A stretch of 64,000 bases of DNA from IMGVR_UViG_3300032293_002041:164973-228972; one strand, 5' to 3'. Counted from the stretch's first letter, positions 1 through 64,000 are shown. The notes: generated by a model from the sequence alone, not told the origin. Made by a program: numbers and translations.

Positions 1-243
1 ATTAACAATATTATTAACTTTTTGTGCAGCATCTGGGATACCTAGTTCGTATTGCAAAACTCCTCCAACTAGAGACCCATATTCTGGTTCAGAAACTATA
101 ACTTTATATATCTCTTTGGGGATTGATTGTTGTAAATTTTTAAGCGATTTATTAAAAGCTTGATCTATGGTATCTCTAATAGATGATAAAATCATGTTTT
201 CTATGTCTGAATTGGATTCCAATAACTTCATTTCCAATCTCAT
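1..243 (-). CDS. Hypothetical virion-module protein, 3'-truncated by window edge (MRLEMKLLESNSDIENMILSSIRD...)
   Basis: Manually translated; open to position 1; ATG at 243 overlaps the TGA of the upstream gene (ATGA). Confidence 0.7.
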   Translation of the reverse strand, partial: MRLEMKLLESNSDIENMILSSIRDTIDQAFNKSLKNLQQSIPKEIYKVIVSEPEYGSLVGGVLQYELGIPDAAQKVNNIVN

Positions 244-770
244 GCTCTGCTCCACATAGTTATGATATATCTGTTATTTCCAAGACCACATGGTTGGGGA
301 TCTCCGGCTATAGCGTATGAATAGTCTCCATAGTTCTGTATATTAGTATCCATTGTCATAAATTGAGAATTTTTAAGCTTTGGTAATAATGATATGTTAC
401 AGACAGTTTGTACTGATCCATCAGGAATATTGATAGCGTCTTTATGGCTCCAATTGAACCAATATTTACTATCAAAAAGAACCGCTAAATAAACGCTTTC
501 GGTTTTTGCTTTGTCTAATAATCCGTAACCATTACATACTGGACAGATACTATCTGGAGCAAAGGATCGTGGGCCGGTTCCATTATATTGATTGAGTGAT
601 CGTTGAGAAATTGGGTCAAAAATACAGTTATTACATAATGACCTACTTGAAGAACCATAATTCAGTGTGCATGGAACTGTAAGGGCATTATCAACCAATA
701 GCGCATCTATTGCCTTATTAAAAGTATCTTTGAACAATGGAGAAATTAGAGATTCAAAAGGGTTGGCCAT
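240..770 (-). CDS. Phage structural protein, possibly head-closure/connector type, with Cys pairs (CNNC, CPVC)
   Basis: 176-aa ORF in the structural module; upstream GTGTAT motif; function inferred from context only. Confidence 0.45.
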   Translation of the reverse strand: MANPFESLISPLFKDTFNKAIDALLVDNALTVPCTLNYGSSSRSLCNNCIFDPISQRSLNQYNGTGPRSFAPDSICPVCNGYGLLDKAKTESVYLAVLFDSKYWFNWSHKDAINIPDGSVQTVCNISLLPKLKNSQFMTMDTNIQNYGDYSYAIAGDPQPCGLGNNRYIITMWSRA

Positions 771-819
771 AATAATATTCCTATTTAAATTAAGTTACTA
801 TTAAATACACATTATGCTT

Positions 820-1758
820 TTACCAACCAGAATGTGGTATTCTATGCCATGAATTAGTTGAAATACAAATATATAAATATGAAGAATCCCAATAAATTTG
901 ACCAGCTGCTCCAGAAGTATTGCTACTGGATATCGTTTTTTTTTCAAAAATATTTTCTAAGCCAAGTAATCCAGAAGCATAGTGATTATGAGTAGATAAA
1001 GAATACGACCCTACTGGTTGTGGAACGTACCCTATAGCATCGGTAATATCTGCAAAATTAAGAATAAGATTCCCAACTCTATTATTTAATGAAGTGACCC
1101 CGCTATTACCGCTTGAATAAATAGTTACAGTATTTGTATAATCATCAAAGAGTATTGAAGTATAGCCACTACCAATAATTTTTAGATTATCTCCAATATT
1201 GTAAGAGATAGTATTATCTCCTCCATCTCCAATTGATAATGAATGAGAATGCCCACTCAAAGCATAATTCCCACTTCCTTGTTTGTTGTCTAAAATAGTT
1301 TGAAGTCCACTAATGTTTGATATGATATGATTGTGATCAACTAAACTAAAATTTCCTGTTCTCTGAGGAATATATCCTAATGCATCAACAACATCATTTC
1401 TGCTTAATGAAGCACCACCGCTACCTAAGCTGCTAATAGTTAGAGTATTTGTATAACCATCATATATCACATCAGTGCCACCAGAACCAACAATATTAAA
1501 TGGTTCATTTTCTGATAAATTAATTTCTATTCTTTGTTCAATGCCGTCGTAAATGCCTAAATTAATAGATGGAAAAAATATGGATGATGGATCAACTCTC
1601 AAATAATCTAGTTCTGACCAAATACCACTACCATCTCCAATTTTTAGTTTATTGGTATCTGTTTCATAGCCAGCTTCGCCTAAAGCTAGTACTGGATTGG
1701 TTTCTAGCCAACCAGATGAATTTGCTCGTCGTAATCTTATTCTTGTAAAATCACTCAT
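820..1758 (-). CDS. Tail-fibre-like protein with Mtd N-terminal/hyaluronidase-N-like domain and HxH repeats
   Basis: RIRLRR...NPVLALGEAGYETDTNKLKIGDG...W..L motif; DHNH/GHSH/THNH repeats. Confidence 0.75.
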   Translation of the reverse strand: MSDFTRIRLRRANSSGWLETNPVLALGEAGYETDTNKLKIGDGSGIWSELDYLRVDPSSIFFPSINLGIYDGIEQRIEINLSENEPFNIVGSGGTDVIYDGYTNTLTISSLGSGGASLSRNDVVDALGYIPQRTGNFSLVDHNHIISNISGLQTILDNKQGSGNYALSGHSHSLSIGDGGDNTISYNIGDNLKIIGSGYTSILFDDYTNTVTIYSSGNSGVTSLNNRVGNLILNFADITDAIGYVPQPVGSYSLSTHNHYASGLLGLENIFEKKTISSSNTSGAAGQIYWDSSYLYICISTNSWHRIPHSGW

Positions 1759-4121
1759 AGTTTTTTAACTCCAAAAATCAGACCAGTAATTTGTGGTACT
1801 GTCCAATTTTGATTAGTTACTGGATTATGATTTGAATAATATTCTGTTGTTCTATAGGTAGTTTTGTTGACATTTGTGATCGGTCCAATTTCAGCGTAAT
1901 CGTCTCGTTGAACCTTAAAAGACTCTGTAGGAGCATCAAAATTACTAGGATATCGATTAAAATTATACGAAATTCTATAGTTATCCAGATATCCGCCCTT
2001 TCCTATAGTTAGTAATCCAGGAATTGACGCACCATCACCATTACGAGTAAAAGTACTAGTAATATTTCTTAAAGAACAATTATTGGGAATAGTATATAGC
2101 TTATTAGTAAAAACTCCAGTAGTTTCACATGAATTAAGTTCGTTACTTGCATTATTTGGATCATCAAAAATACTATGATCAACTCCTGATACTCCATTCA
2201 AATAACAAATTAAGCGATATGAAGAATCTTTGACCAATGCAACATGATGCCAAACTCCAGTAGTAGCAATTTCTGGAAAATATAGCCTATTGATAGTAGG
2301 TCTATTAGCTCCACTATAAATTATTCCACTAATATCAAGATCAAAGGTATATTTAAAATTCCCATTATCAGTAGAATTTGGAGGCATTTTAGTCTTATCA
2401 AAGAAAGAAATTTTATTGCCAGAATTAGTAAAATAAACCCATGATTCTATGGTAATTTGGTATTGCTCAATATCGGGATGATCTAAATAAATGTAAGAGT
2501 TTGCATTGGGAAAATATAAGCTGCCGCTACCGAATTTGGATTGATCAAAAGATACTGCTGCTGATCCTGTTGGATATATACTTCTACCATAAGTATTATT
2601 ATCAATAATAGGATTACTTTCGCCCCTCAATAGTAAAGACACAGATCCTTCATATGGGTCAGTAACTCCAGATCGAAATACATTAACGTATTTAGTATCC
2701 AAATAACTTTTACGGGCATTATTATATATTTTCATGCCTCCTATGCCATCACTAAATGTTTCTCTCCATAGAGACGCAGCGTCCGCTGGATTTATAGTAG
2801 GAAAATTTAAATTTCTAGGACTAAAAGCTACAGCGTCTATATTTCCACTATTAATTGTTTCTATAGAATTAGAATCTCCATCAGACAATAAAAAAGCTTT
2901 GCGATGACTAATTTCGACTGTATTAAATGGACTTACACCTACCGACACAGTACTATTAGCTGTCCAATCCTTAATACCATCGCTCCTGCCACTATTATCT
3001 CTAATTTCATTATTTGCTCCAGGAACTAATGGAACTATTCTCACAGTCGAACCAAGCCAAAATGCAGGAACATCAGTATCGTCGATAAGAGTAATATCAT
3101 CTAGTAATAAAGTTTTTCCTCTCATATAATAATTCATATCCATACCAAATAGTGGCAGCACGACTCCATCATGTCGATAAACTATAAGACCATTCAAAAT
3201 ACTGCTAGAATAAGTACGATTATAGAATCTAATATTATCATATTCGAATCCGCTGATTGGCAACTCTAAGCTCCAGTCTTGTCTAGCTATTTCAATATCA
3301 TTATTAATGAGCGGTAAGTCAACACCCTCTGCTCTCATAGATATATAGCTTTGATTAGAATCGGAGTTATCTATTAAGAATTCAGAATGTAGCCATCTTA
3401 GAATCGGAATATTTCCTCCTTTATTAGCTGAGATTATGCGATTATCATTAGTATGACTAGCATTAGTATGAGCAATAACCAATATTGAACTATCAAAGAT
3501 TTGGCTAATTCTATAATCAGATGCTGTACCCTGTAAATTAAGATCAAAAATACCAAGAGTAGTATTATTTTGCTGAATTTCTAGACCCAGGGTAGTTTTT
3601 TCTCCAGCTATTTCTAGTAGGGTTTCTCCTGTAACTTTTACCACATTAACTACTAATCCAGTAGTATTTCCACTACATAGACTAAATAACAAGTGTCTAT
3701 GAGGATAAGCCGAATAGCTAGCGTGTTTATTTTCTAGACCAAGTGACCTGAAACCAAAATATGTTTTGTTTCCAGAAGGAGGAGAAAATCCGCTAAGTTG
3801 TAAGTATGTTGGATATTCTACAGTACTACTTTCAACTTCAATATTTGATAATGCTAAAAATCCTGCTGGAGTACCAAAACCGGGATATGAAGGAATTGTT
3901 CCATAAGACGACTCAATGTAGGATGATGGCAATATACCATTATTAGGAGAACAATAGGAATAGTTTACGCCAATATAATTGCCATTAGGATTGACTGAAG
4001 TTGTAGTATATCCTCCAAATGCATATTTGGGAAATTGTGAAAATTGTGATGACCAATACGCACTATCCAACTTATTAAATGTTGTGCCTCGGTCAAATCC
4101 TTCGAAAAATAGTGTGGCCAT
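1755..4121 (-). CDS. Virion protein with C-terminal LamG/concanavalin A-like lectin domain
   Basis: SKFGSGSLYF...TIESWVY...WHHVALVK...CYLNG...GYLDNYRIS motif series. Confidence 0.7.
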   Translation of the reverse strand: MATLFFEGFDRGTTFNKLDSAYWSSQFSQFPKYAFGGYTTTSVNPNGNYIGVNYSYCSPNNGILPSSYIESSYGTIPSYPGFGTPAGFLALSNIEVESSTVEYPTYLQLSGFSPPSGNKTYFGFRSLGLENKHASYSAYPHRHLLFSLCSGNTTGLVVNVVKVTGETLLEIAGEKTTLGLEIQQNNTTLGIFDLNLQGTASDYRISQIFDSSILVIAHTNASHTNDNRIISANKGGNIPILRWLHSEFLIDNSDSNQSYISMRAEGVDLPLINNDIEIARQDWSLELPISGFEYDNIRFYNRTYSSSILNGLIVYRHDGVVLPLFGMDMNYYMRGKTLLLDDITLIDDTDVPAFWLGSTVRIVPLVPGANNEIRDNSGRSDGIKDWTANSTVSVGVSPFNTVEISHRKAFLLSDGDSNSIETINSGNIDAVAFSPRNLNFPTINPADAASLWRETFSDGIGGMKIYNNARKSYLDTKYVNVFRSGVTDPYEGSVSLLLRGESNPIIDNNTYGRSIYPTGSAAVSFDQSKFGSGSLYFPNANSYIYLDHPDIEQYQITIESWVYFTNSGNKISFFDKTKMPPNSTDNGNFKYTFDLDISGIIYSGANRPTINRLYFPEIATTGVWHHVALVKDSSYRLICYLNGVSGVDHSIFDDPNNASNELNSCETTGVFTNKLYTIPNNCSLRNITSTFTRNGDGASIPGLLTIGKGGYLDNYRISYNFNRYPSNFDAPTESFKVQRDDYAEIGPITNVNKTTYRTTEYYSNHNPVTNQNWTVPQITGLIFGVKKL

Positions 4122-4164
4122 AATTAACTCCAGTGTTTAATATTTAATACCCCGTTAGGATAGT

Positions 4165-5550
4165 CTATGGAACAAAGTGAATAGTTTGAGACTGTATATA
4201 TGGTTCACAATCGTCGCAGTTGTATGGTAAAGAATATTCTGATGGAACAAATCTTCCTTTATATTTAGCCATTTTTGTATATATAAATTGGTCAATATAT
4301 CCAGCAAAACCATCAAGTGAAGTTCCAGCATCATAGTGAGGAGGCTTAATATCTGACGCAATATAAAAATCGTGATTATCAAGTTTTGGATTGAAGCTTG
4401 TAACTTTAGTACCTTTATTAATACCATCAACAAATAATCTCATAGTATTATCAGCTCGTGATACTGCAATATGTTTCCATCCTGTAGTAAGAACAATATT
4501 AGTAGCAGTGATGCTACTATCTTCATAGATATATGTTTGAGAACCACTATTATAGTAATCTGTATAAAAATTGAAGTATAAAGTATTATTATATTTTCGC
4601 AACTGTACATAGCTATTATTATCTGTAAAATATCCTTCTTTATTTTTAATACTAAAAATTGTTCCACTAATATTGTTAGAGGAACCTTTTACAAACATTT
4701 CTATGGTAAAATCTCCGCTAGGAGTCCAATTTATATTTTCATAAGCGCCAACTATAATGTGAGCATACTCGGGAGGATTATCATTATTAAAAGGTTCTCC
4801 ATACTCTATTCCGTCTGTATACAAACTATATCCACCATATTTATAATCGCCCGATGTTATAGATAGTGATCCCCCGGTTGGGACCATCGCCTGCATATTA
4901 ATATTATTACATGAATAATCCACATAGTCACCATCAAAAGGTAGATAAAGAGACATATCACAATAATTAAGCAATAATGCTGAGGGCATAATAGTAACAT
5001 AGTTTGAAAAATTACCTGTACCTACAGCATTCGAGGCTGATACTCTGAATTTATAGTTGGTTAGATTTTCTAGTCCAGTGACAAAAACACTAGTATCTAA
5101 AGATATTCCGTCATTATAAATATTCCAAGAAGTGAAGGTTCCTGTAGAATACTCAACAATATAATCTATTAGAGGAGATCTATTAGCATATGGAGCAGTC
5201 CATGACAGGGTGGCGGTTCCGTCGTCTCCGAGCCCTGCTAAGTTTGTTGGAGGTTCTGGAGGGGCTGGAGGAGGATAATAGGTCAAAATATCAACACATA
5301 ATAAGCTATTTGTTAATTTTTCTTTAGGAGTAGTATAAGTTAAGATATCCTGAGCCAAATAAGTATGAAACATTTCGGGTTTGACTGTTTGATATGTTAG
5401 TATATCTGTACCAATAAACGTAACCGTGGTTGATTTTGTCGGTATAGTATAACTAAAAATATCTTCACCAAGATATGAATATTTTAATCTGTATATTTCT
5501 CTATCGCGAGATGGTATTGGATACCCAAAGAATGGTGGTAGTATCATCAT
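4165..5550 (-). CDS. Virion protein with fibronectin type III and LamG domains
   Basis: PPTNL...LSWTAP...DYIVEYS...VTGLENLTNYKFRVSASNAVGTG (FN3); DFTIEMFV...WKHIAVSR...LFVDG...GYIDQF (LamG). Confidence 0.75.
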   Translation of the reverse strand: MMILPPFFGYPIPSRDREIYRLKYSYLGEDIFSYTIPTKSTTVTFIGTDILTYQTVKPEMFHTYLAQDILTYTTPKEKLTNSLLCVDILTYYPPPAPPEPPTNLAGLGDDGTATLSWTAPYANRSPLIDYIVEYSTGTFTSWNIYNDGISLDTSVFVTGLENLTNYKFRVSASNAVGTGNFSNYVTIMPSALLLNYCDMSLYLPFDGDYVDYSCNNINMQAMVPTGGSLSITSGDYKYGGYSLYTDGIEYGEPFNNDNPPEYAHIIVGAYENINWTPSGDFTIEMFVKGSSNNISGTIFSIKNKEGYFTDNNSYVQLRKYNNTLYFNFYTDYYNSGSQTYIYEDSSITATNIVLTTGWKHIAVSRADNTMRLFVDGINKGTKVTSFNPKLDNHDFYIASDIKPPHYDAGTSLDGFAGYIDQFIYTKMAKYKGRFVPSEYSLPYNCDDCEPYIQSQTIHFVP

Positions 5551-6698
5551 GGTCCTCCATTAGCATCTGTCGTATCTCCTGATAGTATTATAGTATCCGA
5601 AGTAGTTTTTACTAATGTAGCAACAGAGTATCTGCCTACCAATTTATCGTGGCCCATTCTATTAACTAGTTGAGAGCCTGAAAATCTTACTTGTCCAGAT
5701 CCCATCTGAGCCACCAAGCAATTGAAACCTACATTTAGAGAGCCAGTAAAACTAATATTTATAGCTGAAATATTATTATTAAAACTTAATACTTTACCAT
5801 TATCATTTTGGGTTATTATATAGTTATTAGTACTCTGATTATTTAATGAAGCAGAGAATCTTGTTAGGGTGCCGTCTCCAAGCGATTGTGTTCCAGTAAA
5901 ATTATTTCCGCCTTCCAGTTTAGCAAATTCAGACGAATCTCTCGTCGCAATATCTCCTAGTCCAAGAGTGAGTCTTTGTGCTTCTGCGTCAGCATCATTT
6001 ATTAGTATTTTACCAGCTTCCGTAATGCTTAATAATCCGTATTGATCAACACCTGTTCCATAAATAATAGCTCCAGAATGAACTGATAGATTACCTAGTT
6101 TTGTTAATCTAGAACTATAGGCCTGTATATCACTTCCAATTTCTAGTCCAGTAGTTGATATAATTAAATTATTAAGATCTTGATCATTATATTGTAATGA
6201 TATCTGCTGACCAGCTACCAATAATCCAGCAACTCTATCATCAACATTTTCTGCGAAACTATTAATATCACTAGTATTATGTCGATGTCCTATTAATGAA
6301 TAACTATTACTAATAATATCTGAACTAATATTAATCGTATTAGAACCAGCATTGAAAGCAACAGAAGTACCTCCTTGTCCAACAATATTTAATGTTTCGC
6401 CGGGTAATATTTCAATGTCTCCAACCACTAATTTATTTAATCCGCTGCCCGCTGGACCAACTGGACCGATAGCTCCGCTTGGTCCTGGTGGACCAGCTGG
6501 TCCGATTTCTCCACGTAATCCGCTAGGCCCAATAAGTCCTTGCAAACCTCGTTCTACGTAAACAACACTAACTGTATTATCAAAACCATCATTAATATTT
6601 ACATTTGTAGAAATAACGTTATTACTATCAGAACCATCTACTGACTGGTTGATAATTAATACTTTATTTGGCGGTTGTATGATATTAATAGATGCCAT
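5547..6698 (-). CDS. Tail-fibre-like protein with collagen-like Gly-X-Y stretch
   Basis: [34 protein letters not shown]; GHRH motif; AQRLTLGLG fibre motif. Confidence 0.7.
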
Positions 6699-6710
6699 AA
6701 TTATAGATTG

Positions 6711-9700
6711 TTAAAGAAGGTTAATAGTTTTGATATCAAATCCTGTCTCGTCAAAAATCATTAGCTCAAAAGATTCTTCGTTTCTCCAATCAAAATTAGT
6801 ATTATTTGTTAGGACTATTTGCCAAGAATCAGTAGATGCATCATAGGTGTCTAACATATTTGGAGCAGATAATTGTCTATTGAAGTTGCATATCTCTCCA
6901 TTGATCATTACTTCTGGTTTATTATTGTAGATAGGCCTTAATCCACCATCAGTATTAAATGTCAGGCTCCAGGATCCGTTATTATTAACAATTCCTGAAT
7001 CTATAACTGTTTGTGGTAGATTAATTTTAAGAGGTTTATTTATATACAGAGGATATAATCTACTATATGTTTTTGGTGTTAGGCTAGTTCCAGAAAAAAC
7101 AGGCATTCCAGTATTTTCTACCGAAATAATCTTGTATGAGTAATCTCGATATAAGCCTGTTGGTGTTCCAGTTATTGAAAATAGCCAGTAACCTTCTTTG
7201 GAATAAGTGGGTTCTGCTATGTTGATTTGATTACTCCATATCCTATTAACTTGAGTAATTCCGGAAACAGCTAAAGATCCACTATAATTTACAGAGTTTG
7301 GACCATTAAATGAAACATATAATAATGAACTATCTCCTGATGATACTATAGTTTTATAGTTATATGGAGCTATGTTAGAGCATGTTGATATTGATCCTTG
7401 AGTTATGTCAACATTTTCTCCAGTAATAAATGGTATATTTTTATGTTTAATAGTTAAAGTGTTATCATCTATACTTAATAATATACTACGATATGAAATA
7501 TAAGCTTGACTATTAGTAATTGCTGGAGAACCACCTCTGTTATACGGGATTCTAATGAATGAACCGCTGAAATTTACAGGTTCCAGTAATAGCGATGTTG
7601 GTGGTATGGTGTCTTCAGCAAAAGTAATTCTAACAGCATCACCTGATGCAAATCCATACGTGTTTGCTCCAATACTAATGTTAATATATTGATTTGTGGG
7701 TTGAGTATTTCCTGGATGACTATAAGAAAGAGCAATTGGATTATTAATATTTTCGATTTCTTTTGTAATAAACCCTGTGGCGTGAGGGTTGTAACTTAGT
7801 GTCGTCCAGTTAGAGTTGTCTGGTAGCTGATAGTAAGGCACTGGTATGGGGTATTCGTTGAAAGGTATGTATCCTCCAACTAAAATTCCTTCGTATCCAG
7901 AAATTGAAACTCCACTTAAGCATGATATTTTATTATTAATAATACCGTCTATCATTACTGGTGGGAAGCTATTTTGTGTTATGGTACCGTTCTTGGTTCC
8001 TCCTTTGTGGATCCAGAAATATTCATTTTGAGCATATCTAAGGGCATTATAGCGATATGTCGGAAATGTTGCGGGATTGTTGTTGAGGAAAAGTGAGAAA
8101 ACAGTACCATAGGCTTCGCTGTGATTAAAAGCTATTGCCTGATTACTACCTACTTGAGAATTTTGATAAACAGAATTAGTTAAAAGATTAGTAATTCTAT
8201 AATTAATAGTAGTATCTCGTTTATTATCTTGTAGGTCTCTTTGCTCAGCTGTGTTACCATAAGCACATCTACTACCAACATAGTATTGCTGATTATTATA
8301 TGCAAAAGGAGCTTCGGACGCTGGAGCTGGGTCAGTTAATTCTACAATTGGAGCTGGTAACAATATGCCACTAATGCGTAAATATCCAGTTTCCCAGCAA
8401 TTATATGTTTTTACTGTATAGATATGATTTGATATACCACTTGTGTATTGGTTGTTTAATTGAACTATATTAAGTCCAGTTAATGAAGCATCAGAGTTAC
8501 TAAAAATACCAGAAACTGGTATAGAAGCAGAATAATCGGGTCTCATTCTACCAAACAGCCCATATCCTGATTCATCTAGAATTTGAAATGATGTCTTATT
8601 GGAGAACGAGCCGCATCCGAGTATAGATTTAGTTGTATTAGAATCTAAAGAGCCATTAAATTTTTGTAGATCATATGTTGGCACATTCTCTACTTTTCTT
8701 TCTCTGACTAGTCTTCCGCTGCCTGTTGTAAAAGTTTGTCCAGGAACTTCTACATAATAGTTTGGAGAAGAGTATTTTAAGGAATAAAAACCATTTTTAT
8801 TGCCAGTGGGATTATAATCAAATTCTAAATATAGATTATTGCCCTCTGAAATATTAGATATTGGTAGTTGTCTTGAAAATTGTAAATAAACCTTATAGTC
8901 TAATTCTTCATAGTTGCCTCCACTATAGTAGAATTCGCATGTCTGACATTGATTATGAGGTAGTATACTAGTACAATTCAATGAACCAGAATATGCTGGG
9001 GGCCAATAAGTAGTAATATTGGGATAATTTCCTTTGTCGATTGGTCTGGTTCCTTGCGGAGGACTAACCGTTTCTCCTGCGACCATGTTTCTAATAGGAG
9101 TATATTTAGGTTTCTCGTCATCAAAATATACGGTAAGATTAAGTGGAGAAGGTGGGTTGGCAGATGATATATCTTGAAATGTAAAGATTCTTTGTGTTGA
9201 TTTATTCCTTGCGTCAAATACCTTAAGACCGAACTGCTGGCTATAAAGCGACCCATTAGCAAATGTCGTTGGATTCCCGGTGAAAGTAATAATTCCACTA
9301 GACAAGTTGTTCCATGGTGCGGACGGATTACCTCCAGAGAAAGATATCGCATAACTCAAACCAGGAGGTAATGTTCCACTCACCATCCATCCGGTTATTC
9401 CTGTTGGAATAGCACAAGACTCTCTATTTGTAGGACCAAATATATAAGAAATATTAATTGGTGAATTACATAAGGGAGATAGCTGTATTGGGTTCTGGTC
9501 TTGTTGAGAGCCGCTGATCCTAATGACTGGAGGAGTATGAGAAAACCCGTTGTCTTCTAATGAAGTATACAGAATACTAGCGCCTATTTTATCTGAGGTT
9601 AAATAAATATCTTGAATAGTATCTGTATCAATTGCCAAAATAGAAAATGGCTTTATTCCTTCTTGGCCACACAAAGGAAGTCCCTTAAACTTAAAGTTCC

Positions 9701-12700
9701 AAGATTTATCAATAGGATTCCATGTCCTATATTGAAGACATGTATTTTGTTGCTCTAGTCCAATACTAGGATTATATCCAGAACACATAGACGGTAATCC
9801 TGACAACAAAATTGTTGGCGGGAAATTTGGATTTTCAAGACCAAAAATAGTTTTAAATGTTATATCCCACGGAGATCCTTCAACAATTGTATAACTTGGA
9901 TAAGAAATTCCAGTAATCTTAATTGGAAGTCCTCCAATACTAAAGCTATCCAATTCTATGAGACTTAATTTACCAACAGCCTGAATTTTATCAGTAGCTA
10001 TTCCTTTACATTTTGCAGTTATGGTTGAGAACTGGCTGCTAGATAGCGAAGTTCCAGTATTTGAGATATCTATATCAATATCCCACCTATCTACAATAGG
10101 CTCTCCAGAATAGGAATACTCCCAAAGATTAAAATTAGGATCATATTTACGATAGTATCGTGACAAATTAATAGTATTTTCTTTTAAGTTGATAGGGATG
10201 GTTACAGAAGGATAAGTATCGACATCTGCTTGTTTAATATCAAACGTGTTTTGATATGCTTTATTAGGAACAGAATAAATAGTTGATTGTATATTATCTA
10301 AATACTCAGTTTGGGTAAATAATAAATTAACAGATCTTGTTGCTACTGACTGAGTATCATCAGCATAAATATTAATAGTTTTAGGACCGATATTATCTGT
10401 AACTTTTCCAAAAGTATCTGTTTTACCAATAGCTTCAACATTCCATCTATAGTTGATAGCATCATATGTGTAGTTCAAAGAATATTCTAATGGTTGATTT
10501 TCATATGTTCCTATATTTGGTAGATTACCTAGTCTTACTGTAGGATGAATATCTGATCTGTGAGATAATATTCCATTAACTAGGTTAAACTGTATTGACC
10601 ACATCTCTTGCTTATCATAGACCAATGGCTGTGTTAATGCTGATGTATTAATTTGAAAATTTTTATATAAAGTCAAGTTAATATTTTTATTGTATGTATA
10701 TTGCGTCCATGTAATAACAGAATTTTCATCAATAACTGGCTGAAATATTGATATTCCTATATTTTTATTAGGATAATATCCAGTATTGCCGGTCAATGCT
10801 ACAGTTACTTTATATCTATCTGCTGTGCTATATTCATAGTTTATGGACTCAACTCCATAATAGTTTTGAGCCTCTGCTAGTGTTACTGTTAAACTTGTTT
10901 CTTCTTGATTAACAGCTGCTGGCACATAAAAATAAAAAGAACTAGATTGGGAACTATTGTCTATATTTAAATAAATATTATCATCAAGACCGACAGGATT
11001 TAATTGATAAGAAGGAGCATACTGAGATGGGCCTAGTATATGTATTTCTCCAGTGCTAGTTGATAAAATATTATCGACACTATCTTTAAGATATAAGACT
11101 GGATAATATATTCCAGTAATAGATCCTGGATATCCATAAATAATCTTAGTTTCATCATTACTCAAATCATTGTCCTCACCTATTGTAAAACTTGAACCAG
11201 GAAAACCAGACATTGTAATAGTATAAGTTTCTGGTAAATATTTGATATCATATACTAATGACCAATTATCTGGTCCATTAGCATAAACATATGATGGTAA
11301 TGCTTCTCTGATTTGTGGAATAAACTGAATATTGATACTTTTACTTACTGTATCAAATCCGGTTTCGTCGCTAACTTTAATAATCATATCTCTATTACTT
11401 AGTATTTCTGTAATATCTGTTATAATAATATTAATTATCCATATTTTATCAATAGGATTATATATGATATTATCATTGTCAATACTATAATTGGCTATAC
11501 CAAATATATTTACTCTTGGTGCAGACTTTGAGAGGCTCTGAGACCATTTTTCTGAACCATTTTTAGTTTGTATTCTTAGATAAACTGGTTTAGAGAACGT
11601 ATGAGGTATATCTAAAGAGTTAGATTCTAATATGGAAGAATATGTTTGTCCGTAATCTAATGAGTAATCAAGGCCTATTATTTCTATATTGTTAGGATTT
11701 AAATATAGTAGCTGAGTATTTATCTGATTATGAAGAGTTGCTGTATAACCACTATATATCGGAAGGCTTGAATTATTTAAATGAATTAGATGCTTCCATC
11801 TCTTTGATTGATCATTGTATGAATTTATTCCAAGAGCAAATAAGCTATTGTCTGTTCCGGATACGTTTATGGAACCATTAGAGACTATAAAATCATTATT
11901 TATATTTGGATTTTTATTACTTTTAAGATTATAGTCACTATCTATTATATAGACTAAACCACTGACGCCAAAATATGCAGCATTGTATGGAATAGTAATT
12001 GTAAAATTATACGGGTCAATTTTATCTGTAATGTAATATGATCCATTTAGTAAGGGAGCGCCATCTGAAAAATCAAAGTAGAATTTTTTATTTGTTCCCC
12101 AAGGTCTTATATATCCCTTATTGTCGTTTGTGATATTACTAGTTTTACCAATATTGCTTCTATCAATAATATCAGAAATATTATTAAAGTCTGTGTTCTC
12201 AAACCCCTTAATGTTTATGCAGATAGTGCCAGATTGGCATGAGCTAGAGCCTACGCCTATTGTGAATACTCCAGTTTTTGGAGCTGAGACAAAGTTGCCG
12301 TCGTTATCCATGGGCCATTCTGCTGTTGAACCGCCATAAGAATGGTAGTAGATATTATTAAAATATGGAATATTACAAAAACCAGAGCATGATCCGATAA
12401 AAGATAGTGATCCAACATTTGGAAGTTCAGTATCCCAGGCTAGTCCAAAGCTATCAGAGTATCGGTATTGGTTTCTTCTATATAAGTCGTTTCCGTCTTG
12501 ATTAAGTGGCTCAATATTTTTAGAGCCATTCATAGCTATGCCACTAAAAAGTGTTTGACTTGCGTTGATGCGTAAAATCTGACAGTATTGACTAATTGAA
12601 TTTGTGTTAAAGTTATTAGATCCATTAAATGTTGTAATTTTTATTTGATCATCGGCATTAAGATATGCTTTTGGAGTAGAAAGTCCATTGATAATAATAA

Positions 12701-15700
12701 TGTTTCCATTATAGTATGTTCTATTGTTTTGTTGTCTATTGTATGGTACGCAAAGATTTTGATTTACAGTTATAATTGGTAGGGTATAGAATGAAGATGC
12801 TATGCCAGTATCCATAATCCAATCAATACTTCTCGATAATGCTATTATTCCAGATGATGCAGAATAGCTGCTGATGTAGATGTATCTATCTGACCATCCA
12901 GATAATGATGAATATATTCTTTGATTCTGATATAGTGATAATCCTGTACTTGTAGTTAATATACTTTGTCCAGAATATACTGTTCCGTTAAATGATATTC
13001 CTGAAATAACTGAGTCTACTCTTACCGGTTGCTGGACACTACCGAGAGAAGAACATCCCAAAATCATATTCCTTTGTAAATTAAATACTTGTGCAGAGTC
13101 ACAGTCATAAAAAGAATTGTTTCCACTCACTATAGTTGAGTTAAAATTAAATCCATTTGTTGAATAAGATGCTCTGATTGGTTGCTCAAAATAGTCTGGT
13201 TTACTATTTTCTTTTAGGAGATAGTTTTGGTTATCATTAATAGTTATTTGATTTCCGGTAATTGCAAGAATGTCAAATAAGTTATTTTTAGGTTTGCGAT
13301 TACTATTGTTGTTTATACATGAATCGAACTGAACCGGTATTTGATTTAAGATTTTAGCATTTAGTATTTGATATCCATGATTTTTATCTAGGTTCAATAT
13401 CATACTGCCTGTAGATGACAGACCAGAATCTGGGTACCACGATAAATTATTAACCATAAAAGATGAAGTGCCATCGTATCCGCTAAAAAATGTATGAGCA
13501 GTGTCTGTGGGAATGTCTCCTTGATTAGTGCTAGTATAATTTATAAATATACTATCTTCATTAGATTCTATATTAGTATGCTGATCAGGACTAATAATAA
13601 TATCATTACATCCGGCTTCAGTATAAAAAGAAACAATTCCTGTAACGTAATGACCCGTAGATGCTATGTATTGAGAAGTTTCAGAAGAAAATCCTTTAAT
13701 ATATGATTGTGATATAAAAGATGGGCATACACCAGACACATACCCACTTGCAAAATACTGAAATCCACTGGGATAATATTCGTCATTAGTAGGTAAAACG
13801 CCCGTATAGGTTATTAATCCAGATCGTGATGTTCCTTGATATCTTGTATCTAAAAGAATTCGCTTACCAATATTATTTATGGTGATAGCTGTATAAGTTA
13901 TTATTCCAGATAGTGATTCTCCTTGATATCTTGTGTCTAAAAGAATTCGCTTCCCAATATTATTTACAGTAATAGTCGTATTAATTCCAGTCCCAGTAAA
14001 GGGGATATCAAATATAAGAGAATTCTCTCCAGTATTAACAACCCTAGCCTCGTCATTCCATTCAGAAAGAGAAGATATAAATCTAACACCGGAGATATAT
14101 TGTAGATCTGGGGGTGTTATACCAGAAATGACATACGATCCACTGCTTACATATCCGGTAATCTCTACTACAGATTCTAAAATTCCAGTAACTGAAGCTA
14201 ATGATAGACCGCTAGTTGTCGATAATGGCATTCCGACAATGAGAGTATTGAGGTCGCCAAGTACTGAAGTACACTCACTTATTATATTACTATTATTAAT
14301 CAGTACTCCGCTAAATTTATTTGAAGCAGAATCCTGGTTTCCGCTAAAAACTATTCTATCAAATGTGATAAAATTCTGACCAGTATTAGCGACTCTCGAT
14401 TGATTATTCCATTCAGAAAGAGAAGACACAAACCTAATACCGGAAATATATTGTAGGTCTGGAAATGTCATACTAGCAACACAAAGACGATTTGATCCAC
14501 TACTTGTATATCCATTGATTTCTACTAGAGAATTTAAAATTCCCGTAATCGTAGCTGATGATAAACCGTTCGTTGCAGACAAAGACATTCCCGTATAGAT
14601 AGTATCTAGCCTACCCAGCAAGGTGGTTGTAGGATAGTACAGACTAAATGAAGCACATTCACTTATTATATTGCTATTATTAATTAACACTCCACTGAAA
14701 CTATTAGACGCAGTTTCAAATCTGAGATGAGGTGAATAGCCACCAGCCGTATCAAATTTTCCTATAACCGATCCTGATGGCATATTTTCTGATATAGTGA
14801 CTGCAGATAGGTTAAGATTTGTTATTTTTAATGGACTATCGTCATCAATTGACTGGATACTATAATTAAAAATATTTAAACCAGATTCATTAATATGTAT
14901 ATCAAAAATATCATATGCTGCTAGGACACTGTTATAAAAAACATTCACTTTTAGAGACAAAACACCAGTATCTGATAGAGACGGAGTTCCGCTAAATATT
15001 CTCTGTCCACCATTAAAACTAAGCCACGATGGTAATCCAGAATTATTGCTTAAACATCCAGAATAAGACTTGGATCCGGCAAAAGTTTCGTCACTGAAAG
15101 TCCCTGTGGGAACCATAAAGACCCAGGGTTCATCAACTGTCAAATATTGATCATCTATAGGGTTCATTAAAAATGGACTTTCATCCACATTTAATATTCC
15201 AATCGTAAATCGTTTTTCTAAAAATTGTGAAGACCTGTCGGTTGTTCTGACTCTAACGGTATAAGCAGACTTTGCTTCAAAATTAAACGATTCTCTAGCA
15301 ACTAAATAGTCTCCACTAATAGCGAAAGAAGCATTATCAGCATCTCCATAGCCGCAAACCAAAGAATATGAGAATGGTGTAGAAGGGAGTGTTATATTTT
15401 CTAAATATTTATTGTATATACTAAGAGTGCTAGTACCATCTTCGGACGGATATTGAGTATAGATACCATCATATTTTTTGAATCTAGTGGCCGATTTAGC
15501 GTATGTACCATTAAAACTTCTTTTATTATGTAATGTTAGTAGTCCTGAATTCAACGAACCAGGAGCTACCTTAACAGGTGTTCCGCTAAAGTTTTGTGGT
15601 ACTCCAGTAATTTTAAACGCTATTGTGGGTTGACCGCAATATGTTGCTGGATATGCCCCAGATATTCTGGTTAGTGCTTGTTGCCCATAACCATCGATAT

Positions 15701-18700
15701 TCACATATAGTTTTGAGCACGAACTTAGATAATGATCTGTGTATGAGTTGAAAGTTAAAACAGATGGACTATTGACACTAGAAGAATTAAATGTTCCGGT
15801 AAAAGGAACATTGAAAGTAACGCTTCCGCTAGTGAGCGCAACGATGATTCCTGTCTGTTCTGCTATAGTAGGGTATAATGACTCGTATGGTCTAAATCTA
15901 ACTTTCATACCAGTATGTAATATGGTCATCGCATTGAGTGGCATATTATACATATCAGGTGAATTTGTATATAGATATCCTCCAGAAATTATTATAGAGC
16001 CAGAGCTATCTATAAGTGATTTACTATTAGGATCTATGACTATTTCGTCTCCTGTTAGATACCCACTTGCAAAATTTTCACTAACTCTAAAATGATCTTG
16101 ATCAATAATATCTAAAACTGTATATTGTTTTGAGATTGGATTATGAAATAATCCCGATGAAAAAGTTAAGCTAGCTAAACATCCTGTTGTCATGCCGTGA
16201 TTATACGAAGTAACTTTAATTCTATAGTCATTAGAATTTTGTAAGAATGATCCACTAAATACTGGTTTTTCTATAGTAAGTATAGTATTTCCATCATTAG
16301 TTTTTACATAGCTACCAGTAGAGCTAATGAATTCTGGTATATATTTATATATTGAATCAATATTTTGTGCTGACACGCCAAAGGATTTGACTGGAGGAGC
16401 AGTTACTTCTAGGTTTTGAATAATAGTATTATCTGCCAGCTTATAGTGATAATAGTGTCTTCTCTGTTGTGAGTCGTTATATATCTCTTTTTTAGCATGA
16501 TTTTTAAGAGATGAAGTAACATTCACAGTTTGGGCTGGATTAGAAGGGTTTCTGAAAGTTGTATTCTTGATGATTCCACTATCAAAAACTACTAGAGCCG
16601 CACCTGTACCTGCTGCTTTGTTCATTAGAACTTCTAAAGAATAAGCAATTGTTTTATCTTTTGGTAAAATAATACTAGGACTCATATCTGTCCAGCTACC
16701 ATTTGTTTCTGAACTATTGAGACCTAATGCTATAGTTGAATATTGTCCTTGAGTTATAGTTTGTCCGTTATCAAATTCAGCAAAAGCACCAAAGCTTAAT
16801 TGATTTTCACTCCATGTATATCCATAATTACCGGCTGCTATTGATTTATTTTTAAGTGTTTTAGAACCATAGTTTAAGGCAACGCTATTATTACCAGAAA
16901 CAATATTATTTGTTCCCACAGCTAAGCTATTATTATTAAATACTTTATTACTAGTACCAATAGCTGCTGAGCTATTAACTAAAAATGAACCACTATTTGA
17001 TGATCCTATGTGTAAACTAGCATTATTTTCTATAATAATTGCAGTATCATCTGCTTTTTGTCTTATGATAGAATCACTAATTGTTCTACTAGGATCGCTA
17101 GTGCGATTATCAAACCGGGGTATATAGTCAGGTGTCCCATCTAAATTATCAAACTCAACTTTTTCATACGTGAACAATCCTGTCATATTACCAGCATCAG
17201 TGAAATAATCTGAATTACGACCATGCAATAAGTCAACATTAAGATTTTCAACCATCCTACTATTATTTCCAACGTTAATTGGAGCATTTGACTGTCCAGC
17301 GATAGGGGTGATAACTATCTGATCTCGAATTTGAATTCCATTAACAAATGTTTTAACCCCACTAATAACCTGGTTATCAGTTCTGCTAACATAAAGAGTA
17401 TCTGCTTTTCCTCTTAATAATATTACATTAATATCTCCGCTAACATTGTTGCTGATATAAATTGCATTTTGATCACCTCCATCAACATCTCCTATGAAGC
17501 CGTTTTCACCTCCACTAATTTCTCCACCACTACTACTAATATTTGTGATTAGCTTTAATTCTCTATCAGCTGGATAAAATGCTAATATTCCAGTTTTTGG
17601 GATAAATCCACCATACAAAAATGTGAATCCTCTAGGATCACTAGGAAGTATGGATGCTGAATTTGTTCCTATAGTTGGAAGATTATCTCTTATAGTTAAA
17701 TCATCTCCATTAAGATTCACGTCACCATTTACTGTAAATGATCCATTGATAGTATCTCCAGTTGTGCTAACAGGACGATATCCTAAAGAATATACAATAT
17801 CTCCATAGTTCATATTATCGCCAAGAGCGACCATGCCTCTATCATTAACATAAACTTTAGTATAAGTTCCTGGCTCAACTGAAGATGGTACAATATTAAG
17901 ATTTATAAATCCAGTTAGATTTCCTGCATTTGTAAAATATGAACTATTATTACCATCTAATAAATCTGCATCTAAACCTGAATCTTGTCCATCATTACCA
18001 GGATGCCAAGGAGTATATCCAAGAATACTAATAATATCAGATTGAGTTAAATTAGTCCCAGATACTACTCTGCCTTTATCGTCCGTAATGATCTTAGAGT
18101 AAGTGCCTGGTGTTCCGGTAACAGATAATGAGATAGAATTATTCTCAACCAGTATGTCTGATGATCCACCAATATTAAGAACAACTGAACCACTGGGCAG
18201 AGTTAAAGATCCTCCTCCTGTTAATCCTGATCCTGCCACTATATCTATTGTTGTTCCACTTAATAAGATTCTTCCAGTAGCCAATGGAAAAGATGTAATT
18301 TTAAAGCCATCATAGTATAATAATCTATTGCTATTAAAGGTTTGATTATTAGTTCCACCCTTATCTATTGGAACAACTCCGGTAATATTACCGATACTAA
18401 GTTCAACCTTGCGAACAATAGTGTCGTCTACAACTATTTGATTATATTCATTAATAGCAAGTCCACCACCAGCATTAATTCCTAAAGTAACTGTATTATC
18501 TACTAGCTCTCTATATAATCCAGAGCCACTAAAAACGCCAGTAACAGCGTTAGCATTAGAACTATTCAATAAATCTTCGAAAGTATAGTTAGAACTGGAT
18601 AATTTATTTCCATCATAATAAATAATATTTCCGCTACTAAACGAAGTATTATTTGTTCCTCCGCTATTAATAGGTAAAATCTCAAAAGATACTCCGTCTT

Positions 18701-18896
18701 GCCCTGCTGGTCCAGCCGGACCTTGTGCTCCAGTATCTCCCTGCGGACCTTTCTCTATGGAAACTAGATTTAATCTATTGAATCTAGTATCAGATATGAT
18801 TACATTGGTGGTTATAACACTTTCTGGGTCTCTTTCTTGTGTTATGACCAGATATTTTAATGGCTGAATTTCTTCTTCTACTCTTACTATGCTCAT
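6711..18896 (-). CDS. Giant (4061 aa) tail fibre/adhesin with collagen stretch, fibre repeats, YadA-like head repeats, cadherin and He_PIG/CADG-like Ig domains
   Basis: GPQGDTGAQGPAGPAG; DADLLDG; SAAIG...SLAVG...SVALN; FNFEAKSAYTVRVRTTD (cadherin); LPSWLSFN...FSGTP (CADG); LPPGLS. Confidence 0.75.
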   Translation of the reverse strand: MSIVRVEEEIQPLKYLVITQERDPESVITTNVIISDTRFNRLNLVSIEKGPQGDTGAQGPAGPAGQDGVSFEILPINSGGTNNTSFSSGNIIYYDGNKLSSSNYTFEDLLNSSNANAVTGVFSGSGLYRELVDNTVTLGINAGGGLAINEYNQIVVDDTIVRKVELSIGNITGVVPIDKGGTNNQTFNSNRLLYYDGFKITSFPLATGRILLSGTTIDIVAGSGLTGGGSLTLPSGSVVLNIGGSSDILVENNSISLSVTGTPGTYSKIITDDKGRVVSGTNLTQSDIISILGYTPWHPGNDGQDSGLDADLLDGNNSSYFTNAGNLTGFINLNIVPSSVEPGTYTKVYVNDRGMVALGDNMNYGDIVYSLGYRPVSTTGDTINGSFTVNGDVNLNGDDLTIRDNLPTIGTNSASILPSDPRGFTFLYGGFIPKTGILAFYPADRELKLITNISSSGGEISGGENGFIGDVDGGDQNAIYISNNVSGDINVILLRGKADTLYVSRTDNQVISGVKTFVNGIQIRDQIVITPIAGQSNAPINVGNNSRMVENLNVDLLHGRNSDYFTDAGNMTGLFTYEKVEFDNLDGTPDYIPRFDNRTSDPSRTISDSIIRQKADDTAIIIENNASLHIGSSNSGSFLVNSSAAIGTSNKVFNNNSLAVGTNNIVSGNNSVALNYGSKTLKNKSIAAGNYGYTWSENQLSFGAFAEFDNGQTITQGQYSTIALGLNSSETNGSWTDMSPSIILPKDKTIAYSLEVLMNKAAGTGAALVVFDSGIIKNTTFRNPSNPAQTVNVTSSLKNHAKKEIYNDSQQRRHYYHYKLADNTIIQNLEVTAPPVKSFGVSAQNIDSIYKYIPEFISSTGSYVKTNDGNTILTIEKPVFSGSFLQNSNDYRIKVTSYNHGMTTGCLASLTFSSGLFHNPISKQYTVLDIIDQDHFRVSENFASGYLTGDEIVIDPNSKSLIDSSGSIIISGGYLYTNSPDMYNMPLNAMTILHTGMKVRFRPYESLYPTIAEQTGIIVALTSGSVTFNVPFTGTFNSSSVNSPSVLTFNSYTDHYLSSCSKLYVNIDGYGQQALTRISGAYPATYCGQPTIAFKITGVPQNFSGTPVKVAPGSLNSGLLTLHNKRSFNGTYAKSATRFKKYDGIYTQYPSEDGTSTLSIYNKYLENITLPSTPFSYSLVCGYGDADNASFAISGDYLVARESFNFEAKSAYTVRVRTTDRSSQFLEKRFTIGILNVDESPFLMNPIDDQYLTVDEPWVFMVPTGTFSDETFAGSKSYSGCLSNNSGLPSWLSFNGGQRIFSGTPSLSDTGVLSLKVNVFYNSVLAAYDIFDIHINESGLNIFNYSIQSIDDDSPLKITNLNLSAVTISENMPSGSVIGKFDTAGGYSPHLRFETASNSFSGVLINNSNIISECASFSLYYPTTTLLGRLDTIYTGMSLSATNGLSSATITGILNSLVEINGYTSSGSNRLCVASMTFPDLQYISGIRFVSSLSEWNNQSRVANTGQNFITFDRIVFSGNQDSASNKFSGVLINNSNIISECTSVLGDLNTLIVGMPLSTTSGLSLASVTGILESVVEITGYVSSGSYVISGITPPDLQYISGVRFISSLSEWNDEARVVNTGENSLIFDIPFTGTGINTTITVNNIGKRILLDTRYQGESLSGIITYTAITINNIGKRILLDTRYQGTSRSGLITYTGVLPTNDEYYPSGFQYFASGYVSGVCPSFISQSYIKGFSSETSQYIASTGHYVTGIVSFYTEAGCNDIIISPDQHTNIESNEDSIFINYTSTNQGDIPTDTAHTFFSGYDGTSSFMVNNLSWYPDSGLSSTGSMILNLDKNHGYQILNAKILNQIPVQFDSCINNNSNRKPKNNLFDILAITGNQITINDNQNYLLKENSKPDYFEQPIRASYSTNGFNFNSTIVSGNNSFYDCDSAQVFNLQRNMILGCSSLGSVQQPVRVDSVISGISFNGTVYSGQSILTTSTGLSLYQNQRIYSSLSGWSDRYIYISSYSASSGIIALSRSIDWIMDTGIASSFYTLPIITVNQNLCVPYNRQQNNRTYYNGNIIIINGLSTPKAYLNADDQIKITTFNGSNNFNTNSISQYCQILRINASQTLFSGIAMNGSKNIEPLNQDGNDLYRRNQYRYSDSFGLAWDTELPNVGSLSFIGSCSGFCNIPYFNNIYYHSYGGSTAEWPMDNDGNFVSAPKTGVFTIGVGSSSCQSGTICINIKGFENTDFNNISDIIDRSNIGKTSNITNDNKGYIRPWGTNKKFYFDFSDGAPLLNGSYYITDKIDPYNFTITIPYNAAYFGVSGLVYIIDSDYNLKSNKNPNINNDFIVSNGSINVSGTDNSLFALGINSYNDQSKRWKHLIHLNNSSLPIYSGYTATLHNQINTQLLYLNPNNIEIIGLDYSLDYGQTYSSILESNSLDIPHTFSKPVYLRIQTKNGSEKWSQSLSKSAPRVNIFGIANYSIDNDNIIYNPIDKIWIINIIITDITEILSNRDMIIKVSDETGFDTVSKSINIQFIPQIREALPSYVYANGPDNWSLVYDIKYLPETYTITMSGFPGSSFTIGEDNDLSNDETKIIYGYPGSITGIYYPVLYLKDSVDNILSTSTGEIHILGPSQYAPSYQLNPVGLDDNIYLNIDNSSQSSSFYFYVPAAVNQEETSLTVTLAEAQNYYGVESINYEYSTADRYKVTVALTGNTGYYPNKNIGISIFQPVIDENSVITWTQYTYNKNINLTLYKNFQINTSALTQPLVYDKQEMWSIQFNLVNGILSHRSDIHPTVRLGNLPNIGTYENQPLEYSLNYTYDAINYRWNVEAIGKTDTFGKVTDNIGPKTINIYADDTQSVATRSVNLLFTQTEYLDNIQSTIYSVPNKAYQNTFDIKQADVDTYPSVTIPINLKENTINLSRYYRKYDPNFNLWEYSYSGEPIVDRWDIDIDISNTGTSLSSSQFSTITAKCKGIATDKIQAVGKLSLIELDSFSIGGLPIKITGISYPSYTIVEGSPWDITFKTIFGLENPNFPPTILLSGLPSMCSGYNPSIGLEQQNTCLQYRTWNPIDKSWNFKFKGLPLCGQEGIKPFSILAIDTDTIQDIYLTSDKIGASILYTSLEDNGFSHTPPVIRISGSQQDQNPIQLSPLCNSPINISYIFGPTNRESCAIPTGITGWMVSGTLPPGLSYAISFSGGNPSAPWNNLSSGIITFTGNPTTFANGSLYSQQFGLKVFDARNKSTQRIFTFQDISSANPPSPLNLTVYFDDEKPKYTPIRNMVAGETVSPPQGTRPIDKGNYPNITTYWPPAYSGSLNCTSILPHNQCQTCEFYYSGGNYEELDYKVYLQFSRQLPISNISEGNNLYLEFDYNPTGNKNGFYSLKYSSPNYYVEVPGQTFTTGSGRLVRERKVENVPTYDLQKFNGSLDSNTTKSILGCGSFSNKTSFQILDESGYGLFGRMRPDYSASIPVSGIFSNSDASLTGLNIVQLNNQYTSGISNHIYTVKTYNCWETGYLRISGILLPAPIVELTDPAPASEAPFAYNNQQYYVGSRCAYGNTAEQRDLQDNKRDTTINYRITNLLTNSVYQNSQVGSNQAIAFNHSEAYGTVFSLFLNNNPATFPTYRYNALRYAQNEYFWIHKGGTKNGTITQNSFPPVMIDGIINNKISCLSGVSISGYEGILVGGYIPFNEYPIPVPYYQLPDNSNWTTLSYNPHATGFITKEIENINNPIALSYSHPGNTQPTNQYINISIGANTYGFASGDAVRITFAEDTIPPTSLLLEPVNFSGSFIRIPYNRGGSPAITNSQAYISYRSILLSIDDNTLTIKHKNIPFITGENVDITQGSISTCSNIAPYNYKTIVSSGDSSLLYVSFNGPNSVNYSGSLAVSGITQVNRIWSNQINIAEPTYSKEGYWLFSITGTPTGLYRDYSYKIISVENTGMPVFSGTSLTPKTYSRLYPLYINKPLKINLPQTVIDSGIVNNNGSWSLTFNTDGGLRPIYNNKPEVMINGEICNFNRQLSAPNMLDTYDASTDSWQIVLTNNTNFDWRNEESFELMIFDETGFDIKTINLL
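13805..13975 (-). repeat. In-frame 87-bp (29-aa) tandem duplication inside the giant fibre gene
   Basis: CCTTGATATCTTG(T/G)..TCTAAAAGAATTCGCTT.CCAATATTATTTA starts at 13834 and 13921; ITxNNIGKRILLDTRYQG twice. Confidence 0.9.
14000..14710 (-). repeat. Tandem duplication of about 117-128 aa inside the giant fibre gene
   Basis: FSGVLINNSNIISEC...PDLQYISG.RF.SSLSEWN..RV.NTG occurs twice; DNA anchor TTCAGAAAGA at 14061 and 14412. Confidence 0.85.
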
Positions 18897-19336
18897 GAGC
18901 TACACGTTCCACAATCATTCTGTACATTGCTATCACAACCAAAAACATCATCCCCTGGCACATTTCTTGAAATTAATCCTATATTTCCTTGAAGAATACG
19001 AAATATTTTTTTACCACCACCAGTATATAAATCATTAGGTTCTTGTAATTCAAAATCATATCTAGCAGATCCGAAGGAGTAGATAGCAGTTTGAGATGCT
19101 GGTATTTTTAGTATGATCTTACCGATCTTAGGATCAATAGTGAACTCATATTCTGCTGTTCTATTATTTGTTGAGAAAGTTCTTATGTTTGGTTGTGGTG
19201 CTTGGTCCTCTATCCATCTTATTCTAGCACACCAATTAGTAATATCTATTGGAATATTTTGATCATCTCTATATTCAAAAGCAATTACAAATGCTGTGCC
19301 TTTTTCTATAGTAAAATTATAGTCAGCTGCTGGCAT
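18893..19336 (-). CDS. BppU-N-like baseplate/fibre attachment protein (paralog of 32425..32832)
   Basis: YNFTIEKGT.F...YRD....IDITNWCAR...YDFELQEPNDLYTGGG. Confidence 0.55.
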   Translation of the reverse strand: MPAADYNFTIEKGTAFVIAFEYRDDQNIPIDITNWCARIRWIEDQAPQPNIRTFSTNNRTAEYEFTIDPKIGKIILKIPASQTAIYSFGSARYDFELQEPNDLYTGGGKKIFRILQGNIGLISRNVPGDDVFGCDSNVQNDCGTCSS

Positions 19337-19351
19337 GTTAATAGTCCTTGT

Positions 19352-19867
19352 TTATGAATAGAAAAATCTTGATCGATAGTCGTAATTCTGTATGTATCGT
19401 GGATCAAACTTATTGCCAACAAATGGGCTAAATACCGCCCTAATAGCCGTTGCTTCTTTAACGTCCCAGTGAGAAGTTAGTTCTTCGTATGCTGCACACG
19501 GGCCTTGCTCTATAATCATTTTAAGTCCAGCTAAACTACCGCCAACACTTAAACTAATCGGTCCTAGGGCAGCCCTGATGCCTTCCATAGCAGCTCTGGT
19601 TCTTAAGTTGCTTTGGTCAATAATGCAGGCGGTTTTCAAAGAAACTAGGCTAATGAAGATGCTGTCATCTAGTGTTGTTGGGTCTGGGGTGATTTGTGGG
19701 GTTACTACATTAACAGAATATTTATTATCTAATGATACGTCAAATTGGACATATTTAGCAGATACTGTGATAGCCTGTAGTAGTCTCTCGTCGCTAAAAA
19801 CTGGAGTTTCAGAATAATCGTCAATTAAAGTGCGTACAATAATTGGAATTTCAATAGACCAGCTCAT
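19352..19867 (-). CDS. Putative head-tail adaptor/neck protein
   Basis: VRTLIDD..E.PVFSDERL.Q motif typical of adaptors; context. Confidence 0.45.
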   Translation of the reverse strand: MSWSIEIPIIVRTLIDDYSETPVFSDERLLQAITVSAKYVQFDVSLDNKYSVNVVTPQITPDPTTLDDSIFISLVSLKTACIIDQSNLRTRAAMEGIRAALGPISLSVGGSLAGLKMIIEQGPCAAYEELTSHWDVKEATAIRAVFSPFVGNKFDPRYIQNYDYRSRFFYS

Positions 19868-19927
19868 AATTTGATCCTTTTATGGGTATTTGTGGCTGTT
19901 CTTTAATACACCCAACCACCACTTAAA

Positions 19928-20221
19928 TTAGCGAGGAATTACACTATTATTCGGTGGTCTAGAAAACATTAATCCCTGTAAAATTATAGATGGATTATTT
20001 CCAAGAATTTCTAAAACTCTATCCTCTATTTGTTTTTGAGTATAGTCACCAATAACGTCGTATTCTTGATCTTTCCATAAAACTAATGGAGTTAGATATG
20101 GGTCTATATGACACAGCACAGTTTTTTTAGAATTATGATCAACCACAATAAGATCCAGATGATCAATTTCCTGTATCGCCCCGACGTGGTTTGTGATAGT
20201 GATTTTATTAATTAGTTCCAT
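19928..20221 (-). CDS. Hypothetical protein
   Basis: 97-aa ORF with upstream GTGTAT motif. Confidence 0.6.
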   Translation of the reverse strand: MELINKITITNHVGAIQEIDHLDLIVVDHNSKKTVLCHIDPYLTPLVLWKDQEYDVIGDYTQKQIEDRVLEILGNNPSIILQGLMFSRPPNNSVIPR

Positions 20222-20281
20222 AATAGAGCTCCTTGTGACGATATATACACTTTGTACAAATAAATAGTGAGAGGTGTTTAA

Positions 20282-20599
20282 TTATATGACTGATGTTTCT
20301 ACCCATAAGCCAGTATTTTCATCCAAAGTGTATCCTTCGCCGGGATAAGGTGGAACAAAAGCGCCCTCTGGAAAATTTATGTCTTCACGGAAAATGTAAC
20401 CTACACCAGCATAATTTTTCCTATATGGTATTTCTCCATTTATATGTACTCCCTTTATAGTATTATATGATGTACGCTTGCAAACTTGATTTCTAATATT
20501 GGAATAGTAAATCTCCCAATCAAAATCTAAAGATTCATTATTTCCAACAATAACTTCTGTTACCACATTATTTTCATCTAAAAAAGCGTAGTGTGCCAT
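20282..20599 (-). CDS. Hypothetical protein of a type common next to Gly-rich fibre genes in aquatic phages
   Basis: MAHYAFLDENNVVTEVIVG...KRTSYNT...RKNYAG.GY. Confidence 0.6.
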   Translation of the reverse strand: MAHYAFLDENNVVTEVIVGNNESLDFDWEIYYSNIRNQVCKRTSYNTIKGVHINGEIPYRKNYAGVGYIFREDINFPEGAFVPPYPGEGYTLDENTGLWVETSVI

Positions 20600-20600
20600 A

Positions 20601-21473
20601 TTAATAAAAACTCACTGTGTCTGTTCCGGCGGTAATAGTCACTATTCTATCGCTACCAGAAATTGTTGATGAATACGTTAAACCCACGCCAATAATTATA
20701 TTTAAAGTTGAATTAAATTTTAAGATTACTACTCCAGACCCTCCAGAGCCTCCAGTAACATTGGTACTACCGCCACCGCCACCACCACCAGTATTTGTGC
20801 TTCCAGCACTACCATTAGTTTGACCTGTTGCCGATCCTCCTCTACCACCGCCCCCAGAGCCACCAACAGCAAAATTGCCAGCGTTTGCTGAACCTCCACC
20901 ACCACCGCCACCATATGTGGAGCCTGTGCTTGTAGAAACCTTGCCCGCTCCTCCTGCACCTCCGCGAGTTCCAGCCGCAGTGGCTCCAGCGGCAGCACCA
21001 GCGCCGCCTCCTCCACCAGAAAAACCGGCTGCTGTCCCAACGGTTCCAACGTTGCCCTGACCCACAGACAAGCCGGGACCATTGGTTGCATAGCCGCCAC
21101 CGCCAGAAGAACCGGGATATCCCGGTCCATAAAGACCGGCAGTAGCACTAGCTACAACTCGTGTTCCACCAGAACCACCACCAACGCTAATTATATTGGC
21201 AAATGTGGATGGTGAGCCAAGGCTAGCTCTCGTATCCTGTGCTGTACTCGCAGAGCCTCCAGCACCAATAGTAACGCTATAAGCTGTTCCAAGCGTAATA
21301 ATAACTGCTTGTTCTTGAACACCTCCACCTCCTCCACCAGCACCATAAAATCCACCACCGCCACCACCGCCAACAATCAATGCAGTAATACTAGTGGGTG
21401 CAGTAACACCATTAATACCATATGGTACTGAGGCTATTGTTGCATTTCCAATAGAATAAATACCTTGATTCAT
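20601..21473 (-). CDS. Glycine-rich domain virion protein
   Basis: ALIVGGGGGGG...YSVTIGAGG...NTGGGGGG...GGSGVVILKF. Confidence 0.75.
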   Translation of the reverse strand: MNQGIYSIGNATIASVPYGINGVTAPTSITALIVGGGGGGGFYGAGGGGGGVQEQAVIITLGTAYSVTIGAGGSASTAQDTRASLGSPSTFANIISVGGGSGGTRVVASATAGLYGPGYPGSSGGGGYATNGPGLSVGQGNVGTVGTAAGFSGGGGGAGAAAGATAAGTRGGAGGAGKVSTSTGSTYGGGGGGGSANAGNFAVGGSGGGGRGGSATGQTNGSAGSTNTGGGGGGGSTNVTGGSGGSGVVILKFNSTLNIIIGVGLTYSSTISGSDRIVTITAGTDTVSFY

Positions 21474-21856
21474 TATAGATCTGCCCCAAGTGCTGTAACG
21501 TGAGTTGCCTGAGATACTGACGTTGTTACTCTAACTGACCAAGAATTGCTCGGTAAAATCAAATTATTATATGTGGTGCTTACTCTAGTTTGTTGAACAG
21601 TAGCTGATCCTGTCGCTGCGGCTACTGTAACTTCATCAAATAGCCAGTAAGTTGTTCCGTCATGTAAAAATATTCTAACAATAGCAGCAGCACTAGTTGC
21701 TGCACATTTTACTATTATTTCTGCTATTCTCGTACCTGTGCTAGATCCTGTTATTAATGTTCCAACATTCGTTGGTGCTGTATAACTAGAATCTGCTGTT
21801 GCTATTGAAACTGCTGTCATTCTTGGAGTGACCGCAAAAACCGGACTAGCTGCCAT
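21473..21856 (-). CDS. Hypothetical virion protein
   Basis: 127-aa beta-rich ORF coupled to the next gene. Confidence 0.6.
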   Translation of the reverse strand: MAASPVFAVTPRMTAVSIATADSSYTAPTNVGTLITGSSTGTRIAEIIVKCAATSAAAIVRIFLHDGTTYWLFDEVTVAAATGSATVQQTRVSTTYNNLILPSNSWSVRVTTSVSQATHVTALGADL

Positions 21857-21865
21857 AATATTCTC

Positions 21866-22066
21866 CTATCTGAAATTAGACCACAAGTAAAGATTACTAC
21901 TATTTATTATATTAAGAGTGTTGGTTGGTGTCAAATTATTAGAACCAACTGTAAGATTATTAGTAAATGATCCGCTAGGAGCAGTTAATGGCCCACTAAC
22001 ATTAGTATTAACTCCACTAACGTTTATGTTTTGGGCTAGTATTGAATTATCGTATGCTTTTGTCAT
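21866..22066 (-). CDS. Small hypothetical fibre-associated protein
   Basis: 66-aa ORF, co-oriented, fills the gap. Confidence 0.55.
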   Translation of the reverse strand: MTKAYDNSILAQNINVSGVNTNVSGPLTAPSGSFTNNLTVGSNNLTPTNTLNIINSSNLYLWSNFR

Positions 22067-22126
22067 TTTATGTATTGATTGTTAAAGTATAGGTTTTTGA
22101 GGAACTCGACGAGTTGTTTCATTGGG

Positions 22127-23146
22127 CTATATAAATGACGACGGCGTGAATGTTGTTCCGTTTGGGTATCGACAGCCGTCCGTAATCAGAAGTTCATCGA
22201 TATAGCCGGGAAGAGCATATACGCCAGCGTCAGACAACGCACCGACCGTCAGGGCACCGCTTGCTGTGCCAATGGTTCCAGAGCCAGACGAAACATTTGC
22301 GGACGCCACCTGAGTGCCGTTCTTGTAGAGCCGGAAGAAGCCGCCATCCCGCACAACAGCGATGTGAACCCACTGGTTCAGCGGCAGGGCGGCGGGGTCC
22401 ACAAGCTCCACAAACGGAGTATTCCCTGTATTGAAAACAGAAAAACCCAAATTGTTGTTTTCGGTTTGTGAGTTTATATAGAGATTCCAGTGCCGTGCAT
22501 TTCCTAAATTGTCGCGACCAACTATGCCACGATAATCATTTTCAGCCGTCACATAAATCCAGCACTCCACAGTGCAGTCACCGTGCATGATGTCCCAAGT
22601 TGAACCGCTGCCGTACTGAAGTCGCCTTGTTGTGGCATTGCCAAACGCTGACCCGACAAACAGCGAATGAGTGCCGCCCTTTGTCTGGTCCGTTGACCGC
22701 GCTGGACCCGACCCTGTCTGGCTGGCTGTTAGCCCCTGCGCGATATCGTCCAAGCTCGTATCGAAGGTCAGCAACAGTCGTGCGGGAAACGGTGTCGCCG
22801 CACTACTTGCGGCCGTATATGCCCCGACGCCTACGCTGTTGATAGCCGCCACGCGGAATCGATATGCTGTACCGTTGGTAAGTCCTGTGACTGTCGCACT
22901 CGTCGCAGTCGATGTCGCCGTCATAAACGTCGTCCATGTCGCACCGTTGTCGGAACTGTACTGCTTCGTGTAATCTGTAATTGGAGTTTGAGGTAGTACA
23001 GTCGGAACTGACCAAGAGAGCAACACCTGCTCATTCCTACCGGTTGCAGTCAAACCCGTAGGAGCAGGAGGAACCAACAGAGATCGCAAAACAGAATCTG
23101 ATGTATCTCCAGAAAGTAAAGTTGTTTGTATTTTTGAAAGAGGCAT
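22127..23146 (-). CDS. FN3 plus LamG virion protein (GC-rich body)
   Basis: APTGLTAT...VTGLTNGTAYRFRVAA; DCTVECWIY...QWVHIAVVR...LYKNG...GYIDEL. Confidence 0.8.
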   Translation of the reverse strand: MPLSKIQTTLLSGDTSDSVLRSLLVPPAPTGLTATGRNEQVLLSWSVPTVLPQTPITDYTKQYSSDNGATWTTFMTATSTATSATVTGLTNGTAYRFRVAAINSVGVGAYTAASSAATPFPARLLLTFDTSLDDIAQGLTASQTGSGPARSTDQTKGGTHSLFVGSAFGNATTRRLQYGSGSTWDIMHGDCTVECWIYVTAENDYRGIVGRDNLGNARHWNLYINSQTENNNLGFSVFNTGNTPFVELVDPAALPLNQWVHIAVVRDGGFFRLYKNGTQVASANVSSGSGTIGTASGALTVGALSDAGVYALPGYIDELLITDGCRYPNGTTFTPSSFI

Positions 23147-23308
23147 AATGGTTATTTAAATAAAGGTTGTAATTAGTAGGTTTATGATAATATACACTAT
23201 ATTGTTACTACTCCTATGAGATGCTCAGTGTGGCGGTGCCGCGGTCGCTTGGTGTATACAAGGGTAGGGTGCCGATTGTGTCGCAGATTAGGAATTCGAT
23301 TAAGTGTT

Positions 23309-23851
23309 TCACGTCGCACTCCAAGCAGCCGGATCGACCATGAAGCGCCACGACCAGACGACTCGCTTGACGTTGCCATTAACTTGGGAAACGCCATGAA
23401 TCTGTTCCGACAGAAGATAGACCAGCGCGTCTCCTTCCCGCTGCTCTCGCTCCACGCCGTCAACGCTCACTACGCCGCCTGACGCTGGAGCGGAAAGCAA
23501 TGCGTTTACGCCGACACACACCAGACCGTCCTGCCGGAAATGATGGTCAACGTGTTCTGGAAACTCTCCGCCTGGAAGGAGAACACCAACCGTCATACCG
23601 TCTAGGAATCGCTGAAGCGAGCCCCCCAGCATCGGGAACCGCTCCCTGATACGGCCATGCACCTGATAGGCGACTTCGGGGAATCCGCCAGCCTCCACCA
23701 CCGCGTTGCTGTTTGAGATTTTACGCAACAAATACGACTCGCCGTCCGCAGTTCTTGCGTCTCCAAGGCACTCCTCATTGGTGTCGCACCACGCCAGCAG
23801 TGAGGCTCGTTCGCTCTCGCTAACAAAATTGCTTAGAAGAATAACGCTCAT
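23309..23851 (-). CDS. 2OG-Fe(II) oxygenase (prolyl-4-hydroxylase-like)
   Basis: GGEFPEHVD (HxD), GG...GDAL, HGVSQV...KR; TAATG overlap with upstream gene. Confidence 0.75.
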   Translation of the reverse strand: MSVILLSNFVSESERASLLAWCDTNEECLGDARTADGESYLLRKISNSNAVVEAGGFPEVAYQVHGRIRERFPMLGGSLQRFLDGMTVGVLLPGGEFPEHVDHHFRQDGLVCVGVNALLSAPASGGVVSVDGVEREQREGDALVYLLSEQIHGVSQVNGNVKRVVWSWRFMVDPAAWSAT

Positions 23852-25842
23852 TAGTTGCAGTCCTGTTCAAGAGTGATTGACGCAAACGGCCCCGTCCCAA
23901 CGGCATTGACGGCAGCAACTTGGAACAAGCCTGTGGGCGCGTGGTTGTCGATAAAACCGCCCGTATAAGACCCTGCGGGCCGGGTTCCGCTGGACGGAGC
24001 CACACTGGTCGTCGCTCCGCTACCGATTCGCCAAACGTATCCCGTAATTGCCGACCCGCCGTTAGACACTGGTGTGTTCCACATAGTATCGTTAGACGAA
24101 CATCCCCAGTAGCTGTCGGCATTTCGCAGTGAAGTCGGAGCATCAGGAACGCTCGCCGAATTCGGCATCACGGCACTCGATGCCGCCGAGTAGCTTCCTG
24201 TTCCGATGCCATTCGTCGCCGCCACACGGAATACATACGAAGTACCGTTGGTCAACCCTGTTATTGTAGCATTCGTAGCTGTCGATGCAGTCGCAGAAAA
24301 GGTCGTCCACGTTGTTCCGCTATTTGTGCTGTACTGTTCGAGATAGTCTGTGATCGGAGCCTGCGATATCACACCCGATGGCGCAGTCCATGATAGTGAT
24401 ACCTGACCGTTGCCAGCGGTAGCCACAAGGTTAGTCGGAGCAGCAGGTAAAAACAAGTTCCACTTAGTAGTATCATCACTAGTTATAATAGCTGTTGTTC
24501 CGCTAATAGAAACATTGATTCCGCTTCCAGCAATTATATTAGTAATTGGCAACAAACCGCTAACACTACTATTAAAATTAGTAATATCACTAACCGTATG
24601 AGAGTGTCCACTAACACTAACATTAACATTATTAAGTTGTAATGTTTGGGTAAAGTTGCCACTATTAGCACTTATATCTCCAACTACATGCAGTTTGCTG
24701 GTTGGCAGAACTGTTCCAATACCAATATTTCCTGAAGATGTTATTCTTAGTCTTTCTGAGAGTCCAACATTAAAGCTAGTAAAAGTTTCTGGACTATTAT
24801 CATTATTATTAATGGTAAATTGACCAGTCTTATATTTAGCAATATCCACTGACGTATTTGTGGTCCCAGATACATTATTTGTAACTAATCTTAATATGCT
24901 TCCAGCGCTAGAAGAATTATTTAAATTATTAATATCTAGATATCTTAATGAATTTATGTTTTCTCCGCCCACAACAACATTACCATCGGTATTTATTTTA
25001 AATCTATCATATCCAGAGCTGGCTATAGCTAATGATTTGCCAGATGGAAAATAAAACCCTGTTGAAAGATCGTTCGACGAACTAATGGCTGGATTTGAAA
25101 CTGATCCTGGAGTTATACCGGTTAAGGTAGCGATTGCTGTTGTTCCATAACCAACTCCCCAAAAAGTTAAACCACTAGCTGGAGCTTCGGTAAAAACTAT
25201 GTTTGATCCACTAATACTATATGATAAAATTGGTTCTTGGGCTACTCCACCAACATAAATTCCTAAAGTATTTGAGCTAACAGGATAATAGGCTGTTCCG
25301 CTGACTGATAATTCAAACGATGTGGACGAGTTATTAAAAGATGAACTAATATTATCTAGTTTAACATAGTTATTAGAACTAATAGAGGGTAGTAAAGTAA
25401 TGTATTCTAGAACTGTTCCGGATGGTACGCTATTAACTAGACCGACAGAATTACCATCTGTTGCAATAAAATCGCTACCACTTAATAATTTAACACCATT
25501 TTGAAATAAATCTAAATAACCAACAGAATAACCTTCAGAAATATTAAAAGAAGATAGTATTCCTGTAGTAATAATATTTCCCCTTGCTGCCGCCGATCCT
25601 CCACCGCCACTTGCTGTACTATTAATAGTATAAATACCACTATTTGAACTTACAGTAATATTGCTACCAGCAACTATATTAGTAACTGGTAGTAATCCGC
25701 TAACAGAACTGTTAAAATCCGTTATATTAGAAGATGTATGAGTATGTCCAATCAAGCTAACGCCAGTACCGTTAATCTGTAAACTTTGAGTAAAATTACC
25801 ACTGTCAGCTATGATATTATTAACTTCAAATTGTGTACTCAT
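23851..25842 (-). CDS. Tail-fibre protein with HxH repeats and C-terminal FN3 domains
   Basis: GHTH/GHSH repeats; GNIGIGT..PTSKLHVVG; two FN3-like units at the C-terminus. Confidence 0.75.
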   Translation of the reverse strand: MSTQFEVNNIIADSGNFTQSLQINGTGVSLIGHTHTSSNITDFNSSVSGLLPVTNIVAGSNITVSSNSGIYTINSTASGGGGSAAARGNIITTGILSSFNISEGYSVGYLDLFQNGVKLLSGSDFIATDGNSVGLVNSVPSGTVLEYITLLPSISSNNYVKLDNISSSFNNSSTSFELSVSGTAYYPVSSNTLGIYVGGVAQEPILSYSISGSNIVFTEAPASGLTFWGVGYGTTAIATLTGITPGSVSNPAISSSNDLSTGFYFPSGKSLAIASSGYDRFKINTDGNVVVGGENINSLRYLDINNLNNSSSAGSILRLVTNNVSGTTNTSVDIAKYKTGQFTINNNDNSPETFTSFNVGLSERLRITSSGNIGIGTVLPTSKLHVVGDISANSGNFTQTLQLNNVNVSVSGHSHTVSDITNFNSSVSGLLPITNIIAGSGINVSISGTTAIITSDDTTKWNLFLPAAPTNLVATAGNGQVSLSWTAPSGVISQAPITDYLEQYSTNSGTTWTTFSATASTATNATITGLTNGTSYVFRVAATNGIGTGSYSAASSAVMPNSASVPDAPTSLRNADSYWGCSSNDTMWNTPVSNGGSAITGYVWRIGSGATTSVAPSSGTRPAGSYTGGFIDNHAPTGLFQVAAVNAVGTGPFASITLEQDCN

Positions 25843-28547
25843 GGTATAAAGTCTACTAGTTTAGTGTTGAAAGATTGAATATATGTATCGGCCAAGTATC
25901 CTCCAACTTCAGTTAAAGATATACTACTGACCCAATTAATATCTTGACTTGATCCACCTTGAACCTGAATCAAAAGATAAACCCCACTAATCAAAGATCT
26001 AACATCCCAAGAAGAGTCTGTTTCTCCGAGGGTTGTTTTAACTGGAGTTCCAATTATAGATGGAGAATTAATATCATTAACTACTAATCCTTCTAGTTTA
26101 TAAGCAGCATTATCTGGTTCCGATAAACAACGTCCTACGATATTAGCGCAAAAAGAATATGTTTTATTTGGTTTCAAAAATACTCCACTACTATTATTGT
26201 TCTGTAAACTGGTCCATGAGGATGTTGACGTTTGATTTCTTAGTACGTACTGACTAAATTGAGCATCTCCATCGGTCTCAAATTTTCCGTTGGATATAAT
26301 AGTTTGTCCAGAAGAATATATTAAAGCATTATTTCCAATAGACACTCCACTCTGACTAACTGAGAAACTACTAGAAGTCCCAGAAGGATTCACCATTAAT
26401 CTATTTCCATCGAAAGTCAATGATCCTTCAGCATCTATACCAGTACTTGAGCCATCGCTTGTTAGTACTCTATTATTTGAGTAATTATTTATTGATACTC
26501 CACCGCCACCTCCGGTATGGTTGATAGTATAGGTACCACCGGAATTAGAAATATATATTCCTGTTCCGGATATTATCTCTTTAACGGAAATTAAACCACT
26601 CACTGAGCTATCAAAATTGGTTATATCAGATGCTATATGAGAATGACCACTAATGCTAACTGTCGTGCCATTTTGTTTTAAAACAGTAAAATCCCCGCTA
26701 GGACCAGATATTGATCCTGTAAAAGAAGCACCGGATAAATTAGCTTTACCAGCTAAAGTATTAGTAATCGTTGTGCTAAAATTAGCATCATTTCCCAAGG
26801 CGGTTGCTAATTCATTTAAGGTATCTAATGTTGATGGGGCAGAGTTAACAAGATTGGTGATTTCTGTTCGAACAAATTCTGTGCTAGCTATCTGGTTTGT
26901 ATTAGTTCCACTATTTGCTGTTGGGGCTAAAGGAATTCCTGTAAAAGTTGGACTATTATTAAATACTAATAATCCAGAACCAGTTTCATCAGATATGATA
27001 GAAATTAACTGAGAAGAAGTTGTGCTAGAAAACTGATTTAAGGTCCCTGTTAATGGGGCATAAACTCCGTTAACTAATCCACTAACAGAGGAATTAAAGT
27101 TAGTTATGTCACTAGAGCTATGAGTATGACCATTAAGACTAACACCCGTATTATTTACAGTTAGATTTGTAAAATTTCCACTAGTAGAATTTATTAAGCC
27201 ATTAGATGTAAGTCCATTAACAAAATTATGAATTGCATTAACTGTTCGATTATTGTCCGTATGTAAGTATTGAGAGTGATCATCGTCACCCAACCCGAAT
27301 AAACTTCCATGATCATTCTGAGTAACTCCAGCAACAGTACTAATTACGGCTACTCTTATATCAAGAATACTAAGTAAAGTACATTTAGGAACATTTGTAT
27401 AGCTGTTGCTATCAGCAGCAAATATTAATCGATAAAGAGGTTTAACTTCGCTTAATGGAAGATTAGTAAGATTAACATCGCCCCAAGAGTTATGATTCTC
27501 AGCCGATCCTTGATTACTATCTACCCTCTGACCCATAATACTAATTATGGGATCGTCAATCTGATTAGTTGCAAGAATCCATACTGCAAAGTATCTCTTT
27601 GCTCCACCGGAACTAACATCGGGAATTGTCCAAGTTCCACCACTTAATAAGTTATATTGTGGTCCATTAGCACCATATTTAACAGGGTAGTCTGTTGCGA
27701 TATTCTTAACCCACTGACCAGTAGTTCCTTCGTGATAATAAACGGGAATTTGAGCAATTGGACTTAATTCTTGACAGAACGGATCAGCACTAGAACTATC
27801 AGTAATATTTATCTCAATATCTTCTTGATAAAGAGTACCATTACCAATTGATATAGTTGCATGACTATTACTAGACCCATTTCCGCCTAAAACATAATTA
27901 CCAATACTCAAACCGTCAACATATTGTGCGCCAAAAGTATAATGAATCCACTTATGAGTGCTAGTGTCCATCACAATACCATGACGTTCTTCAGCAAAGA
28001 AAGTCATTTGTCCACTAGGACCAACTCCACTGTTCCAAGCTACGTATGCGATAGGAATATCAGTAGAAAAATCAAAGCTTGTAGTTTTATTTGATATTTG
28101 ATTATTATTAGTGTCAAAATGAATATAATTAATTTGGGTAAGATTTGGTATAGTTAAACTATCACCACTAGTTTTAACAACTTTAATACCCTTATTATAA
28201 TAACTATACGAACTTCCTGTGGGTTCTATTCTAAATATATTTCCACTAACACTAATTCTACTATCAGTTCTATTAACAAATCCTTGAGGCTGTTGACTAT
28301 CAACATGAACTAAGTTTGTGGAAGCAACAGTATAAATACCGCTATTATTAGTAATAGATATATCATATCCAGCTGTTATATTCTGATTGACTCCACTAAG
28401 TTGTGTCCAAACCGAAGTACCATCTCCTATCTTAAAGACTTTATTAGTTAAATCATACCCTGGCTCTCCACTAGCTAATACAGGATTAACATCGCTCCAT
28501 TGAGCTGCTGTTCCTTTACGAAATGTGATTAGGTCATTAACGGCCAT
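25839..28547 (-). CDS. Tail-fibre protein with Mtd-N-like domain
   Basis: ITFRKGTAAQW..VNPVLASGEPGYD...KIGDG; APTA..GTNTNQIASTEFV; APSTLDTLNELATALGND. Confidence 0.8.
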   Translation of the reverse strand: MAVNDLITFRKGTAAQWSDVNPVLASGEPGYDLTNKVFKIGDGTSVWTQLSGVNQNITAGYDISITNNSGIYTVASTNLVHVDSQQPQGFVNRTDSRISVSGNIFRIEPTGSSYSYYNKGIKVVKTSGDSLTIPNLTQINYIHFDTNNNQISNKTTSFDFSTDIPIAYVAWNSGVGPSGQMTFFAEERHGIVMDTSTHKWIHYTFGAQYVDGLSIGNYVLGGNGSSNSHATISIGNGTLYQEDIEINITDSSSADPFCQELSPIAQIPVYYHEGTTGQWVKNIATDYPVKYGANGPQYNLLSGGTWTIPDVSSGGAKRYFAVWILATNQIDDPIISIMGQRVDSNQGSAENHNSWGDVNLTNLPLSEVKPLYRLIFAADSNSYTNVPKCTLLSILDIRVAVISTVAGVTQNDHGSLFGLGDDDHSQYLHTDNNRTVNAIHNFVNGLTSNGLINSTSGNFTNLTVNNTGVSLNGHTHSSSDITNFNSSVSGLVNGVYAPLTGTLNQFSSTTSSQLISIISDETGSGLLVFNNSPTFTGIPLAPTANSGTNTNQIASTEFVRTEITNLVNSAPSTLDTLNELATALGNDANFSTTITNTLAGKANLSGASFTGSISGPSGDFTVLKQNGTTVSISGHSHIASDITNFDSSVSGLISVKEIISGTGIYISNSGGTYTINHTGGGGGVSINNYSNNRVLTSDGSSTGIDAEGSLTFDGNRLMVNPSGTSSSFSVSQSGVSIGNNALIYSSGQTIISNGKFETDGDAQFSQYVLRNQTSTSSWTSLQNNNSSGVFLKPNKTYSFCANIVGRCLSEPDNAAYKLEGLVVNDINSPSIIGTPVKTTLGETDSSWDVRSLISGVYLLIQVQGGSSQDINWVSSISLTEVGGYLADTYIQSFNTKLVDFIP

Positions 28548-28642
28548 TATGTAAGCTTCCTAATATTGGGTGGTTCATTAAATATAATACACCCAAGGCC
28601 ATTTTTAGCAAACCGATTGGTTTTATAGCTAATATTAAACAA

Positions 28643-30403
28643 TCAAGGAATATAATCTATACTTAATGAGGCAGAATAGGTGGAGTAGGTGTCAGAGGAT
28701 ATCACAGCAATAGGAGCACTTGGTGGAGACGGTTGGCTTGCTCCACTAGGGGTCATCTCAACAGTTTGTATAGTATATCCAGTTCCATCAGGAAGACCAT
28801 CAATAGATAAGTCTATTGGAATACCGTCGCCTATTAAGTATTCTTGGGAAAAATATCTATCATTTCCAGCATCAACTAAAAGCCTGTGACCATAAGCATC
28901 TTCATTAATTGCTGATGGCGGCGGTATATAGATACTACCAATATCGGGGCTACCAGACGGAGAGCCAGATGGGGCGGCAATATCCAAATTTGGAGTTTCC
29001 TCTGTAATAGCATAAAAATCGCTGAAATTGGTCACTTTTGCACAAATAGTTTTTGTGCTAAAACTGGGGGCTTGTGCGCCACTTAATATTGTGGTGTCTA
29101 CTACTTTTTGATTAGCTTCTTTATGTAAGATTCTTACCTTATTAAAGGTAGCAAGAGATGTGGTACTAGGCAATGTAAAACACACCGTTATATCACCAGA
29201 ATGTGCTGCGGTGGTAGAGAGATTGTACTTAGCTAATGTATTGCTAAGATAAAAATTAGCCGGAAGTGATGGTGGACCATATTGAGGTAGAGGAGAAACT
29301 ACTGTAGTTCCAGTAGATGATATATTACTAAAATTGAAAGCTACTCCAACATCATTAACAACATCTGTTACCTTTGGAATTACTATATTATTGCCTGTAC
29401 TTGTGGGTGATGATACATTAATTATTTTAACTGTACCATCTCCAATAGCGCTAGCATTGACCTCAAGAGGCGTTGTATCACTTTGTGTGGCAAATTTCCA
29501 GTAACCCTTATTGGTACCATTGCCCTTATAGTAAGCTGCTTTATACCATTCATTCTCGGATGGTATCCAATATAAAGCATCACCATTCTTATGTATGATG
29601 CCCGTGGATGCGTTGTTTAAAGTATATGCCCCAGTCTCTAATGATCCATAATTATTATGTAGCCAATTACAATATCTAGCTAAACTAAACCAACTTAAAA
29701 AGTATACTGGTTTATTTCCATAATTAGACTTAACCGAATAAGTATATGATCCAGATGAGCCGCTTCTGGTGATTCCTCCAACTCTTTCGGAACTCATTTG
29801 AGTAGAATATAATGATCTTGGATCAGATGCTGCAACAGTATTCAAAAAAGAACAATAGACATCATTTGTAAGAGTATATTTTCCAATCATAAAAGAATAA
29901 GAAACGGCCCCATATCCATTGGTATCGGCAGTATTTCCAGCATCTCCAACTGTAACAAATCCAGATAGAGATAGGGGGTTAGCTGAGGTGGCTATTCTTC
30001 CTCCCCAGTCTTGATCTTGTGGCTTTCCTTTATTTTTATTGGAATTCTGAACAAATCTTGGAGGATTAACTGATCCTCCAGCTACTGTTTTAGTATATCT
30101 TGTTGCTTTTGTTGCATCATAACCAGCAATCTTGGATGCCCATCCATCTAGATCTCCTCCTCTGATAGCTTTAAAACTATTACCTGGACTATCTACCCAT
30201 TCAAAACAATTTCCTGTTTGATCAAATGTTCCATAATAACTAGGAGCACCATTGCTTCCGACGCTGGTGAAATTGTTTCCACCATTCCATTTTGCTGCTC
30301 CTCCTATAGCAGCAGCGTTATATCCGCTAATGATATCATTTCGTAAAAGAGCTTTACCTTCTTTAAAATTTAATTTGCTTCCAAAACTAAAAAATGATAC
30401 CAT
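28643..30403 (-). CDS. FGE-sulfatase (SUMF1, C-type lectin fold) domain protein, apparently circularly permuted
   Basis: FVTVGDAGN...YGAVSY...IGKY..TN..Y..FLN...KPV...SW...ARYCNWLHN...IPSENEWYKAAYY; YGTFDQ.GN..EW segment lies N-terminal. Confidence 0.75.
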   Translation of the reverse strand: MVSFFSFGSKLNFKEGKALLRNDIISGYNAAAIGGAAKWNGGNNFTSVGSNGAPSYYGTFDQTGNCFEWVDSPGNSFKAIRGGDLDGWASKIAGYDATKATRYTKTVAGGSVNPPRFVQNSNKNKGKPQDQDWGGRIATSANPLSLSGFVTVGDAGNTADTNGYGAVSYSFMIGKYTLTNDVYCSFLNTVAASDPRSLYSTQMSSERVGGITRSGSSGSYTYSVKSNYGNKPVYFLSWFSLARYCNWLHNNYGSLETGAYTLNNASTGIIHKNGDALYWIPSENEWYKAAYYKGNGTNKGYWKFATQSDTTPLEVNASAIGDGTVKIINVSSPTSTGNNIVIPKVTDVVNDVGVAFNFSNISSTGTTVVSPLPQYGPPSLPANFYLSNTLAKYNLSTTAAHSGDITVCFTLPSTTSLATFNKVRILHKEANQKVVDTTILSGAQAPSFSTKTICAKVTNFSDFYAITEETPNLDIAAPSGSPSGSPDIGSIYIPPPSAINEDAYGHRLLVDAGNDRYFSQEYLIGDGIPIDLSIDGLPDGTGYTIQTVEMTPSGASQPSPPSAPIAVISSDTYSTYSASLSIDYIP

Positions 30404-30442
30404 GAGTTTCTCCTAATTATATATTGCTTAGTCTATTTAGTA

Positions 30443-32152
30443 TCAAGGAGTTCCACCATCTATGGAGCAGTAGTGCAGGACTGTGGGGGTCGATGCGCTG
30501 GCTCCACTGATTCTGGTGAGACCGTCTAATACTGTGCCACTGGTTGATAAATTAATAGTGGTTGTACCGAGAGTAAATCCACTATAGGCTAATTTACTAA
30601 GAGCAATCGAAGCATTAGATGCTATGTCGCTATCAGTAATAGATCCACTAAGGTTTAATTTGCTATATTGAATAGCGGCAGTACTACTAATGTCTGAGTT
30701 AACAATGCTACCAGATAGACTTAACTTATTATACGCTATATTACCAGCCAACATTGTGCTAGTAACGGTGCCGGTATCTGTTGTATATATCCCGTTTGTG
30801 ACTGTGCTAGCGTTACCACTTAAGCTACCAAGAAAATATCCGCTAGTATAAATATTACCACCAGTAAATTCCCATCTATTAGCCGATGTGTTCCACACAA
30901 CTGACTTTGTATCAGATCCAGTATAAACCTCCATACCTCCAGTATTAAGTCCACTAGTATTAACTCTAACAATATTATCTCCAATTTCTACTACGGTACT
31001 ATTAACTGTCGTTGTAGTTCCTTGAACCACCAAGTCGCCGCCAACAGTAACATTACCAGTAGTAGTAATAGTATTAATAGCTGTTATACTCTTATTAGAA
31101 TCAAGCACCAATGCTCTACTAGCGCTAGCAGTACCTGCACTTACTCCAGAAAGATAGGCTAATTCATTCAGGGTCGCTTTAGTTGAAGCATCTGTAATAT
31201 TACTCCAGGTATGAGTATGTCCAACAAGAGATACTCCCGTTGTATCAATATACATTTTGTCGTATACTTCATCATATGTAAGTTGTATGCCCGTTCTTCC
31301 AACTACTTCGGTGGTTGCAATATTACCGAGATCAGTAATAAAAGAACTAGGAATACCTGTAACCCTAATAGTCTGGACTCCTCCACTATTAGATATTCCA
31401 ATACCGCTTCCTTGCACTAGGCTCTTTACTCCTAGTAATCCGCTAACCCCACTAGCAAAATTAGTAATATCGTTAACAACATGAGAATGTCCAGCTAATG
31501 AGTAATCTCCACTATTAAATGTAGATATGGTACCTAGACCAAGCGTTGTTCGTGCAGAAGCAGCATCAGCATCATCTATTAAACTGCGACCAAAGCTAGT
31601 AATAACTCCAGTAGTATAAGTGTCGCTACTAGTAGTATAAATATAATTATCACTAGTTGTGGTTAGTGATGCTATGCTTGCTAATCCAGAATCATATGCT
31701 TGAATATTACTGCCGATAGTTAATCCAGTAACAGATATTGTTACAATATTTGTGCCAGTATTATATGACAGATCAATATTATTGCCTTCAGCTAATCCAC
31801 TATTAACAATATTCATTACTTGACTTAGGCTAACTGCAGCTAGAGATATTCTATTATCAACAGCGTTATTAAAGTCATTCATCTGACTAGATGTTATACC
31901 GCTAACACTAATAGTAACGGTTTCACCATTTGCTGAAGGATTTACATATATCCCACTATTCCCAACGAATCCAGTCGGAACAACTGCCGCATACTTAAGA
32001 GTATTCCATGCTGTTGATCCATCTCCAATCTTAAACCGACCTGTGTCTGTTTCATAGCCAATTTCGCCAGCATATAAAACCTGATTTGTCCATTGATTAA
32101 CCCCTGCGGCTGCTGTGCCTCTTCTGAACTGAATTCTTGTATTAACTGGCAT
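30443..32152 (-). CDS. Tail-fibre protein with Mtd-N-like domain
   Basis: RIQFRRGT...VLYAGEIGYETDTGRFKIGDGSTAWNTLKY; SLIDDADAASARTTLGL; HxH repeats. Confidence 0.8.
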   Translation of the reverse strand: MPVNTRIQFRRGTAAAGVNQWTNQVLYAGEIGYETDTGRFKIGDGSTAWNTLKYAAVVPTGFVGNSGIYVNPSANGETVTISVSGITSSQMNDFNNAVDNRISLAAVSLSQVMNIVNSGLAEGNNIDLSYNTGTNIVTISVTGLTIGSNIQAYDSGLASIASLTTTSDNYIYTTSSDTYTTGVITSFGRSLIDDADAASARTTLGLGTISTFNSGDYSLAGHSHVVNDITNFASGVSGLLGVKSLVQGSGIGISNSGGVQTIRVTGIPSSFITDLGNIATTEVVGRTGIQLTYDEVYDKMYIDTTGVSLVGHTHTWSNITDASTKATLNELAYLSGVSAGTASASRALVLDSNKSITAINTITTTGNVTVGGDLVVQGTTTTVNSTVVEIGDNIVRVNTSGLNTGGMEVYTGSDTKSVVWNTSANRWEFTGGNIYTSGYFLGSLSGNASTVTNGIYTTDTGTVTSTMLAGNIAYNKLSLSGSIVNSDISSTAAIQYSKLNLSGSITDSDIASNASIALSKLAYSGFTLGTTTINLSTSGTVLDGLTRISGASASTPTVLHYCSIDGGTP

Positions 32153-32180
32153 AATTGATGTACCTTTTTAAAAGTGTTTA

Positions 32181-32432
32181 TTACGGCGTACCACAATCAA
32201 ACTCATAATGGTCTAAATAATAATCAACACCATCAATTCCATACTTCTTAATTTTATCAAATGATATATTGTCTGGTAAATCGCTAACTAAAATTTTTTC
32301 GGTATTTACAATTTCCAAATCATATGTTTCATATCTTTCAATATCAATATTGTTTATGTTACTTAAAAAACTAGTTTCTACTGTGACAGTAGTAATAGCT
32401 GGATCAATAATTTCTACAACAAAATCACTCAT
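32181..32432 (-). CDS. Small acidic hypothetical protein
   Basis: 83-aa ORF overlapping the upstream stop; ends FDCGTP like the DGGTP end of the next gene. Confidence 0.6.
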   Translation of the reverse strand: MSDFVVEIIDPAITTVTVETSFLSNINNIDIERYETYDLEIVNTEKILVSDLPDNISFDKIKKYGIDGVDYYLDHYEFDCGTP

Positions 32433-32832
32433 GATTACAGTCCAGTGCTATGGCTGATTGACTATTTCTCTTTAAGAGATTAATAGTTCCAAATAATAGT
32501 CTGATAGTATACTTTCCGCCTCCAGTATACAAATCATTAGGAGACTGAAGTTCTAGGTCATATTTGGCTGTATTAAAATTAAAACCATTAGTTGTATCTA
32601 CCGGAATAAGTAAAGTTAACTTGCCAGCAGCTTCATCTATTGTGAATTTATACACACTATAGTCTAGGTTATCTGTAGAAAATGTTTGTGTGGTACCATT
32701 ATTTGTTTTCCATATTAATCTAGCACACCAATTAGTAAGATTAATAGGATTTCCTTCACTATCCTTATAAATTAGTGCTATTCTAAATGAGGTCCCCTGT
32801 TCTATTGAGAAATCATATTTTGATGCTGCCAT
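32425..32832 (-). CDS. BppU-N-like protein (paralog of 18893..19336)
   Basis: YDFSIEQGT.F...YKD....INLTNWCAR...YDLELQSPNDLYTGGG. Confidence 0.55.
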   Translation of the reverse strand: MAASKYDFSIEQGTSFRIALIYKDSEGNPINLTNWCARLIWKTNNGTTQTFSTDNLDYSVYKFTIDEAAGKLTLLIPVDTTNGFNFNTAKYDLELQSPNDLYTGGGKYTIRLLFGTINLLKRNSQSAIALDCNHE

Positions 32833-32918
32833 ATTTATGGACCATGGGGTTAAATTGGCTCAGTATATAGTATACTATTATGAAATACACCTACGCTAGA
32901 TAAGAAGTATATATAAAT

Positions 32919-32948
32919 AGAAAAGGACTGGTATTGCTACCAGCCCTT
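32919..32948 (-). terminator. Rho-independent terminator after the major capsid gene
   Basis: Minus strand GGGCTGGTA-GCAA-TACCAGTCC followed by TTTT. Confidence 0.8.
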
Positions 32949-32978
32949 ATTCTATAAACTATTGATTAGGCTTTAAGA

Positions 32979-33989
32979 TTATAGGGAGCCTAGTAGTACT
33001 CTACGGTTATCTAGAACAGCAAAGCCCTGCTCGGCCCATCCGTAGAAGCCAGCTCTCTTTTGACGATGAAGGGTGTCATCCTCAAAAATCTGAACTTGCT
33101 CACGAACTGGCATAATGAAACTGTCTGTCTTGCGAAGATCAAGACCAACAACAATCTCATTCTTGCTTCCTGGTAGAGTGCCACTGAGAACGTCGCTATA
33201 GAATAGCTGGTACTCTTGGCCTTCACCAAGTTCATCAAGATCGTGTAGGTTTACGCCGAATACACGATTAAGGGTTCCGTCAGCAGCTGTATAGATTTCT
33301 CTACGAGTTGTTTCGTCAACTTGATCGATACCCCAATTACGGATATCTTCCATTGACTCTGGTGAAACGTAAAGGTCTGTTAGCATACCACGGTTATTTG
33401 AAGCACTGTTACCGCCACCATTTCGACGCATAACTGTCTTCATAAGACTTACTAGACGCTTGGTAAATAAACCAGCTGAAGCATCGCTATCGTAAACAAC
33501 AATGTTACGATCAACGCCAGCAGCTAGTAGAGTGTGCCAACCGTCATCATTCATCTTCTTAACAAACGAGCTCTCTAGAACTTCCATAGCACGACCAACA
33601 ACGTCCCAACGAGCATCACGAGCATACTTTAGGAGGTAATCAATTGAGGCTCCGATGTCATAGGTTGGAACCATGACGTAATCGCCTTCAACGTGACGCT
33701 CTGGAATATGTCCGTGGTTAGGAATTGTATAGGCAACGAAGTCTTTTTCGGTGCCGGGAGCTAGGAAATCAAGAGGAAACTCTGGTGTGGCACTTTGAGC
33801 AAGTTGAATTGGCTCGAAGATACCATCTAGAATATCTCCACTTAATAGAGCTTGTCTTAGTGGTAACTCTAGAGCTTTTGCAAACTCTGAGTTAGCAGCT
33901 AGTGCAACTTCTCTATTTGGTGAACCAGAACGAACAAGTAGATCGGTAAGCTCTGGTGTTGGCTGAAATGCTTTTGTATTACCTGACAT
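32979..33989 (-). CDS. Major capsid protein (HK97-like fold)
   Basis: 336 aa; follows portal, protease and decoration genes; highly-expressed codon style; own terminator. Confidence 0.8.
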   Translation of the reverse strand: MSGNTKAFQPTPELTDLLVRSGSPNREVALAANSEFAKALELPLRQALLSGDILDGIFEPIQLAQSATPEFPLDFLAPGTEKDFVAYTIPNHGHIPERHVEGDYVMVPTYDIGASIDYLLKYARDARWDVVGRAMEVLESSFVKKMNDDGWHTLLAAGVDRNIVVYDSDASAGLFTKRLVSLMKTVMRRNGGGNSASNNRGMLTDLYVSPESMEDIRNWGIDQVDETTRREIYTAADGTLNRVFGVNLHDLDELGEGQEYQLFYSDVLSGTLPGSKNEIVVGLDLRKTDSFIMPVREQVQIFEDDTLHRQKRAGFYGWAEQGFAVLDNRRVLLGSL

Positions 33990-34016
33990 TTTTTTCTCCC
34001 TTGTTAAAGCTTTTAA

Positions 34017-34466
34017 TCAAGTTATGTTTACTGATAATTTAACGTAACCATCAGCGTCTGCGCTGCTCAAGAACTGACCAATCTTGACACTGTTGGTACT
34101 ACTTGTGCCAACTAGGCCACTTACCCCAACATATGCATCGACACCGGCAGTTGGCGAACCAGTTACCATATTAGTAGTAACTTGTCCTTGACGAAGTAGG
34201 GCAACCTTGCCGCCGACCTGTACTTCATCTTTGTGCCAGTTGATGTGCTGTCTGGTTAAGTCATAATTTACAACATCATTGAGTAGGATGCCTAGTGGCT
34301 TGGATCCACTTACAGTAGGTGCATAGCGAACGACAGCGTTAGCGTCGTCCATTGATACGCCAGAACCAGCTGTAACAACAGATACCACACCACCTCTTTC
34401 GGCAACCGTGTTCATGAAAAAAGAGATATCTGATAATGCTTCGATACGATCTGCTTTAAGAGCCAT
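34017..34466 (-). CDS. Capsid decoration/cement protein
   Basis: 149 aa directly upstream of MCP; PLGILLNDVV...GGKVALLRQG.V.T. Confidence 0.6.
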   Translation of the reverse strand: MALKADRIEALSDISFFMNTVAERGGVVSVVTAGSGVSMDDANAVVRYAPTVSGSKPLGILLNDVVNYDLTRQHINWHKDEVQVGGKVALLRQGQVTTNMVTGSPTAGVDAYVGVSGLVGTSSTNSVKIGQFLSSADADGYVKLSVNIT

Positions 34467-34467
34467 G

Positions 34468-36099
34468 TTATTCTCCCTTGTTAAGTTTTTTACCTAGTCT
34501 AGCACAAACGAATTCAACTAACTCTGCGCGAGTTGTGTTAACAGAAGACTGGGCATCGCTGCCAACACTAAGATTAACGCTTTCTTCAGCTTCTACAGTT
34601 TCAAGAACTGAAGAATCTACAGGAACTTCAGATGATGCCTTGTTCTTGTCTTTCTTCTTCATATCCTCTTCGTCTTTGTCATCCTTCTTGATCTTATCGA
34701 GCCAAGGAGGAAGTTTACCAGCAAAGAGGGATGTCATAGCATCAAAAGCATCGTCGCTGAGAGATTCAAACTTAGATAGTGTAGCTTCTGATGTTTCTTC
34801 ATCAAAGCCATAGCTAAGAAGAGCAGCTTTTCTTTTTGTCTTCTTTTCTTTCTTGGCCATCATTTCTTCTTTCAAAGCCATTTCTTTTTCTTTCTTGGCC
34901 ATCATTTCTTCTTTGTCAGTCATCATGGCTTCTTTCATTTTATAAGCAGCAATGGCTTCTAGAGCAATTGAAAGCTCGCTCTTAGTCTTTTTCATTTCTT
35001 CATCTTTAGATTCCATCTCTTCTTTCATTTTCTTTTTAGCTGCTTCTGTCTCTTCTTCTTTATCTTTTTCTTCTTTTAGTTTCTTAGCTAGAGTTTCATA
35101 TTCGCTCTTAAGAGTTTCTAGTTCTGAAGACAAAGCAGCAATGGACTCATCCTTGACGCTAATAGCGGCTTCTAATTCGGTTGTTTGGTCAGCTACTTCT
35201 GCTACTACTGGAGCAGAATTTTCGGCAGTGGAAGCTACGGCTTCGGGCTTGACTTCTACTACTTCTGTGTTTGAACTCATAATATTATTCTCCACGTTAG
35301 AGGTTGACTGATTGTAAGATACACCTGCTATTGATAAATCGTCATTTTTTTCTGTAAATAATTTATCAACTATGTCTTTTGTAAAAATAACACTATCTGG
35401 ATTAGCGGGTTTTTCAACAAATCCCTTACCAGAAAATGTAATATTTCTTAATACTCTACCTATCTTATAGTCTTCATGTTCTCCAAGACCACCATATGCT
35501 CTTAGAAATTTTGTTAAATAGGCTGTGCTATCATTTCTAGGTAATGTTTTATATTCTCCAGTTGTTTTATTGATTAAGCCATAATCAAAACCCTTGAAGA
35601 AGCATTCCATGCTAACAAATTTATTTCCTGATTCAATATCAGCAATAAGTTTATCTGCCCTATCTTTAAGTTCTGGACTACTAAAAGCTCTATAAATTAC
35701 TGATCCTGTTAAAATGTGATATTTTTCTGGAAGACTATCCATTGCAGTAGTTTCATCAATAAGAGAGCCATCTTCTGTAATTGGCCAATTACTGGTTATG
35801 TGACCGATTATAACACTTTCATCATGCTCTAGATTAGTGGGCTTATCCTCTGGAGTATTTCTAGCTAACCAGACTTCTGCTTTATCAAATATATCATCAT
35901 TTTTATTCCAAGAAGAACTAACTAGAATAGACTGAACATAATATAAGTCAGAATCATTAAGAGATGCGAGAGTTTTGAACTCTTTCCTTTTTAAAACGTC
36001 ATTTAAGCATGGCTCTGCCACAGAAGCATAACAAATTGATGCAGATGTGGAGATTTTAGCCTCTAGTCCGTCTGCTATTTCTTGGGCAAATATTTTCAT
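34468..36099 (-). CDS. Prohead protease fused to charged coiled-coil scaffold
   Basis: WNKNDD.F, NLEHD..IIGH, VSMEC motifs; K/E-rich C-terminal half with a 42-bp internal duplication (EEMMAKKEK). Confidence 0.65.
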   Translation of the reverse strand: MKIFAQEIADGLEAKISTSASICYASVAEPCLNDVLKRKEFKTLASLNDSDLYYVQSILVSSSWNKNDDIFDKAEVWLARNTPEDKPTNLEHDESVIIGHITSNWPITEDGSLIDETTAMDSLPEKYHILTGSVIYRAFSSPELKDRADKLIADIESGNKFVSMECFFKGFDYGLINKTTGEYKTLPRNDSTAYLTKFLRAYGGLGEHEDYKIGRVLRNITFSGKGFVEKPANPDSVIFTKDIVDKLFTEKNDDLSIAGVSYNQSTSNVENNIMSSNTEVVEVKPEAVASTAENSAPVVAEVADQTTELEAAISVKDESIAALSSELETLKSEYETLAKKLKEEKDKEEETEAAKKKMKEEMESKDEEMKKTKSELSIALEAIAAYKMKEAMMTDKEEMMAKKEKEMALKEEMMAKKEKKTKRKAALLSYGFDEETSEATLSKFESLSDDAFDAMTSLFAGKLPPWLDKIKKDDKDEEDMKKKDKNKASSEVPVDSSVLETVEAEESVNLSVGSDAQSSVNTTRAELVEFVCARLGKKLNKGE

Positions 36100-36102
36100 T
36101 TT

Positions 36103-38313
36103 TCAAACCTCTTTCTCTAATAAAGAAGAGTACACCATAGAATAAAATGAAGCTTTGGCCTGTTTGTGTTCATCAACAGTTAAATCTTTATTTAAGTCAG
36201 CCTTTAGTTCTTTTAACCATACACTATAACCCAATATTATCTGATTCTTATCGAGTGTATCAAGGCTTGTTAGAGAGCTAGTTACTTTATCTGGATCAAT
36301 GGGGGAAAATGGGTCAATAGAAAATAGTATTTTCGTTTTAATCAAATCTAATTCTTTAGTTTCTTCACTTGATAGGCTTCTTAAATTTTTCTTATTGTAG
36401 AAATCTAATAGCAATGGATTAATAATTTGACTAATCTTGTCTTGTGCTTCCGAAGCCCATAATAATAGTTTAGCTCCAGTCTGTGGTTTGAAGACTTTAG
36501 TTTTTCTCTGTTCGGAATCCTTAGAATTTTTTGGTCGTCCTTGTCCGGGAGTTCCTGGCAAAGATTCTGGCGAATCGTTTGCCAACTTCGTTGGGGGAAG
36601 GGGTGCAGCGGGCATTTTCATTTGTAGAGCTGGTGTCTCGCCACTTTTCTTTTTATCAAGCTCTAAACCAACTTGACTAGGTGTGACTGTTCCAGTTTGA
36701 AGAGCTATTTTCTTAAGAGCATTTTCTACTTGTGGATCAAACCATGGACCAGATTTTCTGACCATTCTGTCACTCTTTCTTTCTCTGTTCTCTCTATTAA
36801 GTCTTGATTTTTCCATATCAGGATCAAGACCAAATCTAGATTGTATAATTTCATCAGAGACAAGATTTCTGTCTGCTAGCTGTACTAGTAATGCTTTCTC
36901 AGTATCTTCATTACTTAGATCCATACGATCAAATTCAATTTTAGCACCATATCTAAAACCCATAGCTTTTTGAACTAACTCAATTTCTTTTTCCCAGAAT
37001 TCTACTAATACATCTCTACCATATTGTAATCTTTGTGTTAATGTTTTAAGACTAATGAAGTTGTTAGTTGTTCCAGCAGCACCGAAGGTTCCTGTTAATG
37101 TTGGAGGAATACCTAGTCCAGCATAAACACTATTAAGATGAGGAACATACTTTCCTTCGCCTAAAAATTGATGAACATTAGTTTTAGATTCAAGTAGCTC
37201 TATATCTGGACCCCATACTAAATCCATTGTTCCACCACCAACATTATTTCCTAATAATTGAGCTAACTTTGCAGTAGCTGCTTTTGTAGGGGCAATTTTA
37301 TGCTCAAGACTACCTAGTTTAAAAATACGAATATTAGAAATAGCACCATCTAGTGCTGCCATATCAGCAAGTTTGAGTTTTTCTATAACTGTGATATCAT
37401 CCATAATAGCATATACCATTGGAAAAGCCCAGCTCTGCCAGTCATCTTTTTTATAATGGAATACTAATGTTTTGTCTGGATCTAATGGATATGGTAGTCT
37501 GCTCTTAGCTGCATCAAGAATCTGGGCTGGTAGTGATGCTACAACTGCTTTTTCTGCATCACTTTTTGGGTTGTTTACAAACTTTCTTAGTTCAGCTGGT
37601 AAGATTAATTGATATGATTTTTGTTGTACAAAAGAGGCTAGTGGGCCAGCAGCTATGTCAACAAAGATTGGATCGATGAAAGTATATTTCCAAGGAATTT
37701 CTCTTTTTTCTAGTTGTATCTCTGATAAATCTTGTATCTGAAGATCTGGTTTTGCTACTGCTTGATATAGTTTTTCTGATACTTTAAGACTTAATTTTCC
37801 AGTTTGCCTATTAATTACAACATTACCTGTCTTATAGAGATTATTTAAGAATCTTTCGCTTCTATCCTTGCCTCTTACTTTTTTAAACCACTGCCTATAG
37901 AATCTTTCTATTCTTTTGTTTTTATGAACCAGTCTTATTCCCTGAGCAGCAAAGTCTCCCATCAAATCGATAACATTTTTTACTAAACCAACTCTTTGAT
38001 AAATATCTTCTGCTTTTCTAAGAATGAGCTTTATTTCACGAGGTACGGCTTCATCTGGACGAAAGTAGTCGTAATCGCTTCTTGTCAGTCCTGGTCTACC
38101 TGAAGTATTAGTATCAAGATTAGAATAGTCAAGACCATATCTTCTCATGGCACTGGCTTTTTGAATTAGAGAATATTCAGACATTGATTCTGAAGATTCC
38201 CTTAAAGCGGCCTTTTTACTATCTAGATCATCACCCCAAGCGACATATGCCTGTTCATCAATGGGTTGAGAGTTTTGAACAGCTTCGCTTTTGGGATATC
38301 TTTTTTTAGCCAT
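36103..38313 (-). CDS. Portal protein
   Basis: 736 aa between terminase and protease; size, position and helical character. Confidence 0.7.
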   Translation of the reverse strand: MAKKRYPKSEAVQNSQPIDEQAYVAWGDDLDSKKAALRESSESMSEYSLIQKASAMRRYGLDYSNLDTNTSGRPGLTRSDYDYFRPDEAVPREIKLILRKAEDIYQRVGLVKNVIDLMGDFAAQGIRLVHKNKRIERFYRQWFKKVRGKDRSERFLNNLYKTGNVVINRQTGKLSLKVSEKLYQAVAKPDLQIQDLSEIQLEKREIPWKYTFIDPIFVDIAAGPLASFVQQKSYQLILPAELRKFVNNPKSDAEKAVVASLPAQILDAAKSRLPYPLDPDKTLVFHYKKDDWQSWAFPMVYAIMDDITVIEKLKLADMAALDGAISNIRIFKLGSLEHKIAPTKAATAKLAQLLGNNVGGGTMDLVWGPDIELLESKTNVHQFLGEGKYVPHLNSVYAGLGIPPTLTGTFGAAGTTNNFISLKTLTQRLQYGRDVLVEFWEKEIELVQKAMGFRYGAKIEFDRMDLSNEDTEKALLVQLADRNLVSDEIIQSRFGLDPDMEKSRLNRENRERKSDRMVRKSGPWFDPQVENALKKIALQTGTVTPSQVGLELDKKKSGETPALQMKMPAAPLPPTKLANDSPESLPGTPGQGRPKNSKDSEQRKTKVFKPQTGAKLLLWASEAQDKISQIINPLLLDFYNKKNLRSLSSEETKELDLIKTKILFSIDPFSPIDPDKVTSSLTSLDTLDKNQIILGYSVWLKELKADLNKDLTVDEHKQAKASFYSMVYSSLLEKEV

Positions 38314-38368
38314 AATATTTTAATTCTATCATAATTAAACTGTAATAGGATTGATCTTTTATACACTG

Positions 38369-40402
38369 TTATCTATAAATTCCTGTATAAAGATCATCGT
38401 CATTGGCGCCAGAAGTGAACCATTCTGGTCCTTTATACATATTACCTTTATGGGCAACAGTATCTCTAGCATTTCCACCAATAATATCATAAGTAACTCC
38501 TTGAAGAGTTCTAGACATTTGTCTAGCTAACATATTGGCTATTACTAAAGCGCTATATCGGTCTTTTCTTAATCTACCCTTTTTACCATTTGGCATTTTA
38601 ACCTCTGGAGTATCCCATCTGTCTCTTCCTCCAGAACCTGTACTAGTTTGGGTCATTACAATAGTGGTCAATTCATTCTTGAGTTCTTCTATTTCTAGAA
38701 TACATTCGCTTAGATTATCGTATATTGGTGTTAAATCTGCTCCTAGAATATCTTTACCTTCTTTATCTAGAGCTAATCCAAGAGTCAAAGAGTCGAATCT
38801 TGGAAAAACTAAAACCTTGTCTTCAAAGTCTTTTCTAAGTCCGTGATTAGCTTGTGCTGTCCAATCAGCCTTGGCAAATTGAACCAATTCAATAAGATGA
38901 AGCCCTGGTTGGGAATCTGTGTCTTTTGTTTTATTGTAGTCTATAATAGGCCATATAAGATTTTCGCCATCTTCTAGTTTTGATGGATCATGCAAAGCTT
39001 CTTCGATTGCGACACCACCACCCTGAGCATCCATACCTATTCTAGCACAAGGAAATGTTTTCATTAAATTTCTAACTTTCCTTGCACAAAATCCATAAAA
39101 ATCATATTCTTTTATTAGTCCAGTTTTTTGTCTTTCTTTAAAATTACTACGATTAGTTGTCCATACATATACTATTCTTGAATGATCAGGATGAACTTCC
39201 AAAACCACTATACTAAAATTGTCTTGTTCGGATGCTGGATCGATACCATAAACATACTGAAGGGAAGTATTGCCTGTGACTATTGGATCAAATATAATTG
39301 GTTTATTATTGATAGTGATTGGATTCGAGTCATTGGCTACACAACTCTCTATTAGGCTTCTTCTAAAGAACCCGTCACTGTCAGCTGTAAAACATGCAGC
39401 ATATTCCATATTATAGATACCAGTATGAATAGTAGCTTTTGCTCGTGCTACCTGTTTATCATCCATGAATCCTTTTGGGATAAGCTCATAGGGTATTCTA
39501 ATAATAGAATAATCTTGCCAGTTAAAATTACTAGGAACTTCGCCCTTAAATAGATCTTCTAGTTTTCTATTATCTCCTTTGCTTTCGATAATAGCTTTGT
39601 ATCTTTTCCAATAGCTAGCAAAGTGTTTGAAGTCGTAATCTGCAGTACCAGATATGATAGCTTGATTTCCCATTTTAGTATTGAGAGCAGATAATTCTTC
39701 GTTCCATAGTCCTGCTTCAGTCATAGCTTTTCGTTTAGCCTGTTCTTTTACGTTTTGTATTGGACTAGCGCTAACCGCAGCAAATCCTGATACTACTGTT
39801 TCGTAGATATCTGGACTAATAGACGCAAATTCATCTGCAATAATAATATGAGCACGTAAACCTCTAATCTTAGATCCGTCGCCCATTGGAACAGCTATTG
39901 TCCAGCTATCCCCTAGTCTAATGGTACATCTATCAACATCTCGTCGAGGGCCGTCTTCGTTGCCATTAAATATACTTCTTAATATGGGGCTTCCTCTCCA
40001 CATAGTTTCCATATATTCAAAAATGATTTTACTCTGTCTAAAGGCAGCACCAACAATAACTATTTTAGTTCCTGGATAAAAGGTGCATTTGAGCACCGAA
40101 TATAAAGCAAGAAGAAATGACTTACCCCAACCACGACTAGCTATATACATAGGGAATGGTCGATTCCAGAATTCTTGAAGTATAGCAACCTGCATCGGAT
40201 GAAGCTCAATGTTAAATAAAACCTTGCAAGTGGTACCAAGATACTTGGGGTTACGAAGCAGTCTAATAAGATGCAAATCAGGATTCTCTATATCCTTTTT
40301 AAGTCTATGGATCATGGGATTACTAGGAATGACGAGTTGTGATACGTCACCCAGATTTAACCATGCATCTTCAAATATTTTCTTTTGTGGATTGTCCTTC
40401 AA
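38369..40402 (-). CDS. terL: Terminase large subunit
   Basis: Walker A SRGWGKS, Walker B IIIADE, nuclease GIDPAS and KDRYSA. Confidence 0.9.
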   Translation of the reverse strand: MKDNPQKKIFEDAWLNLGDVSQLVIPSNPMIHRLKKDIENPDLHLIRLLRNPKYLGTTCKVLFNIELHPMQVAILQEFWNRPFPMYIASRGWGKSFLLALYSVLKCTFYPGTKIVIVGAAFRQSKIIFEYMETMWRGSPILRSIFNGNEDGPRRDVDRCTIRLGDSWTIAVPMGDGSKIRGLRAHIIIADEFASISPDIYETVVSGFAAVSASPIQNVKEQAKRKAMTEAGLWNEELSALNTKMGNQAIISGTADYDFKHFASYWKRYKAIIESKGDNRKLEDLFKGEVPSNFNWQDYSIIRIPYELIPKGFMDDKQVARAKATIHTGIYNMEYAACFTADSDGFFRRSLIESCVANDSNPITINNKPIIFDPIVTGNTSLQYVYGIDPASEQDNFSIVVLEVHPDHSRIVYVWTTNRSNFKERQKTGLIKEYDFYGFCARKVRNLMKTFPCARIGMDAQGGGVAIEEALHDPSKLEDGENLIWPIIDYNKTKDTDSQPGLHLIELVQFAKADWTAQANHGLRKDFEDKVLVFPRFDSLTLGLALDKEGKDILGADLTPIYDNLSECILEIEELKNELTTIVMTQTSTGSGGRDRWDTPEVKMPNGKKGRLRKDRYSALVIANMLARQMSRTLQGVTYDIIGGNARDTVAHKGNMYKGPEWFTSGANDDDLYTGIYR

Positions 40403-40853
40403 TTTCGTAAACCTTTTTCATAATAGATAATGCCATCTTTTCCCCATTAGATGCTGAACCACAAAATAGTACCTTAATATTAAAAAATACTTGAAGTTCC
40501 ACTAGGTGTTTTAAAATAAAGTTTGGAGAGATTTTTATTTTGTCCCACATTTTTCTTGGAACATTTGAACCAACAGGATATGATAGTAGTTGGTCCATGC
40601 TAAACTCTAGGAGTAGAAAAGCATATTTAAATTGAGACATTCGTCCAACAACATCTTTGAATCTTTTTTCTGTGATATTTGTTGCTACTTCGCCAACACT
40701 CTTTTTTCTTTCAACGCACAGTATATTTTCTAGACCTTTAACCGAATAGTCTCCAGTATCTAGCTTTTCAGAAGCTGTTATGTGGTGATCAAAAGACCAA
40801 GGCTGTTGTTCTCTTGTGTCTACTATGATATGAAAATTATTGTAGTCTATCAT
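40371..40853 (-). CDS. ERCC4-domain nuclease
   Basis: IIVDTREQ...LDTGDYS...VERK motif. Confidence 0.85.
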   Translation of the reverse strand: MIDYNNFHIIVDTREQQPWSFDHHITASEKLDTGDYSVKGLENILCVERKKSVGEVATNITEKRFKDVVGRMSQFKYAFLLLEFSMDQLLSYPVGSNVPRKMWDKIKISPNFILKHLVELQVFFNIKVLFCGSASNGEKMALSIMKKVYEIEGQSTKENI

Positions 40854-41106
40854 TAGCTAGTATCTTGAAAAAGGTGGCTTCATATATGCTCTCCATACCT
40901 TTAATAAGATCATGATGATATTTGCACAATGTGATACCATTGTTAACATCAAATCTTAATCCTGGAAAATGTGCCCAGGTTTTGATATGGTGAGCATTTA
41001 ACTTTCTTTTTAATACACAATTTGGCCATCTACAATGATAATGGTCTCTTTTATATACTGCGCTTCGCCATTTTTTATATTGTGGATCGCCGAAATTTCT
41101 AAGCAT
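40837..41106 (-). CDS. HNH endonuclease
   Basis: C..C...AHHI...NGITLC..HH. Confidence 0.85.
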   Translation of the reverse strand: MLRNFGDPQYKKWRSAVYKRDHYHCRWPNCVLKRKLNAHHIKTWAHFPGLRFDVNNGITLCKYHHDLIKGMESIYEATFFKILANDRLQ

Positions 41107-42076
41107 TAGCTATATCACTTTGTATCATATCGTTTATTAAAGAAGTAAAAGAAGTTTCATTTAACCAGCCTAGTTGTAATTTTGCTTTAGATGGATCGCC
41201 TTTAAGGTAGTCTACTTCAGCTGGTCTAAATAATTCACTATTCACATTAACATGATCATCAGCATTGAGATTAACTGCTTTAAAAGCTAGATCAAGGAAT
41301 TCTTTAACGGAATGAGTTTCTCCAGTAGCTATAACATAGTCTTCTGGTTTTGGCTGCTGTAACATAAGCCACATAGCTTTGACATAGTCTTTGGCATGTC
41401 CCCAGTCTCGATGAGCATCTAGATTTCCTAATTGTAGTTTATCTTTAGTTTTGCCGTTGATTAATTGACCTATATATTTTGTAATTTTACGAGTAACAAA
41501 ATTTTCTCCTCGTCTTGGGCTTTCGTGATTAAATAGAATCCCGGAACATGCAAATATACCATATCCAGACCTGTAAATCTCTACCATATGGTAACTAGCT
41601 AACTTAGCTACCCCATAAGGACTTTGAGGAAGCATGGTAGTATTTTCATCCTGATATCTTTGTCCATTTTTCTCCACATAGTTTCTGCCAAACATCTCGC
41701 TAGTACTAGCTTGATAGAATTTTGTTAGTGGAGATAAATTCCTAATACCTTCTAAGATATTAATTACGCCCACGGCATTGATTTCAAAAGTTGTTGTTGG
41801 TTGGATGAAACTAGTTGCAACATGGCTTTGAGCGCCGAGGTTATAAAATTCTTCTGGTTTATATTGAGATATAACCCTGTTACATCCATAGGGATCTGTT
41901 AAATCAAATTCTTCTAGCTTAAAGTTTTCATGTTGCAAAATATGCTGGATTCGTTGAAAGTTATTGGTACTACTTCTTCTATGTAAACCAATAACATTAT
42001 ACCCTTTATATAGTAAAAGATCGGCTAGATAAGAACCGTCTTGTCCTGTAACGCCTGTAACTAATGCGGTTTTCAT
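41099..42076 (-). CDS. gmd: GDP-mannose 4,6-dehydratase
   Basis: ALVTGVTGQDGSYLA, YNLGAQSHV, FYQASTSEMFG, SPYGVAKL, NHESPRRGENFVTRKIT, RDWGHAKDYV. Confidence 0.95.
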   Translation of the reverse strand: MKTALVTGVTGQDGSYLADLLLYKGYNVIGLHRRSSTNNFQRIQHILQHENFKLEEFDLTDPYGCNRVISQYKPEEFYNLGAQSHVATSFIQPTTTFEINAVGVINILEGIRNLSPLTKFYQASTSEMFGRNYVEKNGQRYQDENTTMLPQSPYGVAKLASYHMVEIYRSGYGIFACSGILFNHESPRRGENFVTRKITKYIGQLINGKTKDKLQLGNLDAHRDWGHAKDYVKAMWLMLQQPKPEDYVIATGETHSVKEFLDLAFKAVNLNADDHVNVNSELFRPAEVDYLKGDPSKAKLQLGWLNETSFTSLINDMIQSDIANA

Positions 42077-42903
42077 TGATTATCCTTTTGTGTAACGCTG
42101 TCTGGAGTTAAAAATGGCATATCCAATGTATTATCGGCATATTGGTGGTAGTCGTATAGTATGGTTTTCATCTTATCTGTGGCCATACTAATAATTTCCA
42201 TTTCTCTTCCTTCTCTTTCTCTGATCTCTTCGTCTTCCAACATGCGAATTAAACCGACCCAACTACTTTTACCGTCCTCTATTCTCTTGATTCTTTGTTC
42301 ACGAGTAGCTTTAAGATCTTTACTAATTTTTTGCTGTTCATTAAGAAGCTTTGTATATTCATTAGTATAATTAGCGATGCTGTTGCGGGCAAACGATAGT
42401 TGAGTTTCGAGATTAGCAAGTCTCGGTATATCTCGTTCATTCTCGGACTTAGCATACTCCTTATCAACCTCTCTCTGAAGTTTTTCGGTTTCTGAAATAT
42501 GACGCTTACGCTCTTTCATGCTTCTGTTGATTAGAATATCTATGGTTATGAATTGTTTAATTTGTAGTTCTTCTGCTGGTAGAACGTCTTCTCTAAATTG
42601 CTTTATAAGATTTGTCCACAAGCTTTCAAAGTATTCTAATTCTCCAGTATCAGCATCAAACTGTCTTTTAATTTCTCCCCAAAAATTTTTACTATGCAGT
42701 TTCTGTCTTAGTATTCTTTCATCAGTTTGTTCTGTGGGGTCTTTAGCTAGCTGATTCTCTGAGATGTATCTTTCTATGGGGGCTACACTACGATTTAGAT
42801 ATTCGGCAATATCTTCTAATGATGAGGTTGCCATATTATCTCTAATATATTTTTCTTCTTCTAAACTTAGTTGACCTCTTTTTTTTGGAGGCTTAGTACT
42901 CAT
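42073..42903 (-). CDS. HTH plus coiled-coil protein; candidate terminase small subunit
   Basis: N-terminal LEDIAEYLNRS HTH-like segment, long coiled coil, upstream of terL; inference. Confidence 0.35.
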   Translation of the reverse strand: MSTKPPKKRGQLSLEEEKYIRDNMATSSLEDIAEYLNRSVAPIERYISENQLAKDPTEQTDERILRQKLHSKNFWGEIKRQFDADTGELEYFESLWTNLIKQFREDVLPAEELQIKQFITIDILINRSMKERKRHISETEKLQREVDKEYAKSENERDIPRLANLETQLSFARNSIANYTNEYTKLLNEQQKISKDLKATREQRIKRIEDGKSSWVGLIRMLEDEEIREREGREMEIISMATDKMKTILYDYHQYADNTLDMPFLTPDSVTQKDNQ

Positions 42904-43558
42904 AGTTATGTTCCCTGAGTATCTCTTGAATAACAGAGTGAAGTTTTAACATATCTGCTTTGTAAATTTTTTCACCATATTTAAGTCTAAGATATGTTTC
43001 TCTACATGATGACGGTATATGCTTGTCTAACAACTCTATAATTTGTTGATTAAATACCATGTCTGGAATTTCTGCTTGTTTTTTAGAGGGTGTTTCATGG
43101 ACTTCTTCCATCCCAACTGGTTTCATAATATTCTTTTTAGAGTTATTACGAGTCTCCCAAGCGGAAAATAGTTCGCATTCATTTTTATCAGTATACTCAG
43201 AACATTGATTAATCGACACTTTGCAGTGAGCATCATATAATGGACAACTTAAGCATGGTTTATCTGGCCTTTGGTAGTTGTCTCTTTTATAGTTGAACAG
43301 TCTATTTCGCACATGGGTCCAAAGAAAGTTTTCTAGTGGACGACTGTTATCATATTTTTCTAGTCCTTCAAGAGCAAAGATCGCAGCTTGCTGTTTCATG
43401 TCTTCAAAACTATGGTAACCAAATTTAAATTTATGTCCTAATCTTTTACTAATATTATCTAATACGGCTAAAAACTGATCTTCTGTGACCCCCTTTGGGA
43501 GTTTAGAGAGATTCTTCTTTTTCGGTGTTTTCTGTGTTTTCTGTGTTTTCTTGGTCAT
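42893..43558 (-). CDS. Phage sigma-70-family sigma factor with Cys-rich insertion
   Basis: EDMKQQA...LEKYD...NFLWTHVRNRLFNYKRD (region 2); CLSC...C...C...C insertion; region 4-like C-terminus. Confidence 0.75.
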   Translation of the reverse strand: MTKKTQKTQKTPKKKNLSKLPKGVTEDQFLAVLDNISKRLGHKFKFGYHSFEDMKQQAAIFALEGLEKYDNSRPLENFLWTHVRNRLFNYKRDNYQRPDKPCLSCPLYDAHCKVSINQCSEYTDKNECELFSAWETRNNSKKNIMKPVGMEEVHETPSKKQAEIPDMVFNQQIIELLDKHIPSSCRETYLRLKYGEKIYKADMLKLHSVIQEILREHNYEY

Positions 43559-43679
43559 ATATTAGTTGTGCTATGCTCTTTCCTTGAGGTAGTTTCAGGT
43601 CGTGATTTATATTAAGATCAGTACCAGAAGCTTTTACAGTCAATATGGAGGCTACAATATTCATTTCTGGATTACTCAT
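43503..43679 (-). CDS. Small hypothetical protein (MSNPEMNIVAS...)
   Basis: ATG at 43679 preceded by GGAG. Confidence 0.5.
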   Translation of the reverse strand: MSNPEMNIVASILTVKASGTDLNINHDLKLPQGKSIAQLIYDQENTENTENTEKEESL

Positions 43680-43714
43680 TTTTTCTCCTTGCACAAAACT
43701 TGCCAAACACTAAT

Positions 43715-43742
43715 ATAATAAAGTGTTTACACTTTTCGTCAA
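43715..43742 (-). promoter_or_regulatory. sigma70-like promoter for the sigma/packaging operon with a palindrome in the spacer
   Basis: Minus strand TTGACG-N16-TATTAT; AAAGTGT-TT-ACACTTT at 43720-43735. Confidence 0.5.
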
Positions 43743-43766
43743 CTTTAATTAGGAAAGTAATACTTT

Positions 43767-43991
43767 ATGGCAAATTATAAGAAGTGGACCAGTACTGAAA
43801 TTGATTATATACAGAGCAATCATACTCTGCTTTGTGACGAAGCTTTAGCTTCCAAGCTGAGTCAAATAACTGGTCAAAATGTAACAACAGCTATGGTTCG
43901 TCGTCAAAGAAGAAAGCTGGCTCTGAAGAAGGCCCGAGGACGACCAAAGAAGAATAAGATTATTGAGAATAATAGTGTTATTTCTAGTTGA
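43767..43991 (+). CDS. Small HTH (Myb/SANT-like) DNA-binding protein
   Basis: KKWTSTEIDYI...LASKLS...VTTAMVRRQRRKL; basic tail. Confidence 0.6.
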   Translation: MANYKKWTSTEIDYIQSNHTLLCDEALASKLSQITGQNVTTAMVRRQRRKLALKKARGRPKKNKIIENNSVISS

Positions 43992-44017
43992 TATTTTTTA
44001 ATTGTTATTCAATTAAT

Positions 44018-44058
44018 AATAGTTCCAGGTGGCATGATGCTGTCTGGAATTATTTTTT
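44018..44058 (+). terminator. Probable intrinsic terminator
   Basis: AATAGTTCCAG-GTGGCATGATGCTGT-CTGGAATTATT followed by a T-run. Confidence 0.55.
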
Positions 44059-44072
44059 GTAGTTAGGAAATT

Positions 44073-45020
44073 ATGGCTAATAAAATTGCAGTATTATTAT
44101 GGTTATATCATACTGACTTATGGGATGAGTTTTACTCAAAGCTATATCCTATTAAGGATCATATTCACCTGTATCTTGGATTAGAACAATCTTCTGATTC
44201 TGTGTCTATTGTCGATGTTGCTAAGGATTCTTTTCCTGATTTGCATATTTCCTTCCATGACAATTGCGGAGGAGATATTCTTCCGTTCGTACGACAAATA
44301 TCAAATCTACCAAAATCTCATGAGATATTTCTAAAATTACACTCTAAAAAAAGCAGCTTATGTAGATATGTCAATTGGAGATCGGTTTTATTGCAGAGCT
44401 ATATTGGGGATGGTGGTAGGTTTTTGAAAAATACTTCTAGGTTTCATGATCAAAGAACTGGATCCGTTTGTAATAAATCGCTACTAATGCATAATCATGA
44501 AAATACTAATTCAGCAAAAATTCAAGAATTATGTAGTATCTTGAATATAGATTATAACTCATATGGCAATGGAGACTTTTGTGCTGGTAGTATGTTCTTT
44601 GGGAGGACGAGTCTTTTTCAAAAGTATTTTAATAAAAATAGCATATTAGTATTAGAAAAGCTGTTAAGCGAAGAAAAGGGAAGGGTCGATGATAGAAAAG
44701 AAGGAAAGTATTGTCATAGCTTAGAAAGAATTTTTGGCTATTTGGTGAGAGATAGTAACTTAAATATAAAATACTCAATAGAAGATGCTGTTAAAATTCT
44801 TAATCCTCTTGCTCCTGATAAGAAGCTACATATGATTAGATTAGACAATAATGAATGCTATATACAAGAAGATACTTGTGTTTATGGTAATATCTTATCT
44901 GAAACAGATTCTTCAATAGTTATTAGATGGCTGCATTTAAAACCAGTAATAACTAGAGAATATAAAAAACTTAATAATAACACACTAGTAAAATTAAATG
45001 ACAAATCAATGGATATCTAG
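44073..45020 (+). CDS. Rhamnan synthesis protein F (RgpF)-family protein
   Basis: N.GGDILPF, FLKLHSKKS, WRS.LL, GSMFFGR, HSLERIFG. Confidence 0.8.
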   Translation: MANKIAVLLWLYHTDLWDEFYSKLYPIKDHIHLYLGLEQSSDSVSIVDVAKDSFPDLHISFHDNCGGDILPFVRQISNLPKSHEIFLKLHSKKSSLCRYVNWRSVLLQSYIGDGGRFLKNTSRFHDQRTGSVCNKSLLMHNHENTNSAKIQELCSILNIDYNSYGNGDFCAGSMFFGRTSLFQKYFNKNSILVLEKLLSEEKGRVDDRKEGKYCHSLERIFGYLVRDSNLNIKYSIEDAVKILNPLAPDKKLHMIRLDNNECYIQEDTCVYGNILSETDSSIVIRWLHLKPVITREYKKLNNNTLVKLNDKSMDI

Positions 45021-45870
45021 TAGTTATACTAAAAGAAAAGTGAATGAATTATGCTATCTAATCCCATCAGATTTTGATTGGGAGTTTTATATAGAAGCAC
45101 ATAAAGATTTACAAATAGCTGGAATAAAAGATGAACAAGCTGCTATGGAGCACTATGTCTTGTTTGGAGCAGCGGAACACAGAATTTCTGCTAGACAAGA
45201 CTATTATTTAGATGATATTATTAATCTTTATGATCAGCGAGATAGTGCTATCGTAGTATTTATACAGTGGTATAAGGCCGACGAAGAAACAAAAAATAAT
45301 ATGATATATTGTTTGAAGAAAAATATAATAAATAAGCATATAAAAACTGTTCATATCTTCGAAGAGAGTTGCTTAGATTTTATGGATTATTTGGATAAAG
45401 ATGAGATGCTAAAGGTCAAATATTCTAATGTATCTAGTAGATTAACCTATAAGGGATGGCTGGACTACTCTATAAAACAATATCCAAAAGACATAAAAGT
45501 ATTAATCAATTCTGATATCTATTTAGATGATAAAATTAGCATATTAAAGAAACTATTGTGGCGACACGATATTATGTATGCCTCGTCCAGGATAGATCAG
45601 GCAAAGTCTGGAGACTTAATAGAAAGCAGAGAAACTTTTGAAGAAAATTCTCCTCCAATAAATCCGTTATATTCTCAGGATTGTTGGATTTTTAGAGATA
45701 GGTTGATCGATTTTGATGCTGACTACTATTTAGGATATGAGAATTGTGATCGCAAGCTTAGGGAAAGTCTGGTATCTTCTGGTGGAAAGCTTGTGAATCT
45801 TTACAAGTTAATAAATTGCATACATGTTGATTACAGAGCTAAAAAAAATAGAAATAGATACGAGCTATAG
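44998..45870 (+). CDS. Putative glycosyltransferase-like protein with N-terminal FDWEFY...HY..G module
   Basis: FDWEFYIEAHKDL...AAMEHYVLFG; INSDIY; QDCWIF. Confidence 0.5.
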   Translation: MTNQWISSSYTKRKVNELCYLIPSDFDWEFYIEAHKDLQIAGIKDEQAAMEHYVLFGAAEHRISARQDYYLDDIINLYDQRDSAIVVFIQWYKADEETKNNMIYCLKKNIINKHIKTVHIFEESCLDFMDYLDKDEMLKVKYSNVSSRLTYKGWLDYSIKQYPKDIKVLINSDIYLDDKISILKKLLWRHDIMYASSRIDQAKSGDLIESRETFEENSPPINPLYSQDCWIFRDRLIDFDADYYLGYENCDRKLRESLVSSGGKLVNLYKLINCIHVDYRAKKNRNRYEL

Positions 45871-46554
45871 CTTAACTGGTTTTTCTATTTGAATAAAATT
45901 GCTCCTAGTCTGGTATTTATTTTGATCAAAATGATCCCATAATCCATTGTGATAATGTACCAACTTAAACTGTTTCCATTCATTGCTGGAAAAGTTTTCG
46001 CAGCATACTGCCTTTTTAGGAAATTCAATTGGGGATTTAGTTCTTCTATTTATGTGCATATCGCTTATATCTTTTGGTTGATTATTTTTTGCTTGTAGAG
46101 ATAAAATTTCATCAACTATACTATCTTGTTTATATGCTGAGATCAAACCATCAATAATTTTATTATGACCTTTTATGGTTGAGAATCCACAAGATCCTAT
46201 ATTGTCAATAAATACTGGATCTTTGTTTGTTAGCTTAACCATATCATCTGGAGAGAATCCGTAATTCATAACGTCATAATCGCTCCATGCTCCATCAAAA
46301 AGACCGTAGGCGAACCATCGAGAATAACATAATTCTAAATACTCGTATCCGTTAATTGAATATTTATAGAGATTAGAGGAATAATCCTTTAGATCCAATT
46401 GATCATAAAAAGGATGTTTCTTTGAGTCGTCTAGAGAAAGAACTATGGGATCCCATCCATTATCTGACCATGACTTTTCCCAAAGCTCTATGAGCTTACA
46501 AGAATCTCTGCTAAACTCTGTATCTAGAGATTGATAAAAACAAGTAATTTGCAT
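45865..46554 (-). CDS. Putative glycosyltransferase-like protein
   Basis: W.KSW..NGW.P, CYSRWFAY, SDYDV, LVHY; ATG at 46554 avoids overlap with the upstream gene. Confidence 0.45.
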   Translation of the reverse strand: MQITCFYQSLDTEFSRDSCKLIELWEKSWSDNGWDPIVLSLDDSKKHPFYDQLDLKDYSSNLYKYSINGYEYLELCYSRWFAYGLFDGAWSDYDVMNYGFSPDDMVKLTNKDPVFIDNIGSCGFSTIKGHNKIIDGLISAYKQDSIVDEILSLQAKNNQPKDISDMHINRRTKSPIEFPKKAVCCENFSSNEWKQFKLVHYHNGLWDHFDQNKYQTRSNFIQIEKPVKL

Positions 46555-46555
46555 A

Positions 46556-47641
46556 TTATTTTTTATGAATAATGTAATAGTTGTATAGTCTTTGTATCTG
46601 TTCGATTGAAAGACGCTGGTCAGCACTTGTGCTAAAGTTTCCAATTAATTTGTTTGGCAGATAGTTTCTATTGATGAATTTCCATAATAATATATCTTCT
46701 GGACTGTCTATATGACTATTTATGTTATTGTCTATGAAAATTTTTATTCCATAGTCATAGGCCAGATCGGGCATTCCGTCTTGGATTTTCTTCAATATAA
46801 ATATCTTGGCAAAATTGATAAATGTTTGAAGATTATGATTTCCTGTTGCATATAATGCTGTTCCTCCGTTTATGTGGGTCATCATGTAAGAGGAGGCCTT
46901 GCATGGGATTATTCCATCGTATATGGATCCCGATATCCAAAAACCATTAGAGTTTAATACAAAGTTTTTAAGTTTATCTAACCAACCATTTGTAAAAAAA
47001 CAGTCTGTTTCTAATAAAAGAGTGGTATTGTGTTTTTGGCATAACTCTATAGCTTTAAAAAACATAATATTTGGCCCGGACTTTGTTCCATACTCTGGTA
47101 TTTTATCCAGAATCAATTCTGAATTTTTTATATATAAGTCTTCTTCTGGAGATAGTTTCAAATTAATAATATTGATATTGTTAAATATAGGATCTAGAAT
47201 ATGAATTTGTAATCTACTTGTCTCGACTTCTTGATTCAGTAGAATTATAAAAGATATATCCTTAGCTTCTTCTGGTTTAGTGTTTTCTTTTATTCTATTA
47301 ATTAAACTACTATAAGAACCATCTAAGATCTCTCTGGTAGTTAAAAGTAAGCATATGCATTCTAACTTATTTGAAGCAAACTTCATTTCTGTTAACGACA
47401 TATGAGTTAAAAGAGATGTATTATCTATTTCCTTAATTTCTTTCTCTTCTATATTTTTAAATCTATTTTCTTTCTTCCCAAATTTGTAATAGTGGTTGTA
47501 CAACCTTTCTTTAAGAGAGGTGTTCGATAGATACTTGCAATATGACAAGGTGTCTGGGTATTCTGAAGCATAGAATTCATAATCAAAAGAACTATCTATG
47601 TGGTCTTCCGATATCCACACTTTGTGAGAATTATTTGTCAT
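46556..47641 (-). CDS. Putative glycosyltransferase-like protein with N-terminal FDYEFY...YPD module
   Basis: FDYEFYASEYPD...LYNHYYKFG; LLETDCF; HINGGTALY. Confidence 0.5.
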   Translation of the reverse strand: MTNNSHKVWISEDHIDSSFDYEFYASEYPDTLSYCKYLSNTSLKERLYNHYYKFGKKENRFKNIEEKEIKEIDNTSLLTHMSLTEMKFASNKLECICLLLTTREILDGSYSSLINRIKENTKPEEAKDISFIILLNQEVETSRLQIHILDPIFNNINIINLKLSPEEDLYIKNSELILDKIPEYGTKSGPNIMFFKAIELCQKHNTTLLLETDCFFTNGWLDKLKNFVLNSNGFWISGSIYDGIIPCKASSYMMTHINGGTALYATGNHNLQTFINFAKIFILKKIQDGMPDLAYDYGIKIFIDNNINSHIDSPEDILLWKFINRNYLPNKLIGNFSTSADQRLSIEQIQRLYNYYIIHKK

Positions 47642-47732
47642 TTGAGCAATTATTCTTGCCTGAGATATGAAATTGATTACTATATTATAGCAATAATCTT
47701 TATTCTGTCAAAAGAGTTAATGGTTGACTAGC

Positions 47733-50066
47733 ATGGATATTCTTACTTTTTATCAAAACCATAAAATAAACAAAGACTTTGATGAGATACTATATCAATC
47801 GAGATATCCTGAGACTATAGATTTTTATCAACCTTATTGTAATGAAAATAATATAAATGATAAGCACAGACTATATTTTCATTACCATTTATATGGTAAA
47901 CAGACAAAAACCCATAGTGGTTTTAATAGACTAATAGATTTTTACCTATTCAATAAGATTGATGAATTTTTTGATGAAATTCTATATCAAAGTATGTATC
48001 CAGAAACAAAAGACTTCTATCAGCCAGAATGCCGTAATAATGATATAGATGAAAAACATAGGCTATATTTTCATTTTAAAAACTACAACAGAAATGCTTT
48101 TCAAAAAATAGATGATTATTGTCTTGTAGAAGAATGTTCTAGTATTTCTAATTATGGAGTTCATTTATTTCCATATGAGTCAACAGAATTACAGGATGTT
48201 TCTGCTAGACAAAGTACCGCAATCAATTCATATGTATCACACAAAATACCAGAGATACAAATTATTAGCTTTGGTAAAAATAATCCTAATATATCAGATG
48301 TAGAGTATGTATCAATTAAGGACATAAATCATCAAGGAATAAAATGCGATAGAGACTATTACTTTTTAGGAGATATACTGGAGTACGGCTTAACTATTAC
48401 AAAGCCTGACGACTATATCATATATACGAATTCAGACTGCTTTATTAAAGATAGGTTTTATAGTTTCATATTAACTAGTAGCTATGACTATATTGAATTT
48501 TTTAGACTAGAAACAACAAATGATAGAATCATTGGTCAAAACAAGGATGGTATAGATGGCTTTGCTATTAAACATAGTTTATTACAAAAGCTATTTGATA
48601 AAAATATTCTACCCAAAGATCTGATTCTTGGCGCCCCTTACTGGGATGCTATTGTTTCAAGCATAGCTAGAAAATATATAGATAATAAGTATCAAGATAC
48701 TAGCAGATTGTATCATACTAAACATATCCCCAGATGGAGCTTTGGAGAACTGGACTATGCTGGCAAGCATAATCTTTCTATACTGAATAAAATATACGAT
48801 AGTGGTATTATTAATTGTAGAAAAGCTGAAATAAAATCTGATAATTTAGTAATTAGGATATTTGATAGTAAAACAAATTTTGTTGATGCTAAAAAAATAA
48901 TCTCTAATGAAAGATTTGGAAATAATAAAATAAAAACATTTGACTATAACTATTTATTTCTTCAAAAGGGTATTTCTCTTTTGACTGATGAAAATCTAGG
49001 AACCACTGCTGGAACTCGGTATTTAGTTAATGAAAGCAATATTCAATCAGTTATAGATGAAGAGTTAAGTAAATACAAGAGATACGTTATACTAGAAGAA
49101 AATCAGCAACTATGTGAATCCACACAGTTTATTCCTTCTCAAAAAGATCCGGTGTTAGGAATAGTTCTATGCTTTTTTGGAAATGATGATCTTAGAATTA
49201 AATCAGTAAAAAGAGCCCTGGTGGAATTTCAAAAACAAACTATTTGGAAAAAATCTAAAGTAGTTTTTATAGAGTTGATAGATAATGGTATTAGTAATTT
49301 TGATTTTTCAGATCACGCTAATGTATCTCATTTACAAATAAAATCTAAAGAATCAAATAAAAACTTGTTCCAGAAAGAGTGTCTTTGGAATATAGGAGCT
49401 AATTATATATCAAAAAGCGTGGATAATTTCATTTTTATAGACGCTGATACTTTTCCTCAACATAAAAAACTGTTTGCTAAAACCAACAAAATATTACGTC
49501 ACGATCCAAACACAGTATTTCAACTTGGTAACTGTTTGATTACCCAAAAAGAAGATGGAGAAATCACAAGACTTCAATGGTTATGGAATAGTTTCTCTAA
49601 GCTTAAAGCTACAGAGTCCTATTGTTTTAATCCCTGCGGAGGATTTGGAATTTCTAAGAAAGTATTTAATCAAATAAATGGATTCAATCCATATGGATTA
49701 TTATACGGTGGAGACATATTATTTGTTTATGAAATAGATAAAAGGTCTCGTGTTATATGGAATTACGAGATGAATTATATGAATATATTTAAGAATATGA
49801 GTAGAGAGTTAGACACTAGGAATATTATTGTCAAAAATGAAGAGTCTCCATTGATTCATTGTTGGCATGGAGATCACGAACAAAGACCATATCGAATCTG
49901 GGGATTAGTATTCAACGAACTAGAATTTAATAAAGACGAAATAAGACTTGATGAGGATGGGCTGTTATCTTGGTCTGATGATGAAAGTCAATTAAAATAT
50001 AGCAAGTTTTTTCAAAATAAGAAACACATTACAGATATCAAAACTCATAGAAAACTATATTTATGA
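47733..50066 (+). CDS. Multidomain glycosyltransferase with two N-terminal FDEILY..YPE repeats
   Basis: Duplicated FDEILYQS.YPET.DFYQP.C..N.I..KHRLYFH; YTNSDC; FIFIDAD (DxD); FQKECLWNIG. Confidence 0.6.
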   Translation: MDILTFYQNHKINKDFDEILYQSRYPETIDFYQPYCNENNINDKHRLYFHYHLYGKQTKTHSGFNRLIDFYLFNKIDEFFDEILYQSMYPETKDFYQPECRNNDIDEKHRLYFHFKNYNRNAFQKIDDYCLVEECSSISNYGVHLFPYESTELQDVSARQSTAINSYVSHKIPEIQIISFGKNNPNISDVEYVSIKDINHQGIKCDRDYYFLGDILEYGLTITKPDDYIIYTNSDCFIKDRFYSFILTSSYDYIEFFRLETTNDRIIGQNKDGIDGFAIKHSLLQKLFDKNILPKDLILGAPYWDAIVSSIARKYIDNKYQDTSRLYHTKHIPRWSFGELDYAGKHNLSILNKIYDSGIINCRKAEIKSDNLVIRIFDSKTNFVDAKKIISNERFGNNKIKTFDYNYLFLQKGISLLTDENLGTTAGTRYLVNESNIQSVIDEELSKYKRYVILEENQQLCESTQFIPSQKDPVLGIVLCFFGNDDLRIKSVKRALVEFQKQTIWKKSKVVFIELIDNGISNFDFSDHANVSHLQIKSKESNKNLFQKECLWNIGANYISKSVDNFIFIDADTFPQHKKLFAKTNKILRHDPNTVFQLGNCLITQKEDGEITRLQWLWNSFSKLKATESYCFNPCGGFGISKKVFNQINGFNPYGLLYGGDILFVYEIDKRSRVIWNYEMNYMNIFKNMSRELDTRNIIVKNEESPLIHCWHGDHEQRPYRIWGLVFNELEFNKDEIRLDEDGLLSWSDDESQLKYSKFFQNKKHITDIKTHRKLYL

Positions 50067-50815
50067 ATATTGTAACCGTATTTGATTATGATTTGAAAGA
50101 CATTAATAATCAGACTATGCTAAGGATGTTTCTTGGAGGCATTTTAGAGCATTGCCTTAATTTTCCATACAAGATATGGATTATTACTAGTCAAGTTGAT
50201 GCTATAGATAGTATGTTTAATAGTTCTTCGATAAGAACAATAAGAGCAAAAAACAATAAATATGATATTCCGTCAAACATGCCCAATATCAAATATAAGC
50301 TATATAATTTATGTAATTTAAATTTTGAGTTTATCTATTTAGATTGTGATACGTATGTTAATAGTGATTTGTCTTATCTTTGGGATAAAAGAAAAGATAA
50401 GCCATTCACATCAACTGTGCATCAAAAAAATATCGAAGGACATACTTCAGATAAAAGTGACTTTATGAACTCTGGATTGCAAATAGTCTCAGACCCGGAC
50501 TTTTTGGATTATGACAAACTCTATGAACTTGCACAACAACTAAACTTTAAGTTTGACGTGCCAGGCACAGACCAGGCATTGCTAGATGTTTATTGTAGAA
50601 AAATAGGATACAATTTTGTTCATAAAGACATAGGGTGTGAATACAATTCTTGTGCTGGCTATGGATTAGTTGATATTGATGATGAATATAACTTCAATAT
50701 TACCTATAAAAATAAAGATACAGAGTATGCGGTAAAAATTAATCATTACTGGAATGAGTTCAAACCATGGGTGATAAATTGTCCTATTTTCAAATTTTAT
50801 AAAGAGACTATTTAG
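50063..50815 (+). CDS. Glycosyltransferase family 8-like
   Basis: IYLDCD, MNSG, DQALL, YN, KINHY. Confidence 0.75.
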   Translation: MNIVTVFDYDLKDINNQTMLRMFLGGILEHCLNFPYKIWIITSQVDAIDSMFNSSSIRTIRAKNNKYDIPSNMPNIKYKLYNLCNLNFEFIYLDCDTYVNSDLSYLWDKRKDKPFTSTVHQKNIEGHTSDKSDFMNSGLQIVSDPDFLDYDKLYELAQQLNFKFDVPGTDQALLDVYCRKIGYNFVHKDIGCEYNSCAGYGLVDIDDEYNFNITYKNKDTEYAVKINHYWNEFKPWVINCPIFKFYKETI

Positions 50816-51726
50816 TGTTAGAAATATTATTAAATGAATATGCAGATACTAATAGATACATAAACAATATCAAACATAATTATGTTTTACCCAATAATGA
50901 TATCTCAAGTATTTTTTTCTACAGAATAGATTGCTTAGGAGGAGTTCCGCTAGTAGTTTTTTTATACGATGTTTACGGATTAGACGGCATTGAAAGATAC
51001 AAAAAAATATCTTTAAATCATTGTTTGCATATTCATAATGGAATTTATCCTTTAGATGCTACTATTATAGAAAGTTTTTGTAAGTATTATGTAGAAACTC
51101 TTAAAAACTGTACTTACATAGGATGCTGGGATAAGGGATATATTCCAGAGTTATATTTAATAGATAAATACTGTAAAGGTAAGGCTGTGGACAAGCCATA
51201 TAATAGTGGTCACGAAGGAAACACCATTTGGTTCAATAAAGACAACTGGTATGAAAAACTAAGAGATAAAAAAATACTAGTAATATCTAGTCATTGTGAA
51301 TCCATGAAACAACAGTGGCTATCCAATAGCTTATTTAAAAGCCACAACAAGAACATCAAAAACGAAGAAACTGGGGTTGAGCTAGTTTTTGTTAAGCCCC
51401 CAATGTCTGCCTGTGGATTGTCTCCAAATGCCTCCTGGATTGAGAGCTTGGATATTTTTAAAAAAGATGTTGATATGGCGCTACAAACTTTTGATTTAGA
51501 TTTGGCCCTAGTTAGTTGCGGAGGATACAGCGCCCCGATATGTAACTATATTCATAGCAAATATAATAAAAGTGTATTTTATATTGGAGGAGCTTTGCAG
51601 TTATATTTTAGTATTATTGGTAATAGATGGATCAAACAACCATTTATAAACGAATATTGGACTAGGCTCTCTGAAGATGAAATACCAAATAATTTCAAGT
51701 CAATAGAAAACGGATGTTATTTTTAA
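50815..51726 (+). CDS. Putative GT-D-fold-like glycosyltransferase
   Basis: KKILVISS, DLALVSCGGY, IGGALQLYF.I.GNRW; GTG start. Confidence 0.5.
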   Translation: MLEILLNEYADTNRYINNIKHNYVLPNNDISSIFFYRIDCLGGVPLVVFLYDVYGLDGIERYKKISLNHCLHIHNGIYPLDATIIESFCKYYVETLKNCTYIGCWDKGYIPELYLIDKYCKGKAVDKPYNSGHEGNTIWFNKDNWYEKLRDKKILVISSHCESMKQQWLSNSLFKSHNKNIKNEETGVELVFVKPPMSACGLSPNASWIESLDIFKKDVDMALQTFDLDLALVSCGGYSAPICNYIHSKYNKSVFYIGGALQLYFSIIGNRWIKQPFINEYWTRLSEDEIPNNFKSIENGCYF

Positions 51727-51733
51727 CAAAAAT

Positions 51734-52249
51734 ATGAATACTATTTATGAACCATATTGGTTTAATTATCAAGATTTTTATAAGTTTGTTAGTACACACA
51801 ACTATAAAACATTTGTAGAACTTGGCGTATGGCTTGGACATTCTGTTAGTTTTTTAGCGAAGCACTTGGAATATGGTTCTGTTATTTATGCTATTGACCT
51901 ATTCGATGATAGTTACGCCCATAAGAACTATGATCATTTAAATGGGTTAAGATATGAGTTATTTAAGAAAAATACAGCAGAGTATAAACATATAATAAAA
52001 CCTATACACTCTTGTAGTTGGGTCGCCGCAGATATGTTCGAAAATCAGTCTGTAGATTTCGTGTTTATAGATGCTGATCACTCTTACGAGTCAGTATGTA
52101 AGGACATAGACGGTTGGTTGAGCAAGATAAAAAAGGGAGGCATCTTGGCTGGGCACGATTATTTTAATGCAGACGGCGTAAAGCTAGCTGTAGATACAAA
52201 ACTAAATGACGTTAAAATATATGGTTCTTGTTGGTATAAATATATTTAA
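51734..52249 (+). CDS. Class I SAM-dependent methyltransferase (Methyltransf_24-like)
   Basis: VELGVWLG.S, DFVFIDADHSYE.V..DI..W..K.K.GG.LAGHDY. Confidence 0.85.
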   Translation: MNTIYEPYWFNYQDFYKFVSTHNYKTFVELGVWLGHSVSFLAKHLEYGSVIYAIDLFDDSYAHKNYDHLNGLRYELFKKNTAEYKHIIKPIHSCSWVAADMFENQSVDFVFIDADHSYESVCKDIDGWLSKIKKGGILAGHDYFNADGVKLAVDTKLNDVKIYGSCWYKYI

Positions 52250-52266
52250 CTTTTAAGTGATTAATT

Positions 52267-53148
52267 ATGGACAAAATACTATGGCATTACTTTTGTAGAA
52301 ATTTTTTAAACGATAAATACACAAAATATTTATTGATTAGCATTCATAGTTTAATAGAAACCGGTAAAGTTGACCCAAAAGATATTTTCATTTCTTTGGA
52401 TGGGCCACCAAATTTTGAAAACACGTATCTGCAAAAAATTATGGATTATGGAGTGAATATAACAAATGCGCCAAGATACAAAAATCATTCTAAAGCTACC
52501 AATCTATGCAGAGTTATAAAAGAAAATAGGGATATTGATAAAATAGTTCAAATTGATTGTGATACAATCATTACAGATAGCGACATTATTAATAAGATAT
52601 CAGATTTGGATGGAGCAGTAAATCATACTACAATAAACTGGCCAATTGCCAAGGTATTTGATAGTAGAGACGGATTGAAACATCCAACTTTTGGAGCAGA
52701 ACATTTTGTTGGGTCATCTGATCATTCTAGAAATTTATTGTTCTCTATTCGCAAGAACAATCAAGCACGATATGAGGCTTTTAAAGATTTTATGGAGCTA
52801 ATGTTCGACATGGACTTGGAAGCTACTATAGAAAAGTTAAAGACTGAAAGTAGAATGTTTGTGGGATATGCTTTTGTATTGAGTCCTAAGATTATACCGG
52901 AAAAATTTTTAAAGTTCATTTCAATATTAGACTTATTCTTCGGTGATGACGAGATGATATTTACTCTGGCTAGAGAGTATTGCGGTATTGAATATCATGA
53001 TATTAATAAAAATGGGAGAATAGTAACTGGGGCTGTTACCATGGAGGATTTTAATAGATATAAAGGAATAGTACATTTTCCAGTAAAAGATGAAGAAATT
53101 ATAGAACCAATAAATAAAATGGCTGAAGAAATATTGTGTGAGGAATAG
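52267..53148 (+). CDS. Putative glycosyltransferase-like protein
   Basis: VQIDCD (DxD), GDDE, IVHF; cluster context. Confidence 0.4.
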   Translation: MDKILWHYFCRNFLNDKYTKYLLISIHSLIETGKVDPKDIFISLDGPPNFENTYLQKIMDYGVNITNAPRYKNHSKATNLCRVIKENRDIDKIVQIDCDTIITDSDIINKISDLDGAVNHTTINWPIAKVFDSRDGLKHPTFGAEHFVGSSDHSRNLLFSIRKNNQARYEAFKDFMELMFDMDLEATIEKLKTESRMFVGYAFVLSPKIIPEKFLKFISILDLFFGDDEMIFTLAREYCGIEYHDINKNGRIVTGAVTMEDFNRYKGIVHFPVKDEEIIEPINKMAEEILCEE

Positions 53149-53152
53149 TAAT

Positions 53153-53773
53153 ATGAAGATAACAAGAGATCGAAGTCCCTTTTTCTTTGTACACACCTAT
53201 AAAAACTTAGGAACCACTGTTATTTCACAGCTGCATGAGGAATACAGAGTTAGGTTTTTTGGAAATAAGACATTAGATACTTGGGAAATTGAAAATGAAG
53301 AATCATTAGATCATGAAACAAAAGCAAATTTGTTTAAGGAAAAAGATAAACTTATATCTATAGATCATATCAAAATCGATGAATTGCTAAGTTTGGGAAT
53401 TCTGGACGAATGGGATCTGAATAATAGAAGATTTTTGTCTATTGTTAGGGAACCGATAAGTAGATTCTTATCTATGTGTAATTACTTAAAAAAACATCCA
53501 AAAGAAATGATGAGATATTTAAAACCTTGGCATAAACAAACTTCGTCTTTTGAATCAGCTCATCCTATTGATGTTACTTTAATGCTGATGGAAAAACCAA
53601 AATTGATAGAACAGTGGTTTGAGCAATTTAATCTTAAAATAACACTAGATAAAAAACTCAATGTTAGTAACAAACAATATTTTGTTGATGATATTTGTAA
53701 AGAAGACTTAGAAAAAATAAAGAAATTTTTTGAAGACGATTTTAAGCTTTATGAAAAATTAAAAAATAAATAG
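53153..53773 (+). CDS. Sulfotransferase family 2-like protein
   Basis: FFFVHTYKNLGTT (variant 5'-PSB loop), VREPISRFLS, NVS, YFEDD-like tail. Confidence 0.7.
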   Translation: MKITRDRSPFFFVHTYKNLGTTVISQLHEEYRVRFFGNKTLDTWEIENEESLDHETKANLFKEKDKLISIDHIKIDELLSLGILDEWDLNNRRFLSIVREPISRFLSMCNYLKKHPKEMMRYLKPWHKQTSSFESAHPIDVTLMLMEKPKLIEQWFEQFNLKITLDKKLNVSNKQYFVDDICKEDLEKIKKFFEDDFKLYEKLKNK

Positions 53774-53784
53774 GGTCTTGTATT

Positions 53785-54633
53785 ATGAAAATAGCATTCT
53801 TTGGAGCTTCAATAACTCAGCAAAAAACTGGCTATGTTAGCTTTTTTAAGAATCTGAATCAGAATTATTTTGTTAGTCAATTCGGATATGGAGGTATGAA
53901 TATTAGTGATGCGGGGGTTTGTTATATAGATGGGGTAATTCGGTCAAATCCTAATTATTGTTTTTTAGATTGGTTTAGTCCAGAATGCTATAGACCTCCA
54001 AAAAAGATCGATATATACGTTGATGTTTTAGTGGAAAAATTATTAACTATTGATTGTTATCCTATTTTCTTGTTCTTCTATAGGAAAGATATGGATCGTG
54101 GGTGGTTTGATATGTTTGAGCATTTAAAAAGCTATGGGCAAAAATATTCTATAAATAGTATTGATTTATCAAAACTGGAAAATGCTTCTGATTATCTGAG
54201 AGATTCTATTCATACTAATGATCTTGGATCAGAAAAGTATGGGTCAATTATTAGTGAAACATTTCATAATATGACTTTTCAAAAAAACTTTATTATTCCA
54301 GAGAAAAATAGATTGAGCAGAATAACCTCTATCAATTTGGGAATTGTGGCTAAAGAGTATGTTAAGCTTAAAAGTTCTGGATTTTCTAGTATTGTGGGAA
54401 TTTTACAAAAAGTGGGGCCTTATAGTGGTGGGGTCATTTGTATTAGTGGAGGTAAAGAGAGTATGGTGGATTTGAAAGATAAGTGGTCAGAAAGATATGA
54501 ACGGAAAACTATTAAGTTTAATATTGATACATTTTGTGGCGAGTTGGTTGTGAAGGTGTCAGAATCTAATAAGTTGGTGTGGGAAGAGCTATTTTATACG
54601 GGCGATCCTATTGAGTTGGTGGAATATGTATGA
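53785..54633 (+). CDS. SGNH/GDSL hydrolase-family protein
   Basis: IAFFGASIT block I; DSIHTN block V. Confidence 0.75.
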   Translation: MKIAFFGASITQQKTGYVSFFKNLNQNYFVSQFGYGGMNISDAGVCYIDGVIRSNPNYCFLDWFSPECYRPPKKIDIYVDVLVEKLLTIDCYPIFLFFYRKDMDRGWFDMFEHLKSYGQKYSINSIDLSKLENASDYLRDSIHTNDLGSEKYGSIISETFHNMTFQKNFIIPEKNRLSRITSINLGIVAKEYVKLKSSGFSSIVGILQKVGPYSGGVICISGGKESMVDLKDKWSERYERKTIKFNIDTFCGELVVKVSESNKLVWEELFYTGDPIELVEYV

Positions 54634-55333
54634 AAACATGATTTTTATATGTGGGTGTGGTCATTCTGGTACTACCATTTTAAATAAGATAATGAGTAAT
54701 CATAGAAATATTTATGGATTAGATTATGAGACTGGAATTTTTGTAAAATATAAGGGTGAAAAGCTAAATAGTGAAATTGATAAGTTAGATAAACAAAGAA
54801 AGTTATGCAAGAAAAGGTGGGTGTGTGAGAAGACTCCGGGACATGTTTATCATATAGATAATATATTTCAATTGGTAAGGTCTCCGAAAGTTATTGTGCT
54901 GGTGAGAGATGGACGAGATGTTGTGTGTAGTTTGCATAAAAGATATAGCAATTTTGAGTTTAGCATTAACAGATGGATAAAAGATAATCAGGAGTGGTTA
55001 AATAGTGAACATGGGGGCGAGTTACATGTGCTAAAATATGAAGACTTCGTGAAAAGACCTGGGGCTGAGCTTAGAAAGATATGTTCTTATCTAGAAGAAG
55101 ACTATGATGATGAAATGTTAAACTATCCTAAAGAAGAATTAGTATTACCAGAAGATATCTTTGACAAAGAAATTAGCGGAGAATATCATAGACTATTGAG
55201 ATTATATCAAATCAATCAGAATCTATATGATGGAAGCAAAAGATATTTGAAAGATCTTAATAAGGAGCAGATGAATCAGTTGTTTCTGAATGAATCTTTC
55301 GTGACTCTGATGACAAAATTAGGATACCTCTGA
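54626..55333 (+). CDS. Sulfotransferase (Sulfotransfer_3-like)
   Basis: FICGCGHSGTT, EKTP, VRDGRDV..S, KYEDFV..P..ELRKICSYL. Confidence 0.85.
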   Translation: MYENMIFICGCGHSGTTILNKIMSNHRNIYGLDYETGIFVKYKGEKLNSEIDKLDKQRKLCKKRWVCEKTPGHVYHIDNIFQLVRSPKVIVLVRDGRDVVCSLHKRYSNFEFSINRWIKDNQEWLNSEHGGELHVLKYEDFVKRPGAELRKICSYLEEDYDDEMLNYPKEELVLPEDIFDKEISGEYHRLLRLYQINQNLYDGSKRYLKDLNKEQMNQLFLNESFVTLMTKLGYL

Positions 55334-55416
55334 TAAAAACTCAAGAGTGGTATGCTGCTGGTCGATAATAGTAGTGTGGAAATCGGTCAATTTACTTTAT
55401 TAAACGGGGATTTTTT

Positions 55417-55713
55417 ATGAAAAAGGCTTTAGTTCTAGCATCATTAGTCCTAGGTATTGGTGCAGGAGAGACTTGTATGGGAGGTGATTGGGTGCCGATG
55501 ACTCAGGTAGTTCAAAAGGTGGAATATGTTCCATACTACTATTCTGTTCCGGCTGTAACTATGGTTCCGTTGGTTACTTATTATGCTCCGGTGGTAAAGT
55601 ATGAGAATGTGATGGTGGAAACTCAGAGTTGGTGTCTTTTAAAGAAATATCAGATGGTAACGGTGCCAAAAGTAGTTTATGTTCCTATAAGCCAGGGGCC
55701 TTATAGGTACTAG
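55417..55713 (+). CDS. Small secreted V/P/Y-rich protein
   Basis: Signal-peptide-like MKKALVLASLVLGIGAG. Confidence 0.6.
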   Translation: MKKALVLASLVLGIGAGETCMGGDWVPMTQVVQKVEYVPYYYSVPAVTMVPLVTYYAPVVKYENVMVETQSWCLLKKYQMVTVPKVVYVPISQGPYRY

Positions 55714-55827
55714 GGGCTATCATTATAGATTAGGTATTACATTTGTTTTAAGACCTACCTACTATTTGTCCACCTCCTGGGATTTTCCGAATACTTCTGC
55801 ATATACCATAAAAAACCAGAAAAACCC

Positions 55828-55909
55828 CCTAACCCTATGGTACGTAGGCACTTAGGGGCTATATGATGGGCAAAATTTGACGTAAGTGCTTATGCTGTAT
55901 GGATTTATG
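55828..55909. repeat. 82-bp cassette element E1 (eroded core)
   Basis: CCTAACCCTATG-GTACG-TAGGCACTTAGG / ggctatatgatgggcaaaatttga / CGTAAGTGCTTA-TGCTG-TATGGATTTATG. Confidence 0.8.
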
Positions 55910-55972
55910 ACTAATTTGAAGAATTTTTGTGTTTGGCATGAAATTATATTTGAAAAAATCCAAAGATTTCTC

Positions 55973-56000
55973 TTGAAAGTGTCGATAAATACTGTATAAT
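55973..56000 (+). promoter_or_regulatory. sigma70-type promoter with GTCGATA box
   Basis: TTGAAA-N16-TATAAT. Confidence 0.7.
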
Positions 56001-56040
56001 GAAAGCACAAGAGAACAAGAGACAAAAAGAGGACAAGAAA

Positions 56041-56274
56041 ATGGAAAACCTGATCGTTCTGAACACTGTGGCTGAGTTGATTGAGTTCCTTGACAACACC
56101 AGCCTTGATACCTTGGTTGGACGGGTTGCTTTTGCTTCCGATCTTCTCGATCATGTTCGTGCGAGCGGATACAACCAGATTGCAATCGACGACGAACTGG
56201 GCTTTATGGACGATGGTGGTTGGATCGAGATTGACGAGATGGGTTATGTTGTGGATGATTTTGCGGTCAACTGA
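56041..56274 (+). CDS. Small acidic protein (paralog of 56657..56896)
   Basis: ATG after purine-rich leader; MENLIVLNTVAEL...DTLVG. Confidence 0.75.
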   Translation: MENLIVLNTVAELIEFLDNTSLDTLVGRVAFASDLLDHVRASGYNQIAIDDELGFMDDGGWIEIDEMGYVVDDFAVN

Positions 56275-56288
56275 TTATCTGTACAGTA

Positions 56289-56317
56289 TTGACAACGCCC
56301 ACCAAACACAGTAGGAT
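56289..56317 (+). promoter_or_regulatory. sigma70-type promoter for a leaderless gene
   Basis: TTGACA-N17-TAGGAT, ATG 6 nt later. Confidence 0.6.
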
Positions 56318-56323
56318 ACAGAC

Positions 56324-56473
56324 ATGACAATTCAAGTTCAAAACACGATTCGCCGCTTAGTTGCTCGACATGGATATTCTGCTACGTTTGTACAGCACAT
56401 GGGCGAGGGTATCTGTCTGTACAGTATCGGTGGCATCATGTATCGCATTCGTGGTGACGGTACGATTCTGTAA
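56324..56473 (+). CDS. 49-aa hypothetical protein (MTIQVQNTIRRLVARHG...)
   Basis: Manually translated; fits exactly between promoter and E2. Confidence 0.65.
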   Translation: MTIQVQNTIRRLVARHGYSATFVQHMGEGICLYSIGGIMYRIRGDGTIL

Positions 56474-56475
56474 GA

Positions 56476-56557
56476 CGTAAAGCCTTACGACGTAAGGAGT
56501 TATGGTTTGCCGGGCGGGCCGAATTCGACGTAACTACTTATGAAACATAGACTTACG
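56476..56557. repeat. 82-bp cassette element E2
   Basis: CGTAAAGCCTTA-CGACG-TAAGGAGTTATG / gtttgccgggcgggccgaattcga / CGTAACTACTTA-TGAAA-CATAGACTTACG. Confidence 0.95.
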
Positions 56558-56590
56558 ACAACCTTACGAAATTGTAAGGAAACTTTTCGC

Positions 56591-56618
56591 TTGCAAGCTA
56601 AAGAATCTTCTGTATAAT
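56591..56618 (+). promoter_or_regulatory. sigma70-type promoter, GTCGATA box just downstream of -10
   Basis: TTGCAA-N16-TATAAT-GTCGATA. Confidence 0.7.
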
Positions 56619-56656
56619 GTCGATATAAGAGTAAGAGACAACAAGAGGACAAGAAA

Positions 56657-56896
56657 ATGATCACCATCAACAACCGCGACGAACTGAACAACCTCCTCTA
56701 CGGAGAGGGTTCCACCATGCCCGACACTCTTGTTGGGATTGCTCGCATCGGTGGTGAGTTGCTGTCTGAGGCTCTGACTCACGATCTGAGGGATGGTACC
56801 TTCCACATCGGAGATTTCTTTCCCTGTGGTGATGAGGGTGAGGGGATCACCGTTGACCGGGACGGAAACATTCTGGAAGATTTTCTTTACTACTAA
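56657..56896 (+). CDS. Small acidic protein (paralog of 56041..56274)
   Basis: MITINNRDELNNLL...DTLVG...ITVDRDGNILEDF. Confidence 0.75.
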   Translation: MITINNRDELNNLLYGEGSTMPDTLVGIARIGGELLSEALTHDLRDGTFHIGDFFPCGDEGEGITVDRDGNILEDFLYY

Positions 56897-56900
56897 GGTA

Positions 56901-56930
56901 TTGACAACGGAATAGCCGATACTGTATAAT
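56901..56930 (+). promoter_or_regulatory. sigma70-type promoter
   Basis: TTGACA-N18-TATAAT with GCCGATA in the spacer. Confidence 0.7.
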
Positions 56931-56962
56931 AGAACCAACACAAGAGAAAAGGAAAAAGAAAC

Positions 56963-57112
56963 ATGGAAAACGTCGTTACCGTCTACTTCACTTCTGACTG
57001 CTGCAATTGCGAAATGACCTTTGCTCAGGCCGATTACGGTATCTGCCCTAGCTGTGGAGAACACTGCGAGGTTATCGGGGAGGAAGTATCCGAAGATAAT
57101 GGGGAGTATTGA
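56963..57112 (+). CDS. 49-aa Zn-ribbon-like protein
   Basis: Manually translated; SDCCNC...CPSCGEHC. Confidence 0.7.
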   Translation: MENVVTVYFTSDCCNCEMTFAQADYGICPSCGEHCEVIGEEVSEDNGEY

Positions 57113-57119
57113 GGCTTGA

Positions 57120-57201
57120 CGTAAAGCCTTATGTGGTAAAGACTTACGACTTGCCGGGCGGGCCGAATTCGACGTAAGTACTTGACAGATAACGACTTAC
57201 G
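57120..57201. repeat. 82-bp cassette element E3
   Basis: CGTAAAGCCTTA-TGTGG-TAAAGACTTACG / acttgccgggcgggccgaattcga / CGTAAGTACTTG-ACAGA-TAACGACTTACG. Confidence 0.95.
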
Positions 57202-57205
57202 ACAA

Positions 57206-57222
57206 TTGGCACGGTATTTGCT
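57206..57222 (+). promoter_or_regulatory. sigma54 (-24/-12) consensus site
   Basis: TTGGCACG-GTAT-TTGCT. Confidence 0.5.
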
Positions 57223-57269
57223 ATGAGAAACCTTACGAAAATGTAAGGAAAGTTTTCTACTGTAGGGTA

Positions 57270-57298
57270 TTGACGTTGGACGATAATGTATGTATAAT
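57270..57298 (+). promoter_or_regulatory. sigma70-type promoter with GACGATAAT box
   Basis: TTGACG-N17-TATAAT. Confidence 0.8.
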
Positions 57299-57335
57299 GA
57301 TGACACAAGAGAACGGTAACGCAAAGGAAAAGAAA

Positions 57336-57554
57336 ATGAGCAATGTATCTTTCGACATGGTGATGGCTGGCGTTCGACAGGTGTTCGGCAAGGAATCGTA
57401 TCGTGTTCGCGTCGTCCACTCTGGTGCGTATACGCGAGTCGAGTCAAAAGAGATGCTTCACTCTGTCACGATCAAGTCGAATGATACGATCATGGAAAAG
57501 CTGAATGAGCTGTTCTATGATGTGGTGTGTGAAGATTGTGCGTCGGGCATCTAG
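57336..57554 (+). CDS. 72-aa hypothetical protein (MSNVSFDMVMAG...)
   Basis: ATG after purine leader. Confidence 0.7.
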   Translation: MSNVSFDMVMAGVRQVFGKESYRVRVVHSGAYTRVESKEMLHSVTIKSNDTIMEKLNELFYDVVCEDCASGI

Positions 57555-57556
57555 GC

Positions 57557-57586
57557 TTGACAAGACAGTAGCGTATACGGTATAAT
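57557..57586 (+). promoter_or_regulatory. sigma70-type promoter
   Basis: TTGACA-N18-TATAAT. Confidence 0.7.
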
Positions 57587-57614
57587 ACCACCAACACAAG
57601 AAAGAGAGTTGAGT

Positions 57615-57773
57615 ATGTTTGAAATCGGAGAAAATGTTCGTTGCGGTGGTGTTGTGGGTCAGATTGTTGGCGTTCGATATGATCGACACGATCATGTCGC
57701 AACATGGACGATTGCTGTGAATCACAGTGACGAAGTCATTACTGCGGAAACTAACGAAATAGAAACCCTCTAA
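57615..57773 (+). CDS. 52-aa SH3/KOW-like beta-barrel protein
   Basis: Manually translated; MFEIGENVRCGGVVGQIVGV. Confidence 0.7.
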   Translation: MFEIGENVRCGGVVGQIVGVRYDRHDHVATWTIAVNHSDEVITAETNEIETL

Positions 57774-57792
57774 GCAAGAGAAAGAGAAAAAG

Positions 57793-58008
57793 ATGCTTCA
57801 GACCAACTGCAAAACTGTGACGAACAACCTTGACAAGATTTTCGCTGCTATGCGAGCTGGCAAGTATCACTGTGTGATCGACCCAAGGGGTAATGCTCAT
57901 GTGGGCCTTATCAACAGCATCATGCGTGAAGATGGTAGCGGAAAGAATTGGATCGTGACGGTGACCAGCCGTACAGTAAGTGAAAAGGTGTTCATTCACG
58001 CTTCGTGA
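57793..58008 (+). CDS. 71-aa hypothetical protein
   Basis: Purine leader; TGA directly abuts E4. Confidence 0.75.
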   Translation: MLQTNCKTVTNNLDKIFAAMRAGKYHCVIDPRGNAHVGLINSIMREDGSGKNWIVTVTSRTVSEKVFIHAS

Positions 58009-58090
58009 CGTAAACCCCTACCCTATAAGCACTTAGGGCTAGGCGGGCGGGCCGATTTTGACGTAAGTGTTTGCCATATAACGACTTACG
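58009..58090. repeat. 82-bp cassette element E4
   Basis: CGTAAACCCCTA-CCCTA-TAAGCACTTAGG / gctaggcgggcgggccgattttga / CGTAAGTGTTTG-CCATA-TAACGACTTACG. Confidence 0.95.
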
Positions 58091-58134
58091 GCAACCTTGC
58101 AGTATTGTAAGAAAACTTTTTCTGCTGTAGGCTA

Positions 58135-58163
58135 TTGACATTTGACGATAATAGATGTATAAT
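58135..58163 (+). promoter_or_regulatory. sigma70-type promoter with GACGATAAT box
   Basis: TTGACA-N17-TATAAT. Confidence 0.85.
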
Positions 58164-58185
58164 GATAGCACAAGAAAGAGGTGAG

Positions 58186-58350
58186 ATGATGGATTTCGAA
58201 ATTGGCAATAAGGTGATGGTAGGTGGGATTCAGGACAAGGGTACGATCATCGGATGGTTCTTCGATGAGGGGAATATGTGGGTTGTGCAGTTCCCCAACG
58301 GTCTGACCATCGACTGTTTTGAGCAAGAGCTGACCAAGATTGGCTCTTGA
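58186..58350 (+). CDS. 54-aa SH3/KOW-like protein
   Basis: MMDFEIGNKVMVGG...FDEGNMWVV; TGA lies inside the next TTGACA. Confidence 0.75.
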   Translation: MMDFEIGNKVMVGGIQDKGTIIGWFFDEGNMWVVQFPNGLTIDCFEQELTKIGS

Positions 58351-58375
58351 CAAGTACCTAACCCCTAGCTACAAT
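58347..58375 (+). promoter_or_regulatory. sigma70-type promoter
   Basis: TTGACA-N17-TACAAT. Confidence 0.75.
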
Positions 58376-58400
58376 TCAATCACAAGAAAGAGAGAAACTA

Positions 58401-58514
58401 ATGATTACGGTTATCGAATACGTTCAGCTGTTTGCCTTGATTGCTTTTGCTGGTTTCATTTCGTATACTGTTCACGAAGTGGCTAATGCTATCGATTCCA
58501 TTCTTCACGACTGA
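58401..58514 (+). CDS. 37-aa single-pass membrane peptide
   Basis: Manually translated; LFALIAFAGFISY. Confidence 0.6.
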   Translation: MITVIEYVQLFALIAFAGFISYTVHEVANAIDSILHD

Positions 58515-58557
58515 GGGAACTATGTCTCTGAAACATTGCTCATCGCAGGGGAACGTT

Positions 58558-58716
58558 ATGATTGCCAAAACTCTATCTGGTACTGACGTTACCATAAACG
58601 ACAGCGATATCGTTATTGTGGACGGTAAGCCCGTTATCGTGTTTTTCGTTGTTGACAGCAACGGACAGCATGGTATATTCAATCAGAACCAGTTGACCGA
58701 TTACAAAGAGGTTTGA
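58558..58716 (+). CDS. 52-aa hypothetical protein (alternative start 58522)
   Basis: MIAKTLSGTDVTIND...; start uncertain. Confidence 0.5.
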   Translation: MIAKTLSGTDVTINDSDIVIVDGKPVIVFFVVDSNGQHGIFNQNQLTDYKEV

Positions 58717-58718
58717 GT

Positions 58719-59018
58719 ATGACACACAGTGAAGCAGTGAAGATGGTTCGTGGTAAGACCAATAAGGATACTCGCAAGGTTGGCAACAACACCTATGCCT
58801 ACATCCAGGCCGATGGTAGCGTTGCAATAGAGTTGCATGGTACGAATGTCGTGGTGATTTATCCCGACGATACTGTTATGCTCAATAGTGGTGGATGGCA
58901 TACGCACACCACTAAGAAGCGTATCAATCAGTATTCACCCGTACAGGTATGCCAGAAGAACTATGAATGGTACCTGAAAGATGGCACACCATTTGAGGAT
59001 CGTATGGTAGTGAGTTGA
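58719..59018 (+). CDS. 99-aa phage hypothetical protein
   Basis: VAIELHGT.VV...LNSGGW.T.TTK.RIN; TGA abuts E5. Confidence 0.75.
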   Translation: MTHSEAVKMVRGKTNKDTRKVGNNTYAYIQADGSVAIELHGTNVVVIYPDDTVMLNSGGWHTHTTKKRINQYSPVQVCQKNYEWYLKDGTPFEDRMVVS

Positions 59019-59100
59019 TATAAAGCCTTGACCGTAAAGAACTTACGGCGAGGCGGGCGGGCCGGGATCGACGTAAGTGCTTACCCCATAAGGACTTACA
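59019..59100. repeat. 82-bp cassette element E5
   Basis: TATAAAGCCTTG-ACCGT-AAAGAACTTACG / gcgaggcgggcgggccgggatcga / CGTAAGTGCTTA-CCCCA-TAAGGACTTACA. Confidence 0.95.
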
Positions 59101-59143
59101 GTAACCTTACAGCATTGTAAGAAAACTTTTCTATCGTAAAGCA

Positions 59144-59172
59144 TTGACAATGGACGATAATATGTGTAGAAT
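59144..59172 (+). promoter_or_regulatory. sigma70-type promoter with GACGATAAT box
   Basis: TTGACA-N17-TAGAAT. Confidence 0.85.
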
Positions 59173-59197
59173 CATAGGACAAGAAAGAGAGTTTCAA

Positions 59198-59398
59198 ATG
59201 GAAAAGTCGGTTTCGGTTCAAGGTTTTACTCGTTCGCTCCCCACCATCTATCTGTACGACCATGTGGTCCGTCTGAAAAGTGGTGCATCCTACAGGGTGT
59301 CTCGATGCCATTCGCATCGTGAAGTGTACCAATACATGCGTTCACTAGGCTACGATCCTAAGGATATTGTGAGCGTCACTTCGGTGACCCCTAAGTAG
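59198..59398 (+). CDS. 66-aa basic protein (paralog of 60671..60871)
   Basis: MEKSVSVQGFTRSLP... Confidence 0.75.
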   Translation: MEKSVSVQGFTRSLPTIYLYDHVVRLKSGASYRVSRCHSHREVYQYMRSLGYDPKDIVSVTSVTPK

Positions 59399-59404
59399 AG
59401 GGGC

Positions 59405-59432
59405 TTGACGCGGGGGAAAAGTTTGGTAGAAT
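59405..59432 (+). promoter_or_regulatory. sigma70-type promoter
   Basis: TTGACG-N16-TAGAAT. Confidence 0.7.
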
Positions 59433-59455
59433 ACAAAAAAGAGAAAGAGAGAAAA

Positions 59456-59638
59456 ATGAATCCCAACTACTTCCAGCCCACCTTTGAGCAGATGAACACC
59501 AGTACCATTCGGCTTTGGCTGTATGAAGCACAGGTTAGACTGCCCGAATCTACCGGAGCGGTGAGAGATATCCTGTGTGAGGGAATCAAGGGTGCTGCAA
59601 CTGAGCTTCTGTACAGATACAGGCAAGCAAAGGGTTGA
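59456..59638 (+). CDS. 60-aa helical hypothetical protein
   Basis: MNPNYFQPTFEQ...; TGA abuts E6. Confidence 0.7.
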   Translation: MNPNYFQPTFEQMNTSTIRLWLYEAQVRLPESTGAVRDILCEGIKGAATELLYRYRQAKG

Positions 59639-59720
59639 CGCAAAGCCTTACGGCGTAAGCACTTACGTCGAGCCGGGCGGGCCGCTTTTGACGCAAGTCG
59701 TTATGCTGCAACACTTTACG
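59639..59720. repeat. 82-bp cassette element E6
   Basis: CGCAAAGCCTTA-CGGCG-TAAGCACTTACG / tcgagccgggcgggccgcttttga / CGCAAGTCGTTA-TGCTG-CAACACTTTACG. Confidence 0.95.
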
Positions 59721-59727
59721 CTCATCT

Positions 59728-59744
59728 AGCAAATACTGTGCCAA
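59728..59744 (-). promoter_or_regulatory. sigma54 (-24/-12) consensus site, reverse orientation
   Basis: Minus strand TTGGCACA-GTAT-TTGCT. Confidence 0.45.
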
Positions 59745-59807
59745 ACCCAAACAAAATGACGCAAAGTTTTGTCAAAATCTCTTGACAATAAAATCTCTAG
59801 ATTTCTC

Positions 59808-59836
59808 TTGCAAACTCAAGATTGCTCTGGTATAAT
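59808..59836 (+). promoter_or_regulatory. sigma70-type promoter, GACGATA box just downstream of -10
   Basis: TTGCAA-N17-TATAAT-GACGATA. Confidence 0.75.
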
Positions 59837-59876
59837 GACGATATAAGAGATAGAGAAGAAAGAAAGAGAGAAAAGA

Positions 59877-60023
59877 ATGTACGAGATTGGTGATAAGGTT
59901 GTGGTGAATGGATCGGTTGGAAAGATTGTTTCCTATCACTATGATGAGGGAAACGTGTGGACGGTTAGGATGCTCGGTGGGCAGCACTGGGATTTTTGCG
60001 AAAGCGAAATGTCTCCCGCTTGA
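59877..60023 (+). CDS. 48-aa SH3/KOW-like protein
   Basis: Manually translated; MYEIGDKVVVNG...YDEGNVWTV; TGA inside the next TTGACA. Confidence 0.75.
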   Translation: MYEIGDKVVVNGSVGKIVSYHYDEGNVWTVRMLGGQHWDFCESEMSPA

Positions 60024-60048
60024 CAGGAGTTGAGAAAATCGCTACAAT
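60020..60048 (+). promoter_or_regulatory. sigma70-type promoter
   Basis: TTGACA-N17-TACAAT. Confidence 0.75.
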
Positions 60049-60073
60049 GCACTCACAAGAAAGAGAGAAAGAA

Positions 60074-60454
60074 ATGAAAGAAAAGTTCCCTATCATCGAA
60101 AATGCCAAGCGTCAAGCCCGTATGATCTTCAAGGGTATCGCTGTGCCGATGCTTGTGGAAATCCCTGACGATAAGGTTGTGGACGATGTCGATTACGTTT
60201 ACGGTGTGACTGACCACAAGCGTTACGTTGTGAGCGAAAAGGTTCTCAAGTTCAATCGTACCGCACTGAAGAACATTGGCAAGGTTCGCAAGGAAAAGGC
60301 TGACCCCCGATATGTGGGGGGTGAAGATACCATGATCGTTCCGGTTGGCAAGCCGGGAAGTCGTGAGCGTGTTGAAGAACTGACCAGACAGTACGCTGCC
60401 ATTGCTGCTTGTGGTGAAGAAATCAGCCCGTTCAGCTTCAAGGGCGATGAATGA
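60074..60454 (+). CDS. 126-aa hypothetical protein
   Basis: MKEKFPIIENAKRQ...; purine leader. Confidence 0.75.
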   Translation: MKEKFPIIENAKRQARMIFKGIAVPMLVEIPDDKVVDDVDYVYGVTDHKRYVVSEKVLKFNRTALKNIGKVRKEKADPRYVGGEDTMIVPVGKPGSRERVEELTRQYAAIAACGEEISPFSFKGDE

Positions 60455-60487
60455 ACTATCACTACTGCACAAAAGCATAGCAGTTGA

Positions 60488-60569
60488 CGTAAAGCGTTAC
60501 CCTATAAAGACTTAGGGCAAACGCGGCCCGCCTCGCGAAGCGTAAGTGCTTGTGGGGTAATGACTTACG
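60488..60569. repeat. 82-bp cassette element E7 (core inverted)
   Basis: CGTAAAGCGTTA-CCCTA-TAAAGACTTAGG / gcaaacgcggcccgcctcgcgaag / CGTAAGTGCTTG-TGGGG-TAATGACTTACG. Confidence 0.95.
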
Positions 60570-60613
60570 ATAACCTTACGATATTGCAAGGAAAGTTTTT
60601 CTGGCCTAAGCTA

Positions 60614-60642
60614 TTGACAAATGACGATAATACTGGTATAAT
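60614..60642 (+). promoter_or_regulatory. sigma70-type promoter with GACGATAAT box
   Basis: TTGACA-N17-TATAAT. Confidence 0.85.
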
Positions 60643-60670
60643 GATAGAAGAAAGAAAGAGAGAGTTGAAG

Positions 60671-60871
60671 ATGGAAAAGTCAGTTTCAGTCAAGAGTTTC
60701 ACCCGTTCGCTGCCTCCGATCTATACCCACGATTTCATCGTGCGTATGAAAGACGGGAAAGCCTATAAGCTTTCTCGTTGTGGCTCGAATCGTCAAGCCT
60801 ACGAAATCATGCGTTCAAATGGTTTCGATACCAAGGAAATCGTGAGGGTTGACGCCGCCCCTAAGAAGTAG
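60671..60871 (+). CDS. 66-aa basic protein (paralog of 59198..59398)
   Basis: MEKSVSVKSFTRSLP... Confidence 0.75.
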   Translation: MEKSVSVKSFTRSLPPIYTHDFIVRMKDGKAYKLSRCGSNRQAYEIMRSNGFDTKEIVRVDAAPKK

Positions 60872-60943
60872 GGGTTGAGTGTCGTCTCTCCTAATCCTTC
60901 GGATTTGCGGCTGTTGGGTATAGTCAGCCTAAAGACTGGCCTA

Positions 60944-60972
60944 TTGACAAGCCGATAACTATAGTATAGAAT
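60944..60972 (+). promoter_or_regulatory. sigma70-type promoter with GCCGATA box
   Basis: TTGACA-N17-TAGAAT. Confidence 0.75.
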
Positions 60973-60990
60973 GGTGCAAAAAGGGGAGAC

Positions 60991-61182
60991 ATGGTAGGTG
61001 ATTTTATTCTGGTGTGGGCTTGGCTGGGGCTTATGCTTTTTGTTTTGGGGTGTGTCTACTTTCTCTCTATTGTGGGGGAAGTTTGGCAGAGAATAAATGA
61101 GTATGAGGCTATGAGGGCCAGGGGTTTTACTCTTATGAAAGATGATAAGGGTGATGATTTCTGGGTGGGATACGGGGATTGA
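60991..61182 (+). CDS. 63-aa single-pass membrane protein
   Basis: ILVWAWLGLMLFVLGCVYFLSIVG; GGAG RBS. Confidence 0.7.
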   Translation: MVGDFILVWAWLGLMLFVLGCVYFLSIVGEVWQRINEYEAMRARGFTLMKDDKGDDFWVGYGD

Positions 61183-61206
61183 CCGAATAACAATGGAGAT
61201 ACAAGG

Positions 61207-61317
61207 ATGTATCAATTTGATTTTGTTAGTGTCGCTTTCGGCTATATTTGTGGTATCGTACTGTATGCTAGTATGTCAAATATCATGTATATGGAGGAAA
61301 ATGATGAAAGTGAGTGA
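61207..61317 (+). CDS. 36-aa membrane peptide (MYQFDFVSVAFGYICGIVLY...)
   Basis: Manually translated; GGAG upstream. Confidence 0.5.
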   Translation: MYQFDFVSVAFGYICGIVLYASMSNIMYMEENDESE

Positions 61318-61381
61318 CTACATATTGTGGGGGGTGTGTTTTATAATCGGCTGCACCATGACGTATCTCCTTCACCAGTAA
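61301..61381 (+). CDS. 26-aa membrane peptide running into E8 (MMKVSDYILWGVCFIIG...)
   Basis: GGAGG RBS; stop lies inside the left site of E8. Confidence 0.45.
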   Translation: MMKVSDYILWGVCFIIGCTMTYLLHQ

Positions 61382-61443
61382 GGATTTACGACCAGTCCGG
61401 CCCGCCCCGCGAAGCGTAAGTGCTTATGTTGCAACACTTTACG
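61362..61443. repeat. 82-bp cassette element E8 (core inverted)
   Basis: CGTATCTCCTTC-ACCAG-TAAGGATTTACG / accagtccggcccgccccgcgaag / CGTAAGTGCTTA-TGTTG-CAACACTTTACG. Confidence 0.9.
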
Positions 61444-61486
61444 ACAAACTTACAGCATTGTAAGGAAACTTTACTGCTGAAGGGTA

Positions 61487-61515
61487 TTGACAGTTGACGA
61501 TAATAGGTATAGAAT
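61487..61515 (+). promoter_or_regulatory. sigma70-type promoter with GACGATAAT box
   Basis: TTGACA-N17-TAGAAT. Confidence 0.85.
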
Positions 61516-61542
61516 GGTAGGACAAGAAAGAAAGGGAGTCAA

Positions 61543-61740
61543 ATGCTAGAAGTTGGGAATAAGGTTTCGGTGCTGCTGCCATACTGGGTTCAAGTCCATG
61601 ATCGCGTTGAGCCATATGTTAACGCTACGGTTGTGAAGGTTTCCGAAAACACCGTCACAGTAGAATATGATGCTCCAGATACATGGAGTGGTAAGGCATG
61701 TCTGGTTGTTAATGATCTAGGCCGGATTTCCAAGATTTGA
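61543..61740 (+). CDS. 65-aa SH3/KOW-like protein
   Basis: MLEVGNKVSV...ATVVKVSENTVTVEYD; TGA inside the next TTGACA. Confidence 0.7.
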   Translation: MLEVGNKVSVLLPYWVQVHDRVEPYVNATVVKVSENTVTVEYDAPDTWSGKACLVVNDLGRISKI

Positions 61741-61764
61741 CAACAGGGAAAAGTTTGGTAGAAT
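61737..61764 (+). promoter_or_regulatory. sigma70-type promoter
   Basis: TTGACA-N16-TAGAAT; shares GGGAAAAGTTTGGTAGAATAC with the promoter at 59405. Confidence 0.75.
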
Positions 61765-61789
61765 ACCAACACAAGAAAGAGAGAGCAGA

Positions 61790-61969
61790 ATGACGAATAC
61801 TTTCTACTGTTTGCAATGTGATGCTGATTGTGGGCCTTTTAAGCATTGTTGTGCTTGCGAGGACAATCCTGAGATGCAGAATGTTCAACATCCCGGCTTC
61901 ACCTCTAGTGCGGAAATTCAGCAGGAAATCGACGCAGAAGATTTCTGGTACGAGTATGATCAGCGTTGA
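61790..61969 (+). CDS. 59-aa Cys-rich acidic protein
   Basis: Manually translated; CLQC...C...HCCAC; TGA inside the next TTGACA. Confidence 0.7.
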   Translation: MTNTFYCLQCDADCGPFKHCCACEDNPEMQNVQHPGFTSSAEIQQEIDAEDFWYEYDQR

Positions 61970-61994
61970 CAGAGTTGATTAGGCTTGGTAGAAT
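61966..61994 (+). promoter_or_regulatory. sigma70-type promoter
   Basis: TTGACA-N17-TAGAAT. Confidence 0.75.
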
Positions 61995-62037
61995 AAGCCC
62001 ATACTCTATAATAGAAGAACAAGAAAGAGAGAACAGA

Positions 62038-62259
62038 ATGAAGAACGAACTCAATGATGGAGAACTGGTTCAGTGTGACAATAAGTGGTTTGGCCGGGTG
62101 TGTGATTTTGCTCGCACCGAAGATGGCGAGATTGTTGCATACTACGTGGTTCCTCTTGACGACAGAGAGAACACATGGGTTGACAGCGATAACATTGTTT
62201 CCTATGCTGCTCTTCGTGCAGCTTTTGGCCCGATTGACTATATCGAAAAGTCTCTCTAA
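62038..62259 (+). CDS. 73-aa SH3/Tudor-like protein
   Basis: LNDGELVQC...GRV...YYVV...TWVDSDNI. Confidence 0.65.
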   Translation: MKNELNDGELVQCDNKWFGRVCDFARTEDGEIVAYYVVPLDDRENTWVDSDNIVSYAALRAAFGPIDYIEKSL

Positions 62260-62269
62260 AAATCCTTGA

Positions 62270-62351
62270 CATAAACCCTTGCTGCGTAAACACTTACGAC
62301 GAGCGGGGCGGGCCGCGTTCGCTGTAACTCTTTATTTACCAACACTTTACG
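62270..62351. repeat. 82-bp cassette element E9
   Basis: CATAAACCCTTG-CTGCG-TAAACACTTACG / acgagcggggcgggccgcgttcgc / TGTAACTCTTTA-TTTAC-CAACACTTTACG. Confidence 0.95.
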
Positions 62352-62413
62352 GTAACTGCAAAATTTTTCATCTTTGGCACGAAATTATATTTTGGAATTT
62401 TCCAAGTTTCTGC

Positions 62414-62442
62414 TTGACGCTGGTCGATAATAAGTGTAGAAT
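62414..62442 (+). promoter_or_regulatory. sigma70-type promoter with GTCGATAAT box
   Basis: TTGACG-N17-TAGAAT. Confidence 0.8.
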
Positions 62443-62479
62443 GACAGCATCACGAACGGAAACCACAAGGAACAGAATC

Positions 62480-62653
62480 ATGCTGAACTTCGACGAGATC
62501 AACGACATTCTGAACGACATGGCCGAAGCGGGTATTGTTGAGCCGATGGTCGAGCCGATTGACGATCCCAGCGTGGAAGTCAATTTTTGGGATTGGGCAG
62601 ACATTGTTGGTGCTGTTGAAGATTTTGTCCCAGAGGAGTATGATCATGCTTAG
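62480..62653 (+). CDS. 57-aa acidic protein with no Lys or Arg
   Basis: MLNFDEINDILNDMAEAG... Confidence 0.7.
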   Translation: MLNFDEINDILNDMAEAGIVEPMVEPIDDPSVEVNFWDWADIVGAVEDFVPEEYDHA

Positions 62654-62720
62654 TACGATTGCTTTTGTTGTTGCATACGTTGGCCTGTTTTACATCACCA
62701 CCATCATGAGGGATTGGTAA
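62646..62720 (+). CDS. 24-aa membrane peptide (MLSTIAFVVAYVGLFYITTIMRDW)
   Basis: Bridges neighbours with overlapping start and stop. Confidence 0.45.
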   Translation: MLSTIAFVVAYVGLFYITTIMRDW

Positions 62721-62980
62721 TGAGTTACGAGTATGACGATTTCGAGGATTTTTTCAGTGCGGATTCTGACCCTAATGGAGACGGCGATTACGATCCGTCG
62801 TATGACGATGATTCGTTTGATGATAGTATGGATGGTGATGCTGAATCTGCGTTGGCTTCCGCTGGATGGGGAACAGATGAGGATTACGGCTGTTATGGGG
62901 ACGATGGAGTAGAGGATTTCCACTCTGATGAGGCTGTAGGGTTTGTTGATTATAATGAAGATGGCCCATACGACGACTGA
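62720..62980 (+). CDS. 86-aa hyper-acidic protein; DNA-mimic candidate
   Basis: About 32 Asp/Glu, no Lys/Arg; DGDAESALASAGWGTDEDYG. Confidence 0.7.
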   Translation: MSYEYDDFEDFFSADSDPNGDGDYDPSYDDDSFDDSMDGDAESALASAGWGTDEDYGCYGDDGVEDFHSDEAVGFVDYNEDGPYDD

Positions 62981-62989
62981 GCCATTCGC

Positions 62990-63071
62990 CCTAAACCCTT
63001 TGTGCGAAAGCACTTAGGGTCAGCGGGGCGGGCCGCTTTTGACGTAAGTCCTTGAAGCTAATAGACTTAGG
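62990..63071. repeat. 82-bp cassette element E10
   Basis: CCTAAACCCTTT-GTGCG-AAAGCACTTAGG / gtcagcggggcgggccgcttttga / CGTAAGTCCTTG-AAGCT-AATAGACTTAGG. Confidence 0.95.
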
Positions 63072-63099
63072 ATAAAAAAGAATTTTTTAAGATACCCTC

Positions 63100-63128
63100 T
63101 TGCATTGGTCGATAATATATGGTAGACT
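63100..63128 (+). promoter_or_regulatory. sigma70-type promoter with GTCGATAAT box
   Basis: TTGCAT-N17-TAGACT. Confidence 0.65.
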
Positions 63129-63170
63129 AGTGTGTAATCACTAACCAAACCCCCAGTAGGAAACTGTAAG

Positions 63171-63620
63171 ATGATCAACGTCAACCTCTCGCTCTCTCTC
63201 ACCTCTGCTCTCTCTCTGCTCCGCAACACCAGCATCTCCGACACTATTCGTGACGAAATCCAGAGAGCCATTGAAATCGGCTTGTCTCAGTGCGATAGCG
63301 ATGTCAAGCCTACTCGTCATATGAATCTGACTCTGAAAAGCGTCCCTGTCAAAGAGAAGATTCACTGCATTGCTGCCGTGAGAAACACTCTGCTGTGGGG
63401 TCTGAAAGACAGCAAGGATTTCGTTGACGTTGTGTTGGGTAAACTCGACCTTGAAAGCCCCGGCATCGAATCATATGACAGTGCTGGCTATTGGTCTCCC
63501 GTCTATAAGGGTGGAACCCCTAACACTCTGACTGAGCGTACCGAACTGGTCAAAGAGCTGGCAAAGCAGCTTAGTGAGATTGGGTGCGAGGTTTACACGG
63601 ACACTTACAACTGCACCTAA
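63171..63620 (+). CDS. Protein with ribosomal bL12 (L7/L12) C-terminal-like domain
   Basis: KIHCIAAVRNTLLWGLKDSKDFVD resembles K.AVIKAVR..TGLGLKEAKDLVE; P.TL...VKELAKQLSEIGCEV resembles P..LK...AE.LKK.LEEAGAEV. Confidence 0.7.
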   Translation: MINVNLSLSLTSALSLLRNTSISDTIRDEIQRAIEIGLSQCDSDVKPTRHMNLTLKSVPVKEKIHCIAAVRNTLLWGLKDSKDFVDVVLGKLDLESPGIESYDSAGYWSPVYKGGTPNTLTERTELVKELAKQLSEIGCEVYTDTYNCT

Positions 63621-63702
63621 TTTAAACCCTTATGGCGTAAACACTTACGTCAAACGGGGCGGGCCGGATTTGCTGTAACTCCTTATGCTATAACACTTTA
63701 TA
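63621..63702. repeat. 82-bp cassette element E11
   Basis: TTTAAACCCTTA-TGGCG-TAAACACTTACG / tcaaacggggcgggccggatttgc / TGTAACTCCTTA-TGCTA-TAACACTTTATA. Confidence 0.95.
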
Positions 63703-63735
63703 TCAACCTTACGGTATTGCAAGAAAAATTTTCAT

Positions 63736-63763
63736 TTGACAGCTAAAGTTTCTATGCTATACT
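63736..63763 (+). promoter_or_regulatory. sigma70-type promoter, GTCGATAAT box just downstream of -10
   Basis: TTGACA-N16-TATACT-T-GTCGATAAT. Confidence 0.7.
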
Positions 63764-63793
63764 TGTCGATAATAGAGTAGAGGGAGAAACAGA

Positions 63794-63958
63794 ATGACGA
63801 CCGTGATGGTTTTCGATATCTGGACAGATGAGTTGCTGGACAGTGTGTCTGCTGCAACTTCATCCGAAGCGTGGAGTGAGGCGTGGGACAAGTGGGGTTG
63901 GCCCGATTGTATGGGTGCTGATGTTAGGTTTAAAGAGGTGAATGATGAGTCGGTATGA
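63794..63958 (+). CDS. 54-aa Trp-rich acidic protein
   Basis: Manually translated; MTTVMVFDIWTDELLD... Confidence 0.65.
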   Translation: MTTVMVFDIWTDELLDSVSAATSSEAWSEAWDKWGWPDCMGADVRFKEVNDESV

Positions 63959-64000
63959 TGACTGGAATGAGGACGATGATTCGGACGATGGCTATGATGC
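63942..64000 (+). CDS. Start of another acidic protein (MMSRYDDWNEDDDSDDGYD...), truncated by window edge
   Basis: Open reading overlapping the previous stop. Confidence 0.4.
   Translation, partial: MMSRYDDWNEDDDSDDGYD

What the first reader, a model, noticed from the sequence alone, without database searches (positions are those of the whole stretch)
55828..63702. Array of 11 exactly 82-bp double-palindrome elements dividing tiny phage genes into promoter-bearing cassettes
Seen: 11 copies at 55828, 56476, 57120, 58009, 59019, 59639, 60488, 61362, 62270, 62990 and 63621. All have the same geometry: a 29-bp site (12-5-12, consensus CGTAA(A/G)NNCTTA-N5-TAA(G/C)NACTTACG), a 24-bp core with GGGCCG at core positions 12-17, and a second 29-bp site. 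The whole element is an imperfect inverted repeat. Lengths are invariant while arm centres and 5-bp spacers vary, as expected for protein-binding sites under geometric constraint. Elements separate units of 1-4 small genes. Known analogies: arm-spacer-arm palindromes (CTT-N7-AAG) recall tyrosine-recombinase core sites and dif/pdif modules; four boxes following a stop codon recall integron attC; T4-type PeSL elements shuffle early genes. None matches this architecture exactly. Inference: a site-specific or repeat-mediated cassette system that rearranges and expands host-takeover genes. Alternative: four tandem GTAAG-NN-CTTAC operators for a repressor or nucleoid protein. No recombinase is in this window.
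Basis: partly seen in the sequence, partly recalled or inferred. Interest (0 to 1): 0.92.

Follow-up and report, generated by a model that had tools for sequence, protein, structure and literature searches.

The report
Phage early-gene boundary repeat array
A fixed-length 82-bp double palindrome, followed by a strong promoter, separates small early genes in an uncultivated 229-kb freshwater phage and its relatives; it looks like a protein-binding boundary element, and it is also where gene cassettes are gained and lost.

Summary
The 11 copies sit at the stated coordinates: 10 canonical and 1 degenerate. The contig is circular in assembly, and the array continues across its junction to 25 copies over about 22 kb. 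A profile finds 411 copies in 77 loci of related viral contigs, and 404 have no indel. Four 11-bp arms and a central GGC-NN-GCC box are conserved, while the two 7-bp spacers vary freely. No hairpin model shows more pairing than column shuffles, so the element is most likely read as double-stranded DNA by a protein.

It abuts the upstream stop codon and supplies stops in all three frames. An AT-rich tract and a sigma-70-type early promoter usually follow. The array is a GC-elevated island of ORFan genes.

Related phages differ by whole cassettes, with a single chimeric element at the junction. However, crossover positions are graded, spacers differ between copies, core orientation is stably inherited, and no recombinase was found. 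This argues against site-specific recombination.

The closest known kind is the T4-type PeSL promoter/stem-loop cassette. I file the element as a new variant of that kind; the binding protein and the host are unknown. The same 11-7-11 palindrome is over-represented in Planctomycetota genomes, which is a host lead.

The parts
55828..64000 (+). Window part of the early-gene array. It is a GC-elevated island (about 45% GC against about 33% upstream) of about 25 small + strand ORFan genes, 11 elements and about 22 sigma-70-type promoters. It continues over the circular contig junction.
55828..55909 (+). Element 1. Degenerate copy at the array's left edge: arms recognisable, no GC box.
   Evidence: nhmmer score 28 in L029
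56476..56557 (+). Element 2, canonical, core forward.
57120..57201 (+). Element 3, canonical, core forward.
58009..58090 (+). Element 4, canonical. The upstream ORF 57793-58008 ends in the TGA that abuts the element.
59019..59100 (+). Element 5, canonical. The upstream ORF 58719-59018 (Kyano_Gp96 family) ends in the abutting TGA.
59639..59720 (+). Element 6, canonical. The promoter lies 87 bp downstream.
60488..60569 (+). Element 7. The central GC 10-mer is inverted while the arms keep standard orientation.
61362..61443 (+). Element 8. The central GC 10-mer is inverted. Arm 1 is altered (CGTATCTCCTT) because the upstream ORF reads 20 nt into the element. All 15 orthologues share this state.
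62270..62351 (+). Element 9, canonical.
62990..63071 (+). Element 10, canonical (CCTAA...TTAGG arm variant).
63621..63702 (+). Element 11, canonical. It is the last copy in the window, not the last in the genome.
58135..58163 (+). Example of an element-associated early promoter (TTGACA-17-TATAAT, 12 of 12 matches). Similar ones lie at 55973, 56591, 57270, 59144, 59808, 60614, 61487, 62414 and 63736.
   Evidence: family D3/D6
56562..56579 (+). Fifth small palindrome, CCTTAC-N6-GTAAGG, followed by AAACTTTT, between element and promoter. It is present in most window copies but is not part of the wider family consensus, which is an AT-rich tract there.
58719..59018 (+). Cassette gene of the Kyano_Gp96 family, with homologues in records of T7-like phages and T4-like cyanophages (near the left end of the ~40-kb records). 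It is the only cassette protein in the window's array with a Pfam match above the curated cut-off.

Best explanation
The 82-bp element is the boundary piece of a repeated intergenic module. The module consists of stop codons in all three frames, the 82-bp double palindrome, an AT-rich tract, a sigma-70-type early promoter and a purine-rich ribosome-binding site. This module divides a 22-kb, GC-elevated region of small ORFan early genes in a circularly assembled 229-kb uncultivated phage genome. The same module occurs in about 65 related viral contigs.

Shown:
- The element has a fixed length.
- Four 11-bp arms are conserved as sequence, arranged as two 11-7-11 sites whose starts are 53 bp apart (about five helical turns), around a centred GGC-NN-GCC box.
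- The two 7-bp spacers vary freely.
- No base-pairing model beats its shuffle control.
- The element abuts or contains the upstream stop codon.
- It is inherited with the upstream gene.
- Related genomes differ by whole cassettes, with a chimeric element at the junction.

Inferred:
- The element is read as double-stranded DNA by a sequence-specific protein, perhaps two dimers or a tetramer, of phage or host origin.
- That protein closes each transcription unit (as a roadblock or insulator) and/or co-ordinately controls the neighbouring early promoters.
- Because the module is repeated, it also provides the homology for ordinary, not site-specific, recombination that shuffles the cassettes, as PeSL elements do in T4-type phages.
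For: - Copies and statistics.
- Family-wide conservation: 411 copies in 77 loci, 404 without indel.
- Conservation profile, with arms conserved and spacers free.
- No covariation. Observed against shuffled pairing is 72.8 vs 72.7% for two 29-nt hairpins, 72.2 vs 72.9% for a whole-element hairpin, and 67.8 vs 66.9% for four small hairpins.
- Individual RNA folds are inconsistent between copies. No Rfam family matches.
- Intrinsic-terminator-like sites are not enriched: 8 found against 5.9 expected.
- 39 promoter-like sites were found against 15 expected, about 22 of them strong and on the + strand. 181 of 266 elements have a strong promoter within about 110 nt downstream.
- Upstream ORFs end at the element's own stop codons in 135 of 209 cases.
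- Element orientation follows transcription in 230 of 249 cases.
- Cassette indels have a chimeric element at the junction. Break-points cluster at module edges.
- Linkage to the upstream gene decays gradually through the element.
- The array coincides with a GC island.
- Cassette proteins are ORFans.
- PeSL features come from PMC2839356 and PMC4122927.
Against: - No binding protein has been identified. No clear DNA-binding domain was found among the commonest cassette families.
- Promoter-to-element distances are not fixed. The -35 offset falls in several classes (18, 28-29, 33, 39-40, 43-44, 62 and 87), so a strict activator-type geometry is unlikely.
- Many promoters inside cassettes work without an element.
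- Lack of covariation is weak evidence where columns hardly vary. An RNA or single-strand role with sequence-specific recognition is not excluded.
- The roadblock/insulator function is inference only; there are no transcript data.
Confidence: 0.5

Rival explanations
1. The element works at the RNA level. The palindromes act in the sense transcript as 3'-end hairpins for termination, processing or mRNA stabilisation, recognised sequence-specifically by a host factor, much as PeSL stem-loops terminate transcription.
For: - The element lies directly after the stop codon of each unit.
- Canonical intrinsic terminators are not enriched among about 22 tandem strong promoters.
- PeSL stem-loops are effective terminators (PMC2839356).
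- The same 11-7-11 palindrome lies 3-4 nt after tRNA genes in bacterial genomes, with no integrase nearby. It also forms the hairpin of a conserved non-coding locus in Pirellulales-type MAGs.
Against: - No model pairs better than shuffles.
- The conserved A.C and C.A mismatches at 6-24 and 7-23, and the C.C mismatch at 62-74, weaken the sense-strand hairpins.
- Minimum-energy folds differ from copy to copy, with z-scores from -3.3 to +0.5.
- The strict 82-bp length, fixed 7-nt 'loops' and fixed 24-nt linker are more typical of double-stranded DNA geometry.
- No U-tract follows the hairpins.
Confidence: 0.2
2. The element belongs to a dedicated site-specific cassette system, integron-like or pdif-like. 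A tyrosine-type recombinase, from the phage or the host Xer system, binds the 11-7-11 sites and excises or inserts gene-plus-element cassettes.
For: - The 11-7-11 inverted-arm geometry matches recombinase core sites.
- The gene-followed-by-site layout, with the site inherited with its upstream gene, resembles ORF-attC.
- Cassette indels leave one chimeric element.
- Positions 2 and 28 covary (CG...CG against CC...GG).
Against: - No recombinase was found in the window, in about 700 kb of array loci, or in 29 kb beyond the junction.
- There are 142 and 170 distinct spacers among 266 copies, and the left and right spacers of one element are unrelated, so partner sites lack a common overlap region.
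- Linkage decays as a gradient from the core to the promoter, with no single crossover point.
- Break-points are as frequent at promoters and gene starts as in the element.
- Core orientation is fixed among orthologues.
- Cassettes carry their own promoters.
Confidence: 0.12
3. The element is a selfish, MITE-like or REP/REPIN-like repeat that spread by transposition and has no function for the phage.
For: - The whole element is an imperfect inverted repeat with terminal arms.
- Similar paired palindromes occur as intergenic repeats in bacterial chromosomes, for example two units in L122.
Against: - Copies occur only in the early array, always between a stop codon and a promoter, and 92% lie in one orientation relative to transcription.
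- No element-only presence/absence polymorphism turned up in the seven pairs of related loci compared; the two indels resolved in detail each comprise one cassette plus one element.
- No target-site duplication is visible, and no transposase or RAYT gene was seen.
- Arms are under strong purifying selection across hundreds of diverged copies.
Confidence: 0.05
4. The array is a cis-acting DNA-handling region, such as a centromere-like or iteron array, a replication origin, or DNA-entry pause sites, bound by a partition, initiator or virion protein.
For: - There are many regularly spaced protein-type sites confined to one genome region.
- All strong promoters point one way, as in regions that enter the cell first.
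Against: - The sites are tied one-to-one to gene ends and promoters, and they move with individual genes.
- No ParB-type or initiator-type gene was seen nearby.
- The region is hypervariable in content between relatives, which is unusual for an origin or centromere.
Confidence: 0.05

Closest known systems
PeSL (promoter-early stem-loop) regulatory cassettes of T4-type phages (PMC2839356, PMC4122927)
   Same: Both are composite intergenic repeats containing a palindromic or GC-containing piece, an AT-rich tract and a sigma-70-type early promoter. Both are concentrated in a hyperplastic region of small ORFans. In both, relatives differ by cassettes, with one chimeric repeat left at the junction. 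In both, exchange appears to be by homology rather than by a dedicated recombinase.
   Different: The phage lineage is unrelated. The palindromic piece here is a strictly 82-bp, sequence-conserved double 11-7-11 palindrome with a centred GC box, not a simple G-tract/C-tract hairpin. Pairing is not supported by covariation, and terminator activity is untested. The region is a contiguous 22-kb GC island. Mini-circles have not been looked for.
Integron attC sites and gene cassettes
   Same: In both, an ORF is followed immediately by an imperfect palindromic site that travels with it, and arrays consist of small accessory genes.
   Different: attC sites conserve structure rather than sequence or length, act as folded single strands, and need an adjacent IntI integrase. 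Integron cassettes are mostly promoterless. Here the sequence and length are conserved, there is no covariation, no integrase was found, and each cassette has its own promoters.
Tyrosine-recombinase core sites (dif, loxP, FRT) and pdif modules of Acinetobacter plasmids (own knowledge)
   Same: Both have two inverted arms of about 11 bp around a 6-8-bp central region, and both flank small gene modules.
   Different: Partner sites normally share the central region, whereas here the spacers nearly all differ. No Xer-type or integrase-type gene was seen, and the crossover is not confined to the spacer.
REP/BIME elements and REPINs of bacteria (own knowledge)
   Same: Both are imperfect palindromes placed after stop codons in intergenic DNA, sometimes as inverted pairs around a central motif, and are bound by host DNA proteins. 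Similar palindromes occur in Planctomycetota chromosomes.
   Different: REPs are dispersed genome-wide and are linked to RAYT transposases. The phage element is confined to one array, has one orientation, and is tied to promoters.
Stoperators of cluster A mycobacteriophages; intergenic promoter repeats of halovirus HF2 (PMC8707807); baculovirus hr palindromes (own knowledge, except HF2)
   Same: All are many copies of a protein-binding or promoter-bearing repeat in short intergenic gaps of a viral genome, used for genome-wide transcription control.
   Different: The sequences, sizes (13 bp, 29/58 bp and about 30 bp) and hosts all differ. None has the 29-24-29 architecture or the link to cassette turnover.

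Membership tests
PeSL-type promoter/stem-loop cassette | Sigma-70-type early promoter with an AT-rich tract upstream | tested here: met
   About 22 strong + strand promoters in 8.6 kb. 181 of 266 elements have a strong promoter within about 110 nt. The family consensus has an AT-rich tract right after the element.
PeSL-type promoter/stem-loop cassette | Adjacent stem-loop that terminates upstream transcription | tested here: inconclusive
   A palindromic element is present, but pairing does not exceed shuffles, no U-tract follows, and folds are inconsistent. Terminator activity cannot be tested here.
PeSL-type promoter/stem-loop cassette | Flanks ORFans in a hyperplastic region, and indels between relatives leave one chimeric repeat | tested here: met
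   Cassette proteins are ORFans. L044 against L050 and L073 against L023 show chimeric single elements. Break-points cluster at module edges.
PeSL-type promoter/stem-loop cassette | Occurs in T4-type myoviruses, with sequence homology to PeSL motifs | tested here: not met
   There is no DNA match to any cultured phage. The terminase is only about 24% identical to those of Bacillus siphophages.
PeSL-type promoter/stem-loop cassette | Mini-circles formed by exchange between neighbouring repeats | not testable with these tools
   This needs reads or inverse PCR on the source sample.
Integron (attC cassette array) | Integron integrase gene and attI next to the array | tested here: not met
   No integrase was found in the window or in the flanks of 77 arrays. 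The rest of the genome was not seen.
Integron (attC cassette array) | Sites conserved in structure, variable in sequence and length | tested here: not met
   404 of 411 copies have identical length. The arms are conserved as sequence and show no covariation.
Integron (attC cassette array) | Promoterless cassettes expressed from one common promoter | tested here: not met
   Nearly every gene has its own strong promoter.
Tyrosine-recombinase core site / pdif module | Inverted arms of about 11 bp around a central region of 6-8 bp | tested here: met
   The 11-7-11 conservation profile, with positions 1-11 and 19-29 conserved and 12-18 free.
Tyrosine-recombinase core site / pdif module | Central region shared by the sites that recombine | tested here: not met
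   142 left and 170 right distinct 7-mers among 266 copies. Left and right spacers are unrelated, with mean identity of 1.98 of 7 against 1.88 in shuffles.
Tyrosine-recombinase core site / pdif module | Cognate recombinase present, with crossover confined to the central region | tested here: inconclusive
   No recombinase was seen in the sequence available. Linkage decays gradually from the core to the promoter. Binding by host Xer cannot be tested.
MITE / REP-REPIN | Dispersed copies in either orientation, target-site duplication, associated transposase (RAYT or IS) | tested here: not met
   Copies occur only in the array. 92% lie in one orientation. No duplication is seen at the ends, and no transposase was found.
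CRISPR array | Short repeats of 23-47 bp at regular spacing, separated by non-coding spacers | tested here: not met
   The repeat is 82 bp long, start-to-start spacing is about 470-2100 bp, and the intervals are expressed genes with promoters.
Any Rfam RNA family | Match at the gathering score | tested here: not met
   No family matched anywhere in the window.

The most novel reading that the evidence does not exclude
The element may be the cis-site of a dedicated protein machine not yet described in phages. One possibility is a cassette-capture system that uses 11-7-11 sites without needing shared spacers. The other is a boundary or termination system borrowed from the host. In that case the same fixed-geometry palindrome, which is strongly over-represented in Planctomycetota genomes and sits right after their tRNA genes, would be read by a conserved host factor that the phage exploits to close its early transcription units.
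Probability: 0.15. Interest if true: 0.85.

Novelty: new variant of a known kind. Interest (0 to 1): 0.6.

Why it matters
Early 'host-takeover' regions are where phages keep their fastest-evolving anti-host genes, and little is known about how those regions are organised outside T4-type phages. This array shows that an unrelated, uncultivated jumbo-phage clade has the same plug-and-play logic: each gene, or small group of genes, carries its own promoter, and each unit ends in a boundary element.

Its boundary element is much more elaborate than the PeSL stem-loop. It has a strictly fixed geometry and supplies stop codons in every frame. It therefore offers several things:
- a clean cis-element for finding a new DNA-binding regulator or roadblock protein;
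- a marker for locating early regions and cassette turnover in metagenomic phage genomes;
- a possible host clue pointing to Planctomycetota, for which very few phages are known.

The coincidence of the array with a GC-rich island is also worth explaining. It could reflect recombination-driven GC bias, or early genes matching host composition.

Tried and rejected
- Conserved RNA structure: individual folds, mutual information, pair tables and three explicit models with shuffle controls gave no support. Rfam has no match.
- Active inversion of the core between the two sites: rejected, because orthologous elements in 15 contigs keep the same orientation.
- Left and right spacers identical or complementary, as recombination within an element would require: they are not.
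- Helical phasing between element and promoter: the offsets fall in discrete classes, with spectral peaks near 10 and 12 bp, but the copies are not independent, so I draw no conclusion.
- Cultured relatives: no DNA match in the phage collection in near or distant mode.
- Candidate binding protein among the commonest cassette families: Pfam and PHROGs gave no clear DNA-binding domain. HNH homing endonucleases with HTH domains occur in only a few arrays.
- tRNA-adjacent palindromes in bacteria as integrase att sites: their neighbours are housekeeping genes, with no integrase.
- Conserved Planctomycetes loci as known RNAs: no Rfam family.
- Walking the whole source genome to look for a recombinase: blocked on one side by a 7733-residue gene, which is too long for the look-up. 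On the other side each step adds only about 10 kb. I stopped after 29 kb.
- Host assignment from MAG bins: array-bearing contigs are binned with many unrelated taxa, so this is unreliable.

Full report
**1. The observation**

The repeat finder recovers the family at the stated coordinates.

The signal is far beyond chance:
- GGCGGGCCG occurs 10 times in 64 kb, only in the array, against 0 expected.
- CGTAAGNNCTTACG with up to 2 mismatches gives 18 hits against 1.2 expected, all inside the elements.

Three corrections apply:
- Copy 55828 is a degenerate edge copy without the GC box.
- In 60488 and 61362 the central 10-mer GGGCGGGCCG lies on the other strand, while the arms keep their orientation.
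- The array does not end at 63702.

**2. Context**

Window positions 1-55.8 kb have about 33% GC. They encode phage structural genes on the minus strand:
- terminase, 38369-40402
- portal, 36103-38313
- tail fibres
- a 4061-residue protein
- an ERCC4 nuclease
- an HNH endonuclease
- a putative sigma factor, 42893-43558

A plus-strand block of glycosyl- and sulfotransferases follows at 44-55.3 kb. At 55.8 kb the GC content jumps to about 45% and the array starts.

The window is the last 64 kb of IMG/VR contig 3300032293_002041, which is 228,972 bp long. Look-ups of array proteins show that the contig's start overlaps its end by 123 bp. Fourteen more elements follow there, giving 25 elements over about 22.5 kb. 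GC drops to 34-39% right after the last one. Beyond that lie tightly packed small genes without elements.

**3. Distribution**

A pattern built from the core and arm 3 found 78 stretches in about 65 viral contigs, many of them 150-244 kb long. A profile of the window copies finds 411 elements in 77 of these stretches, and 404 have no indel. Median spacing is about 1.1 kb. Across the family, arrays average 42.7% GC against 35.6% in their flanks. No cultured phage has anything similar at the DNA level. The terminase is only about 24% identical to those of Bacillus phages.

**4. Anatomy from 266 distinct copies**

The consensus is:

acTtGa | CGTAAacCCTTg...c.tAAGGACTTAgG | gCgAGgggGGCgGGCCgcgtTtGa | CGTAAGTcCTTAtg...cAAcgACTTACG | aCAA.tttaaaatttt

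- Positions 1-11, 19-29, 54-64 and 72-82 are conserved, as are GGC (38-40) and GCC (43-45).
- The spacers at 12-18 and 65-71 are free: 142 and 170 different 7-mers, and the two spacers of one element are unrelated.
- TTGA precedes both arm 1 and arm 3, so the element is also two direct half-elements of about 33 bp whose starts are 53 bp apart.
- The central 10-mer is forward in 129 copies, inverted in 37 and another GC-rich string in 100. Where the 8-mer is present it is almost always centred (160 of 166).
- Relative to transcription, the element has one orientation in 230 of 249 cases.

**5. DNA site or folded strand?**

Mutual information is dominated by neighbouring columns and by the core flip. 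There are no long-range Watson-Crick pairs.

For each hairpin model, the observed complementarity equals what the column compositions give:

| Model | Observed pairing | Shuffled pairing |
|---|---|---|
| Two 29-nt hairpins | 72.8% | 72.7% |
| Whole-element hairpin | 72.2% | 72.9% |
| Four small hairpins | 67.8% | 66.9% |

Conserved A.C, C.A and C.C mismatches sit inside the putative stems. Single-copy folds disagree with each other. Rfam has no match. Together with the invariant length, this points to recognition as double-stranded DNA by a protein. An RNA role with sequence-specific recognition is weakened but not excluded.

**6. Relation to genes and promoters**

- The region holds about 22 strong plus-strand sigma-70-type promoters, so nearly every small gene has one. 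Terminator-like hairpins are not enriched (8 against 5.9 expected).
- 181 of 266 elements have a strong promoter within about 110 nt downstream. The -35 offset falls in classes (18, 28-29, 33, 39-40, 43-44, 62 and 87), and the intervening tract is AT-rich.
- Upstream ORFs end at stop codons built into the element in 135 of 209 cases: TGA at -3..-1, TAA at 3-5, TAA at 18-20 and TAG at 26-28. These cover all three frames, so any gene placed upstream is closed by the element.
- Cassette proteins are ORFans. They include acidic proteins, small SH3-like paralogues and one Kyano_Gp96-family protein, whose homologues occur in T7-like phages and T4-like cyanophages.

**7. Cassette turnover**

Arrays of related contigs are mosaics. 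Two clean cases show one element in one phage where a relative has two elements plus a cassette; the single copy is a chimera whose crossover lies in the core or right half:
- L044:4841 against L050:10347 and 10821
- L073:1476 against L023:5168 and 5803

Across all related pairs, homology end-points pile up at the element's 5' edge, at its 3' part and just beyond, and at gene starts.

Linkage runs with the upstream gene. The figures below are for pairs that share only the upstream gene:

| Segment | Identity in such pairs | Random pairs |
|---|---|---|
| Left spacer | 0.85 | 0.33 |
| Core, left / right | 0.80 / 0.74 | 0.48 / 0.47 |
| Right spacer | 0.58 | 0.36 |
| 18 nt downstream | 0.55 | 0.36 |

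The element therefore travels with its upstream gene, and exchange points are spread from the core to the promoter. That is the signature of recombination on repeated homology, not of a fixed cleavage site. Fifteen orthologues of element 61362 all carry the inverted core, so core orientation is an inherited state rather than a switch.

**8. Recombinase search**

None was found in any of the sequence I could read:
- the window
- about 700 kb of array loci, where only HNH homing endonucleases appear, in about 5 loci
- 29 kb past the contig junction

The remaining part of the source genome, roughly 125-135 kb, could not be read with the tools.

**9. A side lead**

Thirteen loci are phage-type arrays binned into assorted freshwater MAGs, one of them a Planctomycetaceae MAG (L159).

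Of the other 107 single sites:
- 54 are in Planctomycetota.
- 10 have a second similar palindrome within 8 kb, against 0.6 expected.
- The spacer is 7 bp in all but one of the 82 matches found when spacer lengths of 2-13 bp were allowed; that one is 9 bp.
- At least 6 sit 3-4 nt after tRNA genes, with no integrase nearby.

One Planctomycetia chromosome carries a repeated palindrome-core-palindrome unit. In addition, 8 Planctomycetota MAGs, mostly Pirellulales/Planctomycetales types, share a conserved non-coding locus built around this hairpin. This may point to the host, to a host factor that reads the motif, or to nothing more than a common hairpin. It was not resolved.

**10. Comparison and verdict**

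The closest known system is the PeSL cassette of T4-type phages. PeSL combines a stem-loop, an AT-rich tract and a sigma-70 early promoter. It flanks ORFans in hyperplastic regions, and exchange between copies deletes or inserts cassettes, leaving a chimeric PeSL (PMC2839356; PMC4122927). The present array works like that but is not a member of the family. The phage lineage is unrelated. The palindromic piece is a strictly 82-bp double 11-7-11 site with a centred GC box, conserved as sequence. Its terminator function is untested.

Integron, pdif/dif, REP/MITE and CRISPR memberships each fail on at least one defining feature that I tested.

I rate it a new variant of a known kind, and moderately to highly interesting. 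The cis-element is unusually well defined and widespread, it marks a GC-distinct hypervariable early region, and its reader protein is unknown.

Noticed in passing
window 55828-64000 joined to L203:1-14200: The source contig is circular in assembly: its start overlaps its end by 123 bp. The array spans the junction, so the window shows only 11 of 25 elements. The GC-rich island (43-49% GC) coincides exactly with the array.
   Followed up: yes
L079-L198 (bacterial genome loci), e.g. L122:4216-4842, L147:3481-3509, L186:1082-1110: The same 11-7-11 palindrome is strongly over-represented in Planctomycetota genomes (54 of 107 single-site hits). It often follows tRNA genes directly, sometimes occurs as paired units, and the spacer is 7 bp in all but one match. 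This may be a host clue or a shared protein-binding motif.
   Followed up: partly
L086, L104, L119, L126, L151, L155, L171, L187: A conserved non-coding locus of about 150 nt in Pirellulales-type MAGs is built around this hairpin (CCTCTTCGT...CTCGAAATT[hairpin]AAGTTCGAG...ACGAAGAGG). It lies after a terminator and matches no Rfam family. It may be an undescribed small RNA or leader.
   Followed up: partly
L080, L141, L156, L161, L172 (one Lachnospiraceae genome): A repeated unit, AATGC-CGTAA..CCTT-N7-AAGGACTTACG-GCATTTT...ATGAAAAATGTCTGTT, occurs on five contigs of one isolate. It looks like a REP-like or terminator-like repeat family.
   Followed up: no
window 6711-18896 (-) and L199:16743 onwards: Two giant virion genes lie in or next to the window: a 4061-residue protein with a He_PIG Ig domain, and just outside the window a 7733-residue protein with a PhageMin_Tail (tape-measure-like) domain.
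   Followed up: no
window 820-1758 (-) and 30443-32152 (-): Two proteins begin with an Mtd_N (major tropism determinant) domain, as in targets of diversity-generating retroelements. No reverse transcriptase was looked for.
   Followed up: no
window 22001-24000: There is a local GC spike to 52% in an otherwise 33-38% GC structural region. It covers the fn3 + Laminin_G_3 protein gene at 22127-23146.
   Followed up: no
window 44073-55333 (+): An 11-kb block of glycosyltransferase and sulfotransferase genes (RgpF, GT8, Sulfotransfer_1/2/3) sits between the sigma/terminase module and the array. In many relatives the array lies next to the sigma/terminase-side genes, so this block looks like an insertion.
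   Followed up: partly
window 40371-41106 (-) and 42893-43558 (-): An ERCC4-type nuclease and an HNH endonuclease sit beside the large terminase, with a weak sigma-70-like factor a little further on. These genes are conserved next to arrays in 14-21 related loci.
   Followed up: partly
L003:4976-6127, L067:4311-4889, L046:11113-11547, L204:5604-6215: HNH homing-endonuclease genes with N-terminal HTH domains are inserted in the arrays of some relatives. They are a second source of mosaicism.
   Followed up: partly
L207:10950-20210: Beyond the array, about 40 small plus-strand genes are packed end to end, with overlapping stops and starts, no elements, and about 35% GC. This is a second and differently organised small-gene region.
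   Followed up: no
window 57615-57773, 58186-58350, 59877-60023, 61543-61740, 62038-62259; 59198-59398 and 60671-60871: Several cassettes encode paralogous small proteins. One set starts M(F/Y)EIG(D/E/N)xV and looks SH3/KOW-like. The other starts MEKSVSV. This shows duplication within the array.
   Followed up: no

What the first reader, a model, noticed from the sequence alone, without database searches (positions are those of the whole stretch)
60488..61443. Core is inverted in E7 and E8 while the flanking arms keep the normal orientation
Seen: nine elements read ...GGGCGGGCCG... (E1 eroded), but E7 (gcaaacgcggcccgcctcgcgaag) and E8 (accagtccggcccgccccgcgaag) carry the reverse complement. 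Their reverse complements put GGGCCG at exactly positions 12-17. The downstream palindrome and promoter stay in the standard orientation. The reverse complement of the E7 core ends GGGCCGCGTTTGC, close to forward E9 GGGCCGCGTTCGC. E7 spacers CCCTA and TGGGG are near-complementary. Because the two inner arms are inverted repeats, recombination between left and right sites would flip the core and keep the architecture. Inference: a footprint of inversion at these sites. E7 and E8 share gcgaag, so one old flip followed by duplication is also possible.
Basis: partly seen in the sequence, partly recalled or inferred. Interest (0 to 1): 0.78.

Follow-up and report, generated by a model that had tools for sequence, protein, structure and literature searches.

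The report
Old flipped core in phage repeats
Two of eleven repeated intergenic elements in an uncultured freshwater giant phage carry their GC-rich centre backwards, but this is an old, inherited sequence variant shared by all relatives, not a working genetic switch.

Summary
E7 (core 60524-60533) and E8 (61398-61407) carry the reverse complement of GGGCGGGCCG in the same register as eight intact forward elements. Outer boxes, downstream hairpin and promoter keep their polarity.

The window is the end of a 229-kb uncultured freshwater phage contig. The elements separate small early-gene cassettes that have sigma-70-type promoters. Each has four TAAG-NN-CTTA boxes around a centre of exactly 24 nt, then a weak hairpin and a promoter. 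The family occurs in many related phages, and gene order around it is shuffled. The closest known thing is the PeSL promoter/stem-loop cassette of T4-type phages.

The flip is not a live switch:
- 33 distinct E8 orthologues and 12 E7 orthologues all have the C-rich orientation.
- 31 of 31 public contexts carrying the E7/E8 spacer CGCGAAG are C-rich.
- The source sample's contigs show one orientation.

E7 and E8 share a 30-nt block (28/30) that starts at the core's left edge, so they have one origin. About a quarter of family members are inverted, some as exact 24-nt mirror images. Rare spacer inversions between the mutually inverted boxes therefore do occur. Element function remains inferred.

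The parts
60486..60570 (+). Element E7: box 1, box 2, 24-nt centre (60517-60540), box 3, box 4
60524..60533 (-). E7 core; reads AGGCGGGCCG on the - strand (CGGCCCGCCT on +)
60524..60553 (+). Block shared with E8 (reversed core + spacer CGCGAAG + box 3), 28/30 identical, starting at the core's left edge
60574..60591 (+). E7 promoter-proximal hairpin CCTTAC-N6-GCAAGG followed by AAAGTTTTT, in standard orientation
60614..60642 (+). Sigma-70-type promoter after E7 (TTGACA, 17 nt, TATAAT; 12 of 12)
60560..61381 (+). Cassette of small ORFs between E7 and E8. The ORF listing intervals: 60560-60871, 60991-61182, 61142-61381. True starts are probably internal, and there is an extra promoter at 60944-60972.
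61360..61444 (+). Element E8: box 1 (inside the end of the upstream ORF), box 2, 24-nt centre (61391-61414), box 3, box 4
61398..61407 (-). E8 core; reads GGGCGGGCCG on the - strand
61398..61427 (+). Block shared with E7
61448..61465 (+). E8 promoter-proximal hairpin ACTTAC-N6-GTAAGG, in standard orientation
61487..61515 (+). Sigma-70-type promoter after E8 (TTGACA, 17 nt, TAGAAT)
55826..55910 (+). E1, eroded core (TGATGGGCAA), at the GC step where the array begins
56474..56558 (+). E2, forward core 56512-56521
57118..57202 (+). E3, forward core 57156-57165
58007..58091 (+). E4, forward core 58045-58054
59017..59101 (+). E5, forward core 59055-59064
59637..59721 (+). E6, forward core 59675-59684
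62268..62352 (+). E9, forward core 62306-62315
62988..63072 (+). E10, forward core 63026-63035
63619..63703 (+). E11, forward core 63657-63666; the contig ends at 64000

Best explanation
E7 and E8 belong to a family of composite intergenic cassettes in the early, hyperplastic region of an uncultured freshwater phage of about 229 kb. Each cassette has four TAAG-NN-CTTA boxes arranged as an imperfect palindrome of about 85 bp around a GC-rich centre of exactly 24 nt. A weak hairpin with a T run and a strong sigma-70-type promoter follow.

Shown:
- The anatomy and the fixed 24-nt spacing.
- The spread of the family across many related phages.
- Shuffled gene order, with chimeric elements at the joints.
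- The reversed core in E7 and E8, fixed in every relative examined.
- A 30-nt block shared by E7 and E8.

Inferred:
- The reversed centre arose long ago as an inversion of the spacer between the mutually inverted boxes 2 and 3. The likely routes are polymerase template switching or an antiparallel repair patch between copies.
- The allele 'reversed core + CGCGAAG + box 3' then spread from one element to its neighbour by homologous patch recombination, or by insertion of the cassette that E7 and E8 now flank.
- The cassettes work like PeSLs: they insulate or attenuate transcription, or bind a regulator, upstream of an early promoter, and they offer short homology for cassette shuffling.
- Core orientation has little or no effect today. 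It is not a switch.
For: Anatomy. The centre is 24 nt in 145 of 148 box-defined elements.

Promoters: 22 + strand sites with at least 10 of 12 matches; 39 promoter-like sites against 15.3 expected.

Phage context: structural-gene hits. The window is the end of IMGVR_UViG_3300032293_002041. More than 4000 related terminases, many on contigs of 190-240 kb. Runs are lake and freshwater metagenomes.

Family and orientation: promoter direction and purine skew agree 127 to 1. There are 142 forward and 55 inverted elements, or 111 to 44 after removing duplicates.

Fixed state: E8-left context in 33 distinct sequences and E7-left context in 12, none with a forward core. The pattern SGGCSSGCCN+CGCGAAGCGTAAGT gives 31 of 31 C-rich. 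Source-run contigs match the window exactly through E7 and E8.

Common origin: positions +10..+30 are 95% identical between E7 and E8 against 45-65% for other pairs, while the left halves are 50% alike. The block is 28/30 and starts at the core edge. The mirror of CGCGAAG is never a left spacer in 111 forward elements.

Real spacer inversions elsewhere: the centres of L018 14313 and L059 1676 are reverse complements of the commonest forward spacers plus core. A clade-specific core variant, GGGCGGGGCG, occurs in both orientations.

Shuffling and chimeras: the gene upstream and the gene downstream of an element match different window cassettes in many relatives. One joint runs from the E4 left half to the E9 right half with a different centre. 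The L122 E7 orthologue has the same left half and a different right half.

Precedent: PeSLs (PMC2839356, PMC4122927). Inverted-repeat spacer inversion by template switching (PMC8604942 and PMC8794818, listed).
Against: - Flanks cannot fix the inversion boundaries. Spacers are quasi-palindromic, and E7's left spacer fits both as a direct left spacer and as a mirrored right spacer. CGCGAAG fits neither orientation of the forward profile.
- The core and its reverse complement already agree at 6 of 10 positions, and symmetric or intermediate centres are common. Part of the 'inverted' class could have arisen by substitutions.
- No function of the element was tested.
- RNAalifold finds no consensus structure.
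- The long palindrome shows no covariation beyond column composition: 63.2% paired against 62.9% in shuffles.
- Single-copy fold z-scores are weak, -0.4 to -3.2.
- No classical terminator was found.
- Only assembled contigs were available, not raw reads, so rare flipped molecules cannot be excluded.
Confidence: 0.6

Rival explanations
1. Active inversion switch. A site-specific recombinase pairs the inner arms and flips the core, so that a phage population holds both states.
For: The centre is flanked by inverted repeats, and both orientations exist in the family.
Against: - Orientation is fixed in 33 E8 and 12 E7 orthologous contexts and in 31 of 31 CGCGAAG contexts.
- The source run has one orientation in its contigs.
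- E7 and E8 share one allele by descent.
- No recombinase domain was found in the window ORFs scanned.
- Two duplex sites 24 bp apart cannot pair (general knowledge of invertases and tyrosine recombinases).
- Inverted elements do not share one fixed crossover point.
Confidence: 0.04
2. No inversion at all. The centre is a GC-rich quasi-palindrome that drifts. The forward and 'inverted' 10-mers are two mirror-image states reached by a few substitutions from a symmetric ancestor such as CGGCCGGCCG, perhaps under selection for a motif that is read on either strand.
For: - The two 10-mers agree at 6 of 10 positions.
- 70 of 148 box-defined centres are more than one mismatch from either 10-mer (the 'mid' and 'poor' classes), and 28 fit both orientations equally well.
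- Distant relatives have symmetric centres with A and T runs.
- In L114 2246 and L037 4485 only the 10-mer differs from forward orthologues, while both spacers stay standard.
Against: - Exact 24-nt mirror images that include both spacers exist (L018 14313, L059 1676).
- The two exact mirror 10-mers are by far the commonest, at 22 and 20 of 148.
- A clade-specific core variant occurs in both orientations.
Confidence: 0.15
3. The elements are recombination sites of a dedicated cassette-shuffling system, similar to lox/FRT or integron attC sites. The asymmetric core sets polarity, so cores in opposite orientation would make recombination give inversion instead of excision.
For: - A four-box imperfect palindrome sits at the 3' end of each small cassette.
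- The spacing is strict.
- Cassette order is shuffled, with chimeric elements at the joints.
- E7 and E8 have the same polarity and flank one cassette.
Against: - Arrays are co-directional in 77 of 78 loci, so no segment inversions are seen between cores of opposite polarity.
- Breakpoints lie at different places: the core edge, the centre, and right of box 4.
- The box sequences do not fit the attC R''/R' consensus (sequence inspection).
- Every cassette has its own promoter.
- No integrase was found in the window.
Confidence: 0.06
4. The centre is a one-way transcription terminator or RNA element. Reversing it in E7 and E8 removes termination on the + strand, which changes read-through into the next cassette. 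Orientation would then have a function but would be fixed by selection.
For: - Forward centres have a 3-4 bp GC stem followed by a short T run.
- E7 and E8 lack the T run on the + strand.
- G.T pairs outnumber A.C pairs 130 to 64 in forward spacers, and the bias reverses in inverted ones, 30 to 48.
- Distant relatives have an A run, a GC palindrome and a T run.
Against: - The stems are too short and the T runs too short or interrupted for the terminator scan.
- No consensus RNA structure or covariation was found.
- No Rfam family matches.
Confidence: 0.12

Closest known systems
PeSLs (promoter-early stem-loops) of T4-type phages (PMC2839356, PMC4122927)
   Same: - Repeated composite cassettes lie between small orphan genes in a hyperplastic region.
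- A palindromic G/C-containing stem-loop sits directly upstream of a strong sigma-70-type early promoter.
- Related phages differ by insertion, deletion and replacement of cassettes, with the joints in the repeats.
- GGGC/GCCC motifs are involved.
   Different: - The phage is not T4-like: the portal protein and 8.5 kb of DNA find nothing among 50,697 phage records.
- The palindrome is much longer, with four TAAG-NN-CTTA boxes and a fixed 24-nt centre.
- The centre is asymmetric and occurs in both orientations.
- Terminator activity and mini-circles were not tested here.
Inversion of the spacer between short inverted repeats by polymerase template switching (PMC8604942, PMC8794818); hairpin-associated small inversions in plastid DNA (PMC12371153)
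   Same: A short spacer between inverted repeats is found as its exact reverse complement in some copies while the arms stay unchanged. No dedicated recombinase is needed. Events are rare and become fixed.
   Different: Here the spacer carries a strongly conserved 10-bp motif and lies in a multi-copy regulatory cassette. After it arose, the inverted allele spread between copies.
Invertase or tyrosine-recombinase switches (Hin/Gin/Cin, fimS, shufflons) and lox/FRT sites
   Same: Inverted arms flank an asymmetric core, and two orientations are seen.
   Different: - The segment is 24 bp, not hundreds of bp.
- No population heterogeneity was found.
- No recombinase was found in the window.
- Orientation is fixed across relatives.
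Integron attC sites and bacterial REP/BIME elements
   Same: Imperfect palindromes made of paired boxes lie at the 3' ends of genes or cassettes, in arrays of similar copies. BIMEs also have a central asymmetric motif between inverted units.
   Different: - The attC box consensus is not met.
- The cassettes carry their own promoters.
- No IntI or RAYT gene was seen.
- The setting is a phage early region.

Membership tests
PeSL-like promoter/stem-loop cassette | Repeated motif in intergenic spaces of a region rich in small orphan genes | tested here: met
   Eleven elements lie between small + strand ORFs in 55.8-64.0 kb. Most of those ORFs have no Pfam family.
PeSL-like promoter/stem-loop cassette | Strong sigma-70-type early promoter directly downstream of the palindrome | tested here: met
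   Promoters with 10-12 of 12 matches lie 80-115 nt after the cores of E3, E4, E5, E7, E8, E9 and E11. The region has 39 promoter-like sites against 15.3 expected.
PeSL-like promoter/stem-loop cassette | Stem-loop that terminates or attenuates upstream transcription | tested here: inconclusive
   Single copies fold as one long hairpin, but z-scores are only -0.4 to -3.2. There is no consensus structure or covariation. Only the small hairpin of E3 passes the terminator scan. Activity cannot be tested with these tools.
PeSL-like promoter/stem-loop cassette | Related genomes differ by cassette gain, loss or reordering with joints in the repeats | tested here: met
   Upstream and downstream flanks of one element match different window cassettes in many loci. 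One joint runs E4-left to E9-right. L122 carries a chimeric E7.
PeSL-like promoter/stem-loop cassette | Host genome is a T4-type myovirus | tested here: not met
   No DNA or portal-protein match among 50,697 phage records. The resemblance is therefore one of working principle, not membership of the T4 PeSL family.
PeSL-like promoter/stem-loop cassette | Excised cassette mini-circles during infection | not testable with these tools
   Needs inverse PCR on infected cells.
Site-specific invertible switch | Both orientations coexist in one population or between close strains | tested here: not met
   Source-run contigs show one orientation (a weak test, because contigs drop rare variants). 31 of 31, 33 of 33 and 12 of 12 related contexts have the same orientation.
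Site-specific invertible switch | Recombinase gene (serine invertase or tyrosine recombinase) nearby | tested here: not met
   No such domain was found in the window ORFs scanned. The other 165 kb of the genome were not examined.
Site-specific invertible switch | Invertible segment bounded by inverted repeats and long enough for the sites to pair | tested here: not met
   The inverted boxes are present, but the segment is 24 bp. That this is too short is general knowledge, not a tool result.
Inverted-repeat spacer inversion (template-switch type) | Spacer equals the exact reverse complement of the spacer in related copies, with arms unchanged | tested here: met
   Met for L018 14313 and L059 1676, whose whole 24 nt mirror the commonest forward centre. 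Partly met for E7: the reverse complement of positions 1-20 of its 24-nt centre fits the forward consensus at 18 of 19 compared positions, by eye on the consensus. E8 fits less well.
Integron attC site | R''/R' boxes RYYYAAC ... GTTRRRY, an IntI integrase, promoterless cassettes | tested here: not met
   The outer boxes read GTAAAsCCTT and AACgACTTAC on either strand and do not fit. No integrase was found in the window. Each cassette has its own promoter.

The most novel reading that the evidence does not exclude
The four-box elements could be the recombination sites of a phage-borne cassette-exchange system (PeSL-like, or functionally like lox or attC sites). A factor would read the conserved asymmetric 10-bp core and set site polarity. 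The shared reversed block in E7 and E8 would then be the footprint of one cassette inserted in the opposite polarity. Alternatively, the core could be a one-way terminator whose reversal rewires read-through between early cassettes.
Probability: 0.12. Interest if true: 0.7.

Novelty: new variant of a known kind. Interest (0 to 1): 0.33.

Why it matters
The flip has little importance in itself. It is an old, fixed spacer inversion, or an orientation allele, of a kind already known from short inverted repeats.

The context is more useful. A very abundant clade of uncultured freshwater phages of about 200-240 kb carries a large family of strictly spaced four-box palindromic cassettes next to consensus early promoters, and gene order is shuffled around them. 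That extends the PeSL idea of regulatory repeats as joints for modular shuffling beyond T4-type phages. It also gives a defined sequence motif with which to search for the binding factor, the terminator activity and the recombination products.

Tried and rejected
- Known RNA family: Rfam at E up to 1 gave only one chance-level snoRNA hit.
- Conserved RNA hairpin: RNAalifold on 46 diverse forward elements gave -0.43 kcal/mol and 3 pairs. A forced long-palindrome structure gave 63.2% pairing, but column shuffles gave 62.9%. Mutual information was dominated by subfamily signal, and the local box palindromes extend only weakly.
- Identifying the phage: megablast of 8.5 kb and tblastn of the portal against INPHARED found nothing. 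Terminase homologues are all unnamed metagenome proteins.
- Host: a genome-contig scan hit MAGs of five unrelated groups, probably mis-binned phage contigs.
- Read-level heterogeneity: only Logan contigs are served for the holding runs, so rare variants could not be counted.
- Inversion boundaries from spacer profiles: not resolvable, because the spacers are quasi-palindromic.
- GCGAAGC mini-hairpin as the reason for the CGCGAAG spacer: rejected, because orthologues carry variants (CGCGAAT, CGCGAGT, CGCAAAG) that break the stem.
- DGR repeats near the Mtd_N and FGE-sulfatase proteins: none found in 1-55700.

Full report
**1. The observation**

The 10-mer GGGCGGGCCG, allowing one mismatch, occurs ten times in the 64-kb window against 0.31 expected. 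All ten lie between 56.5 and 63.7 kb. Eight are on the + strand. Two are on the - strand, at 60524-60533 (E7) and 61398-61407 (E8). An eleventh, eroded copy (E1) lies near 55864. In the alignment of the eleven elements the two reverse-complement cores fill exactly the columns of the forward cores (alignment A1; coordinates).

**2. What the elements are**

The window is phage DNA. It holds portal, capsid-like, terminase and many tail-fibre-like genes and a 4061-aa ORF. It is the last 64 kb of the IMG/VR contig IMGVR_UViG_3300032293_002041, which is 228,972 bp long. Neither 8.5 kb of its DNA nor its portal protein matches any of 50,697 deposited phage genomes. More than 4000 related terminases exist in metagenomes, many on contigs of 190-240 kb. 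The sequencing runs that hold the sequence are lake and freshwater metagenomes.

At about 55.9 kb the G+C content rises from 0.30-0.34 to 0.45-0.46. From there to the contig end the + strand carries small ORFs, nearly all without a Pfam family. They sit behind near-consensus sigma-70-type promoters: 39 promoter-like sites against 15.3 expected, and 22 + strand sites with at least 10 of 12 matches.

Each element starts at or just after a stop codon. Its parts, in order:
- box 1 (GACGTAAAsCCTTA);
- box 2 (cGTAAGcaCTTAcG);
- a 24-nt centre made of a 7-nt spacer, the 10-nt core and a 7-nt spacer;
- box 3 (CGTAAGTsCTTAt);
- box 4 (AACgACTTACG);
- usually a small hairpin, CCTTAC-N6-GTAAGG, with AAAsTTTT;
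- the promoter.

The boxes are themselves palindromic (TAAG-NN-CTTA). Boxes 2 and 3 are therefore both direct and inverted copies of each other, and their 'orientation' cannot be read. Polarity is shown only by box 1, box 4, the hairpin and the promoter, and those are standard in E7 and E8.

**3. The family**

A pattern scan of IMG/VR found the same architecture in scores of contigs, many of 150-240 kb. I oriented each element by its downstream promoter and by the purine skew of its flanks; the two criteria agree 127 to 1. With that, 142 elements have the core forward relative to transcription and 55 have it reversed. After removing duplicates the counts are 111 and 44.

I then defined elements by their boxes alone, in loci fetched through a neighbouring protein. 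In that set the centre is exactly 24 nt in 145 of 148 elements. The two commonest 10-mers at its middle are the mirror pair CGGCCCGCCC (22) and GGGCGGGCCG (20). The rest are GC-rich and often symmetric variants.

Gene order around the elements is shuffled between relatives. The gene upstream and the gene downstream of one element often match different window cassettes. A contig from a sister sample joins the left half of E4 to the right half of E9 through a different centre. The closest relative's E7 (L122, neighbouring protein 98% identical) keeps E7's left half but has another right half.

**4. Structure or motif?**

Single copies fold as one long hairpin with the core at the tip, but only weakly better than shuffled sequence (z -0.4 to -3.2). 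RNAalifold finds no consensus structure in 46 diverse copies. A forced palindromic pairing gives 63.2% paired cells against about 33% when slid. Column-preserving shuffles give 62.9%, so there is no covariation. No Rfam family matches, and there is no classical terminator apart from the small hairpin of E3.

The symmetry therefore comes from conserved, strictly spaced half-sites. That is what a protein-binding array or recently copied repeats would give. A function for a folded RNA or DNA is not shown.

**5. Is the flip active?**

The evidence says it is not.
- All 33 distinct sequences with the E8 left context (the end of the upstream membrane-protein gene plus box 2) have a C-rich or near-symmetric centre. 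So do all 12 with the E7 left context. None has the forward core.
- I scanned IMG/VR and the JGI metagenome collection with a pattern that leaves the four orientation-diagnostic positions free (S) but requires the E7/E8 spacer and box 3. This gave 31 distinct contexts, and all 31 are C-rich.
- In the source run two contigs cover 58000-63900 with no differences, and no alternative contig exists at either core. This is a weak test, because contigs drop rare variants and raw reads were not available.
- Arrays are co-directional in 77 of 78 loci. The one exception looks like a miscalled direction.
- No recombinase domain was found in the window ORFs scanned.
- From general knowledge, two duplex sites 24 bp apart cannot be paired by an invertase or a tyrosine recombinase.

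**6. One event or two?**

E7 and E8 are each other's nearest relatives on the right side: 95% identity over +10..+30 against 45-65% for all other pairs. On the left side they are only 50% alike. The shared block is the reversed core, the spacer CGCGAAG and box 3. It is 28/30 identical and begins exactly at the core's left edge. The mirror image of CGCGAAG is never used as a left spacer in 111 forward elements, yet it marks 17 or more of the 44 reversed ones.

So the E7/E8 state is one allele of single origin that moved between elements. It also sits in two further, unrelated element contexts. E7 and E8 flank one cassette (60560-61381). A shared block of this kind is what homologous insertion of a cassette, or a local conversion patch, would leave. 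That last step is inference.

**7. Do true inversions occur in the family?**

They do, rarely. Several reversed elements (L018 14313, L059 1676, L012 157, and the L034 and L110 types) have centres whose reverse complement is the commonest forward left spacer, the core, and a common forward right spacer. These are whole-centre mirror images. A clade-specific core variant (GGGCGGGGCG) is found in both orientations. Elements downstream of the E10, E2 and E3 upstream genes are forward in some relatives and reversed in others, although cassette shuffling can also produce that pattern.

Other cases differ only in the 10-mer (L114 2246, L037 4485). The two 10-mers already agree at 6 of 10 positions, so some 'flips' may have arisen by substitution from symmetric centres.

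The mechanism that best fits rare, fixed inversions of a 24-nt spacer between inverted repeats of 12-14 bp is polymerase template switching, or an antiparallel repair patch. Both are described for short inverted repeats (PMC8604942 and PMC8794818).

**8. Comparison with known systems**

The closest known system is the PeSL of T4-type phages. It is a stem-loop, often with G and C runs, placed directly upstream of a sigma-70-type early promoter. It is repeated between orphan genes of hyperplastic regions and serves as the joint for modular shuffling and for mini-circles (PMC2839356, PMC4122927). The present elements share the placement, the promoter and the shuffling. They differ in three ways: they sit in an unrelated phage clade, they have a four-box palindrome with a fixed 24-nt centre, and their core is asymmetric. 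Terminator activity and circles are untested.

They do not meet the defining features of invertase switches or of integron attC sites (see Membership tests).

**9. Verdict**

It is not supported as a present-day mechanism. The finding itself is ordinary. The cassette family around it is an undescribed PeSL-like variant in an abundant group of uncultured freshwater phages, and that is the more interesting result.

Noticed in passing
window 55700-56200: G+C rises from 0.30-0.34 to 0.45-0.46 exactly where the element array and the early cassettes begin. The early region is also strongly purine-skewed on the + strand.
   Followed up: partly
window 22000-24000: A G+C island of 0.52 lies inside a tail-fibre-like ORF (22127-23146, - strand) in a genome of otherwise about 0.33 G+C. 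It may be an acquired receptor-binding module.
   Followed up: no
window 6711-18896 (-): A 4061-aa ORF whose only Pfam hit is a He_PIG Ig domain. It contains an 87-bp tandem duplication (13804-13977) and further internal repeats of 123 nt and 65 nt.
   Followed up: no
window 820-1758 (-) and 28643-30403 (-): One ORF has an Mtd_N (major tropism determinant) domain and another has an FGE-sulfatase / C-type-lectin-fold domain. Both folds are typical of targets of diversity-generating retroelements. No template/variable repeat pair was found in 1-55700.
   Followed up: partly
window 41099-55333: A block of glycan-modification genes: GDP-mannose 4,6-dehydratase, RgpF-like, GT8-like, GT-D-like, three sulfotransferase-like proteins and a methyltransferase.
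   Followed up: no
window 40371-40853 (-): An ERCC4-family nuclease ORF overlaps the start of the large terminase gene. It is a structure-specific nuclease that could process branched or cruciform DNA.
   Followed up: no
window 63171-63620 (+) and 58713-59018 (+): One early protein has a stretch like the C-terminal domain of ribosomal protein L7/L12 (E 1.7e-5, 25.5 bits, just under the 25.9-bit cut-off). Another matches Kyano_Gp96 of cyanophages.
   Followed up: no
window 60331-60360: In the source run the contig left of this point has depth 34 and the one right of it has depth 58.5. This suggests that two co-occurring strains share the right part of the array.
   Followed up: no
L125, L132, L138, L145, L147 (about 4380-4530); L024: In some relatives a second kind of repeat, with GTACA-type palindromes (tgtacactagtgtacgacgttacactag...), follows the E7-upstream gene ahead of the next element.
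   Followed up: no
L227-L233: The element pattern occurs in MAGs labelled Planktophila, Alphaproteobacteria, Methylococcaceae, Bacteroidia and Gammaproteobacteria. Such inconsistent taxonomy suggests phage contigs binned into bacterial genomes.
   Followed up: no
P0074: A 1080-aa relative of the terminase carries intein and LAGLIDADG domains (PF14890, PF14528).
   Followed up: no
window 42893-43558 (-): A 221-aa ORF with a weak Sigma70_r2 match (E 3.9e-4, below the cut-off). It may be a phage sigma factor for later genes.
   Followed up: no
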